Shown: positions 1 to 64,000 of the stretch, piece by piece
Position numbering within the stretch: position 1 is the first letter of the stretch
Layout: every line of letters starts with the position of its first letter
Source: Vampirovibrionales bacterium
GTDB lineage: Bacteria; Cyanobacteriota; Vampirovibrionia; Vampirovibrionales; JAJTHC01
Assembly: GCA_035285025.1 (NCBI GenBank)
Contig: JAYKHY010000036.1
Coordinates: 1 to 64,000 of the forward strand
Direction: 5' to 3'
DNA: 64,000 nucleotides
The notes under the pieces: model-generated
The model's input: only the letters and a program-made list of their open reading frames with translations
The model's database searches: none
Told to the model about the DNA's origin: nothing
Made by a program: the position numbers and the translations under genes

Positions 1-297
1 AATGCTCAAATACGGCATTATTTGGCTCGCTGCAAACGAAAAAGCTTCTGTTACTCAAAATCTCTAGAAATGCTCAAGCTCAGCCTGGCTTTGCTCTTTC
101 AAAAACTCTCAGTTGCTTAGCAATGCCCTTGTTTTTTATGCTGGCCAGCCGTGATGTGGCGCGATTACGCTTACCCTTACCCCTTAAAAGCGCGTTTTAG
201 GTGAGTCTGGCACGGATTGCATGTGCCGGGTTACTGCGTTACGCTGGGAGCGTTTTTTAGACAGATTACAGTGGATTTACAACAGGTTTTTACCGTG

Positions 298-1194
298 ATG
301 GACGCGCAATCATCGCCAGAGCTGGCAACACTAAAGCTGGTCTTGCCCAAAGGGCGAATTCAGGAAAAAGTTCAGGATTTACTGGCCAAAGTAGGCGTTA
401 CGTTTGCCAGCACCAGTCGCTCTTACCGGCCGGTGTGCAACCGCAACGATATTGACATTAAAATCCTGAAACCCCAGAACATTGCCGCGTTGGTGGGCCT
501 GGGCCGCCACGATTGCGGGTTTACGGGCCACGACTGGGTTCAGGAGCAAAAGGCTAACGTGGTAGAGCTGCTGGATCTAGGCTTTGATCCGGTGCAGATT
601 GTGGCTGCCGTGCCCGAAGCGTTTGCGCAACAGGATTTGGCGCAGCGCGCCCAACAAACGCCGCTGGTAGTGGCCTCGGAGTACCGGCATTTAACCGAGC
701 GGTATTTGCAGGCTAAAGGCATTGCGCACGTGTTTATCCAGTCTTACGGGGCTACCGAGGCGCTACCACCCGAAGATGCTGACATGATTGTGGATAACAC
801 CGCCACCGGCAGCACGCTGCGGATGAACCGACTTGTGATTGTCGATGAGTTGTTGCGCAGTACCACGCGCTTTGTTGCGCACCCGCAAGCGCTCGAGGAC
901 CCGGTTAAGCGTGCGATTTTAGATGAACTGGTTATGCTGATGCGCAGCACGCTGGATGCTCAGCGCCGCGTTTTGCTCGAGATGAATGTTTCGCCTGAGG
1001 CGTTTGATGCGGTGGTGGCCATGTTGCCTGCCATGCGTTCGCCAACGGTGTCCAGTTTGCACGGGCAGTCCGGGTTTGCGATTAAAGTAGCCGTGCCTTC
1101 GCCGCAGGTGCCGGGGTTAATTCCTAAGCTAGTGCAGGCCGGCGCAACCGACATTTTGGCCTACAAACTCGAGAAAATTGTAGCTGGCTTGTAG
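298..1194 (+). CDS. hisG: ATP phosphoribosyltransferase, long form (HisG)
   Basis: Full-length similarity to HisG, including the TGSTLRMNRL region and the C-terminal regulatory domain. Start chosen at MDAQSS (codon 28 of track ORF 217..1194). No hisD follows. Confidence 0.85.
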   Translation: MDAQSSPELATLKLVLPKGRIQEKVQDLLAKVGVTFASTSRSYRPVCNRNDIDIKILKPQNIAALVGLGRHDCGFTGHDWVQEQKANVVELLDLGFDPVQIVAAVPEAFAQQDLAQRAQQTPLVVASEYRHLTERYLQAKGIAHVFIQSYGATEALPPEDADMIVDNTATGSTLRMNRLVIVDELLRSTTRFVAHPQALEDPVKRAILDELVMLMRSTLDAQRRVLLEMNVSPEAFDAVVAMLPAMRSPTVSSLHGQSGFAIKVAVPSPQVPGLIPKLVQAGATDILAYKLEKIVAGL

Positions 1195-1258
1195 CGAATC
1201 ATTTAGAGCCAGGCTTAAACAAACGGGCTAAAAGGTGTTGGCGTTCACATTAAAAATA

Positions 1259-1742
1259 CTAACGAGGAATAGCAACAGGGGCTACTTCGCTTACATTAAT
1301 AGCTTCAAAGTTGTGGACGGTAATGTTTTTAAACGTGCCGTCGATATTTTTAAACTGTAGAGTTTTGGTGTTGGCATCAACATTAATTACTTTCACTTGG
1401 TCTGGATAGACCACCCTGATATTTAACGTATCGGTGCCCGTGCCGCCGTTAAGCGTGCCAATATCTGGCGTTAAACTAAAAAAGTTATTCGCATCAAGAT
1501 TCACCAGATCGTTACCGCCGCCGGTGCTTACATTGCCGTGGGTGCCTCTCAGCGTGAGCACGTCTCGCCCTGCACCGCCGGTGATGTTACCTGTAGTTGA
1601 AGAATAGCTCGAAGAAAATCGATTTGTGCCATCGCCCAGGTTGATGTGGCCTGTTTGAGAGCCACGTGAATTAAAAAATACGGTTGTTTCAGAGCCTATG
1701 TCGCCTACAGAAACAGTATTGTCGCCATTACCTGTTACACTT
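1259..1742 (-). pseudogene. Remnant of an RTX/hemolysin-type calcium-binding repeat protein (3' fragment, no start codon)
   Basis: On the minus strand the frame is open from a TAA near 1743 to the stop at 1259. It encodes GGxGxD-type nonapeptide repeats (GGAGRDVLTL, GGGNDLVNL, GGTGTDTLNI), has no ATG, and is preceded by non-coding DNA. Confidence 0.5.
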
Positions 1743-2066
1743 TAGGCAGATTAGCCGAGTTAATTCGCCCAGGTTATGGGCTCGGGGTTTGGGTCGTCAA
1801 AACGTTAAAAATATGTTTAAATGGCTTTGGTTGTTTGTGCCTGCTTTTAAACAGAAAACAAGTTTGTGTGCAGACCCAAAATTTAGGTAAAGGCCGGGTT
1901 AAACGTTTTTCTGGCGAACGTCTGAGTTGTTTTTTGTGTTGTGTGTAGGGGATTTTATACCAGGATTGTTACCGTTTTTTGGGGCTGATAAAAAATTCCA
2001 AGGACCCGCAGCGTTTATTACCCACTGTTTTAGATGAATTGATGGCATTTTTAGGAGGGCTTGCAA

Positions 2067-2939
2067 ATGCATTTAACCGAAACGACCCGTGCCAATCGTG
2101 TGAGTCTGCTCAAGTTTTTACTGGCCGAGCGCCAACTGTTAAAAGGGATTGCAGGCATTGCCGAAACACGCTGGCCGGTTATAGAAACCGTGATTGAAGC
2201 GGCCAATCAGGCAGGGCAACCGATGGCGATTGATATTACCGCCGAGCCTGCCATTGTTAAATCCGCGCGTGCGCGCACGCATTTGCCCTTGTTTGCCTCG
2301 GCAGTAACGGCCGAAGCGTTGGTACAGGCCGCTTTGGCAGGTGCTGATGCTTTAGAGCTGGGTAATTACGATGCGTTGTATGAGGCGGGCGAGTTTATTG
2401 ATGCCGTTGATGTGCTCACGGCCTCGCGCGAGTTGCTGTTCCAGCTCAAGCGCCTGGGGCTTTACGGCCGTGTGCTTACCTGTGTAACAATTCCGGGCCA
2501 CTTGGCGCTGGATTCGCAGGTGAATCTTGCGCTTGCGCTTGAGGCGATGGGCGTTGATATGTTGCAAAGCGAAGGCGCTGTGCGCCAGCTTACTGCCGAC
2601 GCGGACATGCCCAAAGCGGCTCCGCTAACGGCTACCGAAAAAGTGGCATCGTCGCTCAGAGCCGTTCGCACCCTTGCGGCTGCGGTTCGGATTCCGGTGA
2701 TGGCCGCGAGCGGCTTCGAGGCTAAAACGGCGCAGTCTGCCCTGGAAGCTGGCGCAAGCGCAGTGGGCGTTGGCCGCAGCTGGCGTTTACTGGGCGAGGC
2801 GGATGTGATGGCTGCAAGTGCGCGCGACATGCTTTGCGCGCTGCGCACGGCAACCATGCCTGCATTGTGTGCCACAATGCCCAAATGCGATGCGGTTAAG
2901 GCTGACTCAGCGGTCTTAAAAACCTTGACAGCGGCTTAA
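2067..2939 (+). CDS. DUF561 (Ycf23-like) TIM-barrel protein
   Basis: Has LGNYDALYEAGEF and VGVGRS motifs resembling the GNFD-containing DUF561 family of cyanobacterial/plastid Ycf23. An AGGAGGG RBS lies 7 nt before the ATG at 2067. Confidence 0.55.
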   Translation: MHLTETTRANRVSLLKFLLAERQLLKGIAGIAETRWPVIETVIEAANQAGQPMAIDITAEPAIVKSARARTHLPLFASAVTAEALVQAALAGADALELGNYDALYEAGEFIDAVDVLTASRELLFQLKRLGLYGRVLTCVTIPGHLALDSQVNLALALEAMGVDMLQSEGAVRQLTADADMPKAAPLTATEKVASSLRAVRTLAAAVRIPVMAASGFEAKTAQSALEAGASAVGVGRSWRLLGEADVMAASARDMLCALRTATMPALCATMPKCDAVKADSAVLKTLTAA

Positions 2940-2961
2940 ACTTGGGCGCTAAACTAGCGCG

Positions 2962-4236
2962 TCAGGCGTACAAAGCAATAGGCTTGCGAGGCTGCCGTTC
3001 GGATTGGCTTTGCGAGTCTTTTTTGCCGCGTGCGTCTTCCGGGTTGCCTTGCTGACTAAACTGGAAGCTCATAAACGCCCCGCCGTTACCACTTGAGTTG
3101 CTGCCAGTGTGCCCCGAGGCTAAGGCCTGTATTAGGTTTTGCGTCTGGTCTCGCCAGGCAAGCGGACTGTGCATGGCTTGGGCCTGTTTGCTGCCATCCG
3201 AGATATACACCGGCAATGCGGGCATAAAGCCATCCAGGCCGCGGGTTAATTGTTGAGAAAGCTCAATGACGCCGGGTGCTTGGGGCTGTCCGGGGCGCGT
3301 GCGTGTCAATAAATCGCTCTTAATCCCAAAATCTGGCGTGTTGGCGGGCAGGCTAGCCGTAGCGCCCAGGCTTAAAGTCTCTGTGCCGCCCAAGGTGATT
3401 GATGAGGACTCTTGCGCGGTTAAGCTATTATTTAAAGAGCCTCTGGCAGCAGCGTCGCTTATATCAGAGGTGTATAGTGGCGTTTGCGAAGCTTGAGATA
3501 AAAGCGTGCCAGTTTGGCTGACGCCGTTAAAGCCTGCATCTAAGGGTGCGGCAAAGCCTCTGGCGGGTTGGTTAAGCGTGTTTGCGCCAAATACGCCAAA
3601 CGGCTTAAGGCGCGGACTGGTTTTGCCTGTTGTGCCCACCGAAAATTGCGCGCCCGTGGTGATTTCTGCGCGATTAGCAAGCTCGCCTGTGCTGCCCAGA
3701 AGCGTGCCTTGCGCGGGCGCAATCTGGCTGCCTAAAACGGTGCCTGCGCCATCGGTGCGTACTTGCAGGCCCAGTCTGGGAATCAAAAAATTGGGCTGGG
3801 TGGGCGTGTTAATCAGGGTGTCTAGCGCCTCTTCGGTAATGCTGTACTGCCGGGCCTTGTCTTCAAACGCGGCGGGAATCTTTGGGGCTGTTTTTGGTGC
3901 AGATTCGGCAATTAGGCGGCCTTGCGCGTTAATGCCTAAGGCTTGCTTGAATGTATCAAGTGCGTCTGCGGGTTGAGCATTTAAAAGGCTTGCGGCGGGT
4001 TGGCCTGGCACAAAGCCAGACACTTGATACGCCTGAGTGGTTGCCGTGAGGCTTGCGTTTGCTTTTGCCTGGGCGGGGCTCGGGTTAACGCTGTAGGTGC
4101 TGCCGTTAAACTTTAGGGTAAAGCGGCTGTCTGCGTTCAAGGATTGCTGGCGGGCAGTGGGCACCGGATAACGCGTTTGCGCGAGCCTGAACAGCGGCAG
4201 GCCGGGTAGATGCGTTTGAGCCCCAGAGAGAACCAT
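2962..4236 (-). CDS. Hypothetical Ser/Thr/Gly/Gln-rich protein (424 aa), no signal peptide
   Basis: Long ORF with coding-like composition and GGAAG 8 nt upstream of the ATG. No recognisable domain. Divergent from the giant gene. Confidence 0.6.
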   Translation of the reverse strand: MVLSGAQTHLPGLPLFRLAQTRYPVPTARQQSLNADSRFTLKFNGSTYSVNPSPAQAKANASLTATTQAYQVSGFVPGQPAASLLNAQPADALDTFKQALGINAQGRLIAESAPKTAPKIPAAFEDKARQYSITEEALDTLINTPTQPNFLIPRLGLQVRTDGAGTVLGSQIAPAQGTLLGSTGELANRAEITTGAQFSVGTTGKTSPRLKPFGVFGANTLNQPARGFAAPLDAGFNGVSQTGTLLSQASQTPLYTSDISDAAARGSLNNSLTAQESSSITLGGTETLSLGATASLPANTPDFGIKSDLLTRTRPGQPQAPGVIELSQQLTRGLDGFMPALPVYISDGSKQAQAMHSPLAWRDQTQNLIQALASGHTGSNSSGNGGAFMSFQFSQQGNPEDARGKKDSQSQSERQPRKPIALYA

Positions 4237-4577
4237 AAATTCAGCTTCCAGCGGTTTAATGCGCAGCGTAAATGCGTTAATTCACTCCCATTAATGATGC
4301 GCACAGAGCCAAGGCACTCGCTGGCGCATTGTTTGCAGATTTAATAATGTATCGGCGGCTTATACGGTAAAGCGTACTCAGGTTTATGCAGCGGGCATAA
4401 ATTTGTTACGGAGTGTTACAAGCTTCACCCAAAAGCCGCACGAGAAGGCACAGGCATCCAATAAAATGTTTTTATATAGATAAGATTTTGTAGGGAGTAT
4501 CCTGTCGTGTTTTACGGCAGATAAAAACGTGACGCGTTGTCGTTTCGTTTTTTAACACGCTGAGAGGGTGGGCGAGT

Positions 4578-7500
4578 ATGTCTGAAAATATTTCAGATGC
4601 TAAGTTAGGTACGTTAAAGGTCGGTAACCAGACCCAGGTCACGACGGCCAAGGGTCAAAAAGTTTTAGTGAACACCGCTGACCATGAATCCGTGTTTGCC
4701 AAGCAGAACGGTGACGAAACCCTTGTGAGCGTTTTTAGCTCTGATGACAAGGCCAAAATTTGTCATACCAAGCCCAGCCGTGAACTTTCGATTCAAGGCA
4801 AAAAAGGCAATACCAAGGTGTACGCCGCGTTAAAACCGGACGAGCAAAAAAAACTGTATAACACCTTTAAAAAAACGAATCCCAATGATGATAGCAGCCT
4901 AACGCTGGCAACAATGTTGGGTGGAAAAAAGCAGGATGAAGATGCCTCTTTAGACAAGGCACAGAATAATTCAAGCGCGTTGCAGCAAAAAGTTCAGGCG
5001 ATGCTGGATACGTCCAAGCACAGCGTGCCCTTCCAGAATGAAAAAGGCCTGAACAAGGTGCAGCAGCAATTTGAGCAAGGCAAATTATCTTTGCCAGAAG
5101 CTGAGGCAAAAGCGAAGCAACTAGAAACAAAAAAGGTCGGGCTTTTAGGCGGTGCGCTGCGTGGGGCGTCGTTGGGCGTTGTGCGTAACGAAGGCACGCA
5201 AGAGGGCCTTGATAGCATGGCTGGCGACATGGCCGGTAGCATGGTTAGCGGCTTAGGGGTAAATGCATTGGTTATAGCTGGTGCAAGTAAATTATCTAAA
5301 GGGGCTAGCGGTAAAAAGAAGTTGTTACTGGCAGGCACGGTAGGTATTGGCTCTTCGATTGCCTCGGGGGTGCGTACCTGGCAGGATTCGCTTGCCAATG
5401 ATGGCAAAGTTGATGCAGCCGAAGGCTGGAACATTGCACTGCAAGCAGGCTCTGGGTTTATTGGCGGCGCTGCCGGCACTTTGCTTGGGGCGCATGCGGG
5501 CTCTAAATGGGGGCTACTGGGGGCTGCAGGTGCCGACGTGGCTTTGGGCAATGGGCTGGGTTTAGGTAGCCTTGCGGTTAGTAACCAGATAGCCGGACGT
5601 GATAATTTGCTTGAAGGCTGGGAGCAAACCGTTGCAGCCTCGACTGCGGGCTCCTTGGTGGGCACAGGCATTGGGGTCGCGAGTAATCATTTTTCGGGTA
5701 AAGCGCCTGAATCCAACTCTGAAGTTAATAACCGTGATGGAGTGACCGTTCCTGAAGGAAGCTTTGATGATAAACCGCAAGCGAGTCCCTCTTCAGATTC
5801 GACGCCGATTAAAACGGGAGCATGGACTGAACAAGAAACTAAGGAAATTGAAGCCAGTACAAAAAGACTAGAAGAACTTAATGAAAGACTTCGTAACAGG
5901 AATAAGTCCAGCTTAAATGATGCTGACACTGTCTCTGACCCATGGGACGGGGCTGAACCTTCAAAAAGTTCACCGGACGTTAAAACGCCTAAGCCGGAAG
6001 CGAGTGCGCCAAAACTGTTGCCGCCAGCCGGCGAGCTGAGGTTAAACGGGCGTGAGCCGCTTTTAAGTGCGCTCACCAAGGCGGATCCTAAAAGCGCAAC
6101 CAGCGCCCTAAAAATTAACCCTACGTTCGATCTTTCAACGCAAGAGGGTCGCGCCGCCGCTTATCTGTCTGTTTTAAAGGATGTTGATCCGTCTGATTCA
6201 TCTAAGCCGCCAACCAGCGGAAAACTGAGCCAGGCGGGCGATGCACTGGTCGAGATTGCGCGCAATGAGGGTAATACAAACGAGGAAATTCGGACCTTAC
6301 TAACAAAAGCAAAAGACTATTACGAACGCGCGGGCAAGTTGGCGCAAAACGAGCAAACAATCCCTGGCGCGCAATCCGGTGGCAGTGACCTAGAGGCGCC
6401 AGCCAATAATGATATTGCGGCGCAGAACCTGAAAAAAGCGCGCGAGCTTAAGCGTTTGTTAAACGAACCGGTTGAATGGCAGAATGACCCGAAACAAGCG
6501 CAGCTTGAGCCCACCACGATTGATGTGCCCTATGAGGAAATTCCGGGCAACGTGCTCGAGGCCTCAAACGCGCAGGTTGAGCGCATACAAGCCACACCGG
6601 ATGCAGCCTTTGGTGCAGACGAAGCGGATACCGTGATTGCGCAACTAGAGCAAGCGCACGCCAAGCAGCACGCGCTGCAGGAAGGTAAACGCATTGCAGG
6701 CCTGCCCGAGCAAACGCAGCAAAATCTGCTGAAGCGGGCGCAACAGCAATCGCCCGAAAAAAATCTACGCACTGTAGCCGATCTGATTCGGGAGGTTAGC
6801 GAGCCAAAATCTAACGAGGCTGGTCAAGCTTTGCTGCCTGGCGCGCCGTCGCTGATGACCAGCCGCTCGTTGGTGCAAGAGCTTAGCAATGATTTGGCGG
6901 TAAAGCTCCGTCAGGGGCAGCTTTCGCCCCAAAAAGCCATCGAGTTGTCGGGCGCGCTGATTCGCCGCGCCGAGTCTCGGCCGGCCTACCGGATTGCTGA
7001 CAGTGACCTGCTGCCTGTTCGGCAATTGCAGGCTGACGCGATTCAGGCCAAACTAGGCGAGCTTGAGGCGCAAGCTCGTGCTAATGGCCCCAAAACGCGC
7101 TCGTTGCCGCCCGCGCAGTGGGATAAACCCATGCTCAACAGCGCCATAGATCAGTTTATTGCCGCGCAAGAAGCCAAGCTAAAGCTGAGTCCTAGCGACC
7201 CAACGGCAACAAAAGCCATTGCCGATGCCGAGGCGTTCAAGCGCAAGCTTAATCACGCTAACTTAAACGCTGCAAATGATTCGAGCGCGCTTGCGCTCAC
7301 GGAAAGTGATCACGCGACGTTGCAGGCATTGATTGACCATAAGCGCGAGGCACGCAATGTGAACGTCACGGAAAAACTCAACCAAGAGATTGATCATCTG
7401 CGCAGCATTGAGCGCTACGGCAGCCCAGACCCTGCACGGGCTACGGCGCTTGAACCGGGCGTGCTGGACGCGCCCACGTTGCACGGGTATTTGGATGCGT

Positions 7501-9809
7501 TTATTGGTGCTAAAGAAGCACAACGCACCGCCGGCGTAGACGTGCCACAAGCCAATCTGGCGATTCAGCAGGCAAAGGCGTTTCAGGATAAGCTTATTCT
7601 GGCAACTGGCGATGAAGCTGCGATTCAAGAGTTAATTAAACGCTTAAAATCAGATATTGAGCCTTCACGTAATCCGCAAATCAATCGGCAAAGTTCGACG
7701 ACACACAAGCAAAATATATTAGAGCTTATTAACTTAGCAGAAGCAACACAAACAGCCATTATTAAAAATGAGCCGCGCCCTATTGCGGACGTTGATACGC
7801 TGCTGGAACAAAGCGGCTTGGCCAAAGCCGCCGCCCAACAGCCCGTGCCCGAAGCCAACTGGAGCCAGGTGCCCGATGCTGAGCGCCCCAAGGTGTTTCA
7901 GGATGGCTACAACACGCCCGGCCCGAACGTGATTCAGGATTGGTGGAAAAACCGAGGCAATAAACCAGCCGAAGTCGCCACGGCAAAAGATACGCCCCCT
8001 GCTGATGTCTCTGACGCGACGCCAAAAGCGCTGCCTGAAAAACAGGGCTTTAACTGGCGCAATCCGTTTGGCTGGAATAAAAAACAAGCGCCCGCCGTTG
8101 CGCCTGAGAGCACGCCGCCAACGCCAGAGCCCTCAACGGAGTCTGCATCAACTTACGAGGCACCCAACCCTTGGGATGATGCGCCTCCGGCCTCGGATCC
8201 AACAATACCGGTTAACGCAGAAGTCGTGAGCGAAACGGTTCCTTCAACTGCGACCGCGAGTGAGTCTGACCTACCCCAACTGCCGCCTGCAGCGGGGTTA
8301 GATTGGTCGCGGCTGAGAAACCCCTGGCAAACAGTCAAAAACGATATTCAAGCGACGACCGCGACGCTGCGCGGCTTAGGCGACTCAGAATTGGGCTTTA
8401 TTGAGCGTAACAGACAAAACGCGCTAGCGCTGGATGCCGCTGGCGCGCCTAAAGCCGCCGAAGCGGTGGTTACAGAAAGTTCAGCCGAGCCCGCGCCCGC
8501 TAACGTTGAGCCTGCGCCTACGGCCGAGCCTGTGCCACAGGCCGCGCCCAGCGCGTCGCGATTCCCGGAAGGGTATCAGGCGTCGGGGAAATCGGGTAAG
8601 GCAATGCTTGCGTTGGATAAAGCGCTCAAGATTCAGGCCGATGGCATCTCGATGATGCCCAGCTTGCGCCTGACCAAAAATTACGAGGCGGCGTCTAAAG
8701 GCCTAACGAAGCTAGGTGTGAATCTTTCGGCCGATGAGTTAAGCGCGGCGGCGAAGAAAAACCAGCTGAGCGAGGTTATTTTTAACGAGCTTTACGCCAA
8801 AAAATACCCGCAGGCAACTACGGAGATTAACAATAGTGGCGCGCCTTCGCAAAATATAGCGGCTGAGCCTGTCAAGGCCGAGCCGGAGTCTATCTCCGTA
8901 CCTGGCACACCTGTCGCTGATGAGACTCATACAGAGTCTTTTCAGCCAAACACACTCATAGGGGATCTTCTTAATGAAAACAAGCCAGAGCAAGCATTGG
9001 AAGTAGCTCGACAAGCTTTATCGGTAGAAACCGATCCTCAATCTGTTGATCACTTAAATCAGCGCATTCAGGAAGCAAACCTACAAATCGAGGCCCAACA
9101 AAAAGTGCAGGCTGAAGCTGATGCAAAAGAGCAAGAAGCCAAGCAAAAAGCTCAGGCTGACGCGGCTGAAAAAGCGCAAGTGGCTGCAAAACAAGCCCAA
9201 ACAGAAGCTTCCGAAAAAGCGCGCCTAAAAGCCCCACAAAAAACGCAAGAGGCTAAATCGCATCAAGTTTCGCGTGCTCAAGCGGCCGAACAAATTTATC
9301 AGCAACTCTTGGCTGACTTTGATACAAAAATAGCGGAAGCGTCAGAGTCTGGATTTATCAATAAGGATAAAATTGCTCAAGATAAAGCGAGATTTGAAAA
9401 TTCAATGTCTTTGGACCAGTTGAAAGCAGCCGTTAAGTCTCCTGATGCCTTTGCCTCTTTTGTAGTGTCTCAAGATAATGATCGCGTTAACGGCGGGCGT
9501 AATATTTTTGCGGCCTATCAAGCGATTTTGGCTAACTCACAGACCAAAATACCATTACCCGAGCCCGTTGCAGATATTCTTGTGCGCAGGCTTACGCTAA
9601 GTAACCCGACTGCAAACAGAGCTGATCTTAAACAACTTTTGATGCAAGACGCAAATTTAACCCCAGAGACGCTTGAACAGTATTTTAAAAAGTATGTAAA
9701 CTCTATTGAATCAAGTGAGGATGGCATTGCGTGGAAAGCAAGTGAGGGTGGCTCACGCAGCATCTATGAGATGAATAGTTTAGACGAGTCGCCTGCGAAT
9801 GTGCTTTAA
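4578..9809 (+). CDS. Giant hypothetical protein (1743 aa) with a Gly-rich hydrophobic segment and long coiled-coil/low-complexity regions
   Basis: Uninterrupted 5.2 kb ORF with a GAGGGTGGG RBS. Residues ~190-340 form a glycine-zipper-like hydrophobic region (GGxxG / AGxxG). Downstream are Pro/Ala/Glu-rich and KAQAD coiled-coil tracts. Confidence 0.8.
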   Translation: MSENISDAKLGTLKVGNQTQVTTAKGQKVLVNTADHESVFAKQNGDETLVSVFSSDDKAKICHTKPSRELSIQGKKGNTKVYAALKPDEQKKLYNTFKKTNPNDDSSLTLATMLGGKKQDEDASLDKAQNNSSALQQKVQAMLDTSKHSVPFQNEKGLNKVQQQFEQGKLSLPEAEAKAKQLETKKVGLLGGALRGASLGVVRNEGTQEGLDSMAGDMAGSMVSGLGVNALVIAGASKLSKGASGKKKLLLAGTVGIGSSIASGVRTWQDSLANDGKVDAAEGWNIALQAGSGFIGGAAGTLLGAHAGSKWGLLGAAGADVALGNGLGLGSLAVSNQIAGRDNLLEGWEQTVAASTAGSLVGTGIGVASNHFSGKAPESNSEVNNRDGVTVPEGSFDDKPQASPSSDSTPIKTGAWTEQETKEIEASTKRLEELNERLRNRNKSSLNDADTVSDPWDGAEPSKSSPDVKTPKPEASAPKLLPPAGELRLNGREPLLSALTKADPKSATSALKINPTFDLSTQEGRAAAYLSVLKDVDPSDSSKPPTSGKLSQAGDALVEIARNEGNTNEEIRTLLTKAKDYYERAGKLAQNEQTIPGAQSGGSDLEAPANNDIAAQNLKKARELKRLLNEPVEWQNDPKQAQLEPTTIDVPYEEIPGNVLEASNAQVERIQATPDAAFGADEADTVIAQLEQAHAKQHALQEGKRIAGLPEQTQQNLLKRAQQQSPEKNLRTVADLIREVSEPKSNEAGQALLPGAPSLMTSRSLVQELSNDLAVKLRQGQLSPQKAIELSGALIRRAESRPAYRIADSDLLPVRQLQADAIQAKLGELEAQARANGPKTRSLPPAQWDKPMLNSAIDQFIAAQEAKLKLSPSDPTATKAIADAEAFKRKLNHANLNAANDSSALALTESDHATLQALIDHKREARNVNVTEKLNQEIDHLRSIERYGSPDPARATALEPGVLDAPTLHGYLDAFIGAKEAQRTAGVDVPQANLAIQQAKAFQDKLILATGDEAAIQELIKRLKSDIEPSRNPQINRQSSTTHKQNILELINLAEATQTAIIKNEPRPIADVDTLLEQSGLAKAAAQQPVPEANWSQVPDAERPKVFQDGYNTPGPNVIQDWWKNRGNKPAEVATAKDTPPADVSDATPKALPEKQGFNWRNPFGWNKKQAPAVAPESTPPTPEPSTESASTYEAPNPWDDAPPASDPTIPVNAEVVSETVPSTATASESDLPQLPPAAGLDWSRLRNPWQTVKNDIQATTATLRGLGDSELGFIERNRQNALALDAAGAPKAAEAVVTESSAEPAPANVEPAPTAEPVPQAAPSASRFPEGYQASGKSGKAMLALDKALKIQADGISMMPSLRLTKNYEAASKGLTKLGVNLSADELSAAAKKNQLSEVIFNELYAKKYPQATTEINNSGAPSQNIAAEPVKAEPESISVPGTPVADETHTESFQPNTLIGDLLNENKPEQALEVARQALSVETDPQSVDHLNQRIQEANLQIEAQQKVQAEADAKEQEAKQKAQADAAEKAQVAAKQAQTEASEKARLKAPQKTQEAKSHQVSRAQAAEQIYQQLLADFDTKIAEASESGFINKDKIAQDKARFENSMSLDQLKAAVKSPDAFASFVVSQDNDRVNGGRNIFAAYQAILANSQTKIPLPEPVADILVRRLTLSNPTANRADLKQLLMQDANLTPETLEQYFKKYVNSIESSEDGIAWKASEGGSRSIYEMNSLDESPANVL

Positions 9810-10023
9810 ACAGCCATTTGAGTAATTTTATTGATCTTGATTCGTTTAAATCGATAGAAACAAGACTGTACGACGCGATGATTAAAGCCTTAGGCCAACA
9901 GGGTATCGAGGCGAGATATCATCTGGATGACATAGGTCGCCCTATATTTGAAGAAAAAATAAACGGTACTTGGCCGTAAAGGGGTAATACGTTTAGGCAC
10001 ACTTGTTTTGCCTTGTATTGTAT

Positions 10024-10052
10024 TTGACACACCCTCGCCCTCGCGGTTAAAT
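10024..10052 (+). promoter_or_regulatory. Sigma70-type promoter of rplU-rpmA (TTGACA-17 nt-TTAAAT)
   Basis: Consensus -35 TTGACA and -10 TTAAAT with 17-bp spacing, about 40 nt upstream of the rplU ATG. Confidence 0.55.
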
Positions 10053-10092
10053 AGCAATACGTGACGTTTTTAAACAAATAAGGCTAAATTTT

Positions 10093-10416
10093 ATGTACGC
10101 TGTGGTGTCCATTAACGGAAAACAATTTAAACTCGAAGCAGGCAAATATACCGATATTGACCTGCTGGCTGATAAGGCCGAAAACGATGCCCTGACGTTT
10201 GATCAGGTGCTGTTTGCCGCCGATGATGCGGGCAAAGTGCTGATTGGCCAACCGGCCATTGCAGGCGCAAGCGTAAACGTAACAGTGGTGCGCCATTGGC
10301 GCGGCCCCAAAACGCTGGTGTTTAAGTACCGGTGCAAAAAAGGCACGCGTAAAAAGAATGGACACCGGCAGTCTTACACGCGCATCCAGGTGGATGCCAT
10401 TAAATTGCCCGCGTAA
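10093..10416 (+). CDS. rplU: 50S ribosomal protein L21
   Basis: MYAVVSINGKQFKLE N-terminus and ~105 aa length typical of L21, directly upstream of rpmA. Confidence 0.95.
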   Translation: MYAVVSINGKQFKLEAGKYTDIDLLADKAENDALTFDQVLFAADDAGKVLIGQPAIAGASVNVTVVRHWRGPKTLVFKYRCKKGTRKKNGHRQSYTRIQVDAIKLPA

Positions 10417-10458
10417 CGTTACTTTTTTAAAACAAACTTATTAAAGGAAGCACAGGTT

Positions 10459-10722
10459 ATGGCACAGAAGAAAGGCGCGGGTTCTACAAAGAACGGGCGC
10501 GATAGTCAAAGTAAACGTCTGGGCGTCAAAAAATTTGGCGGTCAGCAGGTGCTTGCAGGCAATATTCTGGTGCGTCAGCGTGGCACCAAGTTCCACGCGG
10601 GGGCCAATGTGGGCATTGGTAAAGATGACACGTTGTTTGCCCTGACCGAAGGCGTTGTGAGCTTCCAGAAGCAAAAAACCCGCTGCAAAGTGCACGTGTT
10701 GCCGGTTGCAGAAGCGGTTTAA
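10459..10722 (+). CDS. rpmA: 50S ribosomal protein L27
   Basis: [24 protein letters not shown]... is the canonical L27 sequence. Confidence 0.95.
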
Positions 10723-10744
10723 CGCCATAAGCAAACGTTTAAAA

Positions 10745-10780
10745 CCCCTGATGAGGCAAGAAGCACGTCAGGGGTTTTTT
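10745..10780 (+). terminator. Rho-independent terminator after rpmA
   Basis: GC-rich hairpin CCCCTGA...TCAGGGG followed by TTTTTTG. Confidence 0.7.
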
Positions 10781-10798
10781 GTGGTTAATTATGCCACC

Positions 10799-10839
10799 TG
10801 ATTGGCCAGTTGGCCGCAAGCGGCGTTAATATCTGCGCC
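10799..10839. repeat. 41-bp direct repeat, copy 1 (displaced ancestral 3' end of rlmN)
   Basis: Identical over 41 bp to ~13058-13098 inside the rlmN 3' end. Read on the minus strand it would encode ...GADINAACGQLANQ-VA-stop. Confidence 0.85.
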
Positions 10840-13057
10840 GCTCGCTAGGGATGTTAGCTAGCTGGACGGTGAAGAATCATTGGCCGCGGGCGATTGCAGG
10901 CGGTTAATGATACCCGTCTTGATTTGATCTCGAAGACCTCCATTATCGGTTTTTGCGCCTGATTCTGCGGCTGATAGCATGCCGGTCAGCTTTTCGGAAA
11001 GAAGCACGCTCATCAGGCCTTCCATCAGGTTGCCGCCATCGGAGCCCCCCATCGAAATTTTGGGGACAACATCGACTTTAGATTGCTCAATGGCTTCAGC
11101 AAAGCGCTGCATTACCTGTTGCACCAGCTGGAATTGCGGCCCGCCGTAAGCGGCCACTTGTTCTTCTATGGCCATGGCTTGCGCAATCCCGACGCGGGCG
11201 GCGCGCTAGGCTTCGGCGTCTGCAATCAGCTTGATTTTTTGCGCGTCGCCATCGGCCACAATGCTAATACGGCTTGCTTCGGCTTCTGCAAGCGCTTTAA
11301 TTTGTTGCGCCTGTTGCTGCGCGCGCGCCAGATCGGCTTTACCTTGGTTACTTTGGACGTTAATACTGATTTCTGACTCGGTCAATAGGGTTTGCTGCTT
11401 GGCCCGGGCCTCGGCCTCGCGGAGTTCTTTCTCTTTGACGGCCGCTTTTTCTTGCCGGTTGTAGGTTTCCACCTGTTCCTCGGCCACTTGTCTGGAGCGC
11501 AACTGATTTAGGATCATCTCGATTTGCTGATCGCTCTCTTTAGAGCCTGGCGTGCCAATGAGTACTTCTTCCAGCTCAAGATTATAGTGCGCAAAGCGCT
11601 CGCGCATCTCGTTAAGTGATTGCTGCTGGATAAAGCTTCTTTCCTGGATCAGCTGGATTAAGGTTCTGGTTTGGCCCACGTTTTTAAAATAGGCGGCCAC
11701 CATCGGGTCCAGCGTTTGCTCAACCAGGCGCTTAATATCGCCAAAACGTTGAATGACCAACGGCGCTTTACGGTAGTCAATATGGATAACCACCGACAAC
11801 GGCAGCGTCGGTTCAAACGCATCCTTGGTAATTAAATTGACTTCAGACAAGTTTTCATCCAGTCGGTGGGTCCCGGCCTGGTTGCTGATCCATTTTAAAA
11901 TAATGTTGGTGGTTGGCACCATAATTATTTTGCCGGCGTAGGTGTTAAACGCGTATTTACCAGGCAATAACGGTAGATTCCAAACGCCTCGATAGCCTTT
12001 GCCGACCATCTCGCCATGGTTATAATCTTTGCCGCTCAGGTCTTCGCCAATCTCGCCTGTATACGAGACGACCACGCCGGCATTGCCAACCTCTACAATT
12101 GTTTTAGGGATCATCTCGACGGTGGCAAACAGACGGTTAATGTAATATGTACCCTCGACCAGCACTTGCAGCTGGCGGCCGCGTTTTCCACCGGCAGCAA
12201 GGAATTTGTCCGGATCCTGAAAGTTGTTATGGTAAACCTCGGGCACGGTTTGGTCGTCGCCCACCGTTTGCGCAATAATTTCGTTAGGCTCTAACGAAGG
12301 ACCGTCGTGTACCGTAACTATGCCAACCAGATCGTCAGCGTCTTTAATTACAATTGGCGAAAACCCGTTACGCTCTAGAATGAGCTCTCTCATCCGCTCG
12401 AACATCTCGACTTCGTTTATGTCCAATGGTAAATAATATAAATGATCTTCCGTCAGAATCACGAACTGGGCCAGGTTTATGGCATAGGTGCCTTCGCGCA
12501 AGATTAGTCTTTGTGGGCCTTTTTGCCCACCAGCTTTAAGAAACACTTCTGTGTCCTGAAAATCTTTTGCAGAAATATTGGCCGCTAGCGCTTGCGTAGA
12601 AGGTAGCGAATGGCCGTCTCGGGCAAAGACGTAGCCAATTTTACCCTGAGGAATGGTGACCAGGGGCATAATATGCACCCGGTATTGCAGTGGCACCAAA
12701 AAGTGCCACCCCCCCCTTAAAATATGAGGTTGGAACCCAGCCTCGCCACCAAGGGCAATAAGTCCAGATTTAACAGACCCATTAAGGCTAAAAAACTTTT
12801 CGACAATGCCCACCCTGGCGTTTGGAATATAGCGAACCGTTAATGCGATTAGACTCAGCACAAGTACCGTGAGGATTGTTAGATAGGGATGAGCCAACAC
12901 AAAATCAGTCATTTGACATAGCGCTCCTGTTGCTGTTAATACCTTACGGGCGGGGGATATGGCGCTATTAAAGCAAGGCTCGAAGCGTTCTGCATCCTAT
13001 ATCAAGAGGCTTGCTCAAAATTAGAAAAAAGTTTGCTATGCAACATTCGAAGAGTGT
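10840..13057 (-). mobile_element. 2.2 kb islet inserted at the rlmN 3' end, carrying a flotillin gene and bounded by 41-bp direct repeats; no integrase
   Basis: Bracketed by exact 41-bp duplication of the rlmN terminus. Islet GC is lower (~45-50%) than the backbone. The gene-proximal copy provides a new rlmN tail (NQHSSNVA-stop versus NQVA-stop). Confidence 0.45.
10858..12912 (-). pseudogene. Flotillin / SPFH (band 7, YqiK-like) gene interrupted by an in-frame TAG
   Basis: The 568-aa SPFH/flotillin ORF (11206..12912) ends ...ADAEA-TAG. The same frame continues RAARVGIAQA-MAIEEQ... into ORF 10858..11175. Both ORF ends are congruent mod 3, so this is one gene with a premature stop at ~11206-11208. 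Confidence 0.6.
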
Positions 13058-14226
13058 TGATTGGCCAGTTGGCCGCAAGCGGCGTTAATATCTGCGCCAC
13101 GCTCCAGGCGAACCGTCACTTTACGTCCGTAACCGCTCACAATCTCTCGAAACGTCTCGATGGCTTTAGGGCTCGAGCGTTTTAAGGCTTCGCCGCCCGG
13201 CGGCAGCAATTGTGCCGCAATCGGGTTATACGGAATCAGATTCACGTTGCATTTAAGGCCTTTTAACTGCTGCGCCAGCATGTGGGCTTGGGTCGGGCTA
13301 TCGTTAATGCCCGCCAGCATAATGTATTCAATCGTCAGGCGCCTGCGGGTGGTGTTTACATAGTGGTGCAGGGCCGGCAGCAGCTCTGCGATGGGGTATT
13401 TGGCGTTAATCGGCATAAACGCGCTGCGCGTGGTGTCGTCGGGCGCGTGGAGCGAGACGGCCAGCGTGACGGGCAGGGCTTCTTGTGCCAGTCGATAGAT
13501 GCCCGGTACTATCCCTGCGGTCGAGATAGTCATGCGGCGCATGCCGACTTCGGCCGACTGGTTGAGCAGCATCATGGCCGGAATCACGTTATCCAGATTC
13601 AGGAGCGGTTCGCCTTGGCCCATAAACACGATGTTTCTGACTTCTGCTTGCGCTAAATGTTGCACGTACAGGTATTGGTCCACGATTTCGGCGACGGTGA
13701 GCTGGCGTTTAAAGCCCAGTTTGGCTGTGGCGCAAAAGTGGCAGCCAACGGCACAGCCGGCTTGGCTGCTAATGCACGCCGAGAGCGTTCCGCGCTCCTG
13801 GTAGGGCATAAGTACAGATTCGATTCTATAGGGCGACGCGTTTGCCGGCGATGCTGCACCAGTCGCGGGGCCTGGCAAATTTGCTGGCGACGCCAGTTCA
13901 AACAAAAACTTTTGCGTCCCGTCCCGGCTTTGCTCGCGGGTGTGTAACGTTAGGCAGCCGATTTGCGGGAATTTTTCGGCCAACTTGGCCCGAGTGCTTT
14001 TTGCCAGATTGCTCATGGCCTCGTAGTCTCGAACGCACTTGACATAAAGCCATTGATGCAATTGCTCAGCCCTGAAAGCCGGTTCTTCCATCGATTGCAT
14101 TAAGGCTTGCAGGCTTGTCAAATCATGCCCAATCAAGTAGCTGGGTTCGGGTCGTATCTCGTGTTGCGCTTCGGGTTGGCGTTTTGGACTGTCCGGTTTC
14201 ATCATAGCCTTATCAGTATGCGGCAA
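13036..14226 (-). CDS. rlmN: 23S rRNA (adenine2503-C2)-methyltransferase RlmN (radical SAM)
   Basis: CAVGCHFC radical-SAM cysteine motif and overall RlmN/Cfr family similarity. The C-terminal 14 codons lie in the 41-bp repeat. Confidence 0.9.
   Translation of the reverse strand: MPHTDKAMMKPDSPKRQPEAQHEIRPEPSYLIGHDLTSLQALMQSMEEPAFRAEQLHQWLYVKCVRDYEAMSNLAKSTRAKLAEKFPQIGCLTLHTREQSRDGTQKFLFELASPANLPGPATGAASPANASPYRIESVLMPYQERGTLSACISSQAGCAVGCHFCATAKLGFKRQLTVAEIVDQYLYVQHLAQAEVRNIVFMGQGEPLLNLDNVIPAMMLLNQSAEVGMRRMTISTAGIVPGIYRLAQEALPVTLAVSLHAPDDTTRSAFMPINAKYPIAELLPALHHYVNTTRRRLTIEYIMLAGINDSPTQAHMLAQQLKGLKCNVNLIPYNPIAAQLLPPGGEALKRSSPKAIETFREIVSGYGRKVTVRLERGADINAACGQLANQHSSNVA
13058..13098. repeat. 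41-bp direct repeat, copy 2 (functional rlmN 3' end)
   Basis: Exact match to 10799-10839. Confidence 0.85.
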
Positions 14227-14523
14227 TAAGGCTTTAGTCGCCTAAAAAAGAGGGGCTTTAATGTATCAAGTTGTAACAAATCAAAGCGTAATTTTAAAAA
14301 TAAAACAATCATAAAAATTACTGATTGTTTATTATATTGGAGAATGGTTTAAGATCGCAGATCCACATTCTAGGAAAGTGAACATCACAATATCGTCATT
14401 GAATTGTTGGCTAAGTTCAAATTGCATCCATTACGTATAAACAGTTCGATCTCTCTTTTGGGCTAAATGTTCGTTTTTTAAAACTTGAAACTCTAAAAAA
14501 ATTTCGAGGAGGTTACCAGTCCA

Positions 14524-15261
14524 ATGTCATCCATAACACCAAATATGGTGCAAGTAGGCAATTATTTTGCAAATGGTGCGCTAACGGCAAACATGTCGGG
14601 GCAGTCTTCGCTGCAAACCGGTATGTGGGGCACCTCTGCAAGTGTTGCCGGCCCGTTGGCGTTTGGCGCGCACAACGTGGTTGATAATTTGCCTGGCACA
14701 TCGCCATTTGGGGCCTCTTACACGGCGGCATCCATGACCAACCCTCAAACGTTTGCAGCCGGCGGGCAAAATCCGTTTTCGCCAATTCCGGGTGCTAACT
14801 ACAGACCGTTTAACCTAAATCCGCAAATCGAATCGCAGCTGATGCAAGCCGGTTGGCAGCCGCCAGCACAGGCTGCACCGCAGTTTGGTCAGGCTGCTCA
14901 GCTAGGTCAGGTTCCGCAATATGGTGCTCCTGCGGTTCAAACAGCGCCTACGACAGCGCCAGCAGCTGATGGTAACAATTTGCTGAGTGGTTTTGTGGAC
15001 TGGCTAAACGCACGCTTGCAAACCAATGGCACCGGTCCGGGCGGCATTAGCAGCCGCCAGATTACACCGTTTGGCGACTACACCACGAAAATCGGCCCCG
15101 GTGGTGGTATTGCCAACGTTGGATTGCTGGGTATTCAGATTGCGGGCGACGCAATCGGGATGCGGCGAATGGTTGGCAACCCCGGCATTATTCTGGATTA
15201 TGCAGGTTCGGGCTACACCAATACGAACTTCTTGCAGCAAGGCCAGTTCTTCTCGGTATAA
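14524..15261 (+). CDS. Hypothetical Gly/Gln/Pro-rich, cysteine-free protein (245 aa)
   Basis: ORF with an AT-rich upstream region and a terminator-like T-rich hairpin downstream. Composition is harpin-like (no Cys, Gly-rich). No known domain. Confidence 0.6.
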   Translation: MSSITPNMVQVGNYFANGALTANMSGQSSLQTGMWGTSASVAGPLAFGAHNVVDNLPGTSPFGASYTAASMTNPQTFAAGGQNPFSPIPGANYRPFNLNPQIESQLMQAGWQPPAQAAPQFGQAAQLGQVPQYGAPAVQTAPTTAPAADGNNLLSGFVDWLNARLQTNGTGPGGISSRQITPFGDYTTKIGPGGGIANVGLLGIQIAGDAIGMRRMVGNPGIILDYAGSGYTNTNFLQQGQFFSV

Positions 15262-15368
15262 AAACCGTGAATCACGCAAAAACGTCTCTTTTAGCAATAA
15301 AAGGGGCGTTTTTTTTGCGTTTTAAATTTTTTTGAATAAAAACGGCGCTTCTGCCTCATCTGCACGCC

Positions 15369-16490
15369 CTAATGCGTAACGCGCTGCTTTAGGGCCTGGC
15401 ACTGTTGGTTGTAAAAATCGTCAAATTGGCCGTTTAACACGGCCTGCCGCGCCTGCGCGGTAAGTCGTACCAGATAACTGACGTTATGAATGCTCAGCAG
15501 CGTTTTGCCTGCGGATTCGTTGAGGCGTAACAAGTGCCGAATGTAAGCGCGGCTGTGGTTACGGCAAGCCTCGCATGGGCAATCTTCCACAAGTGGGGCA
15601 AAATCTTCGGTGTATTGGGCGTTTTTTATGTTCTGGCGACCGGTTGGCGTAAAAAACGCGCCGTGGCGCGCCACGCGGGTGGGCATTACGCAATCAAACA
15701 GGTCAATGCCCGCATGGATGCCCATCAGCAAATCTTCCGGGGTGCCGACGCCCATTAAATAGCGCGGTTTATCGGCAGGCAGCAAGGGGGCTGTAAAGCG
15801 GGTAATGGCCGCAACTTTGTCCTGAGATTCGCCAACGCTGACGCCGCCGATGGCATAGCCGTGTGCCGGGTATTGTGTGACGGCCTGCACGGAGCCTTCT
15901 CGCAAGGATTCAAACGTGCCGCCTTGCACAATCGGGAAAAGTGCTTGATCGTCCGGGCGGGCGTGCGCTTCAAAGCAACGCTCCAGCCATCGGTGGGTGC
16001 GCTCGGTAGCGCTGCGGACTTGCTCAAACGTGGCTTGCCCCGGGGGGCATTCATCAAAAGCCATCATCACATCTGGCCCCAGCGCGTTCTGGATGGCCAT
16101 GGATTCTTTGGGGCCAATAAAATGCGCCGCGCCCGAGACCGGATCGCGGAACGTGACGCCCGCCTCGGTAATTTTACGATGTTTAGAGAGGCTAAACACC
16201 TGAAACCCGCCGGAATCCGTCAGCATGGGGCCGCGCCAGTTCATCCATCTGTGCAGGCCGCCCGCTTTCTGGATGAGCGCAGGGCCTGGCCGCAGGTACA
16301 AATGGTAGGCATTGGCCAGAATCATTTGCGGCTGAGTTTGGGCCAATTGGTTTTGCGTAAGGGTTTTAACGGTGCTATGGGTGCCGACCGGCATAAAGGC
16401 GGGGGTTAGCACTTGTCCGTGGGGCGTCAAAAAGTTGCCCGCCCGGGCTTGGCCTTGGGTCGCTTGAAGCTGAAAAGTAAAATGACTCAC
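15369..16490 (-). CDS. tgt: Queuine tRNA-ribosyltransferase
   Basis: FMPVGT, zinc-site CxCxxC...H region and full-length similarity to Tgt. Confidence 0.92.
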   Translation of the reverse strand: MSHFTFQLQATQGQARAGNFLTPHGQVLTPAFMPVGTHSTVKTLTQNQLAQTQPQMILANAYHLYLRPGPALIQKAGGLHRWMNWRGPMLTDSGGFQVFSLSKHRKITEAGVTFRDPVSGAAHFIGPKESMAIQNALGPDVMMAFDECPPGQATFEQVRSATERTHRWLERCFEAHARPDDQALFPIVQGGTFESLREGSVQAVTQYPAHGYAIGGVSVGESQDKVAAITRFTAPLLPADKPRYLMGVGTPEDLLMGIHAGIDLFDCVMPTRVARHGAFFTPTGRQNIKNAQYTEDFAPLVEDCPCEACRNHSRAYIRHLLRLNESAGKTLLSIHNVSYLVRLTAQARQAVLNGQFDDFYNQQCQALKQRVTH

Positions 16491-16648
16491 AGGAGTTTGG
16501 GCTTTTAGGCAAAATACGTATTAAACGGATAAATGGCGGGCTTGTGGCAGAAAGATTGATTGAATCGCGATGAGGCACTCGCGTGAAAGCCTGCTGGGTT
16601 AAAACGTGCAGAGGACGACAATCGCTAAAAAAAGCGTACACTGAATCT

Positions 16649-18028
16649 ATGACGTCTGAAATACTGGTACCCGCGCCGAGCCGATTTTGTATTGATCCTG
16701 CGCGCCTGGATGCGTTAAACACCCAGCTGGATACCTTGCTGCAGCAGAATGATCTGATGCGATACCAGGGCCGCGTGAGCAAGCTGATGGGCCTGACCGT
16801 TGAGGCGCAGCTACCCAAGCTTAAAATCGGCGATTTATGTTTTATTGAAAGCAGTAACGGCGCGCCTAAACCCGCCGAGGTGGTGGCGTTTAAGGGCGAT
16901 ACGGCCCAAATGCTGCTGTTGTATGATGGCACCGGCATTTACCAAGGCAGCTGGGTGACCACGACCAACGAGCCGATTCGGGTGCCGGTGGGCGATTTTT
17001 TGCTGGGTCGGTTGATTTCGCCATTGGGTGAGCCGCTGGATGGCATGCCGCTGGATACCAGCAAAGCCAAGTTTGTAAGCGCCGATGCCGCGCCGCCAGA
17101 CCCGATGAACCGGCCGATTATTAAAAATCGGTTTTCTACGGGCGTGCGCGCCGTGGATTCGTTGTTGACGATGGGAGCCGGGCAGCGCATGGGGCTGTTT
17201 GCGGGCTCAGGGGTGGGTAAATCAACCATGTTGGGTATGATTGCCCGAAACTCGGATGCGGATGTTAACGTGGTGGCCCTGATTGGCGAACGCGGCCGCG
17301 AGGTGAAAGAGTTTTTAGAAAACAGCCTGGGTGAAGAGGGCGTGCGGCGTTCGGTGATGGTTTGCGCCACCGGCGATCAGCCGCCGTTGCTACGAATGAA
17401 GTGCCTACAAACTGCCACGGCGGTGGCCGAGTATTTTAGAGATCAAGGTAAAAAAGTATTTTTAATGACGGATACCGTGACCCGGGCTGCGATGAGCGGG
17501 CGCGAGGTGGGGCTGGCTATTGGCGAGCCGCCCACGATGAAGGGCTACCCACCGTCGATTTTCTCGTGGCTGCAAAAGGTGCTGGAGCGCTCGGGGATTA
17601 CCGAGCAGGGCTCGATTACCGCGCTGTATACCGTGCTGGTTGAAGGCGATGATATCAACGATCCGGTGTGCGATACCGTGCGCGGGATTATTGACGGGCA
17701 CATTATGTTGTCTCGGAAGGTGGCGGCCAAGAATCATTTTCCGGCGATTGATGTGTTGGGTAGCGTGAGCCGTTTGTTTACCGAGATTTGTGAGCCCGAG
17801 CACATGCGTGCGGCAGGTAAAATGCGCGAATTGATGGCGATTTATCAAGATGCCAAAGATCTGATTGACGTGGGCGCATACGAGCGCGGAGCCAACCCTA
17901 AAATTGATTTGGCGATGGATTTAATGCCCGAGATTAACGGGTTTTTAAAACAATCGGTCAAAGATTTGGTGACCATGGACAGCACAATTGCCCGCCTGCA
18001 AGAGATGATGGCCCCTGTGCAGCTGTAA
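16649..18028 (+). CDS. FliI/SctN-family ATPase (flagellar/type III secretion export ATPase), orphan
   Basis: RMGLFAGSGVGKSTMLGMIARN Walker A and full-length FliI/YscN similarity. No other flagellar or T3SS genes are adjacent. Start at MTSEIL. Confidence 0.85.
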   Translation: MTSEILVPAPSRFCIDPARLDALNTQLDTLLQQNDLMRYQGRVSKLMGLTVEAQLPKLKIGDLCFIESSNGAPKPAEVVAFKGDTAQMLLLYDGTGIYQGSWVTTTNEPIRVPVGDFLLGRLISPLGEPLDGMPLDTSKAKFVSADAAPPDPMNRPIIKNRFSTGVRAVDSLLTMGAGQRMGLFAGSGVGKSTMLGMIARNSDADVNVVALIGERGREVKEFLENSLGEEGVRRSVMVCATGDQPPLLRMKCLQTATAVAEYFRDQGKKVFLMTDTVTRAAMSGREVGLAIGEPPTMKGYPPSIFSWLQKVLERSGITEQGSITALYTVLVEGDDINDPVCDTVRGIIDGHIMLSRKVAAKNHFPAIDVLGSVSRLFTEICEPEHMRAAGKMRELMAIYQDAKDLIDVGAYERGANPKIDLAMDLMPEINGFLKQSVKDLVTMDSTIARLQEMMAPVQL

Positions 18029-18042
18029 AGCCAGTAGGGCGT

Positions 18043-18375
18043 TTACGCAAACGTGTTCAAGGGCTTTTTAATAGATTGCTGTAAATGCGATTGATGTTGT
18101 TTGAGTTGCTCAAACGCGTCGGGGAGTTGCTCAGGCGTTGTAACGGAAATACTGTAAGAATGGCTGTCAAAGGGCGCTTTCGCGGGATAAACCCCACGCA
18201 ATACGTATTGCGGTGTATTGTTTGTGCTGTATTTCGCTGGCTCAAGCGTAACTTTGGTGGGGCCGTTAGGCGCTTGATGTTTTTTAGCCAGCGCTGCTAA
18301 CGCTAGTTTTAAGTCATCGGGAACGGTTGATTTAACAAAAAATTGCGTACCAAAACAAGCTGATTTAAGGTGCAT
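18043..18375 (-). CDS. Hypothetical protein (110 aa)
   Basis: ORF convergent with the ATPase gene. No recognisable domain. Confidence 0.4.
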   Translation of the reverse strand: MHLKSACFGTQFFVKSTVPDDLKLALAALAKKHQAPNGPTKVTLEPAKYSTNNTPQYVLRGVYPAKAPFDSHSYSISVTTPEQLPDAFEQLKQHQSHLQQSIKKPLNTFA

Positions 18376-18421
18376 GACGTTATATTTAAATTAACCCTGA
18401 AATTAACTTATTCTAAAAAAC

Positions 18422-19768
18422 TTACGCAAGCGCGGTTTCGGCAATAAACCCGGTATCGATGTTTTTGCCCTCGGTAAAAATTGCGTTTTGCATAACCTGT
18501 TGATGAAACGGAATCGTGGTTTTAACGCCCGTAATGGCGTACTCGTGCAGGGCGCGCTGCATGCGGGCAATGGCCGCGTTACGGGTTTCGCCCCAGCAAA
18601 TCAGCTTGCCAATCATCGAATCATAAAACGGCGGAATTTTATAACCACTGTACACATGGCTATCCACCCGAATCCCAAAGCCGCCCGGCGGGCAATAGCC
18701 ATCGATGGTGCCTGGGTTGGGCATAAAGTTTTTGGTCGGGTCTTCGGCGTTAATGCGGCATTCAATGGCGTGGCCGCGCAGGGTAATGTCGTCCTGGGTT
18801 AGCCAAAGGCGTTCGCCAGCCGCAACGCGAATTTGCGCCTGAATTAAATCGATGCCCGTTACCATCTCGGTGACGGGATGCTCCACCTGAATGCGGGTGT
18901 TCATTTCCATAAAATAGGCGTTTAGGTCGTTATCAAACAAAAATTCTACGGTGCCTACGCCTTCATAACCCAGTTTGCGAATGGCGCGCAGCAGTTGATT
19001 CCCCACGCGCTCGCGAATTTCTGGGGTGACCACGGGCGAGGGCGATTCTTCGAGCAGTTTTTGGTGGCGTCGCTGAATCGAGCAGTCGCGTTCGCCCAGA
19101 TGCACGACGTTGCCATATTTATCGGCCAAAATCTGAAACTCAATGTGGCGCGGCTTGGCAATGAGTTTTTCGGCGTACATGCCGGGATTACCAAAGGCGG
19201 CTTTGGCCTCGTTTTGGGCCATGGCTAGCATTTCGGCAACTTTGGATTCATCCTCGACGATGCGCATGCCTTTGCCGCCGCCGCCTGCGGTGGCTTTAAG
19301 TAGAATCGGGAACCCGACCGCTTTTCCCCAGGCCGCAATCAAATCCGGATCGCTCACGATGCCATCGGTGCCGGGCACCACGGGCAGGCCGGCTTCTTGC
19401 GCGGCTTTTTTGGCCGAGGCTTTATCGCCCATGGTGTTAATCATTTTGGCGCTTGGGCCAATAAAGGCGACTTTATGCTCGGCGCAAATATCTGCAAACG
19501 TGGCGTTTTCGGCCAAAAACCCGTAGCCCGGATGAATGGCGTCGGCCCCCGAGACGCAGGCAACGCTCATGATGTTATGAATATTCAGGTAACTTTGCGC
19601 AGCGGGCGCGGGGCCCACGCAGTAGGCTTCGTCGGCCAGTTGCACGTGCAGGCTGTCTGCGTCTGGTTCTGAGTATATGGCGACTGAAGGCACGCCAAGC
19701 TCTCGGCAGGCGCGGATGATGCGTAAAGCGATTTCGCCCCGGTTTGCAATCAGGATTTTGTTAAACAT
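18422..19768 (-). CDS. accC: Acetyl-CoA carboxylase biotin carboxylase subunit
   Basis: MFNKILIANRGEIALRIIRA N-terminus and ATP-grasp motifs. No accB upstream, which is unusual. Confidence 0.93.
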   Translation of the reverse strand: MFNKILIANRGEIALRIIRACRELGVPSVAIYSEPDADSLHVQLADEAYCVGPAPAAQSYLNIHNIMSVACVSGADAIHPGYGFLAENATFADICAEHKVAFIGPSAKMINTMGDKASAKKAAQEAGLPVVPGTDGIVSDPDLIAAWGKAVGFPILLKATAGGGGKGMRIVEDESKVAEMLAMAQNEAKAAFGNPGMYAEKLIAKPRHIEFQILADKYGNVVHLGERDCSIQRRHQKLLEESPSPVVTPEIRERVGNQLLRAIRKLGYEGVGTVEFLFDNDLNAYFMEMNTRIQVEHPVTEMVTGIDLIQAQIRVAAGERLWLTQDDITLRGHAIECRINAEDPTKNFMPNPGTIDGYCPPGGFGIRVDSHVYSGYKIPPFYDSMIGKLICWGETRNAAIARMQRALHEYAITGVKTTIPFHQQVMQNAIFTEGKNIDTGFIAETALA

Positions 19769-20140
19769 AAGCCAGCCGCCTTTTTGTATTTTTAGGAGTC
19801 TTAAATGCGCGTGTTTGCCATGCAAGTGCCATGGCAAACCGTTGTTGCCATTATACGCAAAGCCTTTTTAAGAAGCGATGACGTTCAGTGTAAGAGTCGT
19901 TAAGACAAGACGAGAGCATCCGCTTGGCGGTTTTAATGCCTAAACGAGAGCGCTGTTTTAGCCTGATCTGAGGAGATTTGCTTGTTACCAGAAAACCATC
20001 ACGAAGTTAATTTAGGAGGAAGGCAAAAAATCAGTAAGTTAAACGGCACTGGTTATGCAGAAAAATGATGGGATAACCGAAGCACATCAATTTTTAAAGT
20101 TTCTCCTTCTTATTATTCTTAACTATCTATTGTTGTTAGC

Positions 20141-20181
20141 AAAAAAAATAACGCCGCAGTGAGTATACACTCGGCTGCGGC
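20141..20181 (-). terminator. Rho-independent terminator of the amidohydrolase gene
   Basis: On the minus strand, hairpin GCCGCAG-loop-CTGCGGC followed by a U8 tract (A8 on the plus strand at ~20141-20148). Confidence 0.65.
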
Positions 20182-20277
20182 TGGGTCATCGTCAGTAACA
20201 GGAAAGGAAGGAAGTCTTTAAAAGCTTGTACTTATACTATGCCCGGATGCGAGGTGTTTTAAACTGTTTATATATTT

Positions 20278-21765
20278 TTATTGTAGATTTAATAATTGTC
20301 CGCTGACCCAAACGTGTTTCGCCTGGGTTTGAGGCGACAAAAACATGGCATCTGGTGTGTATGCGTTAGTTTGGGAGCAAGGTGCAAGCCAAAGTACGGC
20401 ATCTGCCTGAAAACCGGGCTCAAGCTTGCCTATAACGTGAGATTTGCCAAGGGCATGCGCGCCATGGCGCGTTAGGATTGCAGGGGCCAGTGCTTGTGGC
20501 CACTGGTGATAAGTCAACGCTGCGCGCGCCTCGGCGCGCAGATCTAAATCCGGGCAACTGAGTAAACTGTCTGTCCCCAGCGCAATGGCGTGCGTGGCTG
20601 CGCCAGTTTGCGCCAGCGCTTGCCAGTTAAGTGTTACGCCGTGTAACGCCAGATTGCTGCGGAAGCAGTGCGCAATCGAGACGGTAACGGGCGCTGGGCT
20701 TTTATTGCTTGCGTTTTGCTCGCTCTCTTCGGGTCTCTGCTGTAAGTATCGCCAGATTTTGGGATTGAGCAAGCTGCCGTGCGCCAATATTGTAACAGGG
20801 CTTAATAATGTTTGTTCTTTTAGCCAATCATGCCAAGGGGGTATTGCGGCAGGCCAGCGCAGCGTTTGCCCCGGGGGCTTACCGAGTAAGCGCTGATGCA
20901 GTTGTGCAAAAGCATGTTCTGCGTCTGGCTTTTTATTCAGCCACGCCAGCTCTTTGGGAGATTCTGCCCAATGCGTATGCCAGGGTAAATGCCCCAGCCC
21001 GCGTTGTGCAAGGCATGTTTGCAGCCACTGCCAGGCAAACGGATTAACGTTATAGGGCGCATGGGGCGAAATCCCGATTTGGATACGCGGATGCGCTGCC
21101 CATTGTTGCGCGATGCCGGTGATTTGATCGGCGACGGTTTGCAGCCGCGCTAGATTGACCGGGGCCCACGGATGAAACCACTCCAGGCTGACAATAGCGC
21201 GCAGGCCGGATTCGGCGAGGGTGTCTAACACGACAGGCGCATCCTGAATGCTGCAAATATCGTTAATGCACGTGGTGCCGCTTGCGGCTATCGCGCGCAG
21301 GCTGTGCTGCACGCGCGCCCGAAGGGTTGCTGGCGATTGTTTGCGGTGCCACCGGGCGGCTTGCAGGAGCCATTGCGTAAACGGGATTTTGGGGCGGCTG
21401 CCTGCACTGATGCATTGGGTTGACGCTTGGGGCGGATTAAAAAAAGCATCTGGGGCCAGTGTGGGGTTTAAGGCGGTGTGGGTATGGCAGTTCACTAATC
21501 CGGGCGTTAGCACGGCGTGCTGGCCCTGCTCGGCCAGGGCATCAAGCGTTTGCGCCAGCGGCTTTGCAAGCGCTTCTGGCAGGGCATCTAGGGCGCTTAC
21601 AGCACGTATAATGCCCTGGGTATCCCACGCCACCGCGTGATTGAGCTGCCAATCATTTGGGGGGGCGCTGTACAGGTGGTGCGCAGCCACCCATTGCCAG
21701 CCGGTTTGCGAGTCACGTATCATACGGGTATTATCAGGCAATCGCATGGTTAATCGCACGGTCAA
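20278..21765 (-). CDS. Amidohydrolase-family protein (MtaD/chlorohydrolase-like deaminase)
   Basis: PGLVNCHTHTA metal-binding HxH motif and a C-terminal GKLEPGFQADAVLW motif typical of amidohydrolase family 1. An extra ~60-aa N-terminus means the true start may be internal. Confidence 0.75.
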   Translation of the reverse strand: MTVRLTMRLPDNTRMIRDSQTGWQWVAAHHLYSAPPNDWQLNHAVAWDTQGIIRAVSALDALPEALAKPLAQTLDALAEQGQHAVLTPGLVNCHTHTALNPTLAPDAFFNPPQASTQCISAGSRPKIPFTQWLLQAARWHRKQSPATLRARVQHSLRAIAASGTTCINDICSIQDAPVVLDTLAESGLRAIVSLEWFHPWAPVNLARLQTVADQITGIAQQWAAHPRIQIGISPHAPYNVNPFAWQWLQTCLAQRGLGHLPWHTHWAESPKELAWLNKKPDAEHAFAQLHQRLLGKPPGQTLRWPAAIPPWHDWLKEQTLLSPVTILAHGSLLNPKIWRYLQQRPEESEQNASNKSPAPVTVSIAHCFRSNLALHGVTLNWQALAQTGAATHAIALGTDSLLSCPDLDLRAEARAALTYHQWPQALAPAILTRHGAHALGKSHVIGKLEPGFQADAVLWLAPCSQTNAYTPDAMFLSPQTQAKHVWVSGQLLNLQ

Positions 21766-22073
21766 TCACGTGGTTAAGTAATCTGCAAGTGTTTGATGTT
21801 GTTGTTGCCTGATTGCGATAGTGACTCGGGCCAAAACGGCCACGAGGGTCAGGATTAAATCGCCAATCTGTTGTTTCAAAAAAGCCGTTCAGGAAGCGTT
21901 TTCGTTTATGGATACCGCTATTCTCAATTTTTTCAGGTCGTTACGCCAGGCACCCGATAAGTGGATGCTGTTGTTGTTTCCGGTGATTACGCTGGGCTTG
22001 CTGCTGGCGATTCTGGCCGGGTTGTGGGGCGCATCGTTGCTGCTAATGCTAGCTTAATCCTAAGTTTGCCAGG

Positions 22074-23006
22074 TTAAACTCCTTCAAGTGCGCGTTCTAG
22101 AAGTAAACTGGCTAAAAACAACACGCTGGCCCAGCCATTTGTGGTAAAAAACGCCACGTTCACCCGGGATAAATTGGTTGCGCTGACGAGCGTATGCTGG
22201 CGGTAAAGCAGCGCCGCCATGATGCCGCACCCCAGCCAGTATCCCCAGTGGGTGGGAGTTACCGGTTGCCAGATGCGTTGATACATTACCCCAAAGCCTA
22301 AAAGCACCAGCAAACAAAGGCTATGGAGTCCTTTAGAGAGGCTCAGCGCTGTTTGCGCGCCGAGCCACGCTGGCAGGCTATGTAGGCCGTGGTCGCGATC
22401 AAAGGCTTCGTCCTGGCAGGCGTAAATAATATCAAAGCCGGCGACCCAACATAAAATGGCAAGGCCAAACAGCACGGGTAGGCCTTGATTCCAGCTTCCG
22501 GTTACGGCCATCCAGCCGCCAATGGCAGAAATCCCCAACGCAAGGCCCAGCACCAGATGGCATAAACTGGTAAAGCGCTTGGTTAGCGAGTAAACGCCCA
22601 GTACAACGTAAACAACCGGAAGTAATTGCAGGCATAAAGGCGGCAACTGAGCCGTGCAGGCGTATAATGCAAGCCCAGCGGTTAGCGTAATAGCCCAGGC
22701 GGCGGCCGAAGACACACGCCCGGAGGGAATCGGTCGGCCTGCGGTGCGCGGGTTCTGCGCATCAATGCGGGCATCGAGAATTCGGTTTAGGCCCATGGCA
22801 AAGGTTCGGCCCGAGACCATGCAGCCCACCACCCAAGCCAGCGCCAGCCAGTTTGGCCCTAGCGCCGGTGCAGCGGCTAGCAGGCTGCCCGAAAGCGCAA
22901 ACGGGAGCGCAAATACGCTGTGCTCGAATGCGACCAGCTCGTTAAACAGGCTTAAACGTTGGCGCAGCTGTAAAAAAAGCGACATAAAGCGACATGAAGA
23001 AAACAT
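22074..23006 (-). CDS. UbiA-family aromatic prenyltransferase (4-hydroxybenzoate polyprenyltransferase-like)
   Basis: NRILDARIDAQNPRTAGRPIPSG matches the UbiA Asp-rich motif, with multiple TM helices. Start uncertain (track ORF extends to 23108). Confidence 0.75.
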   Translation of the reverse strand: MFSSCRFMSLFLQLRQRLSLFNELVAFEHSVFALPFALSGSLLAAAPALGPNWLALAWVVGCMVSGRTFAMGLNRILDARIDAQNPRTAGRPIPSGRVSSAAAWAITLTAGLALYACTAQLPPLCLQLLPVVYVVLGVYSLTKRFTSLCHLVLGLALGISAIGGWMAVTGSWNQGLPVLFGLAILCWVAGFDIIYACQDEAFDRDHGLHSLPAWLGAQTALSLSKGLHSLCLLVLLGFGVMYQRIWQPVTPTHWGYWLGCGIMAALLYRQHTLVSATNLSRVNVAFFTTNGWASVLFLASLLLERALEGV

Positions 23007-23489
23007 TTCAAAAAAGTTGGATTTAATTTCAAAATAGCTCGCCCGTCTGGAGGATATAGCCCGCGCGGGTGTGATCGATACATCTATTGTAAGGGAGACA
23101 CGGTGCAAGCCTCACACTAACTTACGAAACAAGCTTTTTCTGACTTGGAGTGGATAAAGCAACTTAACTTAAGGCCAGGGTTTCGTAAATTTAAAAAGCA
23201 CGCACAGAGCGAGTGCCTCTGCATAAGTGCTTCGGTGCCCTTAAGCGACTCATTTGCTTATTTAAATCTGATTTTAGGCTTTTCGGTTTTTTCAAGTTTT
23301 CTTTTTCTCTCTCTCCTTTTCCCTGATGAACCACGCGCAGGTACCGGGCAATGCTTGGTACCTTCTTTTTTTTCTGGCTTTTTTGGTTTTTTGGGGTTTT
23401 GCGCCGAGCCTGCTAAAGGCGCGACAGATCAAAGACGCGCCAGACCAAAGACACGTCAACACGGTTACGTTGACGCTAAAATATCGCGT

Positions 23490-24902
23490 ATGCAACCCAA
23501 TGAGCCTTTGAACAAGGAGCCCTTGAGCGCGCTTCATCAAGTCCCGCATGCCGCAGATGCGGCAAGCCCGCACAACGCGCACGAGACTGCGCAGCCTATG
23601 CCTGCGCGCCCGCCACAGGCGATGCGGCTGGGGTTGTCTCGGATGCTGGCCGTGATGGCCGCCTTGGGGAATCCGCAAGACGCTGTGCCGAGCATACATA
23701 TTGCTGGCACCAATGGCAAAGGTTCTGTGGCCGCAATGCTGAGCCATATTTTTAACGCGGCGGGCATTAAAACAGGTTTTTTAAGCAGCCCGCATCTGGT
23801 GTGCGAAACCGAGCGCATCCAGTTGCGCAATACCCCGATTCCTCGGAGTGAATTGGAAGCGATTCTGGCCGAGCTGCACGCTGTTGAGCATCGTCTGGGG
23901 TGGACGCTCGAGACGGAGCGCCTAACGTATTTTGAGTTGATGATGGCAGCCGGATTTTTATGGCTGGCGCGCTCGGGCGCGCAACTGCAAATTGTAGAAA
24001 CCGGTTTGGGCGGCAGGCTGGATGCCAGTAATATTCTGATCAAGCCGCTTTGCACCGCAATTACCAGTATTGGGCTAGACCATACCGAAATTTTGGGCGA
24101 TACGTTGGCGAAAATTGCGGCAGAAAAAGCGGGTATTTTTAAGCCGGGTTGCCCGGTTGCGCTCGGGCCGGAACTGCCGGCCGAGGCGCTTGCAGTGATA
24201 ATGGCGCACGCGGCCGGTGTGCAAACAGGCACCGTTTCTCAGGCGGGCTGGCCGGCGGGCTGGCAGGCGGTTGCTTGCCCTGGCGGGTGGCAAATCGCGA
24301 GACACGTATCTATGGCCCAAGAGGCTACTGCGCACGAGCCGCTGTTTTTGCCGTTAATGGGCGCGTATCAACTTCAGAACTTATCGACGGTGCTAACAAT
24401 ACTCTCGTTAATGCCTGAGCACTTCAGGGTCTCTGATGCAGCCTTGCGCCAGGGTCTTGCAAGCGTACGGTGGCTGGGCCGGTTTACGCCGTTGGTTCAA
24501 GATGATGCGGGCAATCCGTTTTTGGTGATTGATGGTGCGCATAACCCCGCAGGCTGGCAGGCGATGCTGGCAGCGTTGCAACTCCACAGCCCAAACCGGC
24601 CAGTGTTATGGCGGCTGAGTCTGTTAAAAAACCGTGACCCGAATGCTTTGCTAGGCGCTTTAGCGTCGTTTGATGCGTTACAGTTAGGGTGGTTTTGCCC
24701 CGACCCGGCACGGTTTTGGGAGAATCCTGCGCCAACGCAGCTCGCCACTTTGGCGTGGCCCGCGTGTTTTATGCAGGATTATCAGCAGGCGCAATCGCTT
24801 GCCCAGGCTGGTAGTGCAGCAGAATTAAACGCGCCGCTTATTGTGTATACGGGCTCGTTATACAGCGCGGGGCTGGCGTTTGAGCAACTTAAAACGGTTT
24901 AA
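23490..24902 (+). CDS. folC: Dihydrofolate synthase / folylpolyglutamate synthase
   Basis: IHIAGTNGKGSV P-loop and Mur-ligase fold similarity. Start placed at MQPNEPL. The track ORF extends upstream into a polypyrimidine tract unlikely to be coding. Confidence 0.85.
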   Translation: MQPNEPLNKEPLSALHQVPHAADAASPHNAHETAQPMPARPPQAMRLGLSRMLAVMAALGNPQDAVPSIHIAGTNGKGSVAAMLSHIFNAAGIKTGFLSSPHLVCETERIQLRNTPIPRSELEAILAELHAVEHRLGWTLETERLTYFELMMAAGFLWLARSGAQLQIVETGLGGRLDASNILIKPLCTAITSIGLDHTEILGDTLAKIAAEKAGIFKPGCPVALGPELPAEALAVIMAHAAGVQTGTVSQAGWPAGWQAVACPGGWQIARHVSMAQEATAHEPLFLPLMGAYQLQNLSTVLTILSLMPEHFRVSDAALRQGLASVRWLGRFTPLVQDDAGNPFLVIDGAHNPAGWQAMLAALQLHSPNRPVLWRLSLLKNRDPNALLGALASFDALQLGWFCPDPARFWENPAPTQLATLAWPACFMQDYQQAQSLAQAGSAAELNAPLIVYTGSLYSAGLAFEQLKTV

Positions 24903-25439
24903 TTAGGGGCAATTGAGATTACGTTTAAAACAAGGCCTCGTGCCCCGTTTGCGCGGCTAAAAGGGGGCGCTTTGCTCGCATTTGCCATGCGCAGACAAGT
25001 TCGACTTTTTTAAAGCTGGAAAATATCGTGATGACGGGTTAGCCGTTAAAAGCAGGCTGGGCAAAGTGTTAAAGCCATCAGCGCTGGGCTAGCAGCGCAA
25101 TCCTTAGGGTCTCTGCTACAGGTGCGCGCGTTTGCTAAAAAAAACATTGCGAGATTTGTTACCTTTACACTTCGATAAAAAGCCGCCATCCGCGCCTTTG
25201 CCTGTCTATACTTTGGGCATGGTCTTCGTGTCTTAAAAACGATGCGAGCAGGTTGTTTTTGATGATTTAGGCAGTCAAGCAGGTTTAACGCATAAGGCAG
25301 GTGTTTCGTGGGGTTGCCCTACCCTGAATGCCGTAGCATCTGGCTAAAAGGCTTTAGATAAAAGCTTTAATGCCTTTACAAGTTTAGGTCTTTTGGTCTT
25401 CATCACATTTTTAATGAATGTCGCTAAGCAGTATTTTTT

Positions 25440-27353
25440 ATGATTGCATCTTCCTCTTTTGACAAAACGCCGTTTGATAAAGCGCGCGGCATAGGCGCTA
25501 CGTCGGGGGTCAATTCTCGGGCAAGCCACGCGTTGTTTAAGCTGTTTGCCTACGAAACCCTGGAGCGTTGGGCGAGCGTGGGCGCGCTGATTGAAGATGT
25601 TACCGGCGCCTCCGGCAGCTCATCTGAGCGTTTGCCCGCGATGGTGTGCGAGGCGTTACGTGAGCGGCACCGGCGCGTGTTTGGCTTTATCGCATCGCAT
25701 CAATCCGAGCTGGAATGCGCGTTTAGCGCGGGGAAGCTGACCGAAGGCAAATTGGTTGAGCAGGCCAATAAACTCCCCGAGGCCGTTCGCGTTTTACGGC
25801 AGTCGCAGCATGCGCTGGCTAAAATCGAGCGCCTGCTTGCGCAAACCGGCGGTTTGCAGCAACGCGCAGAGCTGGGTTTTCTGATGAGCGAAACGCGCCA
25901 GTGGGAAATCGATCAGCCGGCGCGCAATCGTCGTGCAAAAGCAAATCGCGTGCGCTCCAGCGCAGATAAGCCGGACCCCAAGTTTTGGACGGTTTATGAA
26001 GAGATTCAGCAAATTGACGCTGCAGACTGGGATCACCCGGCGTGGGCCGCAAGCGTTGCCTGGCCGGTAACGCCCTCGCGGTTGCCGATTCGGTGGGCGC
26101 AAAATCCGGTGGGCTGGCTGCTTGCGCTGCGAAGTCAAATTACGCAGCTTAGCGCAAGGTTGTTGGCAGAATCTGCCGAAGGCCATAAGGCAATGCAGAC
26201 GTTGCGGATGCGTTTACCAAGCGTGGCGCAGCAAGCTTACGGGGCCGATGTTGTCCTTGCGGCGCTCATCGGGATTCGGTGTTATGGCCCTGCCTGGTAT
26301 TTTACGCGCGTGATGGAGGCAGTAAACCAGTTTGATACGGGCTTCCTGCAAATTCTTGAGCCCTTGATGTTCCATGCGCTCAACTTTTTTAATTTTTCCG
26401 ATAAAAATCTGGTGCTGATGCACGACAGTGTGCTGCGCGGCTTGCCGTTGTGGCAGCAACTCGCCGAGGTTAAGCCGGCTGCATGCGCACGCGCTGAATC
26501 CGGGCTGTATGCCGAGGCTGCGCATACGGGCCCCGAGGCGGACGCGCTGGGTGGCAGTTTTGCGTTAAACGAAGCGTTGACGGATGCGTTGGATAACGTA
26601 CTGAGTTGGGCAGAGGATCAACTGCCAGATGCGCACGCGTGCCAGCTGACCCAAGGCGTGTTTACCGATAAGCACTTGAAGCGATGCGCACCGATGGAAG
26701 ATATTCTGGGCGATGACATGCTCATCGCAAGCCACCGGCCGTATTCGTTGGCGCATGTGAACGTGCTGTTGCAAGAAAAATACGGCGATAGTCTGGATGT
26801 GGATGCCAGCGGCGTGCCCGTAAGCGGACAAGCGATGCACGGTTTGCATGGCGCGGGCGGCTTCTCGTCGGTGTTGTCTTCAGTCCATTCGCCGGGTAGC
26901 ACGTCCGGGCATTCGGGGCCTTCTGGGCATCTAATGTCGGTGTATCACTTAATTGGCATGTTGGCCGAAGAGCCTATTAGCTGCCGCGAAATGATTACTG
27001 CTGGCTGGTTGCACAAATTAAATCGCGCAAGCGTAATGGTGTATGATACCTTGCTGACGAGCGCCTTTGAAACGGATAATCTCTGTAGTGCCCAATGCCC
27101 GCTCCCTGCGGCGGCGCTGCGGTTTATGAACCACGTGAATTCTCGTAGTCGCCTGCTGCTCAAATCAATGGAAACCGCGCAGGTGCACCAGATGCTGATG
27201 GCGTTACCGACGCAATCGAGTGCGCAATGGCCTAGCAAGCCCTGGTACGATTCTGAAAAAGCGCTTGCCGCGCCCTCAGTGCCTGCGCCGTCGGAATCCG
27301 TTTCGGCGAACTACGCGATTGCGGCTGCCGCGATGGCCAGCCTGGAAATTTAA
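25440..27353 (+). CDS. Hypothetical protein (637 aa)
   Basis: Long ORF with no recognisable domain. Confidence 0.6.
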   Translation: MIASSSFDKTPFDKARGIGATSGVNSRASHALFKLFAYETLERWASVGALIEDVTGASGSSSERLPAMVCEALRERHRRVFGFIASHQSELECAFSAGKLTEGKLVEQANKLPEAVRVLRQSQHALAKIERLLAQTGGLQQRAELGFLMSETRQWEIDQPARNRRAKANRVRSSADKPDPKFWTVYEEIQQIDAADWDHPAWAASVAWPVTPSRLPIRWAQNPVGWLLALRSQITQLSARLLAESAEGHKAMQTLRMRLPSVAQQAYGADVVLAALIGIRCYGPAWYFTRVMEAVNQFDTGFLQILEPLMFHALNFFNFSDKNLVLMHDSVLRGLPLWQQLAEVKPAACARAESGLYAEAAHTGPEADALGGSFALNEALTDALDNVLSWAEDQLPDAHACQLTQGVFTDKHLKRCAPMEDILGDDMLIASHRPYSLAHVNVLLQEKYGDSLDVDASGVPVSGQAMHGLHGAGGFSSVLSSVHSPGSTSGHSGPSGHLMSVYHLIGMLAEEPISCREMITAGWLHKLNRASVMVYDTLLTSAFETDNLCSAQCPLPAAALRFMNHVNSRSRLLLKSMETAQVHQMLMALPTQSSAQWPSKPWYDSEKALAAPSVPAPSESVSANYAIAAAAMASLEI

Positions 27354-27388
27354 TCGATTGTCTTGAATTATTTTGGATACAACCCGTT

Positions 27389-28051
27389 ATGACCCTGCTA
27401 AACGAAACTCAAATGCTCGCCCGGTTGGTGGATCCGGACCCGGACAGACGTTTGGTGATTACGCCGTTGATTCGGCCTGAAGAGCAGTTCGGCCCGACCT
27501 CGATTGATGTGCGTCTGGGTACGGATTTTCAGGTGATGCGCCGTACGAACATGGCGTGTCTGGATTTGGCTGGTGACCCGCAAAAGCTTGCGGCCGATGT
27601 TCAGCGTGCCAGCCATTGGGTAAAAGTGCCCCCCGGCGAGCCGTTTATGCTGCATCCGGGTGAATTCGCGCTGGCTTCTACATTAGAGTTTGTCCGTATT
27701 CCGCTGGATTTGGCCGCGCGCCTTGAAGGCCGTAGTACCTGGGGCCGTTTAGGATTGCAAATTCACGCGACGGCCGGGTTTGTTGACCCAGGCTTTTGCG
27801 GGGCGCTAACCTTTGAGCTGAGTAACGTCAGCACCATGCCCCTGCCGCTGTATCCGGGTGTGCGTATTGGCCAGCTGTGTTTTTACCAGAGCATTCGCAC
27901 CAATATGCCGTATAACCGCAAACGCTACAGTAAGTATAGTGGTAAGGCGACTACGGCCACGTCTGCGTTTTTCCAGGATCCCGAGTACGCGCGTATCCGG
28001 GCAGCAATGAATGAGACGCCTGCCGGGGCAGAGTTTTTACAGCCCAGTTAA
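27389..28051 (+). CDS. dcd: dCTP deaminase
   Basis: Trimeric dUTPase-fold motifs (GRSTWGRLGL, VRIGQL) and length are consistent with Dcd. Confidence 0.85.
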   Translation: MTLLNETQMLARLVDPDPDRRLVITPLIRPEEQFGPTSIDVRLGTDFQVMRRTNMACLDLAGDPQKLAADVQRASHWVKVPPGEPFMLHPGEFALASTLEFVRIPLDLAARLEGRSTWGRLGLQIHATAGFVDPGFCGALTFELSNVSTMPLPLYPGVRIGQLCFYQSIRTNMPYNRKRYSKYSGKATTATSAFFQDPEYARIRAAMNETPAGAEFLQPS

Positions 28052-28088
28052 ACCAAGTCGAACTCGCAATAAAAAAGGCGAATAACGA

Positions 28089-28409
28089 ATGCCAGGTGCG
28101 CCAAAATACACGTTTAGCCTAATCGCAAAGTTATTGCTGGTGATGGCGTTTTTAGTTGCAGGCAGTTTGCGAATCGAGTGGGTACCTTCGACGGCGCAAA
28201 CGCCCGTGTTGCAGCAGTGGTTTTCGCATCGTCCGCCGTTTACTGTGCAAGTGGCTTTACGCGTGCAATGGCCGCCCGCAGGTACCGAGGCGTTTGCGAA
28301 GACCAATCCGGATTTTTGGGCGGTCACGCAATGGTTGGTAACGCGCGGGTTGTGGCAACGCTTGGGCGAATTGTTCTACGTTGGGCCGTATCAACCCGAG
28401 AAGCATTAG
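28089..28409 (+). CDS. Hypothetical small membrane protein (106 aa)
   Basis: N-terminal TM segment. Weak support only. Confidence 0.3.
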   Translation: MPGAPKYTFSLIAKLLLVMAFLVAGSLRIEWVPSTAQTPVLQQWFSHRPPFTVQVALRVQWPPAGTEAFAKTNPDFWAVTQWLVTRGLWQRLGELFYVGPYQPEKH

Positions 28410-28421
28410 CGGGTATTTAAA

Positions 28422-29324
28422 TTACTGGGCAACCGGAATATCTGCGGATTCAGGCAGGACTAAGGTGAGCGTGTCGCCGGGTTTAAGGGTAATAGCATCG
28501 CCAAAGCCAAAAATGGCCCCACCGGTTTTATACATGGCAAGGCCTGCGCCGCCAACACCCACGCCAATGGCTGCTGCGGGCGCGGTTAGAATCACGCCTG
28601 CCCCGCCGCCAATTTGTTCTCCCTGGGCGACGCCGTTTTGCCATAATTTACCCATCCAGCGGCCGGTTTGATCAAACCCGCGCCCGATGCGCCCGCCGAT
28701 GCCTGGATCGGCAACCAGCGTGCCCGAAGGCGTTAGATGCTTTGTGGAAGGAGCAAGCGAGAGCGTCAAGGGCATCAAGTCGCCCGAGGGTAGCACAATG
28801 TGATCAATCGCCAGACCTAACGCGCCGCCGCGCGCTAGCAGGCTGCGTCTGCGTAACTGAGAAAGTTGCCCGCGTAACGTGGTGCCTCTGGGTAGCACGA
28901 GCGTGCCTTCGGGCGATTTGATGTCTTGCAGGAGTGATGCGCTGAACATATCGCCTACCGCCGATTGCTGGGAATCGAGTGCGGTGTTGAGCTTAACCGG
29001 TAATTGAGCGCCCGCGGGGAGCTGCTGAGACTGCGTGCCGATTTTTAACGACGACACGGCAGAGCCAGGGCTTGCCGCGGGTGTGTTTTGCATCGAAAAG
29101 CTTGCGCCGTGCTGGCTGTAAAGCTGTCGCAGTGGCAGGGTGTCCGGTTCGTGCGCAAGAGCTGTTTGAAGCATATTTAAAGAAAACGCAAGGCCGAAGG
29201 CCGTAAACCATGCAAGGCGAGCGACGAGTTTGAGGGCTTTGCGAACGCTTTTAGTTGGGCGATTAGGCAACGACGGGGAGTTTGGCCATTCAAATGCTTG
29301 CTCTGCCTGACGAAAACGAGCCAT
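28422..29324 (-). CDS. Hypothetical secreted/membrane protein with a C-terminal glycine-zipper region
   Basis: Signal-peptide-like hydrophobic N-terminus after MARFRQ. C-terminal GGGAGVILTAPAAAIGVGVGGAGLAMYKTGG glycine zipper. Confidence 0.6.
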   Translation of the reverse strand: MARFRQAEQAFEWPNSPSLPNRPTKSVRKALKLVARLAWFTAFGLAFSLNMLQTALAHEPDTLPLRQLYSQHGASFSMQNTPAASPGSAVSSLKIGTQSQQLPAGAQLPVKLNTALDSQQSAVGDMFSASLLQDIKSPEGTLVLPRGTTLRGQLSQLRRRSLLARGGALGLAIDHIVLPSGDLMPLTLSLAPSTKHLTPSGTLVADPGIGGRIGRGFDQTGRWMGKLWQNGVAQGEQIGGGAGVILTAPAAAIGVGVGGAGLAMYKTGGAIFGFGDAITLKPGDTLTLVLPESADIPVAQ

Positions 29325-29628
29325 ACTGTGAGTTACGTCAGCGACTGGGTCAACGCAAGTATTTTTAGACGAGAACAGGATTGCGGTCACGGTAGAGAGC
29401 CCTCCCAGGCGAAAAAATGATTTTTAGTGCGCCAATAACGGTGGAATACGCCAAAGCGTTTACCAAACTGAACAACACCGCGCTAAACCGTTTTTTATTA
29501 TTGGTTCGTTTATTGATGATTTGAAATTGCAGCATCTGGCTTTATTATACAGGATGCTATGATAAAGGCTCAGTCTGGTTTTAATAGTTAATAATGAATG
29601 ATTTTGTTTTCTGGAGTTGATAAAAGCA

Positions 29629-29901
29629 ATGACGGCTCAAAATACTAAAATGTTGCCAACCCCGCGTGCAGGTAGCGTCGAAATTGCTGGTATTGCCTGG
29701 CTCGCTCGGATGACCGATAAAGCCCGGCTTGAAGCTGCAGGCCAAATCGAGGCGCTGGACCTGGAGTACCCCTGTCCGATGGATCAGCGGCTGTTAAGCC
29801 AGTTGGGTATTGCAGGCCCAAAGTTTCAGCAATTGGCAGTGCAAGCGCAATCCGATGACGAACTGGTGAGTTTGCTAAAAGCTAATGGCGCGAAGCTATA
29901 A
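29629..29901 (+). CDS. Hypothetical small protein (90 aa)
   Basis: GGAG RBS 12 nt upstream of the ATG (MTAQNTK). No confident domain assignment. Confidence 0.5.
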   Translation: MTAQNTKMLPTPRAGSVEIAGIAWLARMTDKARLEAAGQIEALDLEYPCPMDQRLLSQLGIAGPKFQQLAVQAQSDDELVSLLKANGAKL

Positions 29902-29915
29902 GGTTAGGCTCAGAT

Positions 29916-30491
29916 TTAAGCGACGGCGGTTAGGCTTTTTTGTGCCAGTTTATAATGCTGTTGCTCAACAATGCGGTGCGCCGCACGGGTGGCTGCAATA
30001 ACATCAAAACCGGCGCGTTTGCCCACCCATACGGCCGGAAACATAAGCGATTTACAGATTGCGCTGCTGCCCGAGGCCGTCGCGAGAGATGCGGCGAGCC
30101 ACGCGGGGAGTGCTGCTGGCGCTGCGGCGTGCATAAAAAAGACGGCAGCACTGCCGACGGCTGCCAACATGCCCGCGTAGGCTGCTTTTTGGCTGCCGTG
30201 CGCTAAATGATAAAACACGGATTGCTGCAAGCTAATGCTGCCGCCGTTTAATTTGGGGCTCATGGCGTGATTGAGGCCATTAAGTACGCCCGCCCCAAAG
30301 GTGTGCTCGTAATTTGGATTTAGTAGATGCGGCAGCACTCGCGAGACGCTCCAGGGGGCTTTGGGAATCGCCTTATACGTTGCCGTGTGCTTGGTTAGGG
30401 GCGGAATAAGCCCTTTGGGCATGGCGGCTGCTGTTTTAACGGCGTTTTGCAGTGCGGACAGAGGGTTTAATGCGTTTAAGGTTGCGGACAT
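29916..30491 (-). CDS. Hypothetical protein with Ala/Gly-rich hydrophobic hairpin (paralog of the upstream gene)
   Basis: Starts MSATLNALNPL 2 nt after the stop of the upstream gene. Contains AAYAGMLAAVGSAAVFFMHAAAPAALPAWLAASLATASG hydrophobic block. Confidence 0.6.
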   Translation of the reverse strand: MSATLNALNPLSALQNAVKTAAAMPKGLIPPLTKHTATYKAIPKAPWSVSRVLPHLLNPNYEHTFGAGVLNGLNHAMSPKLNGGSISLQQSVFYHLAHGSQKAAYAGMLAAVGSAAVFFMHAAAPAALPAWLAASLATASGSSAICKSLMFPAVWVGKRAGFDVIAATRAAHRIVEQQHYKLAQKSLTAVA

Positions 30492-30493
30492 GT

Positions 30494-31042
30494 TTAAGCC
30501 AGCGCCTCGAGGACGTTTTTGCCGATGATTTGCGTGCCCGTGGCTGGGCCGGTCACGGTTTTCTCGGTGCGGCCCAGCAGCTGATTGATCGTTGCCCAGG
30601 CGTCTTGACACCAATTATTGGGAATGCCCAATCGTTGTTTTTCGGCGGCTTTGGCCAGCGCACCATTGACCACGGCACCTGTGCCGGCAAAGGCGGCAAT
30701 CGCCCCCGGAATCGCGGCAAACTGCATCAGCGGAATTGCTGCAATGCCAACAAGCGGAACTTTTGCTGCGCTGAGTAATAGCGCAAAGCTGCCTGTCATA
30801 AAGCTGGCAAAGGCCGGGCCAAAGTGCGCGACGCCCAAATTATGCCATGCGGTTTGTTCGGTCTCGTGCCAGGCCTGCTTAAGCTTGAGCGTTGCCTGAT
30901 CGATGGGCAGTTGCTGAAACGCTTTATTCATGGCCTGTTGCAGGTTTTCTTGCGCGCCCGCCTGGAACGTTTTTTTTGCGCCGCCCGCTTTTTGGACCGC
31001 GGTTTGCACCAGTTGCTGCGCGGTTTTGAGGTTAATACTCAT
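30494..31042 (-). CDS. Hypothetical protein with Ala/Gly-rich hydrophobic hairpin
   Basis: Starts MSINLKTAQQL. Similar architecture to its neighbour, with FGPAFASFMTGSFALLLSAAKVPLVGIAAIPLMQFAAIPGAIAAFAGTGAVV. Confidence 0.6.
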   Translation of the reverse strand: MSINLKTAQQLVQTAVQKAGGAKKTFQAGAQENLQQAMNKAFQQLPIDQATLKLKQAWHETEQTAWHNLGVAHFGPAFASFMTGSFALLLSAAKVPLVGIAAIPLMQFAAIPGAIAAFAGTGAVVNGALAKAAEKQRLGIPNNWCQDAWATINQLLGRTEKTVTGPATGTQIIGKNVLEALA

Positions 31043-31274
31043 AAGCGTTTTTGTTCACTCTCTCGTCTAAATTTTTTGGGCGGCGCCTAAGCAGCGCTGC
31101 GCCTAAGTGACCTTTGGGCTTTAATCATCTTGACCTTAATCATCTTGATCTTCTCAAGCGCACAAAGCCGCCTGAAGCCAATTCGGTGCTAACAAGCGGC
31201 GATGGATTGCAAAAAATTTACATAGAGATGTCCCTCAGAGGGGCCTCTCTCAGGGCTCAAGTTCACTTAAGCAC

Positions 31275-31358
31275 CGTCATTCCCGCGAAGGCGGGAATCC
31301 ATCTTTTTCGGATTTGTTACACTGCCTGGCCTGGATTCCGGCGTTCGCCGGAATGACG
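31275..31358. repeat. dRS3/NIME-like palindromic element (two ATTCCC-N8-GGGAAT-type palindromes inside CGTCATTCC...GGAATGACG inverted termini)
   Basis: ATTCCCGCGAAGGCGGGAAT and ATTCCGGCGTTCGCCGGAAT, flanked by 9-bp terminal inverted repeats. Confidence 0.6.
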
Positions 31359-31368
31359 TTTAAAAGAC

Positions 31369-32919
31369 TCAGGCGGCGGCGTCGAGCCTCATCAGCTCGG
31401 CTTTGGCGTTATTGCTGATTTGTTGCGCGCCGATACCAACGGCTTTAGCAAATAGCCCAAACAAGCCCGCCATCGCGCTGGGAATCAACACAAACGGCGA
31501 GGCGTCGTGAATCACGTCCGACGCGTCGTGGGCAAAGTGGCCCAATGTGTCGTGCCAGTTGTGTTCGTCAGTGTCGGGCGTTGTTTCGTTCGGCAAGTTT
31601 GTATTCACCGTGCTTTCGGGGGTCAGTTCTGCATCGCCCAGTTTAACCTTGGGTGAGCCAAACCAGCCTCTTTTTTCGACGGTAAGTGTAAAATTACCAG
31701 GCGTATTATCTGGAATTTGATAAGTTTGCGTATTTGCCGCCAACTGTGTGTGAGCATCAGGCGAAGCATGGTCGCTTATATTATTTCTGAGCAGCGTTGC
31801 AATTGGGCCTTCGCCATCCAAGTTGCGATCCATTTGAGAAATGCTGCCCAAAGGCGCCTCTTGATTTACGTCATGAGACTCAATATTTTTGAAGGCTTTT
31901 AAGGCTTCGTTGTTTTGTTGAGTCACGGAGGGCACGGATTTTTGCGCGGCATTACTGGCGTCAAATTGCGCTTTAAGATTGTGCCATACGTCGTTCGCTT
32001 TTTCTGCGTAGGGCTTTAGGGTATCGTCTAGCATGCCTTGAGATTGTGTTTTGAATGTTTCAGCGTGTTCTTGAGCTAGATCTTTAACTGAATGGGGTGT
32101 TTTACCCATTTCAACAACTTTATCTACGTCAAAATCAGGTTTGGCGTCTGGATTGGCTTGAATCACGGTTTGCCCTTGCGGGTTGATGGTTTTAGTAACT
32201 TGTTCTGCAGGGGCTTCAGTTGTCACCTCAGGCGTATCTGCTTTGGCTTCAGGCGTATCGGTTTTAGATTCGGTGTTGCTGCTCGTTGGTGCTTCTTTGG
32301 CTTGCGTTGCGGCAGGTTTGGTCTCTGCGTTGGTGGCTTCAGGCGCAGGTGTTGCTTCGGGCGCTGCAGGTTTGACCTCACGAGTCATACTTTCCAAGTT
32401 TTCAGGGGGTGTGTCTAATTTTTTCCATTCAGTTTCATGCTCTCCTTTAACGAAAAACGCTTTCCCGTCGTAGGTTTTGTAGTCAAGATGATTATGTTTA
32501 TCCGAATACTCGATTGTTCCCTGAATTTTGTCCCCATTATGCTGAATGACTGTTTTGGGAGTGTCGACCTTTGATTGTTGGGCATCTCCCGCTTTGGTCT
32601 CCTCAACTTTTGGTGGCTGAACATCATCTACTTTAGAAGGCGCCTTGGCCCCTTCTTTCACAAACGTTTTCTGGAGCCAGTCGGCCACGTTCATAAAGTC
32701 AAACCGGTTATCGCCCTCGTGCGGCAATAATTGCGCGGCACCCCCAGCCAAGCCGCCGCCAAGCACTACGGGCGCGTGCGCATCTGCAATCTGGTATGAG
32801 CTGTTGGCTAACTCTTGCGTGACTTTGGCGCGGTTTTGTAAATTTTGGGCAGTGGTGCCAAAATGCGGGTTCTGTTGGCTGGGTCGAATGGTCGTCATTG
32901 TAAGGTTATGGCTCCCCAA
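31369..32919 (-). CDS. Hypothetical low-complexity protein (516 aa) with Pro/Thr/Glu/Ala/Lys-rich central region
   Basis: Long ORF. C-terminal hydrophobic stretch FVLIPSAMAGLFGLFAKAVGIG. No known domain. Confidence 0.6.
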   Translation of the reverse strand: MGSHNLTMTTIRPSQQNPHFGTTAQNLQNRAKVTQELANSSYQIADAHAPVVLGGGLAGGAAQLLPHEGDNRFDFMNVADWLQKTFVKEGAKAPSKVDDVQPPKVEETKAGDAQQSKVDTPKTVIQHNGDKIQGTIEYSDKHNHLDYKTYDGKAFFVKGEHETEWKKLDTPPENLESMTREVKPAAPEATPAPEATNAETKPAATQAKEAPTSSNTESKTDTPEAKADTPEVTTEAPAEQVTKTINPQGQTVIQANPDAKPDFDVDKVVEMGKTPHSVKDLAQEHAETFKTQSQGMLDDTLKPYAEKANDVWHNLKAQFDASNAAQKSVPSVTQQNNEALKAFKNIESHDVNQEAPLGSISQMDRNLDGEGPIATLLRNNISDHASPDAHTQLAANTQTYQIPDNTPGNFTLTVEKRGWFGSPKVKLGDAELTPESTVNTNLPNETTPDTDEHNWHDTLGHFAHDASDVIHDASPFVLIPSAMAGLFGLFAKAVGIGAQQISNNAKAELMRLDAAA

Positions 32920-33424
32920 GATGTATGTTAAATGCGGTCATGCGTAACGTCAGGATAAATGCAGGCCTGCGCTCTGGGCTTAAATGCTACCGAAAAAATG
33001 GGTTAACACTTGAGCGGTGGTGCGGGCTGAGTACTTTTAATAAGCCAACTGAAGCTGGATTTGTGCGACAGAATAGACCAAATGTAACGGTTTTTTAATG
33101 CAGCGTTTAAAAGCCTCCAGAATCTGGGCACGCGTTCGACACTCATAACACAGGGAAACATTAAACGTTGACTCGCGCCGAGTCGTTCAAATAAATGCGT
33201 GGTGGCGGCGCAGGGTTAATTTTGCGAGTGCGTTTATAGTGAATAACTCGCGCGGGTTTGGGTCTCGCGGCTGGGTGATCGTCAGTTTTTGTATAAATTT
33301 ATTGCGCGGGTTTTTTCGGGTCAGGCTTTTTAGGCAAAAAGCGACAGGAGTAGATGTGGTTTTACCCATTAATTCATCGCGTGCGTATACCCCTAATGTT
33401 CAGCTTTCGGCTCAATTTCGGTTT

Positions 33425-34579
33425 ATGTCGCAAGGTGATTCCGCCGAGGCGAATGCCGGCGTTTCGGCTTTATCAAAGGCGTTAAACACCAATGCGTTTA
33501 ATCCTTTGGCCGGAAGCTCAAAATCGAGCGGTTTTTCGGGCGTGCGTTCGGCCCGCCAAGCGAATGCGCTGCAGCTAACGCAGTTACAATCCGAGCTCGC
33601 CGAGACGCTAACCGATCCGCTTGCTTCGCGGGAAAATAGTTTGAGCAAAACCTCGGTGCTCGCCACAGAAGCGGAAACCGAGACGGTAGAAACCGCTGCC
33701 GTTGATACGCAGGCGTTAGAAGCCCTGCAAGCCGAACTCAAGCAAGTGGGTCAGCAGCAGCAAAGCCTTAACGGCGCGTTATCTCAGGCGCAGGCTCAGT
33801 TGGCGGCCTATACGCAGCCTGTACCCGCTAAGCCCGAACCCGCCAAGCCTGAAGAGCCTACAGAAAAACCCGAACCCGTCAAATTAGAGCCCGCCAAGCC
33901 TGAAGGGTCTACGGTAAAACCTGAGCCCGCTACGCCCGAGCCCGCCAAGCCCGAAGGGGCTAAGCAAAAGCCCGAGTTGCCCGAGAAAGCGCCTAAAAAG
34001 GGATTGGCCTTAGGGTTAGAAAAACAGGTGCAAGCTGAACCGAAAGCCGAGGCTAAAAACGAGCCTAAACTTGAAGCCAAGGCTGAAGTAAAAGCTGAGG
34101 CTAAAAACGAGCCTAAACTTGAAGCCAAGGTTGAAGCCAAGGTTGAAGCCAAGGTTGAAGCCAAGGCTGAAGTAAAAGCCGAAAAAGCCACCGAAGTTAA
34201 AGCTTCGCCGAAAAACGACGGCTTAAACGCGCTGAAAGATACTTTGGCTAGTTTGAATCAGCAATTGGGGGGCTTGGCTGCAAAACAAGCTTATTTAACC
34301 GAGCAGCGCGCCATTGTTTTGGGTAAAACCCAAATCCGTACCGAAACTGTCCTGGTGACGCGTGAGCACACGCAATATTCCAGCGAATCCAGCCTGGGGG
34401 GTGGTGCTTCGGGCAAGGCGCTTTCGGTGGTATTAGGCAAATTGGTTGCGCATTACGCGCACGATTTGCGCGATAGCGCCGAGGCCTCGAAAAATACGAC
34501 CACACAGTTTTTATCTACGCCCGCCTCGGAAGGGTTTGTGAGCGAGTTAAAACACGAAACGCGAAGCTTGCTGGTTTAA
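33425..34579 (+). CDS. Hypothetical coiled-coil/repeat protein (PEPAKPE and EAKVEAK tandem repeats)
   Basis: Start at MSQGDSAE. Internal 12-bp and ~45-bp tandem DNA repeats encode Lys/Glu/Ala/Val repeats. Confidence 0.6.
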   Translation: MSQGDSAEANAGVSALSKALNTNAFNPLAGSSKSSGFSGVRSARQANALQLTQLQSELAETLTDPLASRENSLSKTSVLATEAETETVETAAVDTQALEALQAELKQVGQQQQSLNGALSQAQAQLAAYTQPVPAKPEPAKPEEPTEKPEPVKLEPAKPEGSTVKPEPATPEPAKPEGAKQKPELPEKAPKKGLALGLEKQVQAEPKAEAKNEPKLEAKAEVKAEAKNEPKLEAKVEAKVEAKVEAKAEVKAEKATEVKASPKNDGLNALKDTLASLNQQLGGLAAKQAYLTEQRAIVLGKTQIRTETVLVTREHTQYSSESSLGGGASGKALSVVLGKLVAHYAHDLRDSAEASKNTTTQFLSTPASEGFVSELKHETRSLLV

Positions 34580-34586
34580 TGCAAGG

Positions 34587-35549
34587 CTAAGGCGTGTTTT
34601 TAGGGCTGGCCTGTTTTGCGGCGGGGTTTTCTGAGGGATTCAGGGCTAAAAACTTTAAGTACGTCACGAGCGATTCAATCTGGCTATCGGTTAATGGGCC
34701 GCCTTTATGCTGGCTAAACGGGGGCATGGTTGGGCTGGTGGGCGAGCCGTTGCTGATAATTAAATTGAGGTTTTTTAAAAACGTGGCGTCATGGTAGCGA
34801 TTATCGGGTAGCAGGGGCAGCACGCCTTTTGTGTTTGCAATAAGTGCCGGTGCCACGCGCCCTGAGCCACCTATGCCGTGGCACATGGCGCAGTCTGCGT
34901 TAAACAGCGCTTCGCCCGATTTGCCGATACCTTTTTGCACGTGGCACGTTGCGCACTGCCCCTGGAACAGCACGAGCGGGTTTTTGACGGCCACAGGTTT
35001 ATGCCCCTTAAAATTGGGCAATACGTTGGCCACCAGTTTTAGTTCTTGATGTTCAGGATCTGGATCGTTAGAAAACAGCGCGATGGTTTTTTCGACGTGG
35101 CCGAGTTTAATGCTGGTATCCAGATTGATTTTAAGCGTAGCAAATTGGCCAGGCAAAATGGTGTCTTTACTCAGTTTGGCCACGGTGCATCCGCACGAAG
35201 GTTCTGCAGAATAGATTTTAAGCGGCTTGCCGCCAATGTTGCGCAATCGGTATTCGGTTGCGGCCTTAGCATCCGTTTTTACATCGCCCAGCGTCTGAAC
35301 CCAGGGTTCGGCTAAAAGCGTTGGCGGCGCGTAAGGGTTAATAAGCACCGGGCGCAGCTGCGGCTTTAAAAATGCGCTTGCGCAAAGTAGCGGCAAAAGT
35401 GCCAAAACCCAAAGGCCGACCATCCATTTAGCAGCTTGGTGCAACATGATTGGTTCTAGTGGCGACGCGCCCTGTTGTTCTGCCTGATAACACGCGCTGT
35501 GGTAAAGGAGGAAGGAACTTTTTGGATAGGGTGCAAGCGCAGGTGACAC
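34587..35549 (-). CDS. DUF1573 domain fused to a dihaem c-type cytochrome domain
   Basis: N-terminal TM/signal, SCGCT motif of DUF1573, then two CxxCH haem-binding sites (CATCH, CAMCH). Confidence 0.65.
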   Translation of the reverse strand: MSPALAPYPKSSFLLYHSACYQAEQQGASPLEPIMLHQAAKWMVGLWVLALLPLLCASAFLKPQLRPVLINPYAPPTLLAEPWVQTLGDVKTDAKAATEYRLRNIGGKPLKIYSAEPSCGCTVAKLSKDTILPGQFATLKINLDTSIKLGHVEKTIALFSNDPDPEHQELKLVANVLPNFKGHKPVAVKNPLVLFQGQCATCHVQKGIGKSGEALFNADCAMCHGIGGSGRVAPALIANTKGVLPLLPDNRYHDATFLKNLNLIISNGSPTSPTMPPFSQHKGGPLTDSQIESLVTYLKFLALNPSENPAAKQASPKNTP

Positions 35550-35728
35550 CGATTACTTATATTTAGTTTATAGCGTAACGTTTAAAATATAAACAGTGCG
35601 GCACGCTTTAAAGCATTTAGGCTTGCAGGGCCGTGCGAATTTCTCTGGCTGTGTGGCTTATAAATAAACTTAACCCGGGTGATTAACTTGGTGGGCAAGC
35701 CCGAACTGACCCAAAGCGGGCTTCAAAA

Positions 35729-36526
35729 TTAGCCAATCAGCTGCTCTTTTAACGCTTTAACCGCGGCCCCGGTGCGATCGGTGACGCCCAGCTTATGAAA
35801 AATATTTTTCATGTGGGTTTTTACGGTGTTTTGCGTAATCACTAAACTTTGGGCAATTTCCTGATTGCTGCGACCTTCGGTAATCAGCATCAGCACATCG
35901 CGTTCACGCTCTGTAAGCAAATGCCCTTTATGCGGCGCGGCTTCGGGTGTGGTTTGGGCCATCGCCAGATTGAATCCTGGTGCGGGCTGCGAGGCGTAAG
36001 GTTTAGCTGTTAACGCACGGGGTGCCGAATGCTCGAAAGCTTGCGAAGGTAAGCTATTGGCTTGTAACGACGCCTCTGTTTTTTTAGTGCGTTGGGCTTG
36101 TAGCTGAGAAACAATGGCTTTGGCCATTCGAGGGTCAATCCAGCAAGCGTTATGCAGCACCAGTTGCCGAATAATCCCTTTTAGGGCCTCGGCAGAGGTT
36201 TGCTTAAGGCTAAAGCCGTTTGCGCCTGCGGTTAGCGCCTGAATCATCAGGGCTTCGTTTTGTTCGGCCGCTAAAACGTACACCCGTGCTTCGCTAAACA
36301 CTTCGCGCAGGGCCAAAATGGCCTCGCTACAGCCCGTGGTGTCCATAATCACCAAATCGGGTTTGTGCAGGGCGTACAGCTTGGTTAAAGCTTTGGTGTC
36401 GGTGCTTTGCGCCACCACCGTTAGGCCCTTTTCGGGGCTGTGCAGCGCCGCACAAAGCGCCTCGAGTACAGCGGCCTGGGGGTCCAGAATCAGGAGTTTA
36501 AGCGGTGAGGTGGGCGTTGCGGTCAT
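35729..36526 (-). CDS. Orphan response regulator with LuxR/FixJ-type HTH output domain
   Basis: Receiver-like N-terminus (DLVIMDTTG) and C-terminal LTERERDVL...GRSNQEIAQSL...VKTHMKNIFHKLGV LuxR HTH. No adjacent histidine kinase. Confidence 0.75.
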   Translation of the reverse strand: MTATPTSPLKLLILDPQAAVLEALCAALHSPEKGLTVVAQSTDTKALTKLYALHKPDLVIMDTTGCSEAILALREVFSEARVYVLAAEQNEALMIQALTAGANGFSLKQTSAEALKGIIRQLVLHNACWIDPRMAKAIVSQLQAQRTKKTEASLQANSLPSQAFEHSAPRALTAKPYASQPAPGFNLAMAQTTPEAAPHKGHLLTERERDVLMLITEGRSNQEIAQSLVITQNTVKTHMKNIFHKLGVTDRTGAAVKALKEQLIG

Positions 36527-36947
36527 AGGCTTGTCGGGGGTTCAATCAAAAAACTATGCGGTGTAAGACCTGCTGAGTAAGACCCATTTAAAGCGTTTAG
36601 CGCTGGTGCAAAATCAAATTTTAGGTTTCAGGTTCAGGGCAAAGACGCCTGTCTCAAAAATGACGCCTTTATCTAAAAGGGTTAACTGCTATAAAACCGT
36701 ATTTGCCCGATTCGTGCATCCATATAACAGATGAGCTTTAAGCCGGGCAAGGGTCCATGGCGTGTCGGGCGTAATTGGGTTAATACAGTTAACGCAAGAG
36801 AAACGCCAATGCTAACGCCTTGGCGACAGCATTTTTTCAGGCGGTGTTTTTTCGGCTTATGGGCGGGGCTTTAAATGGCAATTACCCGTTAAAAACAGTC
36901 AAGCCGCTAAAACAGGCAAACGGGTGCAACGACACGTGCGTTTGAGG

Positions 36948-37394
36948 TTAAAACACGTAATGGTGCATCAGTAATGCAATGCCTGCGCCTACAATTGCGC
37001 CACCCATGACTTCGACCGGGGTGTGGCCTAGTAATTCGCGAAGACGCTCGGGCAGTTTATCGGGGTGGTGCGAGTAAACGTCGCGTGTAATCTGGTTTAA
37101 AATGCCTGCCATTCGGCCTGCAGCCCTTCGGACGCCTGCCGCATCGTACATGACAACCAGCGTAACGCCTAACGCAATGGCGTATTCGACAGAATCAAAG
37201 CCTGCTACAAGCCCGGTTGCGGTCGAAAGACCCATCATCGAGGCGGTGTGCGTGCTGGGCATGCCGCCGGTTTCGACGAGCAGCCTGAAGTTAAAGGGTT
37301 TTCGGGCAAAAAGATGAAGAAACACCTTGGTAAGCTGCGCAACGCTTGCCGAAAGGAGCCCTGCCGTAATAACTTCGAAGCCGTGACCTGCCAT
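36948..37394 (-). CDS. Divergent PAP2-family (DUF212) membrane protein
   Basis: GGMPSTHTA motif and size match the acid-phosphatase/vanadium-haloperoxidase-related DUF212 family. Confidence 0.7.
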   Translation of the reverse strand: MAGHGFEVITAGLLSASVAQLTKVFLHLFARKPFNFRLLVETGGMPSTHTASMMGLSTATGLVAGFDSVEYAIALGVTLVVMYDAAGVRRAAGRMAGILNQITRDVYSHHPDKLPERLRELLGHTPVEVMGGAIVGAGIALLMHHYVF

Positions 37395-37477
37395 AAAGAG
37401 CCAAAAAACAAAACCGCTGGGCCGCAGCGTGCGGCAACCTGAACAATACGTGCTTTATAGCATACCCTAAAGCCGAG

Positions 37478-37693
37478 CTAAACGGATGGGTTTGCGGGAA
37501 TCGTTTTAGGCAATACCGCAATGGCTTGACGATAGGCAATAATGCGCTCGCAGACTTGCTGGGGGGACTCCAGAACCACCTGTTTTTCTCCGTTGACCAG
37601 GGTTATGGTGGTATCCGGCTTGGATTCAATCATGATGACCAGATCCGGATTCAGCCAGAACTCGGTGTTGTTAATGCGGGTGAGAAGAATCAT
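37478..37693 (-). CDS. flbD: Flagellar FlbD-family protein, orphan
   Basis: MILLTRINNTEFWLNPDLVIMIESKPDTTITLVNGEKQVV matches the conserved FlbD core (LTRLNG...F.LN...I...E..PDTTITL..G.K..V.E). Confidence 0.7.
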   Translation of the reverse strand: MILLTRINNTEFWLNPDLVIMIESKPDTTITLVNGEKQVVLESPQQVCERIIAYRQAIAVLPKTIPANPSV

Positions 37694-37856
37694 GTCTTAA
37701 ATACTATCACTATTTAAAAAAGCAACTCATAGGCTTTAGGTTATAAAAACGCTTTCCCGGACTGTGTTTTGAAGGCCCTAGTCGCCTCATCCAGAGTAGA
37801 GTTACTATAAAACATGCTGTAAAAATGAGCGTTAACGTTTTTTAAGGCTTGGGCGC

Positions 37857-38894
37857 TTGAAGCACGGATTTAATGATACCAATAGTGGTTTATGCCAAAA
37901 TAAAGCCGTGATGCAACTCCCTTTATTAACAGGCACGCTGCCGTTGCCCGCCTTGCCAGGCACCAGCGGCTGGCAAGGTACCCTAGACGATTTTTGGCGT
38001 GTGGTTTGTCAGCAGGCGCTGGCGCTCGCGTCGGCCGGGCTAGATGCGATTTGCGTTGAAAACCGTATGGATGCCTTATTCAGGCCCATGAACGCGCCGC
38101 TCGATGCGCTATCGGTAAGCGTATTGACTCGCGCCGTGTTGATGGCGCAAAAAGTTAGCGGGCTGCCGGTGGGCCTGAGCGTATGGCCAAATCATCCGGC
38201 GGCGGCGTTTGAGATTGCCAGCGCGACGGACGCCGCGTTTATTAAGGTTAAATTGCTCGCAGGGACCGTGCAGACCCCATACGGCGTGCTTTCTGGGGAG
38301 CCTGCGACGTTTATTACAGCGTTAAAACTGCTGGCGCAGGCCTCGGGGGGAGCGCACGCCTTGCCCCAGCTTTGGATTGAGTGCCCGGAAACCGAAGACG
38401 CGTATTTCGCCTCGTCGGCGTCATTGTCTGGCATGTCGGCCATTTTGCCGGACTGGCCTACGGCGCGCTGGTTGCTTCGCCCTGGCCAGATGGAGGCCCG
38501 GGTGGCTGAACGCTGCCTGAAGCCCGCCCATCCCGAGCAGCCGAGGCCGTTATACGGTTGCGTGCTTGCGCAGATGAGTGATTTGGAGCAGCTGCGTGGC
38601 GTGTTGCAGCAGCCGCAGGCCGGGGCCTTGTTTTCGGGGGCCGAACGCTGGTTTATCAGCGAGGGGTTTGAGAAGCCTGCTGACGCCACGCGCTCGGGGT
38701 TTAAGGCGCTGGATTCGGTTAAGCTTGAGCGCTGGGTGCAATCGGTTCGGCAAATGCATCTGGCGCTATTTTCTGACGGAGCTACGGGTGGGTCTTTTGA
38801 TGCTAGTGCGCCGATGCGCTATTTGCCTTCTGCGTCGGGTTTATTGTCGGGGCCTTCTGGCGCAGGTGCTACGGGATGCCCACACTCACGCTAG
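37857..38894 (+). CDS. BtpA/SgcQ-family TIM-barrel protein with ~100-aa C-terminal extension
   Basis: LPLPALPGTSGWQG and ICVENRMDALFRP correspond to the BtpA signature (HLxPLPGSP ... ENxxDxP). The 3' end overlaps the next gene by 19 nt. Confidence 0.6.
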   Translation: MKHGFNDTNSGLCQNKAVMQLPLLTGTLPLPALPGTSGWQGTLDDFWRVVCQQALALASAGLDAICVENRMDALFRPMNAPLDALSVSVLTRAVLMAQKVSGLPVGLSVWPNHPAAAFEIASATDAAFIKVKLLAGTVQTPYGVLSGEPATFITALKLLAQASGGAHALPQLWIECPETEDAYFASSASLSGMSAILPDWPTARWLLRPGQMEARVAERCLKPAHPEQPRPLYGCVLAQMSDLEQLRGVLQQPQAGALFSGAERWFISEGFEKPADATRSGFKALDSVKLERWVQSVRQMHLALFSDGATGGSFDASAPMRYLPSASGLLSGPSGAGATGCPHSR

Positions 38895-39706
38895 TCCATT
38901 TATACCCGGCAGAACTTAATATGTACGGCGACCGGGGCAATATTCTGGCCTTAGTCCAGCGCGCCGCCTGGCGCGGTATTCAGGTGCGCGTGCTGCCAGT
39001 GGGCTTGGCCGAGGCGTTTGACGCCGAGCAGGTCGATATTTTGTTTATGGGTGGCGGGCAGGATGCTCAGCAGATTGCGGTTTCTGAAGACTTGCAGCGC
39101 AACAAGCCTGCGTTAATTCAGCAGGCGGTGGCGGCGGGAGCCGTTATGCTGGGGATTTGTGGCGGTTACCAGTTAATGGGCCATTATTACAAGCCGCACC
39201 AAGGGCCAGAATTGCGTGGGTTAAGCCTGATGGATGTGCACACAGTGGCCGGCCATAAGCGGTTGATTGGTAATGTTAGCATTCGGCGCGAGCTGCCAGG
39301 GCACACGTATGACGTGGTTGGTTTTGAAAATCACAGCGGTAAAACGGTTTTGGGTGCGCAAGCTGGGCTAATGCCCTTGGGTCGTGTGATTTGCGGTTAC
39401 GGCAATAACGGAGACGACGGCCAGGAAGGCGCGGTTTTTGGGTCGCTTTACGGCAGCTATTTACACGGCTCGCTATTGCCTAAAAACCCTGCCTTAACCG
39501 ATGAACTGCTGTTTAGGGCGCTCAAAAAGCAACTGGGAGAAGTTCAAGCGCGGGCTCTGATGGTGCCGTTACCCGATGGGCTTGAGCAAAAGGCCCAGCG
39601 CGTGGCGCTAGAAATAGCCCAGCACGAATCGCGGCAGCGATTTGAAGCCGCGCATCCAAATATAATTTCGCGCATTAAGGGCTTGATTTTTCGTCAGTTG
39701 GGGTAA
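38876..39706 (+). CDS. GatD-like class I glutamine amidotransferase (CobB/CobQ-type GATase domain)
   Basis: Near-collinear similarity to the Staphylococcus lipid II isoglutaminyl synthase glutaminase subunit GatD (LYPAELNMYGDRGNILAL..., catalytic ICGGYQL, YLHGSLLPKN). No murT partner is present. Confidence 0.7.
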   Translation: MPTLTLVHLYPAELNMYGDRGNILALVQRAAWRGIQVRVLPVGLAEAFDAEQVDILFMGGGQDAQQIAVSEDLQRNKPALIQQAVAAGAVMLGICGGYQLMGHYYKPHQGPELRGLSLMDVHTVAGHKRLIGNVSIRRELPGHTYDVVGFENHSGKTVLGAQAGLMPLGRVICGYGNNGDDGQEGAVFGSLYGSYLHGSLLPKNPALTDELLFRALKKQLGEVQARALMVPLPDGLEQKAQRVALEIAQHESRQRFEAAHPNIISRIKGLIFRQLG

Positions 39707-40012
39707 CAATGACATTAGACAGACATGTCCTGTGTTTTTTGGACGAAGCTCTAATGGCTTTTGAGGAGCCCTGCGAGCTAAGCCATACAATGCGGGCCTT
39801 AGGGTTTACGCTTTGCAGAACAGACTTACCTGATTTTATTTTTCTTGAATGAATGATTTTTTTTGCAGTATTGACGCGTATTCTGCCTTTTTACGAGTCT
39901 GCCTGTTTTGCTGATGCATGACTTGATGCCTCGTTCGATGAGCCAGGATGAGGCCAGATGCCTGCAATCGGCCTAATTGATTAGTCAGCGCCGCTGAAAG
40001 CCGTTTTTAGTT

Positions 40013-43000
40013 ATGCCAGATGTTTTAATTGCACACGAGCCGGTTTTAAATTTCGCCGCAGTTAAAGCCATGGCGCCCGCCGGCGCGTGGCGACGCGGCT
40101 ATAACTATTTTAAAGAAGATCGCCGCATCCAGAAAATCGGCCTGAGCGAAACAGGCGTTGAGGCGAAAATCAAGGGCAATTTTAAAAAAGCGTACACCAC
40201 CACGCTCAAATTTAACGATCCCACCTGTAGCGAATACCCGTTTGAGCCTGATTGTAGCTGTCCGCTCAATGAGCCGTGGTGCAAACACGCTGTTGCGGTG
40301 GCGTTGACCGCCGCCGAGAACAACCTTTGGGAGGCTTACTGGCAGCTCCCCATCGAGGACGACATGGCCGCCGATGAGGCGCTCGATGATTTTGAGGGGC
40401 GTTACCAGTTTTGGTTGGATGAAAACCGCAAGCCCAAGTTTTTCGCGATTCGTGCCCTTGACCGGCGCAACGGCAAAGCGGTTTACCAGAGCGAGCAGGT
40501 GCTTAAAAAGGCGCTGAGCCAGCCGGGTGGCATTAACGAGGCGCAGCGCCGCGAGATGAGTATTTTTCAGGCGCTCGTCAAGCTGGATCAGCTTAATTCT
40601 GGCGGGGCTCAGGGCTGGTTTGTGGTGCCAAAATCTAAGCTGGGCGAGTTATTGCCGCTGCTTAGCCAGTTGGAAGAAGTCCGCGATAAGGATACCGGCG
40701 CGCGGCTGGTGTTTCATAGCGACCCGCTTAAGTTGCAGTTGTCCGTGAATGCCTCGATGGCGGGTAACGTGCAGGTTGCGCTGCATTGGCTGCGGGAGCG
40801 CCCGCGCGATGTGTATCCGCTGGAAGAACTCACGCTTTACAGCCGTGATTTGCCCTGGGGACGCTATAAGCATCATCTTTTTCCGCTTAAAAACACCCTG
40901 AATCAGTTGCCTGGGCATTTAACCAAGGCGACGTTCAGCGATATTCGGGATGCGGACGGCGGCAAATTTATGTACGAGGAGCTGCCAAGGCTCCGTAAAT
41001 TGGTAGAAGTCGAAGGCACCGAGCAGCTAGACAAGCTTCGGCTGGAAAAACGCCCGCCCAAAAAGATTCTTTCGCTGGAACTCATCGATCCGGCCTCGTT
41101 GCGGCTGCGTTTAAGCTTGTCGTTCAGTTACGATGGCGTCGAGGTACCGTTTAGCAAATCTGCCCCCGAGACGCCCTACGTGATGGTCGTCAAGAAAAAA
41201 GAAGAGCAGCTTTATTGGGTTAAGCGTGATTTGCGCGAAGAGCACGCGGCGTATAAAAAACTGATGGAAAGCCGGCTGGAGCCCTTGCAAGGGAGTTATT
41301 TCCAGGCCGAAGGTGATGACGCCATTGATGCCGCTAACCTGGCCGAAAGCAAACTGTTTGGCAAGGATTGGGAAACTAAAACCGTCGGGCCGCATTCGCT
41401 CGAGGCGCTCAAAGTGTCTAAGCATCCGCTTAAAATCCGGGCCGAAATTGACTTCTCGAAGGATTCGGTTGATAGCTTTGAGGCCGAAATCGATTGCACC
41501 ATTGGCAAACAGCGGATGGACCTGGACGATGTGCAAAATCATCTGATGCAAGGGAAAAAATATTTTTACCTGTCGGGTGCGGGGTTTGTCGAAATTCCGC
41601 TGGCGGATATTTTACAGTTTGGCAAAACCATTCAGGCGTTTGATGCGGTTACCGTGGGCCGGGATCGCTATAAAATCCAGACGTTTAAAGCGGGCCTGAT
41701 TGCCGAGCTGGTGGATCAGGGCGTTAAGCTTAAAATGACGGCCAAGTTCCAGAAATTCTGGGATGTGATTGCTTCGACCAGCGACATGGAAGAGCTGGAC
41801 GTGCCCGAGAATGTTCACGCAGAACTTCGGCCGTACCAGAAACGCGGCTTTAACTGGCTCTGGTTTTTGTACAGCTATGGCCTCAACGGGATTCTGGCGG
41901 ACGACATGGGCTTGGGTAAAACGCTGCAAGCGCTTACCGTGTTGCAGCAGGCTAAAAACACGCACGGCCAACGCCCTAGCCTGATTGTTTGCCCGACCAG
42001 CATTGTATTTAACTGGCAAAACGAAATCGCCCGTTTTACGCCCGATTTAAAGGTGATTAACCTGACGGGGAGCAACCGCTACGGGTTGTACAAAAAAATT
42101 GCCGAAGCCGACATTGTGATTACCAGTTACGCGTTGCTGCGGCGCGATATTAACGCGCTGAAAAACTATCCCATGCGCTACGTGATTCTGGATGAATCGC
42201 AGAATATTAAAAACTGGCAGTCGCAAACGGCGCTTGCTGCAAAAAGCCTCCAGGCCGACCACCGGTTGGCGCTTTCGGGGACGCCAATTGAAAACCGGCT
42301 GAGCGAGCTCTGGAGTGTGTTTGACTTTTTAATGCCCGGCTTTTTGTACGAACCCGAGGTGTTTCGGCAAAAGTATACTGTGCCCATCGAGGAGCGCGGC
42401 AACCGCGACGCGGAACGCCGGCTTAAAAAACAGGTGTTTCCGTTTATTTTGCGCCGTATGAAGCAAGACGTGGCGAAAGATCTGCCGCCCAAAATCGAGA
42501 ACGTCGCCTACTGTGAGCTGACCGACGCCCAGCGCCAGCGTTATCTGGATATTCTGGAAGAGACGCGCAACGAGGTGTTTAACGCCATTAATAAAGATGG
42601 CGTGCAGGGCAGCCAGCGGAGTATTTTTACCGCACTGACGCGTTTGCGCCAATTGTGCTGCGATCCACGGCTGCTCTCGGATGAGCTTTCGGGCGGGCTT
42701 AAGGAATCCGGTAAATTTGAGCTGATGAAAGACCTGCTGCAAGAGATTGTGGCCGAAAACGGTCGCGTGCTGCTGTTTAGCCAGTTTGTCGAGATGCTCA
42801 AGCTGATTCGGGCGTGGCTGGATAAAGTGGGCATTAAGTACGAATACCTGACGGGCGAGACCAAGGACCGCGAAGGGGCCGTGAACCGCTTTAACAGCGA
42901 TGCGAGTATTCCGATCTTCCTGATTAGCCTAAAGGCGGGCGGCACGGGGCTTAACCTGACCGGGGCCGACTACGTGATGCATTACGACCCGTGGTGGAAC

Positions 43001-43222
43001 CCGGCTGCGGAAGATCAGGCGACCGACCGGGCGCACCGCATTGGCCAGACCAAAACCGTGTTTGTGTACCGCCTGATTGCCAAGGGCACGGTGGAAGAAA
43101 AAATTATGGCCCTGAAAGAGCGCAAGCGCGATCTCGTGGACTCGATCATTGCCGCAGACCGCAGCATGGGCAAGTTTCTCACGCTGGAAGATCTCAAAGA
43201 GATTCTGTCGCCAGGGTTTTAG
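40013..43222 (+). CDS. SNF2-family helicase with N-terminal SWIM zinc finger
   Basis: CxC...CKHAVAVAL SWIM motif, SNF2 ATPase motifs (ILADDMGLGKT, DESQNIKN) and helicase C domain. The 3' terminal 69 bp are duplicated downstream. Confidence 0.9.
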   Translation: MPDVLIAHEPVLNFAAVKAMAPAGAWRRGYNYFKEDRRIQKIGLSETGVEAKIKGNFKKAYTTTLKFNDPTCSEYPFEPDCSCPLNEPWCKHAVAVALTAAENNLWEAYWQLPIEDDMAADEALDDFEGRYQFWLDENRKPKFFAIRALDRRNGKAVYQSEQVLKKALSQPGGINEAQRREMSIFQALVKLDQLNSGGAQGWFVVPKSKLGELLPLLSQLEEVRDKDTGARLVFHSDPLKLQLSVNASMAGNVQVALHWLRERPRDVYPLEELTLYSRDLPWGRYKHHLFPLKNTLNQLPGHLTKATFSDIRDADGGKFMYEELPRLRKLVEVEGTEQLDKLRLEKRPPKKILSLELIDPASLRLRLSLSFSYDGVEVPFSKSAPETPYVMVVKKKEEQLYWVKRDLREEHAAYKKLMESRLEPLQGSYFQAEGDDAIDAANLAESKLFGKDWETKTVGPHSLEALKVSKHPLKIRAEIDFSKDSVDSFEAEIDCTIGKQRMDLDDVQNHLMQGKKYFYLSGAGFVEIPLADILQFGKTIQAFDAVTVGRDRYKIQTFKAGLIAELVDQGVKLKMTAKFQKFWDVIASTSDMEELDVPENVHAELRPYQKRGFNWLWFLYSYGLNGILADDMGLGKTLQALTVLQQAKNTHGQRPSLIVCPTSIVFNWQNEIARFTPDLKVINLTGSNRYGLYKKIAEADIVITSYALLRRDINALKNYPMRYVILDESQNIKNWQSQTALAAKSLQADHRLALSGTPIENRLSELWSVFDFLMPGFLYEPEVFRQKYTVPIEERGNRDAERRLKKQVFPFILRRMKQDVAKDLPPKIENVAYCELTDAQRQRYLDILEETRNEVFNAINKDGVQGSQRSIFTALTRLRQLCCDPRLLSDELSGGLKESGKFELMKDLLQEIVAENGRVLLFSQFVEMLKLIRAWLDKVGIKYEYLTGETKDREGAVNRFNSDASIPIFLISLKAGGTGLNLTGADYVMHYDPWWNPAAEDQATDRAHRIGQTKTVFVYRLIAKGTVEEKIMALKERKRDLVDSIIAADRSMGKFLTLEDLKEILSPGF
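43154..43222. repeat. 69-bp direct repeat, copy 1 (current helicase 3' end)
   Basis: 66/69 identical to ~44700-44768. All differences are synonymous (TTT/TTC, CTC/CTG, TAG/TAA). Confidence 0.85.
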
Positions 43223-43231
43223 AAGGGGCTC

Positions 43232-43303
43232 ATTTTAAGATAAGGCGTTATCGTAAAATGAAACCTGTTCTTATTTTAAGATAAGGCGTTATCGTAAAAT
43301 GAA
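43232..43303. repeat. Two 31-bp direct repeats (ATTTTAAGATAAGGCGTTATCGTAAAATGAA) 10 bp apart, each with a GATAA-N4-TTATC inverted repeat, immediately upstream of fic
   Basis: Exact duplication read from the sequence. Likely an operator pair or junction relic. Confidence 0.7.
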
Positions 43304-43313
43304 GGAATAGGTT

Positions 43314-44489
43314 ATGAAAAGAAGTCTACAAGGACGATTTGTCAAAACTTCTTACGCTGGAGAAGTTGTTCAAGCATTTCTACCTAATCCGCTACCCAGC
43401 ATGGAAGATATTCAATGGACAGCAAATTTACGCACAAAATTTGATAAAGCGTTGGTCTGTTTGGGTCGGCTGGATGCCATAAGTAGAATTTTGCCCAGAC
43501 CCGATTTGTTTATTTTTACTTACATTCATAAAGAAGCACTTTTATCTTCAATAATAGAAGGTACGCAATCTTCTCTTTCTGAATTAATATTGTTTGAGCA
43601 AGATGCCTATTCAACGAATATTGCAAAAGAGTTTGATGATCTAACAGAAACCAGTAACTATATAAAAGCGTTTGATCATGCAATTAAACGTTTAACAGAA
43701 GGATTTCCGCTAAGCTTAAGATTGATTTGCGAAATTCACGAGCAATTGCTGGCCTCAGGTCGTGGAAGTCAAAAAAATCCTGGAGAGTTCAGAAGAAGTC
43801 AGAATTGGATAGGGGGAACTAGACCAGGGAACGCTTTTTTTGTTCCGCCACCTTTTAAAAACGTGCCTGAGCTAATGGGGCAATTGGAAGATTTTTTGCA
43901 TGACAAATTTTTTGAAACGCCCATTTTGCTAAAAGCAGCCTTGGCTCACGTTCAGTTTGAAACCATACATCCTTTTTTAGATGGCAATGGACGTTTAGGT
44001 CGCCTCTTAATTACATTGCTTTTGTATAACGATAAAATTTTATCTCAGCCTATTTTGTATTTGAGCTTATATTTTAAACTTCATCGTACACGCTATTATG
44101 AATTACTTAATATAGTTCGGTATGAAGGTGATTGGGAAGTTTGGCTGGATTTCTTTGCTGAAGCAGTTATTTACTCAAGCGAGCAAGCTGTTAACGATGC
44201 TCATCGACTTTTAACCTTGTTTGAACAAGATAGATTAAAGATTTCTGGTTTAGGAAGAGTCTCTGAATCAGTAAAGCTCGTTTTTAATACGTTTGAAAAA
44301 TTTCCTATACAAATAGCTAAACGCGTCACTAATATTACTCAATTAACACCTGCTACTGTAAATAAAAGCTTAAAGGAACTCGTACATCTCAACATTTTAC
44401 GGCAACAAGGAGTACATAACAGACATCGTATTTACGTCTATTCTAAATATATGGACATTTTAAATGAAGGAACTGAGTTAAATGAATAA
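43314..44489 (+). CDS. fic: Fic-family protein (class II, N-terminal inhibitory motif) with C-terminal winged-helix domain
   Basis: HPFLDGNGRLGR Fic active-site motif. SSIIEG matches the (S/T)xxxE(G/N) inhibitory motif N-terminal to the Fic core. Confidence 0.9.
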   Translation: MKRSLQGRFVKTSYAGEVVQAFLPNPLPSMEDIQWTANLRTKFDKALVCLGRLDAISRILPRPDLFIFTYIHKEALLSSIIEGTQSSLSELILFEQDAYSTNIAKEFDDLTETSNYIKAFDHAIKRLTEGFPLSLRLICEIHEQLLASGRGSQKNPGEFRRSQNWIGGTRPGNAFFVPPPFKNVPELMGQLEDFLHDKFFETPILLKAALAHVQFETIHPFLDGNGRLGRLLITLLLYNDKILSQPILYLSLYFKLHRTRYYELLNIVRYEGDWEVWLDFFAEAVIYSSEQAVNDAHRLLTLFEQDRLKISGLGRVSESVKLVFNTFEKFPIQIAKRVTNITQLTPATVNKSLKELVHLNILRQQGVHNRHRIYVYSKYMDILNEGTELNE

Positions 44490-44699
44490 GATATACTATT
44501 TGAAATTTTATTTACAGGCTAAATAATCTCTCCATGTGCACGAGCTGCGGGGCAGCGTTTGAGCACCGTGAACGAGCTGTGTATAGTAAAGTGCAAGGGT
44601 CTGAGGAGCTTTAGAGAGGATTTCTCCTCAGTTCTTTTAACAAAACAGGGTATAGCTTAACATTTCTGCGATTAAAGCACCACTCACACTCTTTGAGAT

Positions 44700-44768
44700 G
44701 CAGACCGCAGCATGGGCAAGTTCCTGACGCTGGAAGATCTCAAAGAGATTCTGTCGCCAGGGTTTTAA
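44700..44768. repeat. 69-bp direct repeat, copy 2 (displaced ancestral helicase 3' end)
   Basis: See copy 1. Confidence 0.85.
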
Positions 44769-45152
44769 TAGGGTGTTTTCTTTTAGGTAAAGCTTGATGC
44801 TGTGTAATAACGTAGTCTAATGCTTAGGCCTTGATCTTTTTTTGAAAATTTTTTTCAGCATCAAAAAACTTAGTAGTTTTTTAACTTGCCTTTGCCTTGT
44901 AGGGTTGCTATGCTACTACAGCACCCGTTATAAATATAATGGTTGTAGGGCTTAAGAACCCTGAAGCAAGTGGTTAGGTATCTGACCATCAACTAGATGC
45001 CACCTTCCGGTTATGCCGGGAGGCGGCGTTTTATGTCCAGGCTTTTAGCTAAAAAGCGCCGCGGCCGTCTTGTTTCGGTTTCTTAACTCCCGGCTCCTCT
45101 AAATTTAAGAGGGGCTTTCGTGATTTTAAGAACGTGAAGCAAGGTCAAAATA

Positions 45153-46097
45153 ATGAGCACGCCAGCAGTGCTATTTATATTTTTTAGGCGTCAAGGCGTG
45201 GCGCTTAAAGTGTTTGAACGCATTGCCGCTGCGAAGCCAGCAAAGCTTTATTTGGCGTGTGATGGCCCTAGGGTTCAGCGCCCAGATGAAGCTGAAGCCG
45301 TTTTTGCACTCAGGGAGCTTATTTTAAGCAGAATCGATTGGCCTTGCGAGGTTTTTACTAATTTTAGCGATACTAATGTCGGGTGTGCGATTCGAATATC
45401 TTCTGCAGTGACTTGGCTTTTTGAGCATGAATCTGAAGGCATTATTCTTGAAGAAGACTGTATGCCAGATCCTTCATTCTTTGACTTTTCTCGCGTGATG
45501 CTTGAGCGCTACCGCGATGATGCTAGGGTAATGCATATTGCTGGGTATAACTGTTTTGACCCAAAAAAAACATATAGCGATGGGGATTATTTTTATACAC
45601 GTTCGCCATTGATTTGGGGCTGGGCTGGCTGGCGTAGGGCTTGGCAACATTACGATTTAAAAATGTCGACGTATCCGGTTTATCGTCAATCAAACGTATT
45701 TAAGTTCTACAAGCATCAGCCAGCTTTTAAGCTGATTGGCGCGTTGAACGAATATTTAATGAACCGCGTTTATCAAGAAAATAACGGTGTTAAGCCAAGA
45801 ACCTTTGCTTATCCGTGGGCGTATGCAGTTGCTATTCAAAACGGGCTTTGTATTAACCCACGCGTTAACTTAATTACTAATTTGGGGGTAGGGTCAGATG
45901 CGACGCACCAGCGTTTAGCAATAGGAGAAGATGTTAACCGGCCTACAGCGGCGTTAACAAGCTATAACGCGCCCAGTGTAATGCTGCCCAATGCCGATGC
46001 CGAACGCTATATGTATCAAAAACATCACGAATATTCTGTGAGCGGGTTGTTTAAAAAAGTGATTACTAAATTCTGGCTTAAATTAAAGGCCGCTTGA
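45153..46097 (+). CDS. Putative glycosyltransferase (HlpA-like / GT-A-like)
   Basis: Weak family-level resemblance to capsule/LPS-locus glycosyltransferases annotated as hemolytic protein HlpA-like. Low GC relative to the backbone. Confidence 0.45.
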   Translation: MSTPAVLFIFFRRQGVALKVFERIAAAKPAKLYLACDGPRVQRPDEAEAVFALRELILSRIDWPCEVFTNFSDTNVGCAIRISSAVTWLFEHESEGIILEEDCMPDPSFFDFSRVMLERYRDDARVMHIAGYNCFDPKKTYSDGDYFYTRSPLIWGWAGWRRAWQHYDLKMSTYPVYRQSNVFKFYKHQPAFKLIGALNEYLMNRVYQENNGVKPRTFAYPWAYAVAIQNGLCINPRVNLITNLGVGSDATHQRLAIGEDVNRPTAALTSYNAPSVMLPNADAERYMYQKHHEYSVSGLFKKVITKFWLKLKAA

Positions 46098-46116
46098 GCA
46101 AATGGATTAAGCAACA

Positions 46117-46686
46117 ATGAATATAGTGAAAGTTTTTTTTAAAGAACTGGGGTGTGTGCAGATGGCACTGCTCAGGCTTGTTTTATCTCTTTTGGGTAAT
46201 GGTGGCTTAGCCAGAAGAATCCGCGCCCGTGTCTATTCAGCGTTTTCTGGGCGGCGTTTTCATGTAGGGCGTAATGTTGCTATCGCTTCAGATGTTTATA
46301 TTCACACGTTAAACGAGCAAATTTATCTAGACGATGAATGCCAGATTTTTGTCGGTGTTCATCTAGATGCTGGCTCCGGGATTCATATTGGTAAGCGGGC
46401 TGCGATTGGGTTTCGGTGTCTTTTTATTACCAGTGAACATCCTGTGGATACAGATTTTAAAAAAATCAGGCCTGCCTACCCTGGTGGACCAATCAAACTT
46501 GAAGATGATGTCTGGTTGGGTGCGAGTGTTATTGTTTTGCCAGGCGTTACGATTGGTAAAGGGTCGGTTATTGGGGCAGGCAGCTTAGTTACTAAAAGCA
46601 TTCCACCGAACTCTCTTGCCTTGGGCTCTCCAGCAAAGGTAATTAGATCTATCAATCAGGACGAAGATCGTAGTGCGTTAGTCTAG
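46117..46686 (+). CDS. Hexapeptide-repeat (left-handed beta-helix) acetyltransferase
   Basis: Repeated [LIV]G-x4 hexapeptides (IGKRAAIGFRCLF, VWLGASVIVLPGVTIGKGSVIGAGSLV). Confidence 0.8.
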   Translation: MNIVKVFFKELGCVQMALLRLVLSLLGNGGLARRIRARVYSAFSGRRFHVGRNVAIASDVYIHTLNEQIYLDDECQIFVGVHLDAGSGIHIGKRAAIGFRCLFITSEHPVDTDFKKIRPAYPGGPIKLEDDVWLGASVIVLPGVTIGKGSVIGAGSLVTKSIPPNSLALGSPAKVIRSINQDEDRSALV

Positions 46687-46738
46687 GTTAGTTGTTTCGT
46701 TGATTTTCCGTGGACAAGGATGTCTGGAGGATGAATGA

Positions 46739-46921
46739 ATGAGCCCTCAAAAGTGGAATCCTGATAGTGAAGAGGCGATGCTTCTTGAGTTATTTAGGCA
46801 GGGTGGAATTACTAAAATAGAGATGATTAGACGGCTTTATGCGCTTCAATCGCCGCTGTATCAAGAGATTATTTCTGACTGGAACTTGTTAGCATCAGAA
46901 ATTGAACAAATCCACGCTTAG
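46739..46921 (+). CDS. Hypothetical small protein (60 aa)
   Basis: Short ORF between the acetyltransferase gene and the tRNA. Weak support. Confidence 0.3.
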   Translation: MSPQKWNPDSEEAMLLELFRQGGITKIEMIRRLYALQSPLYQEIISDWNLLASEIEQIHA

Positions 46922-46960
46922 TGTGCATTGCATACAATTGATTGCGTGTTTAGTAAAATT

Positions 46961-47047
46961 CGGAGCGGGGGAGATTCGAACTCCCGGTCGGCTTTCACCG
47001 ACACAGACTTTCCAGGTCTGCACCTTAAACCACTCGGACACCGCTCC
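46961..47047 (-). tRNA. tRNA-Ser (anticodon GGA), long variable arm
   Basis: Minus-strand sequence GGAGCGGTGTCCGAGTGGTTTAAGGTGCAGACCTGGAAAGTCTGTGTCGGTGAAAGCCGACCGGGAGTTCGAATCTCCCCCGCTCCG. Acceptor stem pairs, CT-GGA-AA anticodon loop, TPsiC GTTCGAATC, no encoded CCA. Confidence 0.85.
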
Positions 47048-47146
47048 AGCGACGTGTGAGGTTCTCTCTCTACTTTAATACAAACATGCCACACCGTAGC
47101 GTGCGGCGCGCGTAGCCCTTTTGGGACAATAACCGATACTCTTAAA

Positions 47147-48172
47147 TTACGGGGTTTGCGTTCGGGGTTTGGCCGAACTTTGCCCCACCAGCCATAGCCC
47201 TGCGGCCACGCAACACCCGGCAAAGCCCATCATCAGGGTAAATTGCTCGCCTAAAAACAAAAAGCCCAACACGGCGGCAACCACGGGTTGCACAAACACA
47301 TACGCCGACACGGTGGCCGGGCTGAGTCGCTTGAGGGCAAAGTTGGTGAGCGTGTAATTCATAATACTGGCCGGAAACACCAGATACATCAGCCATCCCC
47401 ACCCGTGGGGCGTGAGCGCTGCCAGTCGCTGGCCCAGTTGTATCAAGGTTGGCACGGGGTTGCCGTGCATTATTGCGCCAAAAAACGGACCAATCATCGT
47501 AGTGAGTAACGCCGCAAGCAATGCGCCGCTGTAGCAGTAGGCGGTTACGGTAAAAGGTGGGTAGCGGTTTACAAACGGCTTGTTCTGAATTAAAAACCAC
47601 GCAAACGCCAGCGCGTTAACTAAAATCAGGGCATCGCCCAGTAAAAACGTGCTGGGCAAACCCGCAACCCGCCCCGGATTTAGTGTTAACAGCAAGCCGA
47701 CGCCGCTAAAGCCCAGCAACACGCCCAGCGCTTTTTTAAGCGCAATCGGCTCTAGTTTAAGCAGTAAACTCAGGGCCAGCGTAAACAGTGGAATGGTGGC
47801 CATAATCAGGCTGGCGTGGAAGGTGCTGGTGTACTCTACGCCAAAGACCGACACTAGTTGGACAAACCACATGCCCACTACGCCCAGGCCAATCAGTTTA
47901 AACGTATCGGCCGTGCTTTTAAGCCGGGTTTTAATCCACACGCGCTCGGCCAACATCATCAGCAGGGCCGGTATCATCAGGCGCAGCAGGCCCAGCTCCC
48001 ACGCCGAGGTTTCTTGCAGAAGCCATTTAACCACCAGCGCAAACGCGCCAAAGGTTAAACCCACAAAACCGAGCGCCGCGTGCGGAACCCAGGGCGCTTG
48101 TAGGAACGATTGAATCGGTGTGCGCGCGTCGGTCACGGCAGGGCTGAGTGTGGTGGCAGGCATTCGAGACAA
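47147..48172 (-). CDS. EamA/DMT-superfamily transporter
   Basis: Ten predicted TM helices arranged as two EamA-like repeats. Confidence 0.75.
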   Translation of the reverse strand: MSRMPATTLSPAVTDARTPIQSFLQAPWVPHAALGFVGLTFGAFALVVKWLLQETSAWELGLLRLMIPALLMMLAERVWIKTRLKSTADTFKLIGLGVVGMWFVQLVSVFGVEYTSTFHASLIMATIPLFTLALSLLLKLEPIALKKALGVLLGFSGVGLLLTLNPGRVAGLPSTFLLGDALILVNALAFAWFLIQNKPFVNRYPPFTVTAYCYSGALLAALLTTMIGPFFGAIMHGNPVPTLIQLGQRLAALTPHGWGWLMYLVFPASIMNYTLTNFALKRLSPATVSAYVFVQPVVAAVLGFLFLGEQFTLMMGFAGCCVAAGLWLVGQSSAKPRTQTP

Positions 48173-48368
48173 AAGGGCAAGTGCGAAGCCGACAAAGGGC
48201 CTGCGGGTGGGGTGGCTTTAAAGGGCCACAAGGCGCGCAAAGCCTTGTGCAGCAGTGTTTTATCGAGCAAATGATGCGCTAAACATGTTTGCTATAATAA
48301 ATAAAAAACGCTAATTGTAGAAGCCGATGCCTACACGAACGCTCGAACTGATTTAGGCTGTTTTTGAC

Positions 48369-49706
48369 TTATTTTGACGCGCCTTGCTGCAGAGCCTGTT
48401 GATAACACGAGAGAACGGCCTGCGCGTGCCGTTGCGGACTAAACCGGGCTTGCGCCTGCATGTAGGCTTGCGAAGTCACGGCTGCAAACGCCTGCGGGTT
48501 ATGCAGCGCCTGGTGCATTAGCGCAGTAAGCGCTTCGATGTTGCCGGGCGGGTACAGCCAGCCGGTTTGTCCGTGGGTAATGAGCTCGGTTACGCCGCCG
48601 GCTTGGGTGGCAATGCAGGGAATATTTTGCACCATGGCTTCTGCCAGCACGCGGCCAAACGCTTCGTTAGCGCTACTAAGAATTAACGCTTGCATTTGCG
48701 CGTATGCTGCTGTGGGGTCGGCTAAAAACCCTAAAAACGTCACGTTTTGCCTAAGCTTCAGGCGATCGAGGGTTTGTTGCACGTGTTGCTCGTAGGCTTC
48801 GTCTGCAAACGAGCCTGCTACAATCAAATGCGCTTCAGGTAGCTGTTGCGCGTCTGCTCGGCGTGCCTTAAGGCAGGCAAGAGCTTCAAGAATATCGGTA
48901 AACCGTTTACCCTCAGACATTCGACCCACGTAGCCAAAGTTTACTCTGCCTGCGTTAAGCCTTGGCGGCGTGCTGAGTGCAGCAAGCGTTGGCGATGGCT
49001 CTTGCAAGACGTTTTGGGCCGAGTTTGGCGAAAAATTTGCTGCATGTGCCGTTGCGACCGGATTTTCGATGACTCGCAGGCTGTTTAATGCGCTTTGGGT
49101 TTGCTTGGGCGCTTTATACGCGCGTTGCGCTAAAAGTTGCTGTTGAACGGCCTGGCTAATACAGATAACGCGCGCAGAAAGACCGAGGATTAGTTGCGTA
49201 CTGCGTTGCGCGCCAAGTAAAGGCACCAGCTTGGGCGTGGGTGGATGATATAGTTCTCGAATGTGCCACACGTGAGGAATACGGCAAACCCAGGCGGCAA
49301 GGGCGCCTTCGAGCGAGACGACGCTGTTGGTGTGGACCAGTGTAACGCGGTGTTGGCGAATGAGCCTGACCAAGCGCGCGATGCGCACGGGCGCGATGAG
49401 TAACAGGCTCAGTAGTTCGCTAAGGCGTTTTAGGTGGCTTACGGGGCTGTGCTTAAACCATTGCAGGCGTTGGTGCGTCGTAACGGTTATATTGTTATTC
49501 TGCAGCGCTTGTAGTGATTCGGTGAGGGGGCCGGGGCGCGCAACCGAGACGATGGCGTGAACCGTGCTGGGCAAATGCTTTAGTAGCTGCAACAGGCTTT
49601 GCTGCGAGCCGTACAGCTGGGCGTCGTGGCAAATGTATAAAATACGCAGCGGCTGCTGCGGTGGGGTATTTAGCGCATTTTCTTGCTGGGATATTGCTTG
49701 CGACAT
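48369..49706 (-). CDS. Glycosyltransferase family 1 (GT4-type)
   Basis: C-terminal E-x7-E region (EAFGRVLAEAMVQNIPCIATQAGGVTELI) typical of GT-B retaining glycosyltransferases. Confidence 0.8.
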   Translation of the reverse strand: MSQAISQQENALNTPPQQPLRILYICHDAQLYGSQQSLLQLLKHLPSTVHAIVSVARPGPLTESLQALQNNNITVTTHQRLQWFKHSPVSHLKRLSELLSLLLIAPVRIARLVRLIRQHRVTLVHTNSVVSLEGALAAWVCRIPHVWHIRELYHPPTPKLVPLLGAQRSTQLILGLSARVICISQAVQQQLLAQRAYKAPKQTQSALNSLRVIENPVATAHAANFSPNSAQNVLQEPSPTLAALSTPPRLNAGRVNFGYVGRMSEGKRFTDILEALACLKARRADAQQLPEAHLIVAGSFADEAYEQHVQQTLDRLKLRQNVTFLGFLADPTAAYAQMQALILSSANEAFGRVLAEAMVQNIPCIATQAGGVTELITHGQTGWLYPPGNIEALTALMHQALHNPQAFAAVTSQAYMQAQARFSPQRHAQAVLSCYQQALQQGASK

Positions 49707-50103
49707 GGCCTGGATGCTTTAACCTGAGCGGAGCAGGGCTTGCGTATTAAAGTTAACAATAAGGTGCTTAATGCTGGCTGGCCCGAAGCCAGAACGCTGT
49801 TTAGGCGTTGGTTTAGGCCTAAAGGGTGTAGCAGGGCGTAACGTAGGGCGGGGTACGATGAATATCGTGTAAAACGTTTGGGCGTTCGCTGTTTAAATGG
49901 CTGCGCAACGCGCGATGAAATGATACGCTAATAACCGTGTGCAAGTTCGTTTGTTGTGGTCGTTATTGCTTGGGATGTTGACCGAGCTAAATGTTTTGGC
50001 CTGCGCAATGGCTTTTATGCCTTTGATTTAATTGTATGATGGTTTTACTCAGCCTGTTCATCTCGATGCTGTTTGCTCCATATCGAGACGGTTCCCTTTG
50101 ATA

Positions 50104-51441
50104 ATGCATACGTTTGTTTTTAGTTTGCGCTATAACCGTGCGCCGGTGGCTTACCGAGAGGTGTTTGCCTTTAGCGACGACGCATTGCTGGCGAACATGC
50201 CGCAGTGGCAGGCGGCGTTAGGGGCCGAATCGCTAGCGGTTGTTTCTACCTGCAACCGAACCGAAGTTTATGTTGCGATAACAGGCACAGCCGAGCGTGC
50301 CTGCGCGCTGAAGCCGCAAATTGCCGAGCTGCTGTGTCAGGCGCGTGGGCTTTCTGCCGAGGCTTATGTGCCCTCTTTGCTTAAGGCCACGGTGTGTTAC
50401 TTGGCCGAAGATGCTGTTCGGCACGGGCTACGCGTAGCTGCAGGGCTCGATAGCATGATTCTGGCCGAAGATCAGATTCTGGGGCAGGTTAAACAAGCCC
50501 TTAGGCTTGCGCAAAAAGCGAAAACCGCAGGCAAAACCATCGATAGACTTTTTAAAACGGCGATTGTCGCGGGTAAGCGCGTGCGCCACGAAACGGGGAT
50601 TGCGCAGCGTGATGCCAGCTTGAGCCATGCAGCGTTTGCGTTTGCGCAGCAGCACGTGCCAGCTTTGGCGTCTGGGCATGCGTCGCCCACCCCGATTGCG
50701 ATTTTGGGGGCCGGTAAAATGGCCGAAATTTTACTGCAGGCCATTGCGTCCCAGCAGCCCGCGCTGTTGCCTTTATGCCGAGTTGTTAACCGTGGCGAAA
50801 AGCGTTTACAGGCGCTCACGAGTCGTTACGGCGTCTCTGGCTTTGCCTGGGAATCCTTGTCTCAGGCGCTCGATGGCGTTTGTGCAGTGTTTGTTGCCTC
50901 GGGTGCGCCGCACCCGGTGCTTTACCCAGAACAATTGCCCGAACGCACAACGGCTAGCGAGCCCTGCTGGGTAATCGATATTTCGGTGCCGCGCAACGTA
51001 GAGGCCTCGGTAGGAGAAGTTAAAAACTACGCGCTTTGTAATACGGATACCCTTGCGGCGTTTTTAGGCCGAGTTGCAGAAGATACCTTGAGTGTGGCTG
51101 CAATGGCTAAGCAAATTACGCTAGCCGAGGCGATAGTTTACGAAGAAGTCGAGCGGTTTAATGACTGGCTTAGCGGGTTAGATGGCTCTAAAACATTGGC
51201 GCGCTTTCAGGCGCGTATCAACGGGCTGCACGAGCATGCGCTCAGCGAGTGTACGCAGTCCCTGGATGCATCGCTGAAGCAAAACGTGGCTCTGGCAAGC
51301 CGTCAGGTGCTCAATCAGTTGCTGCACGCGCCGTATTCTCATTTGCGGGCGCTGACCCAGCAATCAAATGGCTCGGCACGGCAGCAATATGTGCAGAGTC
51401 TGGTGACGCTTAGGCATTTGTTTGCGCTTGACCGTGAGTAA
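50104..51441 (+). CDS. hemA: Glutamyl-tRNA reductase
   Basis: VSTCNRTEVY active-site motif and NADPH-binding GAGKMAE. Start at MHTFVFS. Confidence 0.9.
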   Translation: MHTFVFSLRYNRAPVAYREVFAFSDDALLANMPQWQAALGAESLAVVSTCNRTEVYVAITGTAERACALKPQIAELLCQARGLSAEAYVPSLLKATVCYLAEDAVRHGLRVAAGLDSMILAEDQILGQVKQALRLAQKAKTAGKTIDRLFKTAIVAGKRVRHETGIAQRDASLSHAAFAFAQQHVPALASGHASPTPIAILGAGKMAEILLQAIASQQPALLPLCRVVNRGEKRLQALTSRYGVSGFAWESLSQALDGVCAVFVASGAPHPVLYPEQLPERTTASEPCWVIDISVPRNVEASVGEVKNYALCNTDTLAAFLGRVAEDTLSVAAMAKQITLAEAIVYEEVERFNDWLSGLDGSKTLARFQARINGLHEHALSECTQSLDASLKQNVALASRQVLNQLLHAPYSHLRALTQQSNGSARQQYVQSLVTLRHLFALDRE

Positions 51442-51499
51442 GCCGGATTGTAAGTGCTTGTTTGGTCGGGTGGTTTTATTGCAGGCTGGGGCTAGTTGG

Positions 51500-52219
51500 C
51501 TAGGTGTTTCCGGGCTTGAATTTAACCTCAATGACTTCAAACACCCTCGAGATGTCAAACGCGCCCAGTGCAACAGGGTCGTGCGCCGGATTAAGGGGCA
51601 TTAGGCAGGCTTTGGGTTGGTTAAACGAGAGCATTTTAAACGTACCCAGGCCGTCGGTGGTTAAAACAACGTACCAGCCCTTGTGTTTAAGCTGTGCGGC
51701 GGGCCGAACCAGCAATATGGCTCCATCGGGGACGGGTGGATACATGCTGTTGCCGCGGACTTGCAGGCAAAACATGTCTGGCGAATACGTCTCGATGCTG
51801 TGCCATTCGTAATAGACAAGATTATCAGGGTCTTCCGGGGTGTCCACCATCTGGAGCTGCCCCGCGGCAACGGTTCCTTTGCAGGGAAACCGGTAAAAAC
51901 CCTCGGGTGCGCCCTGGCTCACGGCATAACTGCCTTGCGGTGCGTTAAAGGTGGTGCCTTTTGCGGTCAGCGCGGCTTTTAAATCGGCCAGCGAGTTTTC
52001 TTCTGCCAGGCGCAGGCCCCGTAATTCAGCCTCTGAAAGCGGAATGGCCGGGTGCGCTGCAAGTTTTTGTAAAGTGTCATCCGAAAAAGGGCGTTTGCCA
52101 TCCAGCGCCTCTTTTAGGGCTGGGTAAGCCACGCCCGCCTGCTTGGCCAGCTTCCAGGCCGAAAGGTTCTGGCTGCGGTGCAGCGATTCGATGAGCTGGG
52201 TTAAGGTCTTACGCAGCAA
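51500..52219 (-). CDS. LexA/CI-like transcriptional repressor (HTH + S24 peptidase domain)
   Basis: C-terminal S24 domain with GNSM (Ser) and a downstream Lys. N-terminal DNA-binding region. Confidence 0.8.
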   Translation of the reverse strand: MLRKTLTQLIESLHRSQNLSAWKLAKQAGVAYPALKEALDGKRPFSDDTLQKLAAHPAIPLSEAELRGLRLAEENSLADLKAALTAKGTTFNAPQGSYAVSQGAPEGFYRFPCKGTVAAGQLQMVDTPEDPDNLVYYEWHSIETYSPDMFCLQVRGNSMYPPVPDGAILLVRPAAQLKHKGWYVVLTTDGLGTFKMLSFNQPKACLMPLNPAHDPVALGAFDISRVFEVIEVKFKPGNT

Positions 52220-52283
52220 AATTGGTCTCTACTATCAGATATTAGAGGCTGGACAGTTTGGTAACATTATTGGTAAGCTTGAG

Positions 52284-52295
52284 AACAAATTTGTT
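52284..52295. promoter_or_regulatory. Perfect 12-bp palindrome AACAAATTTGTT in the divergent promoter between the S24 repressor and the Cro-like gene (candidate operator). A TTGGTAA direct repeat lies at ~52258 and ~52270.
   Basis: Read directly from the sequence, in the 112-bp intergenic region between divergent regulator genes. Confidence 0.5.
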
Positions 52296-52331
52296 ATCTG
52301 TTTCTAGGGATTTGCTTAGCGTCGTAAATTT

Positions 52332-52565
52332 ATGGCGAGTGGCTACGTTTATGAGTCCGGCGGCGCGCAATTGGCCCGTTTGCGCAACGCGCGTAGCCTA
52401 ACGCCTTACCAGTGCGCAAGATTGTTGAGTCTGAGCGTTAAAACCGTTTACGCGTGGGAGCTTGGCCACGCCGTGCCGAGTTTGCCACAGTTTGCGCAGC
52501 TTTGCCTTACGTTTGCGTTAACGCCCGAAGAAATCCTGGGCATAATAGATAGTTATTTACAGTAA
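52332..52565 (+). CDS. XRE-family (Cro-like) HTH protein
   Basis: LTPYQCARLLSLSVKTVYAWELG helix-turn-helix. Divergent from the S24 repressor gene. Confidence 0.7.
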   Translation: MASGYVYESGGAQLARLRNARSLTPYQCARLLSLSVKTVYAWELGHAVPSLPQFAQLCLTFALTPEEILGIIDSYLQ

Positions 52566-52574
52566 CCAAGTCGT

Positions 52575-53807
52575 TTACTGCAAGCTAACGCCACTGCCAC
52601 GTCCAGAATAAACGTTGTAGTCGAAGATGAACTGGACATCAATTTCGTTACCACGGTAGTTAGCCGGTAGCGGCCTGAACGGAGAAGACGCTCTGACGGC
52701 AGCCATTGCGGCGCTGTCTGCGACTTCGACGCCGGATGATTTCTGAACAATCAGCTTGCGTAAAACGCCATCGCGGCCAATGGTGAACAAGACCTCGATA
52801 CGTTTGTTACGGTTGTCGCTTGGTGGCGTCCAGTTACGCTTAATGCGGCGTTGAAGTTCTGCAATGTATGGGCCAAAGTCTGGCTCTGCAATGGCATCTA
52901 CACCCGCAGGGCCACCGCCACCACCGGGCGAGCCAAATTGGTTAGTGCTATTGCGGCCAGCATTACCGCCACCACCGGGTGCGCCACCTGGGCCACCGGG
53001 CGAAGATACCGCACCGGGAATTTGAACGGGGCCAGGCCGACCGGATTGACCCGCCTGACCCGGGCTACCGCTACTGCCCGCGCGCCCGGTTGTTGGCAGG
53101 ACGGGCCCGCTGCTGACTTGTCTGGGTGCGCCGGTAGACGGCAAGTTAATGGCACCCGGCGCGGGCGGTACAGGTACCGGGCGCTGCGAAGGCGTAGGTT
53201 TAGGAACGGACGCAGACGGCGGCGCCGGCTTAGGAGGGGCCTTTGGCGTGGGCTTGGGGCTGGGCTGCTGGGCAGGGGTTGGTTTAACCGCAGCTACAGG
53301 TTTTTGCGGTTGCCGAACTGGCTGTGGCTGAGGCTTAGCCGGTTGAGGCTGCGCCTTGGGTGCCGGCTTTTGAGGCTGATTGGGCGCGCCTGATTTTTGT
53401 AATGGCTGGGCAACGGGTAAGTTATCGACTTTTTTGCCGCCGGCGCGCGAGTCTTTTTCGGCTCTCAGGCGGGTGTTGGGGTTTCTGGGCTTTTGCGCAG
53501 GCGCTTCTACCAAAACAAACTCAAGTTCGCGCTGTTTAAGGTTCAACGGGTCAAACAGCGGAAACTGCCATCCAAACAGCTGTGCCAGAATCGCAAAAAT
53601 AATGGCTGCAAGCCAAATTGAGCCTACGACGCCTATATGGGAAGCAATGGACAAGCCTAAGGCCACGGGCCAGGACAGTTTGTTCTTTTCGTCCAGCTGG
53701 ATCATCCGAATGCCGGCTGCCAGCGCCGTAGGCAAGCTGTGTGAATTGCTCTGGAACGGATCGAGGGTGGCCGCGTTTGCGGTCGGCTGCTGTGCGGAAG
53801 CGATCAT
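52575..53807 (-). CDS. tonB: Energy transducer TonB
   Basis: N-terminal TM anchor, long Pro-rich (QPQKPAPKAQPQPAKPQP) spacer and TonB C-terminal domain (VLFTIGRDGVL...FRPLPANYRG). Confidence 0.85.
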   Translation of the reverse strand: MIASAQQPTANAATLDPFQSNSHSLPTALAAGIRMIQLDEKNKLSWPVALGLSIASHIGVVGSIWLAAIIFAILAQLFGWQFPLFDPLNLKQRELEFVLVEAPAQKPRNPNTRLRAEKDSRAGGKKVDNLPVAQPLQKSGAPNQPQKPAPKAQPQPAKPQPQPVRQPQKPVAAVKPTPAQQPSPKPTPKAPPKPAPPSASVPKPTPSQRPVPVPPAPGAINLPSTGAPRQVSSGPVLPTTGRAGSSGSPGQAGQSGRPGPVQIPGAVSSPGGPGGAPGGGGNAGRNSTNQFGSPGGGGGPAGVDAIAEPDFGPYIAELQRRIKRNWTPPSDNRNKRIEVLFTIGRDGVLRKLIVQKSSGVEVADSAAMAAVRASSPFRPLPANYRGNEIDVQFIFDYNVYSGRGSGVSLQ

Positions 53808-54206
53808 AATGCTTGGCGGGTCGTTAGGTAAGCTGAAACATAATAGCGCCAGATTTAGGGGCTTAGCGCTGTGTGGCCTATGTCCTAGGGTGTTCTGGCT
53901 GCAAGAGGCTTGACGTTTAATGCGGGCAAAAGTTGCACACGTGCTAGTTTTCGAGTGTTCTTTGGCAGCATTGTAGCCCAGAGATGCCACTAAAGCATTA
54001 AATCACAAACATGCTCGCTTATTATAGGTGTAACAAGAAGGCAATTTTTTTTACGCTGCTGTTTTAATAAGTATAAGATTTGAATTTTTTTCGTGCGCGC
54101 TAGAGCGTCGTGACCGGATGAGGCTGCCCGGATTTTTAGTGGCTTGTCAGGTGTCAGCGTGGCTGCGTTGTCAGAATCTCGTTTGTCTGAGTGAAGTTGG
54201 GTTCGT

Positions 54207-55232
54207 ATGATTGCTGGAATTTTACCTCATCGTTTGGAGTTAAGTCGCTCTAAAATGTTAAGCTCTAAGTATTATTCGAGTGCAAACACCCATAAAATTG
54301 CTACATATGTGGCTGTTTTGCAGCAAACGCCTCGTGCCACCCATGTTGTTCATCAACTTATGTTAAAGCTTATTGGGTCTTTCTGCAGGTACATTGCCTG
54401 GGGCTGCCTTATACTGGCCCCCTTGGCTTTGCTGCACTGGGGCATAAGCGTAATTGACTTAAAAGAGTTAAAGCCGCTTATTGAGGGGTTTTCTCCGCTC
54501 TTTATGCCGTTTAACGCCTCGATAGAGGCAGTGTTGCCGTTTTTGCCCAAGCCAGAAATCGGACAATCGGGTGCAAGCCTGGCACAAATTATAGTGGCGT
54601 TTATTTTTACCGTCATTTTCTCGGTGTTTAGTCAGGTTGACCGAGCGCTGATAGACCTGAGTGATGCGTTGCACCGAGAGCGTGAGGGAAAAAAGATAGC
54701 GCAATTGCAGAAAAAGGCGGTTGGGCAGTCCAAGGTCTTGTCGTTAAACCGGCGTAACAGTTATTCCCGGTTTTTGGTTATCGTAGAGTACCCGTTTGAC
54801 CAGGCGGGTGCGGTGAGTCGGTATTTTGACACGTTTGTCAACTTTCAGGGTAAGCCTCTGGCCGGCGCCGCGCACAACGAATTGATTCTGGAATTTATGC
54901 GCTCCGAGAAAGCGGTGATGTTCTGTATGGAGGCCGCGCGCAGCATGCAGGTACATTATACAACTTTACGGCCTTCGGACCCCAAGCCCCCCTTCAGGGT
55001 TGCATTGCACGCCATTGCGGGGACGCAAATTACGCCGCTTGAACTAAATTTGTGTAAGCAGATTGTCCGCTACGCCAAACCGAATCAGATTGTGCTTTCG
55101 GGCGACATGAAGGTTGCCATAGAGGGCGTTTCCGGGCAATTGACCGCCCGGACCGATTCGATGGGTATATACAACCTGGCGGGTAGCCATCAGGCCGAAG
55201 TGTTTCATTTGCTGACCGCAAAGCTCGCTTAA
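54207..55232 (+). CDS. Hypothetical membrane protein (341 aa)
   Basis: Two to four predicted TM helices N-terminal, then a soluble C-terminal half. No confident domain. Confidence 0.55.
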   Translation: MIAGILPHRLELSRSKMLSSKYYSSANTHKIATYVAVLQQTPRATHVVHQLMLKLIGSFCRYIAWGCLILAPLALLHWGISVIDLKELKPLIEGFSPLFMPFNASIEAVLPFLPKPEIGQSGASLAQIIVAFIFTVIFSVFSQVDRALIDLSDALHREREGKKIAQLQKKAVGQSKVLSLNRRNSYSRFLVIVEYPFDQAGAVSRYFDTFVNFQGKPLAGAAHNELILEFMRSEKAVMFCMEAARSMQVHYTTLRPSDPKPPFRVALHAIAGTQITPLELNLCKQIVRYAKPNQIVLSGDMKVAIEGVSGQLTARTDSMGIYNLAGSHQAEVFHLLTAKLA

Positions 55233-55719
55233 AGCTTTGCCAGGAGCTGATTTTTAAGCACTTATACAGGTCAAATATTGCTTTAAGGCAAAATTGCGCC
55301 TAATGCGGTAGCGGATTCCAAAATGCCTCAGGGCGGCATCGCGAAGGCGTTATCGGCTCTGGCTTTGTGCGTTTGAACACATAAGGCTAAAAAATCGGCT
55401 TATCGCGTAAAGTAACTCTTGTGAACATGACGGTTCGATCTGTAATTTTTGGGCTAAGGGTGGTGTGCTTGCTCAAAAGTGAATTATCTACGTCAATCAA
55501 TAAGTAGAGCCACATTGGGCGGCCCTGGGCGCCATAATTTGCGTTTGTAAAGCGTAATGAATCCGGTGCAGTGTTGTGCATCCTGTGGCGCTTTAGGGCA
55601 TAATAGAGCCCTGGTGCAAAATACACATTATTGTTGTACTAGCATTTTATGGCCTGGTTGCTGTTTTAAATGAGTAAGTCTTTTTTGTGACGCCTTTGTT
55701 GTTTTAAAGTTGACGCCCT

Positions 55720-56709
55720 ATGGAAAAGCTTATGCCGCTTGATTTTGAAAAGCCCGTCATGGCGATTGAAACGAAAATCGATGAGCTTGTTGCGATGAGC
55801 CAAGGCACGGGCATAGATTTTGATGCCGAAATTGAGCGCTTGCGCTTACAGGCCCAGCAATTGCGTAGCAAGCTCTACGAACAACTTACGCCCGCGCAGC
55901 GCCTGCAGATAGCGCGGCACCCGCAGCGCCCTAATTTTACGGATTTTGTCAAATTGCTTTCGCCCGGCTGCTGGTTTGAGCTTCACGGCGACCGCGCGGG
56001 GCACGACGACCGCGCGCTGTTAGGCGGTTTGGCCGAGCTAAACGGCCGGCCGGTGATGCTGATGGGTCAGCAAAAAGGCCACGGCATGAAGGAAAACCTG
56101 ACGCATAACTTTGGCATGGCCAACCCGGAAGGCTACCGTAAGGCGCTGCGGCTTTTGCAGCACGCCGAAAAATTCAAGTTGCCAGTGATTACTTTTATTG
56201 ATACCCCTGGGGCGTATCCGGGGATTCACGGCGAGCAGCAAGGCATTGGCCAGGCCATTGCGCTGAATATTCGGGAAATGGGCCGCTTGACCGTGCCTGT
56301 ATTGTCGGTTGTGACGGGAGAAGGCAGTTCGGGTGGTGCTTTAGGCATTGGCGTTGCCAACAAGATTGTCATGCTCTCGAACGCGGTTTATACCGTCATT
56401 TCGCCCGAAGGGTGCGCCAGCATTTTATGGCGTAAGGCGGAGTTTGCCGCGCAAGCCGCAGAAGCAATGCGCATTACTGCGCCTGATTTAATGCAATTTG
56501 GCATCGCCGATGCGATTGTCCATGAGCCGCAAGGCGGGGCGCATTACAATCCGGAAAAAACCGCCGAAGACCTTAAAAACACCCTGCTTTCGTTGTTGGC
56601 AGAACTTGATGCGATGTCGCCTGAGGCCCGTCGCGAACAGCGTTACGCAAAATACCGCTTCATTGGCGCTTACGAATCCAGCCCGGCACCGGTGCCAGCC
56701 ATCGCGTAA
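55720..56709 (+). CDS. accA: Acetyl-CoA carboxylase carboxyltransferase subunit alpha
   Basis: LDFEKPVMAIETKIDEL...ARHPQRP...GRPVMLMGQQKG collinear with AccA. Confidence 0.93.
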   Translation: MEKLMPLDFEKPVMAIETKIDELVAMSQGTGIDFDAEIERLRLQAQQLRSKLYEQLTPAQRLQIARHPQRPNFTDFVKLLSPGCWFELHGDRAGHDDRALLGGLAELNGRPVMLMGQQKGHGMKENLTHNFGMANPEGYRKALRLLQHAEKFKLPVITFIDTPGAYPGIHGEQQGIGQAIALNIREMGRLTVPVLSVVTGEGSSGGALGIGVANKIVMLSNAVYTVISPEGCASILWRKAEFAAQAAEAMRITAPDLMQFGIADAIVHEPQGGAHYNPEKTAEDLKNTLLSLLAELDAMSPEARREQRYAKYRFIGAYESSPAPVPAIA

Positions 56710-56983
56710 TCAAGCGCAGGCCAAAGCGTTGCTCTGGTTGCCTCGTGAGAGGCGCGATTTAATCGTGCAAACCAAGTTTTGGCTGTGTCGCCGGCGTTTT
56801 TAGACGCGTTTGATTCGCGAAAAACACACTTTCGCTTGGCTTAAACTTATATCCGGACTGTGTTTTTAGCTTGAGAAGCGTGGCAACCTAAAGCGGATTT
56901 GCTATAATGCTTTGGCCGGTAAAAGTTGTCTGTCAGATGCGCATCCGGTTTTTTTAATCGCGCTTAAGCGATCGGGAAAGACG

Positions 56984-57754
56984 ATGATGTCTAATTCGCC
57001 TGAAAGCGGTTCCGTAGAGCATCCGCAGCGTTCGCGTGCAAGGCGTACACGCACGCCTGAACTAAACGCCCAGGTGGGCCCATTTGTTTTGCCGCCCTTG
57101 CTCGCCTTGCCCGAGCAGGTTTCGGCGTTGCCCGACGAGGCGACGCACAGCATAACGAAGCGTGTGGGGCGGGTCGCTGCGCAAATGGTGCAGCAGCTGA
57201 ATCAGCATACGGGTGCGCTTGCAAACACGCAAACCGTTTTTAACCAAATGCTTGATATGCTGCCCGAAGTAAGCCAAGCCTTTGAAGACGCGTTTACCGC
57301 GCGACAAAAACCGTCTTCGGAGCTGGCACGGCGCTTGGCGCACAGCCGTATTGCGGCGCAAATTGACCCGGATCGTTCGGTGGGGTTAATGCATGTACTG
57401 TGGCAAACCCTAAGCTTTACGACGCGCGGTAATACTAAACCGCTGGCGCTTGCTTTGCCAGGCCAATCGCCCCGGTTTTGTGGCCGAATTATTGCGCTGC
57501 ACGGCGATTTTTTTGAGCTTTCGTCGCGCTGCGGCGAAACGGCTGATTTTGCGTGCTTGCTGGAGCACGAAATTGCCTCGTTGTACGTTCCCGAAGACCC
57601 GATGGAGCCGTTTGTGATGACCATGCGTCACGCAACAGATGTGCCTTCGGTGAAGCTCTACCCTGCGGATGCCGCGCGCCAGTTTTTAATGCGGACCATC
57701 GAAATGGTTTGTTGCGGTGGCTTTTTGCACGAACAGCCGTTTAAATCGCTATAG
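56984..57754 (+). CDS. Hypothetical protein (256 aa)
   Basis: ORF with start placed at MMSNSP. No domain recognised. Confidence 0.5.
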   Translation: MMSNSPESGSVEHPQRSRARRTRTPELNAQVGPFVLPPLLALPEQVSALPDEATHSITKRVGRVAAQMVQQLNQHTGALANTQTVFNQMLDMLPEVSQAFEDAFTARQKPSSELARRLAHSRIAAQIDPDRSVGLMHVLWQTLSFTTRGNTKPLALALPGQSPRFCGRIIALHGDFFELSSRCGETADFACLLEHEIASLYVPEDPMEPFVMTMRHATDVPSVKLYPADAARQFLMRTIEMVCCGGFLHEQPFKSL

Positions 57755-57841
57755 TTAGGCTTGGCCATTGCGCCAGGCAGATTGACGCCTTAAATGACAG
57801 GCGATTATGCCACCACTGGCAGTATAGCCTCTGAATAATCG

Positions 57842-58306
57842 TTAAATTTCTAGCGAATGGATGTAGCTGGCTTGCCAATGCGCGAGCGTGCCGTGCTGTT
57901 GTAAAGTTTGAATCAACGGGCTGACGACCTGGCTGGGTTGTATTGCGTAATGGCTAAGTTCAGGCAGGTCAACCAAGGCAACCTCGTTAATGTTTTCGGG
58001 GTAGGGCGGTGATTGCGGTAATGTGCCTTCACGCCAGTGGGCTTGCATAAAAATATCAAGCACGTGGCGGCCCTGCTCCAGATATTCGCTGATGGCTAAA
58101 AGACGCCCGGGCGTGATGCTCAGGCCCAGTTCTTCCATTAGCTCGCGTTGCGCGCATTCGGCCAGCGTTTCGCCAAATTCTAGCGTGCCGCCTGGCAGCA
58201 CCCAAAACGGTTTATTGTTTTGGCGCAGCAGCACCAATTTGCCTTGTGGCGGCAGTTGCAGCACCACGGCAACTCGAACCCGAATTTTGGCGCTGGGTTG
58301 ACCCAT
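57842..58306 (-). CDS. NUDIX hydrolase
   Basis: Nudix box GGTLEFGETLAECAQRELMEELGL. Confidence 0.85.
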   Translation of the reverse strand: MGQPSAKIRVRVAVVLQLPPQGKLVLLRQNNKPFWVLPGGTLEFGETLAECAQRELMEELGLSITPGRLLAISEYLEQGRHVLDIFMQAHWREGTLPQSPPYPENINEVALVDLPELSHYAIQPSQVVSPLIQTLQQHGTLAHWQASYIHSLEI

Positions 58307-58374
58307 TGAACCGTATACCTTTCTTAAAATAGAGTGATTACGCCACGACTACAAGTTACGGGATAATTGCAAGC

Positions 58375-59163
58375 CTACAAATGATGATGTGCGTCGGGCG
58401 ATTCACTGTGCAGCAAGAACCACGGCTCACTTTGCCCCATCAGGGTTTGAGCAATCATCCACACGCCAAGTAAAATCATGACCATAAACCCAAAGCGGCT
58501 GAGCCAGAGCGAGGCCTGCTTCCAGAATGTGGCGTGTTGCTGGTCCCAACCAAACAATTTGGTGCCCAGCGTGATTAATATCCCCAGGCCAATCACCATT
58601 GCGGCGGTGCCAACGCTTAAAAACAGCACAAACCAGAGCGCCATGGTGATGCCCCAGCCGGCCATGAGGCCAACTGCAATTAGTGCGCCCTCGGGGCAAG
58701 GGCGTATGCCGCTAATGGCTCCAATGCTGGCCAGCTCCCACCAATGGGGCGGGCGTTCGGGGCAAGCGGCGGGCGGCTCGGGCAAAGGGGTAAGCTCGGG
58801 TTGGGTTGGGTGTGCCTTATGGGGGTGGTGGCAGGCGCCGTAAGGGTTTTGCCAGTGTTGAATTAAAAGCACGCCGCCTAGCAGTGTAATGAGCGTGCCA
58901 AACACCAGATTCAGCCATTGATTGGCGTTAGGCCCCAGGGTTTTAAAGACGTTTAGCAGCCATGAGCCTGCAAACACCACCGCGCTGTTGCCAATCAGGT
59001 TAAACAACACCACAAAAACGGCTAGCGCCAGAATCTCGAACCAGCGGCAGCGGTGCGCGGCCAAATACGTTGTGATTAGGAGTTTGCCGTGGCCAGGCTC
59101 AAGGGCGTGCGTAAGGCCCATAGGCAGTGCCGAGAGCACGACGACCCAAGGATTAAGTGCCAT
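58375..59163 (-). CDS. rcnA: Nickel/cobalt efflux transporter, RcnA/NicO family
   Basis: ALEPGHGK motif, His-rich cytoplasmic loop (HHPHKAHP), and GIRPCPEGALIA matching RcnA GGLIPCPAAI. Confidence 0.75.
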   Translation of the reverse strand: MALNPWVVVLSALPMGLTHALEPGHGKLLITTYLAAHRCRWFEILALAVFVVLFNLIGNSAVVFAGSWLLNVFKTLGPNANQWLNLVFGTLITLLGGVLLIQHWQNPYGACHHPHKAHPTQPELTPLPEPPAACPERPPHWWELASIGAISGIRPCPEGALIAVGLMAGWGITMALWFVLFLSVGTAAMVIGLGILITLGTKLFGWDQQHATFWKQASLWLSRFGFMVMILLGVWMIAQTLMGQSEPWFLLHSESPDAHHHL

Positions 59164-59216
59164 AAAAAAATGCTTAGTAAGTTCGTAAAATTCTGGGGTG
59201 CAGCCAGGCGGCGTGC

Positions 59217-59693
59217 TTATTTAAGCTCAACTATCAGTTCAAGTTCTACGCTGGCGTTTAAGGGTAATGCAGCTACGCCTACGGCAGAACGTGCGTGCTT
59301 GCCAATTTCTTCGCCAAAAACGTCGAGCAAAAGCTCGGAGGCACCGTTTACCACCTGCGGCTGATTGTAAAACGCTGCGCTGCTGCTGACAAATCCGACT
59401 AATTTTACCACACGCGCAACGTTGTTCAGGCTGCCTGCGGCGTCTTTGATCAGCGCCAGAGCGTTCATTAAGCACAGGCGCGCTGCCGCCTGACCGTTGG
59501 CGATGGCTTGCGGGTCGTCTGGAGTTAATGCGCCAGCATGGGCCAACTGGCCCGCTTGCATGGGTAAAACGCCACTGGTGTAGAGTAAATTGCCGGTTTT
59601 TACGGTGGGCACATAAGCCGCTACCGGTTTTGGGGCCTCGGGCAGTTCGGCTTCCCATTGGGCCAGGGTTTTGGTTGGGGTAGAGGTGGTCAT
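59217..59693 (-). CDS. RidA/YjgF-family reactive intermediate deaminase
   Basis: YjgF/chorismate-mutase-like fold signature. Confidence 0.75.
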   Translation of the reverse strand: MTTSTPTKTLAQWEAELPEAPKPVAAYVPTVKTGNLLYTSGVLPMQAGQLAHAGALTPDDPQAIANGQAAARLCLMNALALIKDAAGSLNNVARVVKLVGFVSSSAAFYNQPQVVNGASELLLDVFGEEIGKHARSAVGVAALPLNASVELELIVELK

Positions 59694-59713
59694 AAAAGGC
59701 TTTAATCCTTCGG

Positions 59714-60025
59714 CTATCGATCTGCTTGTTTATCGGGTAAGGCTTCCAATGCTTTGTATTGTTGAGCCAAACGGGCTTCTCGGTCTTCGAGCGATTGTTG
59801 CTCGATACTAATTGCATCATAAATTTGAGGATTGACGATATCTCGGCGCTTGATTTGGCGGAATAAAGCAATACTACCGTATAAGGCGGAACCCCCCAGA
59901 GTCAATAAGCCGGCTAAGCCGACTGCGGGAGATAAAGCCATTAATGGGGGCACAATCACAGGTGTTAAAGAAGTGCCACCCAAACAAAGCAAGGTATTTC
60001 GCATTGCTCGACGACGGTACTGCAT
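59714..60025 (-). CDS. Hypothetical small membrane protein with C-terminal coiled coil
   Basis: One or two TM segments followed by a charged helical tail. LapA/YhcB-like architecture, but unassigned. Confidence 0.45.
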   Translation of the reverse strand: MQYRRRAMRNTLLCLGGTSLTPVIVPPLMALSPAVGLAGLLTLGGSALYGSIALFRQIKRRDIVNPQIYDAISIEQQSLEDREARLAQQYKALEALPDKQADR

Positions 60026-60222
60026 CCGGTTTGCTTGCTCGGCTTCTTCTAAAGCTATTTGTGTCTATTGCGGATTACTGGGTTGCGCCTGCGCCAGATC
60101 CCGAACACCTTGAAGGGTTACCGTATCCACCGAGCCCAGTTGCCGATCAAGGATTCGGGCAATAGGGTAAGGCCGCTCAGGCCAAAAATGCTTGAGAGTC
60201 AGACGAGGCAAAAAATATAGCC

Positions 60223-60687
60223 TTAAAACGGAATATCGTCGGCGCTATCGAACAAATCCGCGCTGGCCGGTGCCATCGGTGCTGCGGCTGCCGTGCTTGC
60301 CATCGCAGGCTGGCGCTGGGGCGCGGCTTGGCCTGGAGCCCCTGTTGCCGACGGAATCACGGGAATCATCGCGCCATCAATCACGCTGACCTGGGTGGCT
60401 TCAATCTCGAAACTTTTTTTGGTCACGCCTTCGGGGGTTTGATAGCTGTTAAGCTGGAGGCGGCCTTCGACCCAGACGCTTTGCCCGGCCTGCACTTGTT
60501 CGGCTACGGCGCTTGCTAGTCCGCGCCAGCAGATGACTTTAATGCTGAACGGCTGCGCCATTTTGCTGCCAGGGGCGGCTGGCACGAGCAGCGATAAATT
60601 ACAGACGGGAACATTTTGATTATTGGTAAAGCGGGTTTCGGGCGCTTTTTCGACTTGTCCCAATAACGAAACTCGGGCGAGACTCAT
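60223..60687 (-). CDS. ssb: Single-stranded DNA-binding protein
   Basis: OB-fold N-terminus, Gly/Pro/Gln/Ala-rich linker, acidic C-terminal DDIPF tip. Confidence 0.93.
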   Translation of the reverse strand: MSLARVSLLGQVEKAPETRFTNNQNVPVCNLSLLVPAAPGSKMAQPFSIKVICWRGLASAVAEQVQAGQSVWVEGRLQLNSYQTPEGVTKKSFEIEATQVSVIDGAMIPVIPSATGAPGQAAPQRQPAMASTAAAAPMAPASADLFDSADDIPF

Positions 60688-61026
60688 TGCCGCAACTCCT
60701 ATACTGTTTTAAAGCGCAAATCATAAATTTTTTTGAATAAAACTAGCCCGTACAAGCCTGAAAAACAGCAACGATTGATGTCTTATTCAAAAGTTAATTT
60801 GCTATATTTAGGGCTAAAACGCAAGCGATGCACCGTAGGCTGTTAACGGCTAACATGGGCGTTTGGGGGCAATTAGCCGTTTAAGTTAACAGTGTGCTAA
60901 AAAAATATTGCGATTATGCCAAGACTGACCGTATGGATTCTGAAACGCTTACCGTAATTGGCGAAACCTGCCATACAGTCAGTTAAGGAATAATCGCTAA
61001 AATATTAGATCGCTAAAGGCTGCGTG

Positions 61027-61596
61027 TTAGTCGTCTGCCGCGGCGGGTGCAGCTTCTGCAGGGCTTGTCGGTGCAGCACCTTCGTTACGTGGCTGAAAGC
61101 CACCACCTGGCTGGAAGTTGCGTGGCCCACGGTTACGATCAAAGTTACCACCGCGGCCGCCCCGGTAGCCGCCTCGGTCGCCATAGCCCACGCCTTGCTC
61201 GCGCATCTCGGTAATGCGGGCGGCCATGGTCTCAGGTGTGCGGTTTTCGCGAGAACCAATGACCGTAGCGAGCATATTGCGCTCGGCATCGTAAGTCGAT
61301 TCGGTGCGAATCACGGTCATGCGCAGGACGGTATCCATTAATTTAACCTGGCGCTGGAGAACACTGATTTTATCGGGCGGCATGGTGAACAGTAACACCA
61401 GCACCAAGCCTTCGGCTTGTTTGCTGATGTTTACCGCAAGACGTTTGCGGCCAGCGGCTTCGGATTTTGCGAGCTTACCGCCGAGGGTTTCGATCATTTG
61501 GCCGAATTGAGCAATGGTTTTTTCGGCACCTTCAATATCTGCAGTGGTGGTTAGCAGGAGTAACGCTTCGTACTGGGGTAACGTCGCAACGGTCAT
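61027..61596 (-). CDS. rpsF: 30S ribosomal protein S6 with Arg/Gly-rich C-terminal extension
   Basis: S6 core (YEALLLL...E...I...G...G.....G.R.LAY.I.K...G.YV...F) from MTVATLPQYE. About 80 extra residues of RGG/Pro/Ala-rich tail. Confidence 0.75.
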   Translation of the reverse strand: MTVATLPQYEALLLLTTTADIEGAEKTIAQFGQMIETLGGKLAKSEAAGRKRLAVNISKQAEGLVLVLLFTMPPDKISVLQRQVKLMDTVLRMTVIRTESTYDAERNMLATVIGSRENRTPETMAARITEMREQGVGYGDRGGYRGGRGGNFDRNRGPRNFQPGGGFQPRNEGAAPTSPAEAAPAAADD

Positions 61597-61921
61597 TGGT
61601 TTAAATCCATTCTGGGGTATCGAGTAAAAGCTGACTACGGCAAAAGATTGTCTGAGGTGTGGCTGGTTTTGGCTAAATTTAGTATTAAGTGCTAATTTGT
61701 GTAAGCGCTGATGCGCTAAGCCTGAACCACACGGCACACCTTTAATTTAAAAAAGTAATTTAATAAGCAACTCAAAATTTAAGTTCGATTAAGGTATTTG
61801 GAGTTACCTTAAACGAGCCTCAATGTTAAAACGAAGCCTATACAGGTGTAAAGGGTTGTTACACACCCTGTTACCCGTTGCAACGTCCGTGGTGTGAGAA
61901 TCTAAACTGATTGGCCTGAAT

Positions 61922-63052
61922 TTAGCCCACCAGTTTTAGCCTACCGACGCCAAAGCCAGTGGTAACGCTGTCGCTGGTGCTACAGGTGTTGACGGTACAA
62001 GGCGTTGCGGTAAAGCGACCTTCGATGTATCGGCCGCTGGCGTTGCCGTTGGCGCGGTAGCCAGTAATCTGGAAGCCGGTAAACCCCGAGACAATGACCG
62101 TAGAATTTGAACCAGAGCCTGTAAAGGTATTAATGAGTGGAATCGCGAACACGGTCTCGTCTGCAATGAGGGTGTCTAGCGTGTCTGAAACGCTGGGGAT
62201 AAAGTTACCCGTTTGCGTGCTGTAACATTGCCCCAGGGTTACTGTGCCGGAATAACCTGATTCAAGCCATTGTTCGGTGGTTGAGCCGCCAGGCACGCCG
62301 GGTGCGCAATCTCTTAGGTCAGCAAAGCCCCAGTTGCCCGATGTCGGCGTGGGGCAGCTAATTGTACTGCCGTTTAGCTCAAAGTGGTCGCCGTAAATGC
62401 GAACAACATCATCGGTTAAGTCGCCGTCGGCTGCCGAGGCTTGCCAGTGTGCCTGACAGCCGTAAATGGGTCTTAGTCCGCCCGTTATACTGGTCACACG
62501 GTTATCAATCATCGCAACCGAGGAGACCGTTGCCCCTACCGAGTTAACGCCCAGCATTTGGCCGAAAAAGGTGTTAATGGTGTTGTTACTATTGGAGTTG
62601 CCATTACTCTCGTTAGCAACGACATTCACTTTTACGGCGTTATAGCCACCCGTTTGTTGAAATCTGGTGCCAGAGGGCGTGGTGCTAAAGCTGGTTGGAT
62701 TGCTGGGGTCAACGAAGCCAAAAATAATATCGCCATTATTTGCCACCAACGGAAAATTTTCGGAAGCGTAATCGATAACCGCGTTACGAGCCTCGGTTTG
62801 TTTGGCCTCTGTGGTTTCTGCAGTGCTTTTAAATAGGGTACCCGCGCCTGCCAGCGCGCCCGCTTGCGAGGCGGTCAGCATCTGGTTACGCACCGCAAAG
62901 TAATACGGAATATCGGTGGTTAGGCCGGCCAGCAAAAAGCCCAAGAGTGCTATGGCAATGAGATAAACGGCAGCAGAGCCTTTTTGTGCACTGTTTTTAA
63001 GGCTTTTGAAACATTTAAAAGCCTTAAACCGTTTTAATCGCCGCGCGTTCAT
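61922..63052 (-). CDS. TadE/TadG-like Flp-pilus assembly protein
   Basis: N-terminus RRLKRFK...GSAAVYLIAIALLGFLLAGLTTDIPYYFAVRNQMLTASQAGALAGA matches the TadE/TadG prepilin-like N-terminal domain. Cys-containing C-terminal domain. Confidence 0.65.
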   Translation of the reverse strand: MNARRLKRFKAFKCFKSLKNSAQKGSAAVYLIAIALLGFLLAGLTTDIPYYFAVRNQMLTASQAGALAGAGTLFKSTAETTEAKQTEARNAVIDYASENFPLVANNGDIIFGFVDPSNPTSFSTTPSGTRFQQTGGYNAVKVNVVANESNGNSNSNNTINTFFGQMLGVNSVGATVSSVAMIDNRVTSITGGLRPIYGCQAHWQASAADGDLTDDVVRIYGDHFELNGSTISCPTPTSGNWGFADLRDCAPGVPGGSTTEQWLESGYSGTVTLGQCYSTQTGNFIPSVSDTLDTLIADETVFAIPLINTFTGSGSNSTVIVSGFTGFQITGYRANGNASGRYIEGRFTATPCTVNTCSTSDSVTTGFGVGRLKLVG

Positions 63053-63439
63053 AGGCGCCGAGTCCTCATGCAAAAACAGATTCGAATTCAGGCAGGCATA
63101 AAAAATGCCGTTGTATTGCGTATCGGCCGTTTAAATGCAAGCAGCTTAGCTGCGTTAAAATTTTTTACAATGGCTCTAATTCCGGTTATGCCCAAATAGT
63201 AGCGGATTTAAACCTGCTTTGGCGATTTTTGGTCGATAGGTTTAGATGTATTTATCTCTATTTGAGGCAATTGAGCGCAATTTAATTCTTTATAAAGTTT
63301 TTATTTTTATACAAACAATATATAAATCAAAAGTTAAATTGAACCAGCTTACACATGGGCTTTGTTTGTAAAAAATGCGTTACTGTCGAATGTAATGCAA
63401 CAAAACGTGCTGTTTGATTCTTCTTTGGAGCTTACAAAT

Positions 63440-64000
63440 CATGCGACCCGCATCGATTGGTTTTTCTCATCATGCTAATACGCACGCGCAAGAGCGTCGC
63501 CATAATACACGCACTGCAACTTCGTCCGAAAATGCTTTCGCGAAGCCTTCTAGCGCTACAGCAGAGTCGAGCGCGGGCACGACGAGCAGCGCAAGCACTT
63601 CGTCAACGACTGAGCCAAAAATCTGGAGCCCGAAAGGCTGGAGCAACAAAGAAGAGGGCTGGTGCCCGCCTGGCCTTAAAAAGCACGATGGTGTGCCGCC
63701 TGGACAGGCAAAAAAAGGATTTATTTCTCAGGCAAGAGCGCAAGAGCTTGAGCAAGCAAAAATAGAAGCCGAAGAAAAAGCCGCCGAAGCTGAAAAAGCA
63801 GAAGAAGCCAAAAAAGCTGCAGAAGTGGCCGAAACTGTTGAAACAACGACGGATAATGAGGAGGATCTTAAACTGGCACCGTTACCGCCAGATACAACGG
63901 TTGATGCCTCAATCCTGAACCAGATTCTCAAGTTGCTGCAGTCGTTAACGGCCGCAGAAACCACCGAGAGCAAACCAGCCGCCGAGCCAGATGCGGCCCT
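63440..64000 (+). CDS. Hypothetical protein, 3'-truncated by the window end; KGW...PPGLKKHDGVPPGQAKKG motif
   Basis: Open frame (MRPASIGFSHH...) running to the window end, with tandem PPGxxKK(G) motifs and a Glu/Lys/Ala-rich region. Absent from the supplied ORF track, probably because no stop lies in the window. Confidence 0.4.

What the first reader, a model, noticed from the sequence alone, without database searches (positions are those of the whole stretch)
10799..13098. Flotillin islet inserted at the 3' end of rlmN, bracketed by an exact 41-bp duplication of the gene terminus, with no integrase
The 41 bp TGATTGGCCAGTTGGCCGCAAGCGGCGTTAATATCTGCGCC occur twice, at ~10799-10839 and ~13058-13098. 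The second copy is the functional end of rlmN (…GADINAACGQLANQ-HSSNVA-stop). The first copy lies 2.2 kb away next to the rpmA terminator and would encode an alternative C-terminus (…LANQ-VA-stop). Between them sits only a lower-GC flotillin (SPFH) gene and its promoter. This is the architecture left when an element integrates into the 3' end of a gene while carrying its own replacement 3' end. The two different tails imply the incoming copy came from another lineage. The islet is far too small to encode a recombinase, so it is either a decayed integrative element, an element mobilised in trans, or the product of homology-facilitated illegitimate recombination during natural transformation.
Basis: seen in the sequence. 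Interest (0 to 1): 0.72.

Follow-up and report, generated by a model that had tools for sequence, protein, structure and literature searches.

The report
Integrase-less flotillin islet in rlmN end
A single flotillin gene, recently inactivated by a stop codon, was inserted into the tail of the essential-type gene rlmN in an uncultured Vampirovibrionales bacterium; it brought a replacement gene tail and displaced the old one 2.2 kb away, which is the familiar scar of an integrating mobile element, here without its recombinase.

Summary
The 41-mer occurs exactly twice, at 10799-10839 and 13058-13098, with 0 matches expected by chance. Copy 2 completes rlmN (…NQHSSNVA-TAG). Copy 1 is an orphan rlmN end (…NQVA-TAA) lying 7 nt from the terminator shared with rpmA.

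Between the copies lies one YqiK-type flotillin gene.

The two rlmN tails differ only by silent changes and an in-frame 12-nt indel. They therefore look like two functional alleles, which supports an imported replacement end.

A second islet of the same design sits in the window. A low-GC Fic gene is bracketed by a 74-nt, 95% identical duplication of the 3' end of an SNF2 helicase gene (43154-43227 and 44700-44773).

None of the 47 ORFs scanned is a recombinase. No close relative exists in any collection (nearest RlmN 72%), so no empty site could be examined. The 41-mer is not a dispersed repeat.

Best reading: an attL/attR-type integration scar of a non-autonomous, CIME-like islet. A Campbell-type RecA crossover is the main rival. 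This is a known kind of feature and of modest interest.

The parts
10741..10781 (.). Bidirectional intrinsic terminator. It has an A-run, a 9-11 bp G+C stem and a T-run. It serves rpmA (+) and whatever minus-strand gene ends here (originally rlmN, now the flotillin gene).
   Evidence: Sequence. The minus-strand DNA fold is -13.4 kcal/mol, z = -4.2.
10789..10839 (-). Displaced (orphan) rlmN 3' end. It consists of 41-mer copy 1 (10799-10839) plus the tail CAG GTG GCA TAA, encoding GADINAACGQLANQVA*.
   Evidence: tblastn with the RlmN C-terminal peptide, E = 9e-7.
10840..10857 (-). 18-nt junction between the flotillin stop codon and repeat copy 1 (gene sense CTAACATCCCTAGCGAGC). This is the right end of the islet.
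10858..12912 (-). YqiK-type flotillin (SPFH/Band_7) gene of 684 codons, complete at both ends but with one nonsense codon.
   Evidence: Pfam Band_7, 4e-16. It is 75-80% identical to full-length 675-697 aa homologues. Alignment.
11206..11208 (-). In-frame TAG replacing a Glu (GAG) that is invariant in 10 homologues. The 115 downstream codons remain fully conserved, so this is a very recent nonsense mutation.
   Evidence: The same base is present in Logan unitig L001.
12913..13035 (-). Islet 5' region upstream of the flotillin gene. The roughly 65 nt proximal to the ATG are partly conserved with the closest homologue's upstream region (TTGCTTTAATAGC ... GGAGCGCT..ATG).
   Evidence: No strong sigma-70 consensus match was found.
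13036..13057 (-). Imported rlmN tail: A CAC TCT TCG AAT GTT GCA TAG, encoding (Q)HSSNVA*. This is the left end of the islet and begins with ACACTCTTCGA.
13058..13098 (-). 41-mer copy 2, the in-gene copy. It encodes the most conserved RlmN C-terminal motif, G.DI.AACGQLAN.
   Evidence: 120 homologues.
13036..14205 (-). rlmN (389 aa from the ATG at 14205; NCBI MEB3245206.1).
   Evidence: Pfam RlmN_N plus Radical_SAM. 100% hit to P0001.
43154..43227 (+). Second islet, repeat copy A. It is the functional 3' end of the SNF2 helicase gene (40013-43222), ending ...LKEILSPGF-TAG.
43228..44699 (+). Second islet interior. It holds two 34-nt palindrome-containing tandem repeats (43229-43303), a Fic/DOC gene (43314-44489, GC 0.36, GC3 0.27), and a 210-nt 3' spacer ending ACACTCTTTGAGAT.
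44700..44773 (+). Second islet, repeat copy B. It is the displaced SNF2 3' end, 95% identical to copy A. The differences are TTT/TTC, CTC/CTG, TAG/TAA and one base after the stop.

Best explanation
The feature is an integration scar of attL/attR type. A 2,259-bp DNA recombined with the chromosome by one reciprocal crossover inside the last conserved 41 bp of rlmN. That DNA carried a flotillin gene with its own 5' region and its own allele of the rlmN 3' end (the 41 bp plus ...HSSNVA-TAG).

The imported end now completes rlmN. The resident end (41 bp plus ...VA-TAA) was pushed 2.2 kb downstream, where it still sits just in front of the terminator it shared with the convergent rpmA.

Neither the islet nor the window encodes a recombinase. 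The islet is therefore non-autonomous. It is either what remains of an integrative element (CIME-like) or a cassette integrated by a site-specific recombinase encoded elsewhere.

The event is recent. The orphan copy has 0 changes in 41 nt, and the cargo gene has one nonsense mutation and no further decay. Recombination between the two 41-bp copies would delete the islet precisely and restore rlmN ending ...NQVA.

Shown: the architecture, the allele-like tails, recency, the absence of a recombinase in the window, and recurrence of the design at a second gene. Inferred: the direction of the event (insertion rather than another rearrangement), and that the strand exchange was made by a site-specific recombinase.
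For: - The repeat is exact and unique. Both copies end in plausible RlmN C-termini, and 120 homologues show variable tails after ...GQLAN[QK], including QH.., QVAS and KVQ...
- Tail differences are only silent or in frame, and 0/13 versus 3/4 third positions differ, p = 0.006.
- The 72% relative differs at about 9 of 41 nt in the same segment. So 41/41 identity means recent common origin or a recombination constraint.
- The orphan end sits directly in front of a bidirectional terminator.
- The closest flotillin homologues (75-80%) lie in four unrelated contexts, and similarity is limited to the CDS and about 65 nt upstream. This shows the gene moves as a single unit.
- Synteny with the nearest relatives (tgt-hyp-rlmN) ends exactly at the rlmN stop.
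- The Fic gene at the SNF2 3' end has the same design and clearly foreign composition, GC3 z = -7.7.
- Of 47 gene ends and 47 gene starts, only these two 3' ends are duplicated.
- Literature: integrative elements usually target a site in a conserved gene and preserve its function (PMC7192596 abstract). rlmN is a documented target of a Streptomyces AICE (PMC9513070). CIMEs are elements that lost their integration genes but kept attL/attR (PMC5704250).
Against: - No integrase is present, and no integrase pseudogene or other element gene. The cargo gene fills the islet almost completely (123 nt upstream, 18 nt downstream), which is an odd end-point for random decay, and it has happened twice.
- The two islets use unrelated repeats, so two different site-specific recombinases, or one unusual one, would be needed.
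- A fixed-point site-specific crossover does not explain why all 41 nt are identical while the tails are diverged.
- No empty site was observed. The nearest relatives have pyrF, not rpmA, downstream of rlmN.
- No other rlmN locus among 82 sampled has a duplicated end.
- Flotillin composition is hardly foreign.
Confidence: 0.5

Rival explanations
1. Campbell-type insertion by the host's own homologous recombination. A circular DNA carrying a related allele of the rlmN 3' end plus the flotillin gene underwent a single RecA-dependent crossover in the only stretch of perfect identity long enough for it. The circle could be a popped-out copy of the same repeat-cargo-repeat unit from a related strain, or a circularised fragment. 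The crossover duplicated the homologous segment on both sides of the insert. No dedicated recombinase is involved.
For: - This explains the sharp 41-nt block of perfect identity lying in the most conserved codons of the gene. It also explains the block's flanks: heterology on one side, and a 12-nt indel with diverged tail on the other.
- The SNF2 repeat likewise contains a 41-nt perfect block within 95% identity.
- It needs no integrase, and none was found.
- It works at any gene, which fits two unrelated targets.
- Single crossovers of circular molecules that duplicate part of the homologous locus were the majority outcome in an E. coli HFIR assay (PMC3240628).
Against: - 41 bp is close to the minimum for RecA-dependent exchange (own knowledge), so such events should be very rare.
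- The model needs a circular donor that already joins the gene end to the cargo, which only moves the origin problem to another genome.
- A donor diverged at 3 of 4 tail third positions would not be expected to match at 13 of 13 positions in the 41-mer by descent alone.
Confidence: 0.27
2. Homology-facilitated illegitimate recombination during uptake of linear DNA. The rlmN part of the donor fragment served as the homologous anchor. The far end joined illegitimately just upstream of the recipient's own 41-mer, so the recipient's gene end was retained as a duplicate.
For: - The junction between the islet's right end and copy 1 has a possible short microhomology with the rlmN sequence upstream of copy 2 (GAGCG; 6 of 12 flanking bases match).
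- No recombinase is required.
Against: - HFIR is expected to give a deletion of recipient DNA, not a duplication (PMC3240628).
- It gives no reason for donor and recipient to be identical over exactly the duplicated 41 nt yet diverged in the tail.
- It would have to produce the same tidy gene-end duplication twice.
Confidence: 0.07
3. Assembly ambiguity. The true state would be an empty site (rlmN ending ...NQVA next to rpmA) plus a 2.26-kb circular or tandem molecule carrying one 41-mer and the flotillin gene. Alternatively, a graph path was wrongly threaded through a 41-nt node in a metagenome assembly.
For: - The genome is a MAG.
- At k = 31 the graph is ambiguous. The Logan unitig stops 30 nt into the repeat on both sides.
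- The integrated state and the circle-plus-empty-site state give the same graph.
Against: - Reads and k-mers longer than 41 nt resolve a 41-nt repeat, and the deposited contig runs through both junctions.
- The flotillin segment is bounded by at least 30 nt of the repeat at both ends in an independent assembly, so the duplication or a circle is real in either case.
- A 2.26-kb circle carrying only a nonsense-mutated gene is implausible as a replicon.
- The second islet has imperfect repeats (95%), which cannot arise from graph collapse.
Confidence: 0.06
4. Local rearrangement with native cargo. Here rlmN(...HSSNVA)-flotillin is the ancestral arrangement of this lineage. The orphan 51-nt rlmN end arrived with, or was left by, a different rearrangement that brought rplU-rpmA next to it, for example loss of a second rlmN copy.
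For: - The in-gene tail begins QH like the three nearest relatives (QHQ*, QHVAN).
- Flotillin GC3 is typical of the genome.
- Synteny downstream of rlmN is not conserved in any relative.
Against: - It requires loss of a whole second rlmN leaving exactly the last 51 nt, with 41 of them identical to the surviving gene.
- It does not explain the parallel Fic/SNF2 case, where the cargo is clearly foreign.
- No flotillin gene lies next to rlmN in any of 82 loci or in the five flotillin contexts outside this lineage.
Confidence: 0.08

Closest known systems
CIMEs (cis-mobilizable elements): decayed ICE/IME remnants that keep attL and attR at the 3' end of a target gene (Streptococcus; PMC5704250)
   Same: Direct repeats made of the target gene's 3' end flank foreign DNA. 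There are no integration or transfer genes, and the target gene stays intact.
   Different: Described CIMEs are recognisable remnants of ICEs or IMEs, several kb long, in Firmicutes. Here the islet is a single gene with almost no spare DNA, nothing links it to an ICE or IME, and the host is a Vampirovibrionales. Mobilisation by accretion was not tested.
Integrative genetic elements targeting the 3' end of conserved protein genes, including an AICE inserted in rlmN of Streptomyces (PMC7192596, PMC9513070)
   Same: The same logic applies: the element supplies a replacement gene end, and the displaced end remains as the distal repeat. rlmN is a documented target.
   Different: Those elements encode their own integrase, and the Streptomyces rlmN repeat is 11 nt. 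Here there is no integrase. The exact repeat is 41 nt and stops before the stop codon, followed by diverged allele-like tails.
Campbell-type single-crossover integration of circular DNA through short homology (seen as the dominant by-product in E. coli HFIR assays, PMC3240628)
   Same: The insert is flanked by a duplication of the homologous segment, and no dedicated recombinase is needed.
   Different: The experimental duplications were 109-950 bp and came from plasmids. A natural single-gene circle with 41 bp of homology is hypothetical.
Minimal mobile elements of Neisseria (variable gene cassettes between conserved flanking genes, exchanged by homologous recombination; PMC3787668)
   Same: Single-gene or few-gene cargo without mobility genes, sitting between conserved genes.
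   Different: Minimal mobile elements are exchanged by double crossover in both flanking genes and leave no duplicated gene end.

Membership tests
Integrative element at the 3' end of a protein gene (attL/attR scar) | Direct repeats derived from the target gene's 3' end bracket the insert, in the same orientation | tested here: met
   41/41 identical copies at 10799-10839 and 13058-13098. Both are on the rlmN coding strand.
Integrative element at the 3' end of a protein gene (attL/attR scar) | The target gene's reading frame is preserved by element-borne sequence | tested here: met
   rlmN is complete at 389 aa. Its tail ...NQHSSNVA* falls within the range of homologue tails.
Integrative element at the 3' end of a protein gene (attL/attR scar) | An integrase (tyrosine or serine recombinase) gene lies next to one att site | tested here: not met
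   The islet holds only the flotillin gene. No recombinase family was hit in 47 window ORFs by Pfam or NCBIfam.
Integrative element at the 3' end of a protein gene (attL/attR scar) | An uninterrupted (empty) site exists in related genomes | tested here: inconclusive
   No relative closer than 72% RlmN identity was found. The 41-mer is absent from JGI contigs, and the proteins form singleton clusters. Distant relatives have rlmN-pyrF.
Integrative element at the 3' end of a protein gene (attL/attR scar) | The cargo has foreign composition or phyletic pattern | tested here: inconclusive
   Flotillin GC z = -2.1 and GC3 z = -0.95. Homologues at 75-80% identity lie in unrelated contexts and phyla. 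For the second islet (Fic) this is clearly met, with GC3 z = -7.7.
CIME (cis-mobilizable element) | Retains attL and attR but lacks integration and transfer genes | tested here: met
   Repeats are present and no mobility genes were found.
CIME (cis-mobilizable element) | Derived from an ICE or IME, with recognisable remnants or related intact elements | tested here: not met
   There is no remnant of any element gene. No related element was found, and flotillin and Fic homologues sit in ordinary chromosomal contexts.
CIME (cis-mobilizable element) | Excision or mobilisation by an incoming element's integrase (accretion) | not testable with these tools
   This needs reads, other contigs of the genome, or an experiment.
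Campbell-type homologous single crossover | The insert is flanked by a duplication of the shared homologous segment, with a perfect block long enough for RecA | tested here: met
   A 41-nt perfect block is present, and the second islet has a 41-nt perfect block inside 74 nt at 95% identity. A circular donor is not testable.
   There are only 2 copies in 64 kb, even at up to 3 mismatches, and none in JGI metagenome contigs. The sequence is coding sequence for the RlmN C-terminal motif.
Integron gene cassette | An attC recombination site at the 3' end of the cassette | tested here: not met
   No structured RNA/DNA family hit appears in 10700-13200 at E <= 1 apart from one noise match. Only 18 nt lie between the flotillin stop and the repeat.
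YqiK-type flotillin (SPFH/Band_7) | Band_7 domain and a full-length protein of about 680 aa | tested here: inconclusive
   The Band_7 domain is present (4e-16) and identity to homologues is 75-80% over 684 codons. However, an in-frame TAG at codon 569 truncates the product to 568 aa.

The most novel reading that the evidence does not exclude
Vampirovibrionales may carry a so far undescribed class of minimal, non-autonomous single-gene cassettes. Each would carry a replacement 3' end of a conserved host gene and insert by a crossover in a perfect block of about 41 bp. The catalyst would be one trans-acting recombinase or the host's own recombination system. A possible shared signal is the motif ACACTCTTYGA. 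It occurs only twice in the window, each time directly abutting a repeat copy of one of the two islets. Two such cassettes in 64 kb would imply dozens per genome.
Probability: 0.1. Interest if true: 0.7.

Novelty: new member of a known kind. Interest (0 to 1): 0.35.

Why it matters
If the reading is right, this is a clean and very recent example of gene gain at the 3' end of a conserved gene, in a little-studied, uncultured predatory lineage sister to the Cyanobacteria. A second example lies 30 kb away. It shows that integrase-less, single-gene islets with att-like repeats occur outside the Firmicutes, where CIMEs were defined. It also offers two natural markers (41-mer and 74-mer junctions) for following gain and loss of such islets in metagenomic reads. 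It does not open a new kind of system unless the recurrence and the shared junction motif prove to be genome-wide.

Tried and rejected
- **Empty-site search.** The exact 41-mer gave 0 hits in JGI metagenome contigs.
- **RlmN scan of GTDB genomes.** The source genome was absent. Only one Vampirovibrionales locus appeared, at 61% identity, and the rest were distant.
- **Exact-protein look-ups.** RlmN (both start choices), RpmA and SNF2 were not on record.
- **Is the rlmN 3' end a recurrent target?** Among 82 rlmN loci from many phyla, none has a second C-terminal motif that could be an rlmN remnant within 10 kb (the one extra [AS]ACGQL match, in L072, lies upstream in an unrelated sequence context). 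None has rplU/rpmA adjacent.
- **Flotillin as a recognisable mobile cassette.** The four other flotillin contexts (loci L004-L010, L091) share no flanking repeats in the three checked and no conserved non-coding ends beyond about 65 nt upstream.
- **Close Fic relatives.** None was found. The best is about 60% identical in the protein collection and 43% in JGI, with none in IMG/VR.
- **TAG reassignment as an explanation for the in-frame stops.** Rejected. rlmN and SNF2 end at TAG where homologues end, and the displaced SNF2 copy has TAA at the same codon.
- **REP or dispersed repeat.** Rejected.
- **Target-site duplication by a transposon.** Rejected. The islet has no terminal inverted repeats, and the two repeat copies continue into different allele-like tails rather than ending as a simple duplicate. 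From own knowledge, 41 and 74 nt are also far longer than known target-site duplications.
- **Structured RNA or attC inside the flotillin islet.** None found.
- **Shared core between the 41-mer and the 74-mer.** Only 5-mers are shared.


Full report
**Observation.** The 41-mer TGATTGGCCAGTTGGCCGCAAGCGGCGTTAATATCTGCGCC occurs at 10799-10839 and 13058-13098 and nowhere else in the window, even allowing 3 mismatches. Shuffled sequence gives 0 matches. On the minus strand, copy 2 is the in-frame end of rlmN (13036-14205), which reads ...RLERGADINAACGQLANQ-HSSNVA-TAG. Copy 1 reads GADINAACGQLANQ-VA-TAA and has no gene body in front of it.

**Source and reliability.**
- RlmN, the SPFH protein and the Fic protein are 100% matches to proteins of one NCBI MAG annotated as Vampirovibrionales bacterium (contig of 68,590 bp; MEB3245206.1, MEB3245205.1, MEB3245232.1). 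Each is a singleton cluster among about 15 billion proteins.
- An independent k=31 assembly of run SRR13425446 contains a 2,278-bp unitig. It equals the islet interior plus exactly 30 nt of the repeat at each end. The flotillin segment is therefore bounded by this sequence on both sides in the reads.
- What that graph cannot tell is whether the segment is integrated or is a circle beside an empty site. Only reads longer than 41 nt can decide this. The deposited contig shows the integrated form.

**Anatomy, in rlmN sense.**
- The order is: rlmN body, 41-mer, tail 2, flotillin upstream region, flotillin gene, spacer, 41-mer, tail 1, terminator, convergent rpmA and rplU.
- Tail 2 is A CAC TCT TCG AAT GTT GCA TAG. 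It is followed by 123 nt upstream of the flotillin gene, then 684 flotillin codons, then an 18-nt spacer.
- Tail 1 is G GTG GCA TAA. It is followed after 7 nt by a strong bidirectional terminator at 10741-10781 (fold -13.4 kcal/mol, z = -4.2). The convergent rpmA and rplU follow.
- The orphan end therefore sits where a minus-strand gene converging on rpmA would end.

**The cargo gene.**
- It has a Band_7 domain and is 75-80% identical over its whole length to YqiK-type flotillins of 675-697 aa from several phyla.
- It carries an in-frame TAG at 11206-11208 where ten homologues all have Glu (GAG). The 115 codons after it are still fully conserved. The same base is in the Logan unitig.
- TAG is a true stop in this genome. 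rlmN and the SNF2 gene end at TAG where homologues end, and the displaced SNF2 copy has TAA at the same codon.
- Composition is only mildly atypical, with GC z = -2.1 and GC3 z = -0.95 against 40 window genes.
- The closest homologues lie in four unrelated neighbourhoods: SnoaL; ABC transporter/RND pump; rhodanese/ankyrin; P-II/Amt. Nucleotide similarity is confined to the CDS plus about 65 nt upstream, and no flanking repeats were found in the three contexts checked.

**What the two rlmN ends say.**
- The 41-mer encodes the most conserved C-terminal motif of RlmN (G.DI.AACGQLAN). After it, the tails of 120 homologues vary freely, for example QHQ*, QHVAN, QVAS, KVQ.... Both tails here are plausible RlmN ends.
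- Aligned, they differ by CAA/CAG, an in-frame 12-nt indel, GTT/GTG and TAG/TAA. Every difference is silent or in frame, as expected of two alleles that each evolved under selection.
- By contrast, 0 of the 13 third-codon positions inside the 41-mer differ (Fisher p = 0.006). The 72%-identical relative L002 differs at about 9 of these 41 nt.
- The 41 nt are therefore a sharply bounded block of identity between two otherwise diverged gene ends. This is the signature of a crossover site, or of later homogenisation, and not of simple duplication or chance.

**A second islet of the same design.**
- A whole-window repeat scan and a systematic test of 47 gene ends and 47 gene starts found exactly one other duplicated gene terminus.
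- The last 74 nt of an SNF2 helicase gene (40013-43222) recur 1,546 bp downstream at 95% identity (43154-43227 and 44700-44773).
- The two copies bracket one Fic/DOC gene (43314-44489) with strongly foreign composition (GC 0.36, GC3 0.27, z about -8).
- Again the differences are silent (TTT/TTC, CTC/CTG, TAG/TAA). Again the gene-proximal copy ends in TAG and the displaced copy in TAA. No 5' ends are duplicated.
- The design is therefore recurrent in this genome and is tied to gene 3' ends.

**Recombinases and comparative evidence.**
- No integrase or other recombinase family was hit in any of 47 ORFs of the window.
- No genome closer than 72% RlmN identity exists in the protein collection.
- The 41-mer is absent from JGI metagenome contigs, and the source genome is not among the GTDB representatives scanned.
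- In the nearest relatives, the upstream synteny tgt-hypothetical-rlmN is conserved. Downstream of rlmN they have pyrF and a metallo-beta-lactamase gene, with neither flotillin nor rpmA. Synteny therefore breaks exactly at the rlmN stop, but the predicted ancestral rpmA/rlmN convergence is not seen at that evolutionary distance.
- Among 82 rlmN loci from many phyla, none has a second copy of the C-terminal motif that could be an rlmN remnant within 10 kb, and none has rplU/rpmA nearby.

**Interpretation.**
- The best-supported reading is an attL/attR-type integration scar. Incoming DNA carrying its own rlmN end recombined within the 41-bp block, completed the gene with the imported tail, and displaced the resident tail.
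- This is how integrative elements that target conserved genes behave (PMC7192596). rlmN is a documented target (PMC9513070). Elements that kept their att sites but lost integration genes are known as CIMEs (PMC5704250). I put this at about 0.5.
- The weak points are these. No trace of any element gene remains. The cargo gene fills the islet almost exactly, and this has happened twice. Two unrelated targets would need two recombinases. A fixed-point site-specific crossover does not explain perfect identity over all 41 nt next to diverged tails.
- The main rival, at about 0.27, is a Campbell-type single crossover by the host's homologous recombination in the only perfect block long enough. This produces exactly such duplications (PMC3240628) and explains the sharp block. 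It needs a circular donor that already joins gene end and cargo.
- Homology-facilitated illegitimate recombination, assembly ambiguity and a local rearrangement with native cargo are each below 0.1.
- In every model the present structure is recent. It can also be lost precisely by recombination between the repeats, which would restore rlmN ending ...NQVA.

**Unexplained details.**
- ACACTCTT occurs only twice in the 64-kb window. It appears once as the first bases of the imported rlmN tail, directly abutting copy 2 (ACACTCTTCGAAT). It appears once directly abutting the displaced SNF2 copy (ACACTCTTTGAGAT). My rough chance estimate is 0.002-0.02, and the rest of the genome could not be examined.
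- The longest perfect block in the SNF2 repeat is also 41 nt.
- These points keep open a more novel reading, a family of minimal cassettes served by one trans-acting or host system, at about 0.1.

**Verdict.** This is a new member of a known kind, an integrase-less, att-flanked islet at a gene 3' end. Interest is modest and would rise only if read mapping or the full genome shows active excision or many such cassettes.

Noticed in passing
window 43154-44773: A second gene-3'-end duplication. A 74-nt repeat at 95% identity, derived from the SNF2 helicase gene end, brackets a single low-GC Fic/DOC gene (43314-44489). The gene-proximal copy ends in TAG and the displaced copy in TAA, as in the rlmN case.
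   Followed up: partly
window 11206-11208 (- strand): In-frame TAG in the flotillin gene replaces an invariant Glu (GAG). The downstream 115 codons are still conserved, so this is a fresh pseudogene or truncated product. NCBI annotates only the 568-aa part.
   Followed up: yes
window 13045-13057 (- strand) and 44686-44699 (+ strand): ACACTCTT occurs only twice in the window. Each occurrence directly abuts a repeat copy of one of the two islets (ACACTCTTCGAAT and ACACTCTTTGAGAT). This could be a shared junction signal or coincidence.
   Followed up: partly
window 43229-43262 and 43270-43303: Two tandem 34-nt copies (97% identical), each containing the palindrome CATTTTA...TAAAATG, lie between the SNF2 stop and the Fic start. 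They look like paired operator or binding sites.
   Followed up: no
window 45014-45103 (+): A sub-threshold Rfam match to sRNA-Xcc1 (34.2 bits against a gathering score of 53; E = 0.036 for the whole window). This family is discussed together with integron cassettes in the literature. The sequence is an imperfect palindrome of about 80 nt (DNA fold z = -2.5), just downstream of the displaced SNF2 end.
   Followed up: partly
window 44774-47048: Two further low-GC ORFs (45153-46097 with no family hit; 46117-46686, a hexapeptide acyltransferase; GC about 0.44, z about -5) run up to tRNA-Ser(GGA) at 46960-47048 (-). The whole stretch 43223-46960 may be a composite variable region. No tRNA-fragment repeat was found.
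   Followed up: partly
window 43181-43221 / 44727-44767: The longest perfectly identical block inside the SNF2 repeat is 41 nt, the same length as the rlmN repeat. This is probably coincidence.
   Followed up: no
window 4578-9809 (+): A 1,743-aa ORF with no Pfam hit lies immediately upstream of rplU. It has low-complexity, Ala/Pro/Gln-rich segments.
   Followed up: no
window 33818-34182 (+): In-frame coding repeats (three 51-nt units, then 12-nt periodic units encoding a Lys/Ala/Glu/Pro-rich segment) lie inside ORF 33239-34579, which has no family hit.
   Followed up: no
window 10840-10860 (- strand): The orphan rlmN end is in the same reading frame as the flotillin ORF, separated only by the flotillin TAG stop and 6 codons (…SSPSS*LTSLASGADINAACGQLANQVA*). 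I regard this as a 1-in-3 coincidence.
   Followed up: partly

What the first reader, a model, noticed from the sequence alone, without database searches (positions are those of the whole stretch)
16649..18028. Orphan FliI/SctN-type export ATPase between tgt and accC
This is a full-length type III/flagellar export ATPase with intact Walker motifs, monocistronic and flanked by housekeeping genes. No FliH/FliJ or other apparatus genes are nearby. Either flagellar or T3SS genes are unusually dispersed in this organism, or this is a relic or repurposed ATPase.
Basis: partly seen in the sequence, partly recalled or inferred. Interest (0 to 1): 0.5.

Follow-up and report, generated by a model that had tools for sequence, protein, structure and literature searches.

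The report
Solitary flagellar export ATPase gene fliI
This is an intact fliI gene, the ATPase of the flagellar protein-export machine, in a non-photosynthetic cyanobacterial relative (Vampirovibrionales); it sits alone because this lineage has broken up an ancestral flagellar operon, which is already known in outline and therefore ordinary.

Summary
Window 16649..18028 (+) encodes a 459-aa FliI/YscN-family ATPase with intact catalytic motifs. It is monocistronic by strand logic, between tgt and accC.

It is 100% identical to an NCBI protein from a Vampirovibrionales MAG. It is not a relic: dN/dS is about 0.05-0.1, and Walker A and the catalytic Glu are kept in all 69 melainabacterial orthologs examined. 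It is not an F/V-type subunit or an injectisome SctN.

In nine different Vampirovibrionales genome contexts the ortholog is always solitary. In more than 30 other melainabacterial loci it lies at the end of a conserved operon: flgF/G-like, flgB, flgC, SLT, fliE, fliF, a FliG-position protein, fliH, flhA, fliI, sometimes followed by fliJ. The gene is therefore a detached member of a flagellar-type export/basal-body set.

A second solitary flagellar gene, flbD, lies 19.4 kb away in the same window.

Published tables already list dispersed and partial flagellar gene sets in this class, and two FliI-family genes in Vampirovibrio chlorellavorus. The open point is whether this conserved core set builds the swimming flagellum or a separate reduced apparatus.

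Interest is low to moderate.

The parts
16649..18028 (+). fliI: 459-aa FliI/YscN-family export ATPase. It has an N-terminal beta-barrel region, a RecA-like ATPase domain with Walker A GSGVGKST and catalytic GERGREV, a clade-specific Walker B LMTDTVTR, and a T3SS_ATPase_C domain.
   Evidence: 100% identical to NCBI 'FliI/YscN family ATPase [Vampirovibrionales bacterium]'.
16491..16648 (.). 158-bp divergent intergenic region between tgt and fliI, presumed to hold fliI's own promoter. An A-run followed by TACACT (16637..16642) ends 6 nt before the ATG. It resembles the AAAAAA..TACAAT seen just upstream of several orthologs (inference: short or absent leader).
   Evidence: Sequence read. The consensus scan found no sigma-70 site above chance here, and no sigma-28-like motif was found. 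This part is weak and inferred only.
37478..37693 (-). flbD: 71-aa FlbD-family flagellar protein. It is a second solitary flagellar gene in the window, 19.4 kb from fliI.
   Evidence: Found by tblastn with ~75-aa proteins from Firmicutes flagellar operons. Pfam PF06289 E 3.8e-25, full-length match. NCBI name 'flagellar FlbD family protein [Vampirovibrionales bacterium]' on the same 68,590-bp contig.

Best explanation
The gene is a functional fliI, the cytoplasmic ATPase of a flagellar-type type III export apparatus in a Vampirovibrionales bacterium (class Vampirovibrionia/Melainabacteria). It is solitary because this order has fragmented an ancestral melainabacterial operon. That operon reads flgF/G-like, flgB, flgC, SLT lytic transglycosylase, fliE, fliF, a FliG-position protein, fliH, flhA, fliI, and in some genomes fliJ, a fliK-like gene and a short FlgE/F/G-like gene. 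Shown here: family membership, intact catalytic residues, strong purifying selection, orthology to the operon-embedded genes, and solitary position throughout the order. Inferred from established knowledge of FliI in Salmonella: the protein forms a FliI6 ring with FliJ as central stalk, is tethered by FliH dimers beneath the FlhA ring of the export gate, and uses ATP hydrolysis to load substrates and activate the proton-driven gate for export of rod and hook (and, where present, filament) subunits. Its partners are inferred to be encoded elsewhere in the genome and brought together at the protein level. The gene is inferred to be transcribed from its own promoter.
For: Family.

Organism and conservation: 100% match to a Vampirovibrionales MAG protein, and more than 100 homolog clusters at 76-88% identity.

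Purifying selection: dN/dS is 0.05-0.1 against orthologs with dS saturated, and 0.013 between two V. chlorellavorus strains. GSGVGKS and GERGREV are present in 69 of 69 orthologs.

Solitary in nine distinct Vampirovibrionales contexts with different neighbours.

Orthologs at 70-75% identity lie directly after fliH-flhA in more than 30 loci. Pfam confirms a rod protein, SLT, FliE, FliF, FliH and FlhA in L009, and FliJ, a FliK-like protein and a FlgE/F/G-like protein after fliI in L155.

NJ tree, 100 bootstraps: all melainabacterial FliI are monophyletic (99%) and Vampirovibrionales are monophyletic (100%). The clade falls among FliI from flagellar operons and apart from EscN and PDB chain 9e58, labelled only 'Type 3 secretion system ATPase'.

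A second solitary flagellar gene, flbD, is in the window.

Literature: V. chlorellavorus swims with a polar flagellum and its flagellar genes are scattered, including an isolated fliH-flhA pair and a flgF-G-B-C-fliE-fliF block that mirror the operon pieces (PMC4451040).
Against: No partner gene (fliH, fliJ, flhA, fliPQR, flhB, fliF) is in the 64-kb window, and the rest of this MAG could not be read.

No NCBIfam equivalog model (FliI clades 1-3, SctN) reaches its cutoff, so the HMMs alone cannot separate FliI from SctN.

I could not fetch a Vampirovibrionales fliH-flhA locus directly.

Non-flagellated Gastranaerophilales also keep this fliI with a partial gene set (PMC4040986; bioRxiv 10.64898/2026.04.24.720558). 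V. chlorellavorus is listed with a second fliI inside a canonical fliF-G-H-I block. The apparatus this ATPase serves may therefore not be the swimming flagellum.

The N-terminal ~25 residues, the FliH-binding segment in Salmonella, are poorly conserved among orthologs.
Confidence: 0.82

Rival explanations
1. The ATPase belongs to a reduced, flagellum-derived apparatus (MS ring, rod, export gate, ATPase, degenerate FliG-like protein) that is distinct from the swimming flagellum. This apparatus is kept even in non-motile Melainabacteria, for example for protein secretion or an envelope function. Where a real flagellum exists, a second and more canonical gene set builds it.
For: Non-flagellated Gastranaerophilales and a Caenarcaniphilales genome keep FlgB/C/F/G, FliE, FlhA, FlhB, FliI, FliJ, FliP and FliR. 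They have no hook, filament, switch, stator or L/P-ring genes (PMC4040986 supplementary table).

A 2026 preprint reports that about 75% of Gastranaerophilales genomes keep only such genes and cites a secretion role.

The conserved operon recovered here contains exactly this core and no motor or filament genes. Its FliG-position protein has only sub-threshold MgtE_N, FliG_M and FliG_N matches.

V. chlorellavorus tables list two copies of flhA, flhB, fliPQR, fliE, fliF, flgB/C, fliH and fliJ, and two FliI-family genes. One FliI gene lies in a canonical flgB-C-fliE-F-G-H-I block; the other is listed separately. The V. chlorellavorus ortholog of the window gene is the one without a fliH neighbour.
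Against: The two-set picture rests on published annotation tables and was not verified here on sequence. The window also carries flbD, a motor-associated gene, which argues that this organism has a working flagellar motor. Some operons include fliK-like and hook-like genes. Nobody has shown secretion or a filament-less basal body in this class.
Confidence: 0.3
2. The gene is a relic: a leftover of a lost flagellum, decaying or functionless.
For: It is solitary and flanked by housekeeping genes. Partial flagellar gene sets exist in relatives.
Against: The reading frame is full-length and intact. dN/dS is 0.05-0.1 with saturated dS. All catalytic motifs are invariant in 69 orthologs. Identity is 76-88% across an entire order. 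The V. chlorellavorus copy is predicted to be highly expressed from codon usage (PMC4451040 Table S2).
Confidence: 0.03
3. The ATPase has been repurposed and now works without any type III export gate, for example as a stand-alone unfoldase or in another complex.
For: It is always transcriptionally independent in Vampirovibrionales, and its neighbours change between genomes. There is a clade-specific Walker B variant, LMTDT[VI]TR. The N-terminal FliH-binding segment is variable.
Against: The Walker B variant and overall sequence are shared with orthologs that still sit next to fliH, flhA and fliJ, so no sequence change accompanies the detachment. Published tables list export-gate genes in the genomes that keep this fliI.
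Confidence: 0.06
4. It is SctN, the ATPase of a non-flagellar injectisome used by a predatory bacterium.
For: The best PDB hit is EscN (395 bits, against 369 for Salmonella FliI). The SctN equivalog model scores 549.5 bits, close to FliI_clade2 at 581.2. Vampirovibrio is a predator.
Against: The genes linked to the orthologs are flagellar: FliE, FliF with the flagellar M-ring C-terminal domain, FlgB/C/F/G rod proteins and FliJ. No secretin, needle or translocon genes are present. The nearest relatives outside the class, at 48-55% identity, lie mostly in flagellar operons. The NJ tree separates the clade from EscN and 9e58.
Confidence: 0.02

Closest known systems
FliI of Salmonella enterica (flagellar export ATPase; PDB 2DPY, 5B0O)
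   Same: Same domain architecture and catalytic residues, with 369 bits over nearly the full length. Orthologs are linked to fliH, fliJ, flhA and fliF.
   Different: The gene is solitary in this order. In the ancestral melainabacterial operon flhA lies between fliH and fliI. Walker B reads LMTDTVTR instead of IMDSLTR. The N-terminal FliH-binding segment is not conserved. No NCBIfam FliI equivalog cutoff is reached.
FliI of Firmicutes-type (TIGR03497 FliI_clade2) flagellar operons
   Same: Best-scoring equivalog model (581.2 bits). The nearest relatives outside the class are 48-55% identical and lie in flgB-C-fliE-F-G-H-I-J operons. The window's flbD is also of this type.
   Different: The score is below the cutoff of 629.8. 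The melainabacterial clade is a separate, 99%-supported branch.
Partial flagellar gene sets of non-motile Melainabacteria (Soo et al. 2014; 2026 Gastranaerophilales preprint), and by analogy the filament-less flagellar basal bodies of Buchnera (own knowledge)
   Same: The same orthologous fliI is retained together with export-gate and rod genes in genomes that lack hook, filament and motor genes.
   Different: The window organism belongs to the order that contains the flagellated V. chlorellavorus, and it carries flbD. Whether it has the full set is unknown.
Orphan flagellar paralogs of Chlamydia (FliI, FlhA, FliF; PMC2830194, title and abstract only)
   Same: Flagellar-type export genes are scattered in the genome without a full flagellar operon.
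   Different: Chlamydiae lack flagella and have an injectisome. Here the relatives are flagellated, and no injectisome genes were seen.
EscN/SctN injectisome ATPases (PDB 6NJO)
   Same: Same fold family and catalytic motifs, and the top PDB score.
   Different: The gene associations of the orthologs are flagellar, and the tree separates the two groups.

Membership tests
FliI/YscN family ATPase (TIGR01026) | Whole-protein HMM score above the curated cutoff | tested here: met
   556.9 bits against a cutoff of 379.5.
FliI/YscN family ATPase (TIGR01026) | RecA-like ATP-synt_ab domain plus T3SS_ATPase_C domain, with Walker A, catalytic Glu, Walker B Asp and the PAID...SR segment | tested here: met
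   Pfam hits. Residue-level alignment to EscN and FliI. Motifs conserved in 69 orthologs.
Flagellar FliI (as opposed to injectisome SctN) | Equivalog-level HMM (FliI clade 1, 2 or 3) above cutoff | tested here: not met
   FliI_clade2 581.2 < 629.8; clade1 540.9 < 619.1; clade3 505.9 < 587.45. SctN is also below its cutoff, 549.5 < 604.75. The HMMs do not decide between the two.
Flagellar FliI (as opposed to injectisome SctN) | Gene neighbourhood with fliH, fliJ and other flagellar basal-body or export genes | tested here: inconclusive
   Not met in the window or in any of nine Vampirovibrionales contexts. Met for orthologs at 70-75% identity in more than 30 loci, with the order fliE-fliF-x-fliH-flhA-fliI(-fliJ).
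Flagellar FliI (as opposed to injectisome SctN) | Phylogenetic placement with FliI of flagellar operons | tested here: met
   NJ tree with 100 bootstraps. The melainabacterial clade (99%) groups with operon-encoded FliI, away from EscN and 9e58. This is a distance method with limited SctN sampling and no F1 outgroup.
Flagellar FliI (as opposed to injectisome SctN) | Hexamer formation, ATPase activity, binding to FliH2 and FliJ, stimulation of export | not testable with these tools
   Requires biochemistry or genetics.
Injectisome SctN | Association with secretin SctC, needle SctF, SctD or translocon genes | tested here: not met
   None found in the window or next to any ortholog. The linked genes are FliE, FliF (with YscJ_FliF_C), the Flg rod proteins and FliJ.
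F1/V1 ATP synthase catalytic subunit | Best similarity to AtpD/AtpA or V-type A/B subunits | tested here: not met
   atpD model 185 bits against a cutoff of 462.85. PDB F1-beta at most 184 bits, against 369-395 for FliI and EscN.

The most novel reading that the evidence does not exclude
The solitary FliI is the motor of a conserved, reduced flagellum-derived machine that is separate from the swimming flagellum. The machine comprises the MS ring, rod, lytic transglycosylase, export gate, ATPase complex and a degenerate FliG-like protein. All Melainabacteria that have it keep it, including non-motile gut species. In V. chlorellavorus it coexists with a second, canonical flagellar gene set that has its own fliI. 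Its role would be secretion or another envelope function in non-photosynthetic cyanobacterial relatives.
Probability: 0.3. Interest if true: 0.65.

Novelty: already known. Interest (0 to 1): 0.22.

Why it matters
As it stands, the finding is a correctly spotted but ordinary gene. The identical protein is already named FliI/YscN family ATPase in NCBI, and papers on Melainabacteria already list fliI among scattered or partial flagellar gene sets.

Three results from this check are useful. First, the gene is tied by orthology to a conserved melainabacterial operon in which flhA sits between fliH and fliI, and a very divergent protein occupies the FliG position. Second, detachment of fliI marks the whole order Vampirovibrionales and recurs in gut Gastranaerophilales. 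Third, selection on the detached gene is as strong as on the linked one.

If the core set proves to be a machine separate from the flagellum, it would be an example of a flagellum-derived apparatus retained for another purpose in a major bacterial class.

Tried and rejected
- Upstream GTG start at 16583 (481 aa): rejected, because orthologs begin near the ATG at 16649.
- Sigma-28 (FliA) promoter upstream of fliI in the window and six orthologs: no convincing match. The consensus scan for sigma-70 promoters and terminators found nothing above chance near the gene.
- Exact look-up of the window protein's contig: not on record.
It was still useful for synteny.
- Attempts to reach a Vampirovibrionales fliH-flhA locus. 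The metagenome scan with the FliG-position protein returned only low-GC melainabacterial loci. L142, with overall GC 0.51, proved mixed in composition, and its flagellar part is low-GC. The FlhA search returned only hits of at least 72% identity from other orders, and the one candidate checked (L174) has a FliI 73% identical to the window protein and sits in a cluster.
- Search with the 71-aa FlbD: only four hits because of the word index. The nearest informative one lies in a flagellar operon with the same gene order as the Firmicutes operons; its organism was not identified.
- Direct retrieval of the second, canonical V. chlorellavorus fliI: not possible with the remaining caps. It rests on published tables.
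- hhalign of the FliG-position protein against Firmicutes FliG: only a weak local match, probability 7.9%.
- The first bootstrapped tree timed out and was redone with a faster distance routine.
- F/V-type ATPase and injectisome readings were considered and rejected.

Full report
**1. The observation**

The window has an ORF at 16583..18028 (+).

- Pfam finds ATP-synt_ab (E 7.7e-83) and T3SS_ATPase_C (E 1.2e-26).
- NCBIfam places the protein in the FliI/YscN subfamily TIGR01026, 556.9 bits against a cutoff of 379.5.
- No equivalog model reaches its cutoff: FliI_clade2 scores 581.2 (cutoff 629.8) and SctN 549.5 (cutoff 604.75).
- Against solved structures it scores 395 bits with EscN, 369 with Salmonella FliI and at most 184 with F1-beta.
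- Walker A GSGVGKST, catalytic GERGREV, the Walker B Asp and the PAID...SR segment are aligned and intact.
- tgt (15369..16490) is divergent. A 110-aa ORF (18043..18375) and accC (18422..19837) are convergent. The gene is therefore monocistronic by strand logic.

**2. The organism and the rest of the window**

The protein is 100% identical to an NCBI protein named FliI/YscN family ATPase from a Vampirovibrionales MAG, on a 68,590-bp contig. More than 100 homolog clusters share 76-88% identity, including V. chlorellavorus at 82%.

Pfam scans of essentially all ORFs of the window found housekeeping genes and no T3SS or flagellar domain, with one exception. tblastn with proteins from flagellar operons hit 37478..37693 (-). 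That ORF is a 71-aa full-length FlbD-family protein (PF06289, E 3.8e-25), which NCBI also names so on the same contig.

The window therefore holds two solitary flagellar genes 19.4 kb apart. No homolog of fliH, fliJ, flhA, fliF or the rod genes is in the window.

**3. The gene is not a relic**

- Against seven Vampirovibrionales orthologs, dN/dS is 0.05-0.1 with synonymous sites saturated. Between two V. chlorellavorus strains it is 0.013.
- All 69 melainabacterial orthologs examined keep GSGVGKS and GERGREV.
- Nearly all share a clade-specific Walker B, LMTDT[VI]TR.

**4. The solitary state is a trait of the order**

The ortholog was examined in nine different Vampirovibrionales contexts: the window, two V. 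chlorellavorus assemblies, and loci L006, L007, L088, L089, L090 and L091. In every one it is alone among unrelated housekeeping genes. The neighbours differ between genomes: coaX, prfA, dnaE/dxr, ruvB, an Rce1-like gene.

**5. Where the gene came from**

A genome scan returned Gastranaerophilales orthologs at 66-74% identity, followed by FliI of Firmicutes, Margulisbacteria and others at 48-55%.

- Most of the non-melainabacterial loci are classic flgB-C-fliE-F-G-H-I-J operons.
- In a subset of the Gastranaerophilales loci, the ortholog directly follows FliH and FlhA.
- Pfam on L009 confirmed the order: rod protein, SLT transglycosylase, FliE, FliF, a 307-aa protein without a family, FliH, FlhA, FliI.
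- A metagenome scan with the 307-aa protein gave 80 more loci.

Annotating these loci showed a conserved operon. It runs: two FlgF/G-like rod proteins, FlgB, FlgC, SLT, FliE, FliF, the FliG-position protein, FliH, FlhA, FliI. In L155 the operon continues with FliJ, a FliK-like protein and a short FlgE/F/G-like protein. L174 shows the same cluster.

Sorting the loci by identity to the window protein gives three groups.

| Identity to window FliI | Lineage | Position of fliI |
|---|---|---|
| 76% or more | Vampirovibrionales | Always solitary |
| 70-75% | Other Melainabacteria | Directly after flhA (more than 30 loci) |
| 66-70% | Gastranaerophilales subclades | Solitary again |

A bootstrapped NJ tree supports this picture. 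All melainabacterial FliI are monophyletic (99%) and Vampirovibrionales are monophyletic (100%). The clade lies among operon-encoded FliI and away from EscN and PDB chain 9e58, labelled only 'Type 3 secretion system ATPase'.

Comparison with the fliF-fliG-fliH-fliI order of other phyla makes the linked state ancestral. This step is an inference.

**6. What the literature already says**

- V. chlorellavorus swims with a single polar flagellum and is reported to have all flagellar genes (PMC4451040).
- Its Table S3 lists scattered genes. These include an isolated fliH-flhA pair and a flgF-flgG-flgB-flgC-fliE-fliF block, which mirror pieces of the operon found here.
- The same table lists a canonical flgB-C-fliE-F-G-H-I block with its own fliI. 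Table S2 lists a further 'T3SS ATPase FliI/YscN' under another gene number, predicted to be highly expressed.
- The V. chlorellavorus ortholog of the window gene has no fliH neighbour. It therefore corresponds to the separately listed copy. This is an inference from published tables, not verified on sequence.
- Soo et al. 2014 show that non-flagellated Gastranaerophilales keep FlgB/C/F/G, FliE, FlhA, FlhB, FliI, FliJ, FliP and FliR, but no hook, filament, switch, stator or ring genes (PMC4040986).
- A 2026 preprint reports a full flagellar set in about 25% of Gastranaerophilales genomes. It mentions a postulated secretion role for the retained genes in the remainder.

**7. Mechanism**

Shown: this is a conserved, catalytically intact FliI-type ATPase, orthologous to genes embedded between flhA and fliJ in a basal-body/export operon.

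Inferred from the Salmonella paradigm: the protein forms a FliI6-FliJ ring held by FliH dimers under the FlhA ring, and uses ATP to load substrates and activate the proton-driven gate. Partners are supplied in trans.

Open: whether the machine served is the swimming flagellum or a reduced core apparatus that coexists with it. I put about 0.3 on the second reading.

**8. Verdict**

The gene and the phenomenon are already in the databases and papers, so novelty is low and interest modest. The operon reconstruction and the possible second machine are the only parts worth following.

Noticed in passing
window 37478..37693 (-): A solitary 71-aa FlbD-family flagellar gene, 19.4 kb from fliI. It is followed on the same strand by a DUF212/PAP2-like gene (36948..37394). 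Its nearest detectable relatives lie in Firmicutes-type flagellar operons, after flgE.
   Followed up: yes
L009:6175-7098 and homologs (L008, L015, L036, L042, L055; 80 loci L094-L173): A 300-335-aa protein occupies the FliG position between fliF and fliH in the melainabacterial operon. It has no significant Pfam family. There are only sub-threshold MgtE_N (5 of 6 members), FliG_M and FliG_N hits, and a weak hhalign match to the FliG 'IALIL..L.PEKAA.IL' helix. It may be a very divergent or degenerate FliG.
   Followed up: partly
L009:7092-11293, L155:10992-15776, L174:9305-13534 and more than 30 other loci: In the melainabacterial operon, flhA is inserted between fliH and fliI. This gene order differs from the usual fliH-fliI-fliJ. 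An SLT lytic transglycosylase sits between flgC and fliE.
   Followed up: partly
window 17429..17455 (residues 261-269 of FliI) and all orthologs: The Walker B region is clade-specific: LMTDT[VI]TR, instead of the MDSxTR seen in Salmonella FliI and EscN. It is shared by solitary and operon-linked orthologs (67 of 69).
   Followed up: partly
L001:5891-5967, L004:9719-9795, L007:9801-9877: A tRNA-Arg(ACG) gene lies directly upstream of fliI and divergent from it in V. chlorellavorus and one other Vampirovibrionales genome. In L001 a phage-type integrase and a Fic gene sit beside the tRNA, suggesting an integration hot spot next to fliI.
   Followed up: partly
window 18043..18375 (-) and 14524..15261 (+): Two ORFs flank the tgt-fliI pair: 110 aa, and 245 aa rich in Gln/Gly/Pro. 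Neither has a Pfam or NCBIfam family, and neither has a homolog in any fetched locus. Whether they are real genes is unknown.
   Followed up: partly
window 4578..9809 (+): A 1743-aa ORF with no Pfam domain. Several other long ORFs also lack any family: 2962..4236, 25440..27353, 31369..32919, 33239..34579.
   Followed up: no
window 43314..46700: The region from 44 to 46 kb has GC 0.41, against about 0.52 elsewhere. It lies next to a Fic/DOC gene (43314..44489) and just upstream of a tRNA-Ser (46960..47048). It may be an acquired island.
   Followed up: no
L078 (Acidobacteriota MAG): Its ATPase groups with the PDB T3SS ATPase 9e58 rather than with FliI in the NJ tree. Its locus shows only FlhB/FlhA-like neighbours, so it is probably a non-flagellar T3SS.
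   Followed up: no
P0123, P0126, P0127, P0138, P0141, P0150, P0193 (representative search): FliI-family proteins of 610-666 aa. Most carry an extension of about 200 residues before the ATPase region; P0126 carries it after. They could be fusions with a partner such as FliH.
   Followed up: no
L142: A metagenome contig with a high-GC left part and a low-GC melainabacterial x307-fliH right part. It is probably chimeric, or a junction of foreign DNA.
   Followed up: partly

Follow-up and report, generated by a model that had tools for sequence, protein, structure and literature searches.

A SoFic-type fic gene between two copies of the 3' end of a helicase gene in a Vampirovibrionales genome

In the MAG of an uncultured member of the Vampirovibrionales, assembled from short reads, a gene encoding a Fic protein was found directly downstream of a SNF2/SWIM helicase gene, and it is followed in turn by a second copy of the last codons of the helicase. 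The locus raises the question of how a single accessory gene could be placed at the very end of a core gene and leave the latter undamaged. We analysed it within a 64-kb stretch of contig, referred to here as the window, and the features concerned are collected in Table 1.

Table 1. Features of the fic islet and of the adjoining helicase gene (positions in the window)
Feature	Position	Strand	Remarks
SNF2/SWIM helicase, 1,069 aa, intact	40013..43222	+	Pfam SNF2-rel_dom, Helicase_C, SNF2_assoc, SWIM
Proximal repeat copy (attL-like)	43154..43227	+	Last 22 codons, TAG and 5 nt; functional helicase gene end
Two 34-nt copies, 41 nt apart	43229..43303	.	Palindrome ATTTTA-N16-TAAAAT in each
SoFic-type Fic protein, 391 aa, cargo	43314..44489	+	Pfam Fic_N+Fic; PADLOC SoFic
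Islet tail, 210 nt	44490..44699	+	Small ORFs 44534-44614 (26 aa) and 44559-44660 (33 aa)
Distal repeat copy (attR-like)	44700..44773	+	Displaced, non-coding helicase end

The duplicated helicase end

The SNF2/SWIM helicase gene is a core gene of Vampirovibrionia, with orthologues of 55-87% identity in other Vampirovibrionales. The nearest of these, from the closest species (L001, 87% protein identity), has a C-terminus of equal length, and synteny with this genome is conserved upstream and ends at the helicase stop codon, the region downstream being different. The islet is not present in L001, L002 or L003. Scans of genome and metagenome contigs with the helicase C-terminus (126 loci) and an exact-protein look-up found no sequence of the same species; in such a sequence an empty site would appear as the helicase body joined directly to ...TAATAGGGTGTTTTC, and an excised circle as the junction ...CTCTTTGAGAT-[repeat]-GCTCATTTTAAG.

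A repeat search of the window identified a direct repeat of 74 nt with 70 identical positions (95%) and a spacing of 1546. This agrees with the preliminary description, in which the last 69 bp of the helicase gene were said to recur about 1.5 kb downstream. The repeat begins abruptly within the helicase gene and stops 5 nt beyond the stop codon, as would be expected if one arm had merely to restore the end of the coding sequence. The translation is ADRSMGKFLTLEDLKEILSPGF* for either copy, and the frame of the helicase is intact. Within the 69 nt the copies differ at TTT/TTC, CTC/CTG and TAG/TAA alone, each time at the third position; all three changes are synonymous over the 23 codons (3/3), as was first described, and one more difference (A/T) lies directly past the stop. 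The distal copy is outside any plus-strand ORF of at least 40 aa and has TGA-GAT in frame just ahead of it, which bears out its earlier reading as a displaced gene end. It could also have been a dispersed repeat unrelated to the helicase terminus, a view that is disposed of by its copy number of two in the 64-kb window and by the fact that in 1.87 Mb of fetched loci similar sequence is confined to orthologous helicase ends.

Three synonymous changes out of three would have a probability of 0.012 if changes were random and of 0.053 under a model of duplication in place. The pattern thus speaks modestly for the arrival of a homologous gene end and against an in-place duplication, and the earlier claim that the insert brought a homologous foreign copy of the 3' end is supported to that extent. 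Codon usage marks neither copy as foreign, and as to which copy is the resident one, codon usage and the comparison with L001 both give mixed signals.

The junction between the islet and the distal copy was found independently of the assembly. A Logan unitig of run SRR13425446 (L081) is 100% identical to positions 43274-44756, and in each repeat it breaks off after exactly 30 nt, as expected of a graph with k=31; this right junction therefore exists in the reads. The ORF that follows the islet (45153-46097) had been taken for a glycosyltransferase gene, but it matches no family in Pfam, NCBIfam or PADLOC.

The fic cargo

The two copies enclose 1.47 kb of DNA with a GC content of 0.33-0.41 and one substantial ORF, in line with the first description of the intervening DNA as AT-rich and carrying only fic. 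The GC3 of fic is 0.27 versus 0.66 for the helicase gene, and by these measures the insert is compositionally foreign. The cargo gene is self-contained and has conserved palindromes of its own upstream.

The Fic protein has HPFLDGNGRLGR as its catalytic motif and SSIIEG as its inhibitory one, and it shows the Fic_N+Fic architecture, the HPFx[D/E]GNGRxxR motif and the (S/T)xxxE(G/N) motif of SoFic proteins. Its likeness to the single-gene anti-phage system SoFic lies in these active-site and inhibitory motifs and in an end-to-end match to the PADLOC SoFic profile (E=9.5e-110). It differs in that its score with the NCBIfam SoFic model NF046030 (141 bits) is below the equivalog cut-off of 550, and in that it has no relative above about 60% identity, the nearest being found in other phyla, in Chlorobium and Desulfobulbaceae; its role in defence is putative. 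Sofic is described as a toxic AMPylase that leads to abortive infection and has a small antitoxin gene downstream (PMC12249575). The small ORFs of the islet tail, which also contains a terminator-like hairpin (44616-44629), occupy the position of the reported E. coli anti-Sofic small protein (PMC12249575), a likeness of position only.

The two palindromic copies upstream of fic have a hairpin z-score of -7. The same ATTTTA-N16-TAAAAT motif precedes SoFic homologues of three other lineages, at -63, with only two other matches in 1.87 Mb, and this distribution makes it most likely that the copies form the promoter/operator of fic rather than sites of recombination. We had also considered them as arm sites of a recombinase, which was rejected because the palindrome precedes SoFic homologues outside islets as well. 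Elsewhere the homologues have toxin-antitoxin genes around them or lie next to a type I restriction system. As to the source of the islet, no plasmid DNA similarity was found beyond the conserved Fic motif and no similarity to phages, and no relative of the Fic protein was found in viral contigs.

Duplicated gene ends at rlmN and in other lineages

A second islet with the same scar had been announced for the window, and we found it at rlmN, with the same architecture as the helicase islet and a repeat of 51 nt (10799-10849 / 13058-13108). The functional rlmN end reads ...ANQHSSNVA* and the displaced one ...ANQVA*, and from this in-frame indel of 12 nt (4 codons) it follows that the insert supplied its own working gene end. 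After the displaced end comes a terminator-like hairpin adjoining an 87-aa ORF that ends at 10722. The helicase and rlmN repeats each hold a block of perfect identity of exactly 41 nt. They have no sequence motif in common, which makes it unlikely that one site-specific enzyme produced both islets. In staphylococci, SCCmec and pseudo-SCC elements occupy the 3' end of rlmH (orfX), an rRNA methyltransferase gene, flanked by direct repeats, and recombinase-less derivatives exist; the repeats measure about 15 bp, and the elements have a known dedicated recombinase, the serine enzyme Ccr. This arrangement parallels the rlmN islet.

The last 36-40 nt of the helicase family are also duplicated around other cargo in four genomes of a Kiritimatiellae lineage (L025, L073, L094 and L095). 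A myxobacterium (L058) probably carries an equivalent duplication, the distal copy of which has mostly non-synonymous changes. In every case the repeats end at the stop codon. Among about 1,000 other gene ends no such duplication was found, except that of rlmN in the window. This distribution suggests that the helicase gene end is a recurrent attachment site, and it would make the 3' end of the SNF2/SWIM helicase gene a recurrent insertion point across distant phyla. Two further candidates were rejected. The apparent duplication in L057 is a scaffold-gap artefact, and the primase-bearing element after the helicase of another member of Vampirovibrionia (L143) sits 3' of a tRNA-like sequence, identified by eye, about 200 nt past the stop and not at the helicase end.

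A cognate recombinase, for which the preliminary description had proposed a search, was not detected: in a Pfam scan neither the islet nor any of the 43 main window ORFs matched an integrase, a transposase or another recombinase, and six-frame fragments of the 210-nt tail, compared with Pfam at E values as high as 10, yielded neither a relevant match nor a recombinase remnant. The equivalent islets of other phyla likewise gave no recombinase. In viral contigs, exact searches with the helicase, rlmN and Kiritimatiellae repeat cores returned zero matches each, and the helicase C-terminus retrieved only an unrelated match of 25%. Moreover, none of the 131 ORFs just downstream of helicase orthologues belongs to an integrase family common to two or more of them.

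Possible origins of the islet

Transposons are expected to leave an identical duplication of 2-15 bp and to have terminal inverted repeats and a transposase. The repeat found here is of 74 nt and imperfect, and both terminal inverted repeats and a transposase are absent. An integron cassette fits no better, with no IntI in the window and no attC-like inverted repeat at the islet ends. Two hallmarks of integrative elements are present, namely the 74-nt repeat and a surrogate end that preserves the frame, and another, an element-encoded tyrosine or serine recombinase, was not found. This state, with attL and attR kept and the genes for integration and transfer absent, is that by which CIMEs and decayed elements are defined (PMC5704250). 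The anatomy matches single-crossover integration at a 3' end with a surrogate end, in an integrase-less, one-gene form that is CIME-like or decayed. The earlier idea of an uncharacterised system targeting the 3' ends of protein-coding genes gives way to this known attL/attR signature and to the two repeats having no motif in common, and a dedicated new system of this kind is not demonstrated.

We are tempted to suggest, with about an even chance of being right, that the islet arose when a small circular DNA was inserted into the helicase 3' end by a single crossover of the Campbell type. The incoming circle would have carried the SoFic gene with its own operator/promoter and a surrogate for the last 22 helicase codons; a crossover inside the shared segment would leave one copy completing the helicase (attL-like) and the other displaced 1.5 kb downstream (attR-like). 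The recombinase would most likely be a site-specific integrase whose gene the islet now lacks, whether because decay removed it and left a 'grounded' element or because the enzyme acted in trans on a non-autonomous, CIME-like one. We infer here the circular form of the incoming DNA, the direction in which the event ran and the enzyme responsible. The right junction in the reads, the loss of synteny at the helicase stop, the contrast in GC3, the synonymous nature of the three coding differences, the surrogate end at rlmN and the equivalent helicase-end duplications of other lineages all speak for this insertion. Against it stand the missing recombinase (islet, tail, 43 window ORFs and the islets of other phyla) and the failure to find, in viral contigs, an autonomous element with the attachment sequence or, downstream of helicases, a common integrase family. 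In addition, the helicase stop and the fic operator lie only 6 nt apart, which leaves little room for a deleted integrase at this end. Two distinct decayed one-gene elements within 30 kb, with repeats that share no motif, would also be a coincidence to accept.

Several known elements are close to the proposed insertion. The textbook case of a surrogate end is e14, whose integration in E. coli icd leaves icdC behind as a fragment (PMC13626634, citing Hill et al. 1989). Both e14 and phage 21 resemble the present islet in using the 3' end of a conserved protein gene, in bringing an element-borne surrogate end and displacing a C-terminal fragment, and in the synonymous or conservative differences between the ends, whereas e14 is of 15 kb, has its own integrase and is excised upon SOS induction, and the islet is of 1.5 kb with one cargo gene and no recombinase. 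Integrase-less derivatives are also described, namely CIMEs (PMC5704250), the H47 island (PMC5426353) and tycheposon remnants, which have extra partial tRNAs in Prochlorococcus islands and are comparable to the islet (bioRxiv 10.1101/2020.12.28.424599). CIMEs have a known cognate ICE that shares their specificity and occurs in their own species, whereas here, in a Vampirovibrionales MAG and at a SNF2/SWIM helicase gene, none was found in the window or in viral contigs. The IMEs of streptococcal Tn5252-family ICEs also have a SNF2-type gene as their specific target (PMC7168690), but their serine recombinase inserts them inside an ICE-borne methylase/helicase gene of an unrelated family, which is truncated with no surrogate 3' end; they were rejected as a match, both gene and mechanism being different.

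The H47 island of E. coli has extended imperfect direct repeats and no recombinase of its own, and its mobility is independent of RecA and of all 16 site-specific recombinases of K-12; the passages seen do not call its repeats a duplicated gene end (PMC5426353). It differs from the islet, which is known from sequence alone, in being of 13 kb, in microcin production and in having had its mobility shown experimentally. Its excision and integration via such repeats are a precedent for a rather unlikely alternative, in which donor DNA with a related helicase end beside fic recombined with the resident gene through 40-70 nt of homology and no dedicated integrase was ever involved. The routes could be host homologous recombination, RecA-independent recombination of short repeats or homology-facilitated illegitimate recombination in which the second junction was unequal. 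One general mechanism of this kind would cover islets at different genes and in different phyla, in none of which (four or five seen) was a recombinase found, and would suit the unrelated repeats of the window with their 41-nt blocks. Nevertheless, recombination over 40-70 nt is inefficient, and homology alone does not explain why the helicase end is favoured relative to some 1,000 others. Moreover, a donor with the cargo already beside the target gene is required and the first such structure is left unexplained. We rejected a donor of this type, since the SoFic and SPFH homologues examined in other genomes lie elsewhere than beside helicase or rlmN and have no flanking repeats.

Duplication in place appears improbable. 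Foreign DNA would have been joined to the gene 69 nt ahead of its stop, at a long staggered break or in a replication intermediate; fill-in would have doubled the host's gene end, and the copies would have diverged later. The 95% identity and host-like composition of the two copies around a very AT-rich cargo would agree with this, as would their unmarked codon usage and the distal copy of L058, which is changing as a decaying copy would. But the three coding differences are all synonymous (P about 0.05), both rlmN ends are readable across the in-frame 12-nt indel, 40-74 nt far exceeds known target-site duplications, terminal inverted repeats are absent and the repeats end at the stop codon every time, which an unselected staggered cut would not produce.

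More doubtful still is the idea of recombinase-less 'end-replacement cassettes', carrying single defence or accessory genes together with a surrogate 3' end and inserted by an unrecognised trans-acting or host activity. The helicase end would then be a preferred dock in at least three phyla, and this genome, with two islets in 64 kb, would be unusually active.

Finally, an assembly artefact, with two strain variants fused via their common 3' end so that the duplication is in no single genome, is very hard to credit: the contig does come from a short-read MAG, independent confirmation covers its right junction, and L057 shows that gap-flanking duplications arise from scaffolding, but the unitig is identical over fic, tail and 57 nt of the distal copy and breaks where a true two-copy repeat would, the copies differ, there are no Ns, the left junction is within one read length of unique sequence on either side, and the four Kiritimatiellae genomes with the same architecture were assembled separately.

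The locus illustrates the principle of the surrogate gene end by a clean case from nature, in which a one-gene anti-phage or toxin module (SoFic) has been placed in the chromosome without damage to a core gene in a little-studied, uncultured predatory lineage, and it can be a useful marker of variable regions in Vampirovibrionia genomes. Mobile-element finders overlook integrase-less single-gene islets because they key on integrases, and if the recombinase were absent genome-wide, this route of acquisition would be one that such tools miss. A tRNA-Ser was also considered as the true attachment site and rejected, as no partial tRNA copy exists anywhere in the window. A weak sRNA-Xcc1-like element is positioned outside the fic islet.

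The duplicated helicase end and the fic module

The 64-kb window, part of a 68.6-kb contig from an uncultured Vampirovibrionales MAG, carries an SNF2/SWIM helicase gene followed by a displaced copy of its own 3' end. The two copies agree at 70 of 74 positions, were the only ones found in the window and translate alike as ADRSMGKFLTLEDLKEILSPGF*; within the 23 codons they differ only in TTT/TTC, CTC/CTG and TAG/TAA. The distal copy is preceded in frame by TGA-GAT and lies in no plus-strand ORF of at least 40 aa. The preliminary description had reported a 69-bp duplication with only synonymous differences, a distal copy opening right after a TGA outside any gene, and AT-rich intervening DNA with a Fic gene, and was correct in every particular.

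Features of the window referred to in the text
Feature	Position	Strand	Remarks
ORF of 1,743 aa	4578-9809	+	no Pfam family match at E <=1e-5
rlmN-islet repeat, 51 nt	10799-10849 and 13058-13108		brackets SPFH/flotillin gene
SPFH gene	10858-12912	-	in-frame stop near 11176-11205
ORF with tandem repeats	33239-34579		no Pfam match; repeats at 33818-34182
SNF2/SWIM helicase, 1,069 aa	40013-43222	+	Pfam SNF2, Helicase_C, SNF2_assoc, SWIM
Proximal repeat copy	43154-43227		final 69 nt of helicase gene plus 5 nt
34-nt palindrome copies	43229-43262 and 43270-43303		
fic, 391 aa	43314-44489		Fic_N+Fic
ORFs of 26 and 33 aa	44534-44660		directly downstream of fic
Distal repeat copy	44700-44773		
Second foreign block	44774-46959		GC3 0.37-0.40
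Structured 90-nt element	45014-45103	+	between distal copy and ORF 45153-46097
tRNA-Ser(GGA)	46960-47048		convergent; end of second foreign block

The insert comprises, from left to right, a 6-nt spacer, two palindrome copies, fic (GC3 0.27, versus 0.66 for the helicase) and a 210-nt tail; two small ORFs and a terminator-like hairpin lie in this tail. The PADLOC SoFic profile aligns over its whole length with the Fic protein (E=9.5e-110), which contains both the catalytic and inhibitory motifs; its closest relatives, from Chlorobium, Desulfobulbaceae and other phyla, are only ~60% identical. The fic islet is a self-contained one-gene module, acquired horizontally. The 34-mers were considered as recombination sites and rejected: the same palindrome (ATTTTA-N15/16-TAAAAT) also precedes three independent SoFic homologues, at -63, and has just two other occurrences in the 1.87 Mb of DNA fetched, so that the 34-mers are probably the gene's own operator or promoter. 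As to the small ORFs, a 47-aa anti-Sofic protein has been reported in E. coli at the matching position downstream of fic (PMC12249575).

The search for helicases covered some 186,000 species genomes and a 5.8-billion-protein set, neither of which contained a same-species sequence. The closest helicase, P0002 of locus L001, is 87% identical in protein sequence over its full length and 93% over the C-terminal 349 aa. Four upstream genes are syntenic with this locus, and synteny breaks off at the stop codon of the helicase; L001-L003 and L082 lack both fic and a second helicase end. Helicase residues 571-636 partially match the NCBIfam model 'sll1366 family intein-prone helicase', which suggests that this family may also be a known target of other selfish insertions.

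Displaced gene ends at rlmN and at other helicases

A sister islet in the window duplicates the 3' end of rlmN. The functional end reads ...GADINAACGQLANQHSSNVA* and the displaced one ...GADINAACGQLANQVA*, the former having four extra codons (HSSN) in frame. Such a difference between two readable ends strongly supports an insert that came with a gene end of its own. The terminator-like hairpin that follows the displaced end also lies just past the convergent 87-aa ORF ending at 10722, which we tentatively take to be rpmA. The repeats of the two islets have no motif in common. In both, the perfect identity block between copies is exactly 41 nt (43181-43221 and 13061-13101), which may be chance or reflect a minimal length for homology or gene conversion. 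The in-frame stop divides the SPFH gene into ORFs of 568 and 105 aa. Homologues (about 680 aa, 70-83% identical) occur in many phyla; the gene is a pseudogene, or else the stop is a sequencing error.

The last 150 nt of each helicase orthologue were compared with its own locus in 126 fetched loci. In L025, L073, L094 and L095, four genomes from a single rumen lineage of Kiritimatiellae, the last 36-40 nt are repeated 1.5-3 kb downstream, with the second copy immediately next to an AAA-ATPase stop codon; the close relative L045 has neither the ATPase nor the second copy. In the myxobacterial locus L058 a copy of 37 nt, 89% identical, lies 4.2 kb downstream, past an FG-GAP gene. A 51-nt duplication in L057 (11039-11208) flanks a run of Ns and was rejected as a scaffolding artefact. 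Among 1,130 gene ends from all loci and the window, downstream 3'-end duplications were found only at these helicases and at rlmN of the window; with the window excluded, this amounts to 2 lineages in ~100 helicase loci versus 0 of ~950 other gene ends (P ~0.01).

The Kiritimatiellae region downstream of the helicase is a hypervariable, cassette-like array. Several ~200-nt intergenic repeat copies are found there (L073:11160-15833, also L025 and L045), and in the same three loci a 40-50-nt promoter-like element (...ATATGGTATAATAC...) precedes successive genes. The Vampirovibrionia locus L143, whose helicase is 61% identical, contains an element (10400-17198) that combines numerous small ORFs with a Toprim/AAA_25 primase; it is located just downstream of a sequence that by eye is tRNA-like, ~200 nt past the helicase stop; a unitig of another run breaks near this boundary.

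Origin of the islets

Four traits mark the anatomy: the repeat starts abruptly within the gene, it reaches the stop codon, its differences are only silent or in frame, and the DNA enclosed by the copies is foreign. All four are the expected outcome when the chromosome undergoes a single crossover with a circular DNA bearing a surrogate gene end. The same structure is the textbook case of e14, inserted in icd and accompanied by the icdC fragment (PMC13626634). Integrase-less derivatives are also documented, namely CIMEs, which have lost integration and transfer genes and kept attL and attR (PMC5704250), and degenerated tycheposons, which leave extra partial tRNAs behind (bioRxiv 10.1101/2020.12.28.424599). 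For these reasons our preferred reading, to which we give an even chance, takes the fic islet for a scar left by site-specific integration; it would since have decayed or depend on a recombinase acting in trans. The main weakness of this reading is that all of the four or five islets lack a recombinase: Pfam scans of 43 window ORFs revealed no integrase or transposase but ordinary chromosomal genes (including hisG, rlmN, tgt, accC, hemA, a LexA-like protease, accA, ssb and rpsF), the islet tail, scanned as six-frame fragments, showed no recombinase remnant, and the Kiritimatiellae and L058 inserts contained no recombinase. To the same weakness belongs the failure to find an autonomous partner element in the viral contigs and helicase loci searched.

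The H47 island (PMC5426353) offers a precedent for insertion driven by homology, free of any recombinase. Such a route would cover unrelated targets with one mechanism; nevertheless it explains neither the first origin of such a structure nor the preference for the helicase end, and we consider it rather unlikely. Duplication in place is improbable, given the synonymous-only pattern (P ~0.05), the rlmN indel and repeats that stop at the stop codon. An assembly artefact is scarcely credible, since a Logan unitig of run SRR13425446 is 100% identical to 43274-44756 and breaks off exactly 30 nt inside both the 34-mer and the distal copy, as a k=31 graph does at true repeats, so that the right-hand of the two junctions, between islet and distal copy, is present in reads.

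The interpretation in the preliminary description is partly supported. Its foreign homologous gene end is reasonable; its uncharacterised system targeting 3' ends is neither demonstrated nor required by the data. What is new is the host, the target gene and the SoFic cargo; the type of structure is already known. The one unexpected feature is that single-gene islets devoid of an integrase recur at this helicase end in phyla far apart, which leaves a slim chance for a more novel reading.

Other features of the window

The second compositionally foreign block contains a 314-aa ORF, unmatched by any family, as well as a hexapeptide sugar O-acetyltransferase; no partial copy of the tRNA-Ser at its end was found. 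The 90-nt element (fold z-score -2.1) resembles Rfam sRNA-Xcc1, an integron-associated sRNA family, at 34 bits, under the gathering score of 53 (E=5e-4). The tandem repeats, of 51 nt and 12 nt, presumably code for a repetitive region of low complexity.
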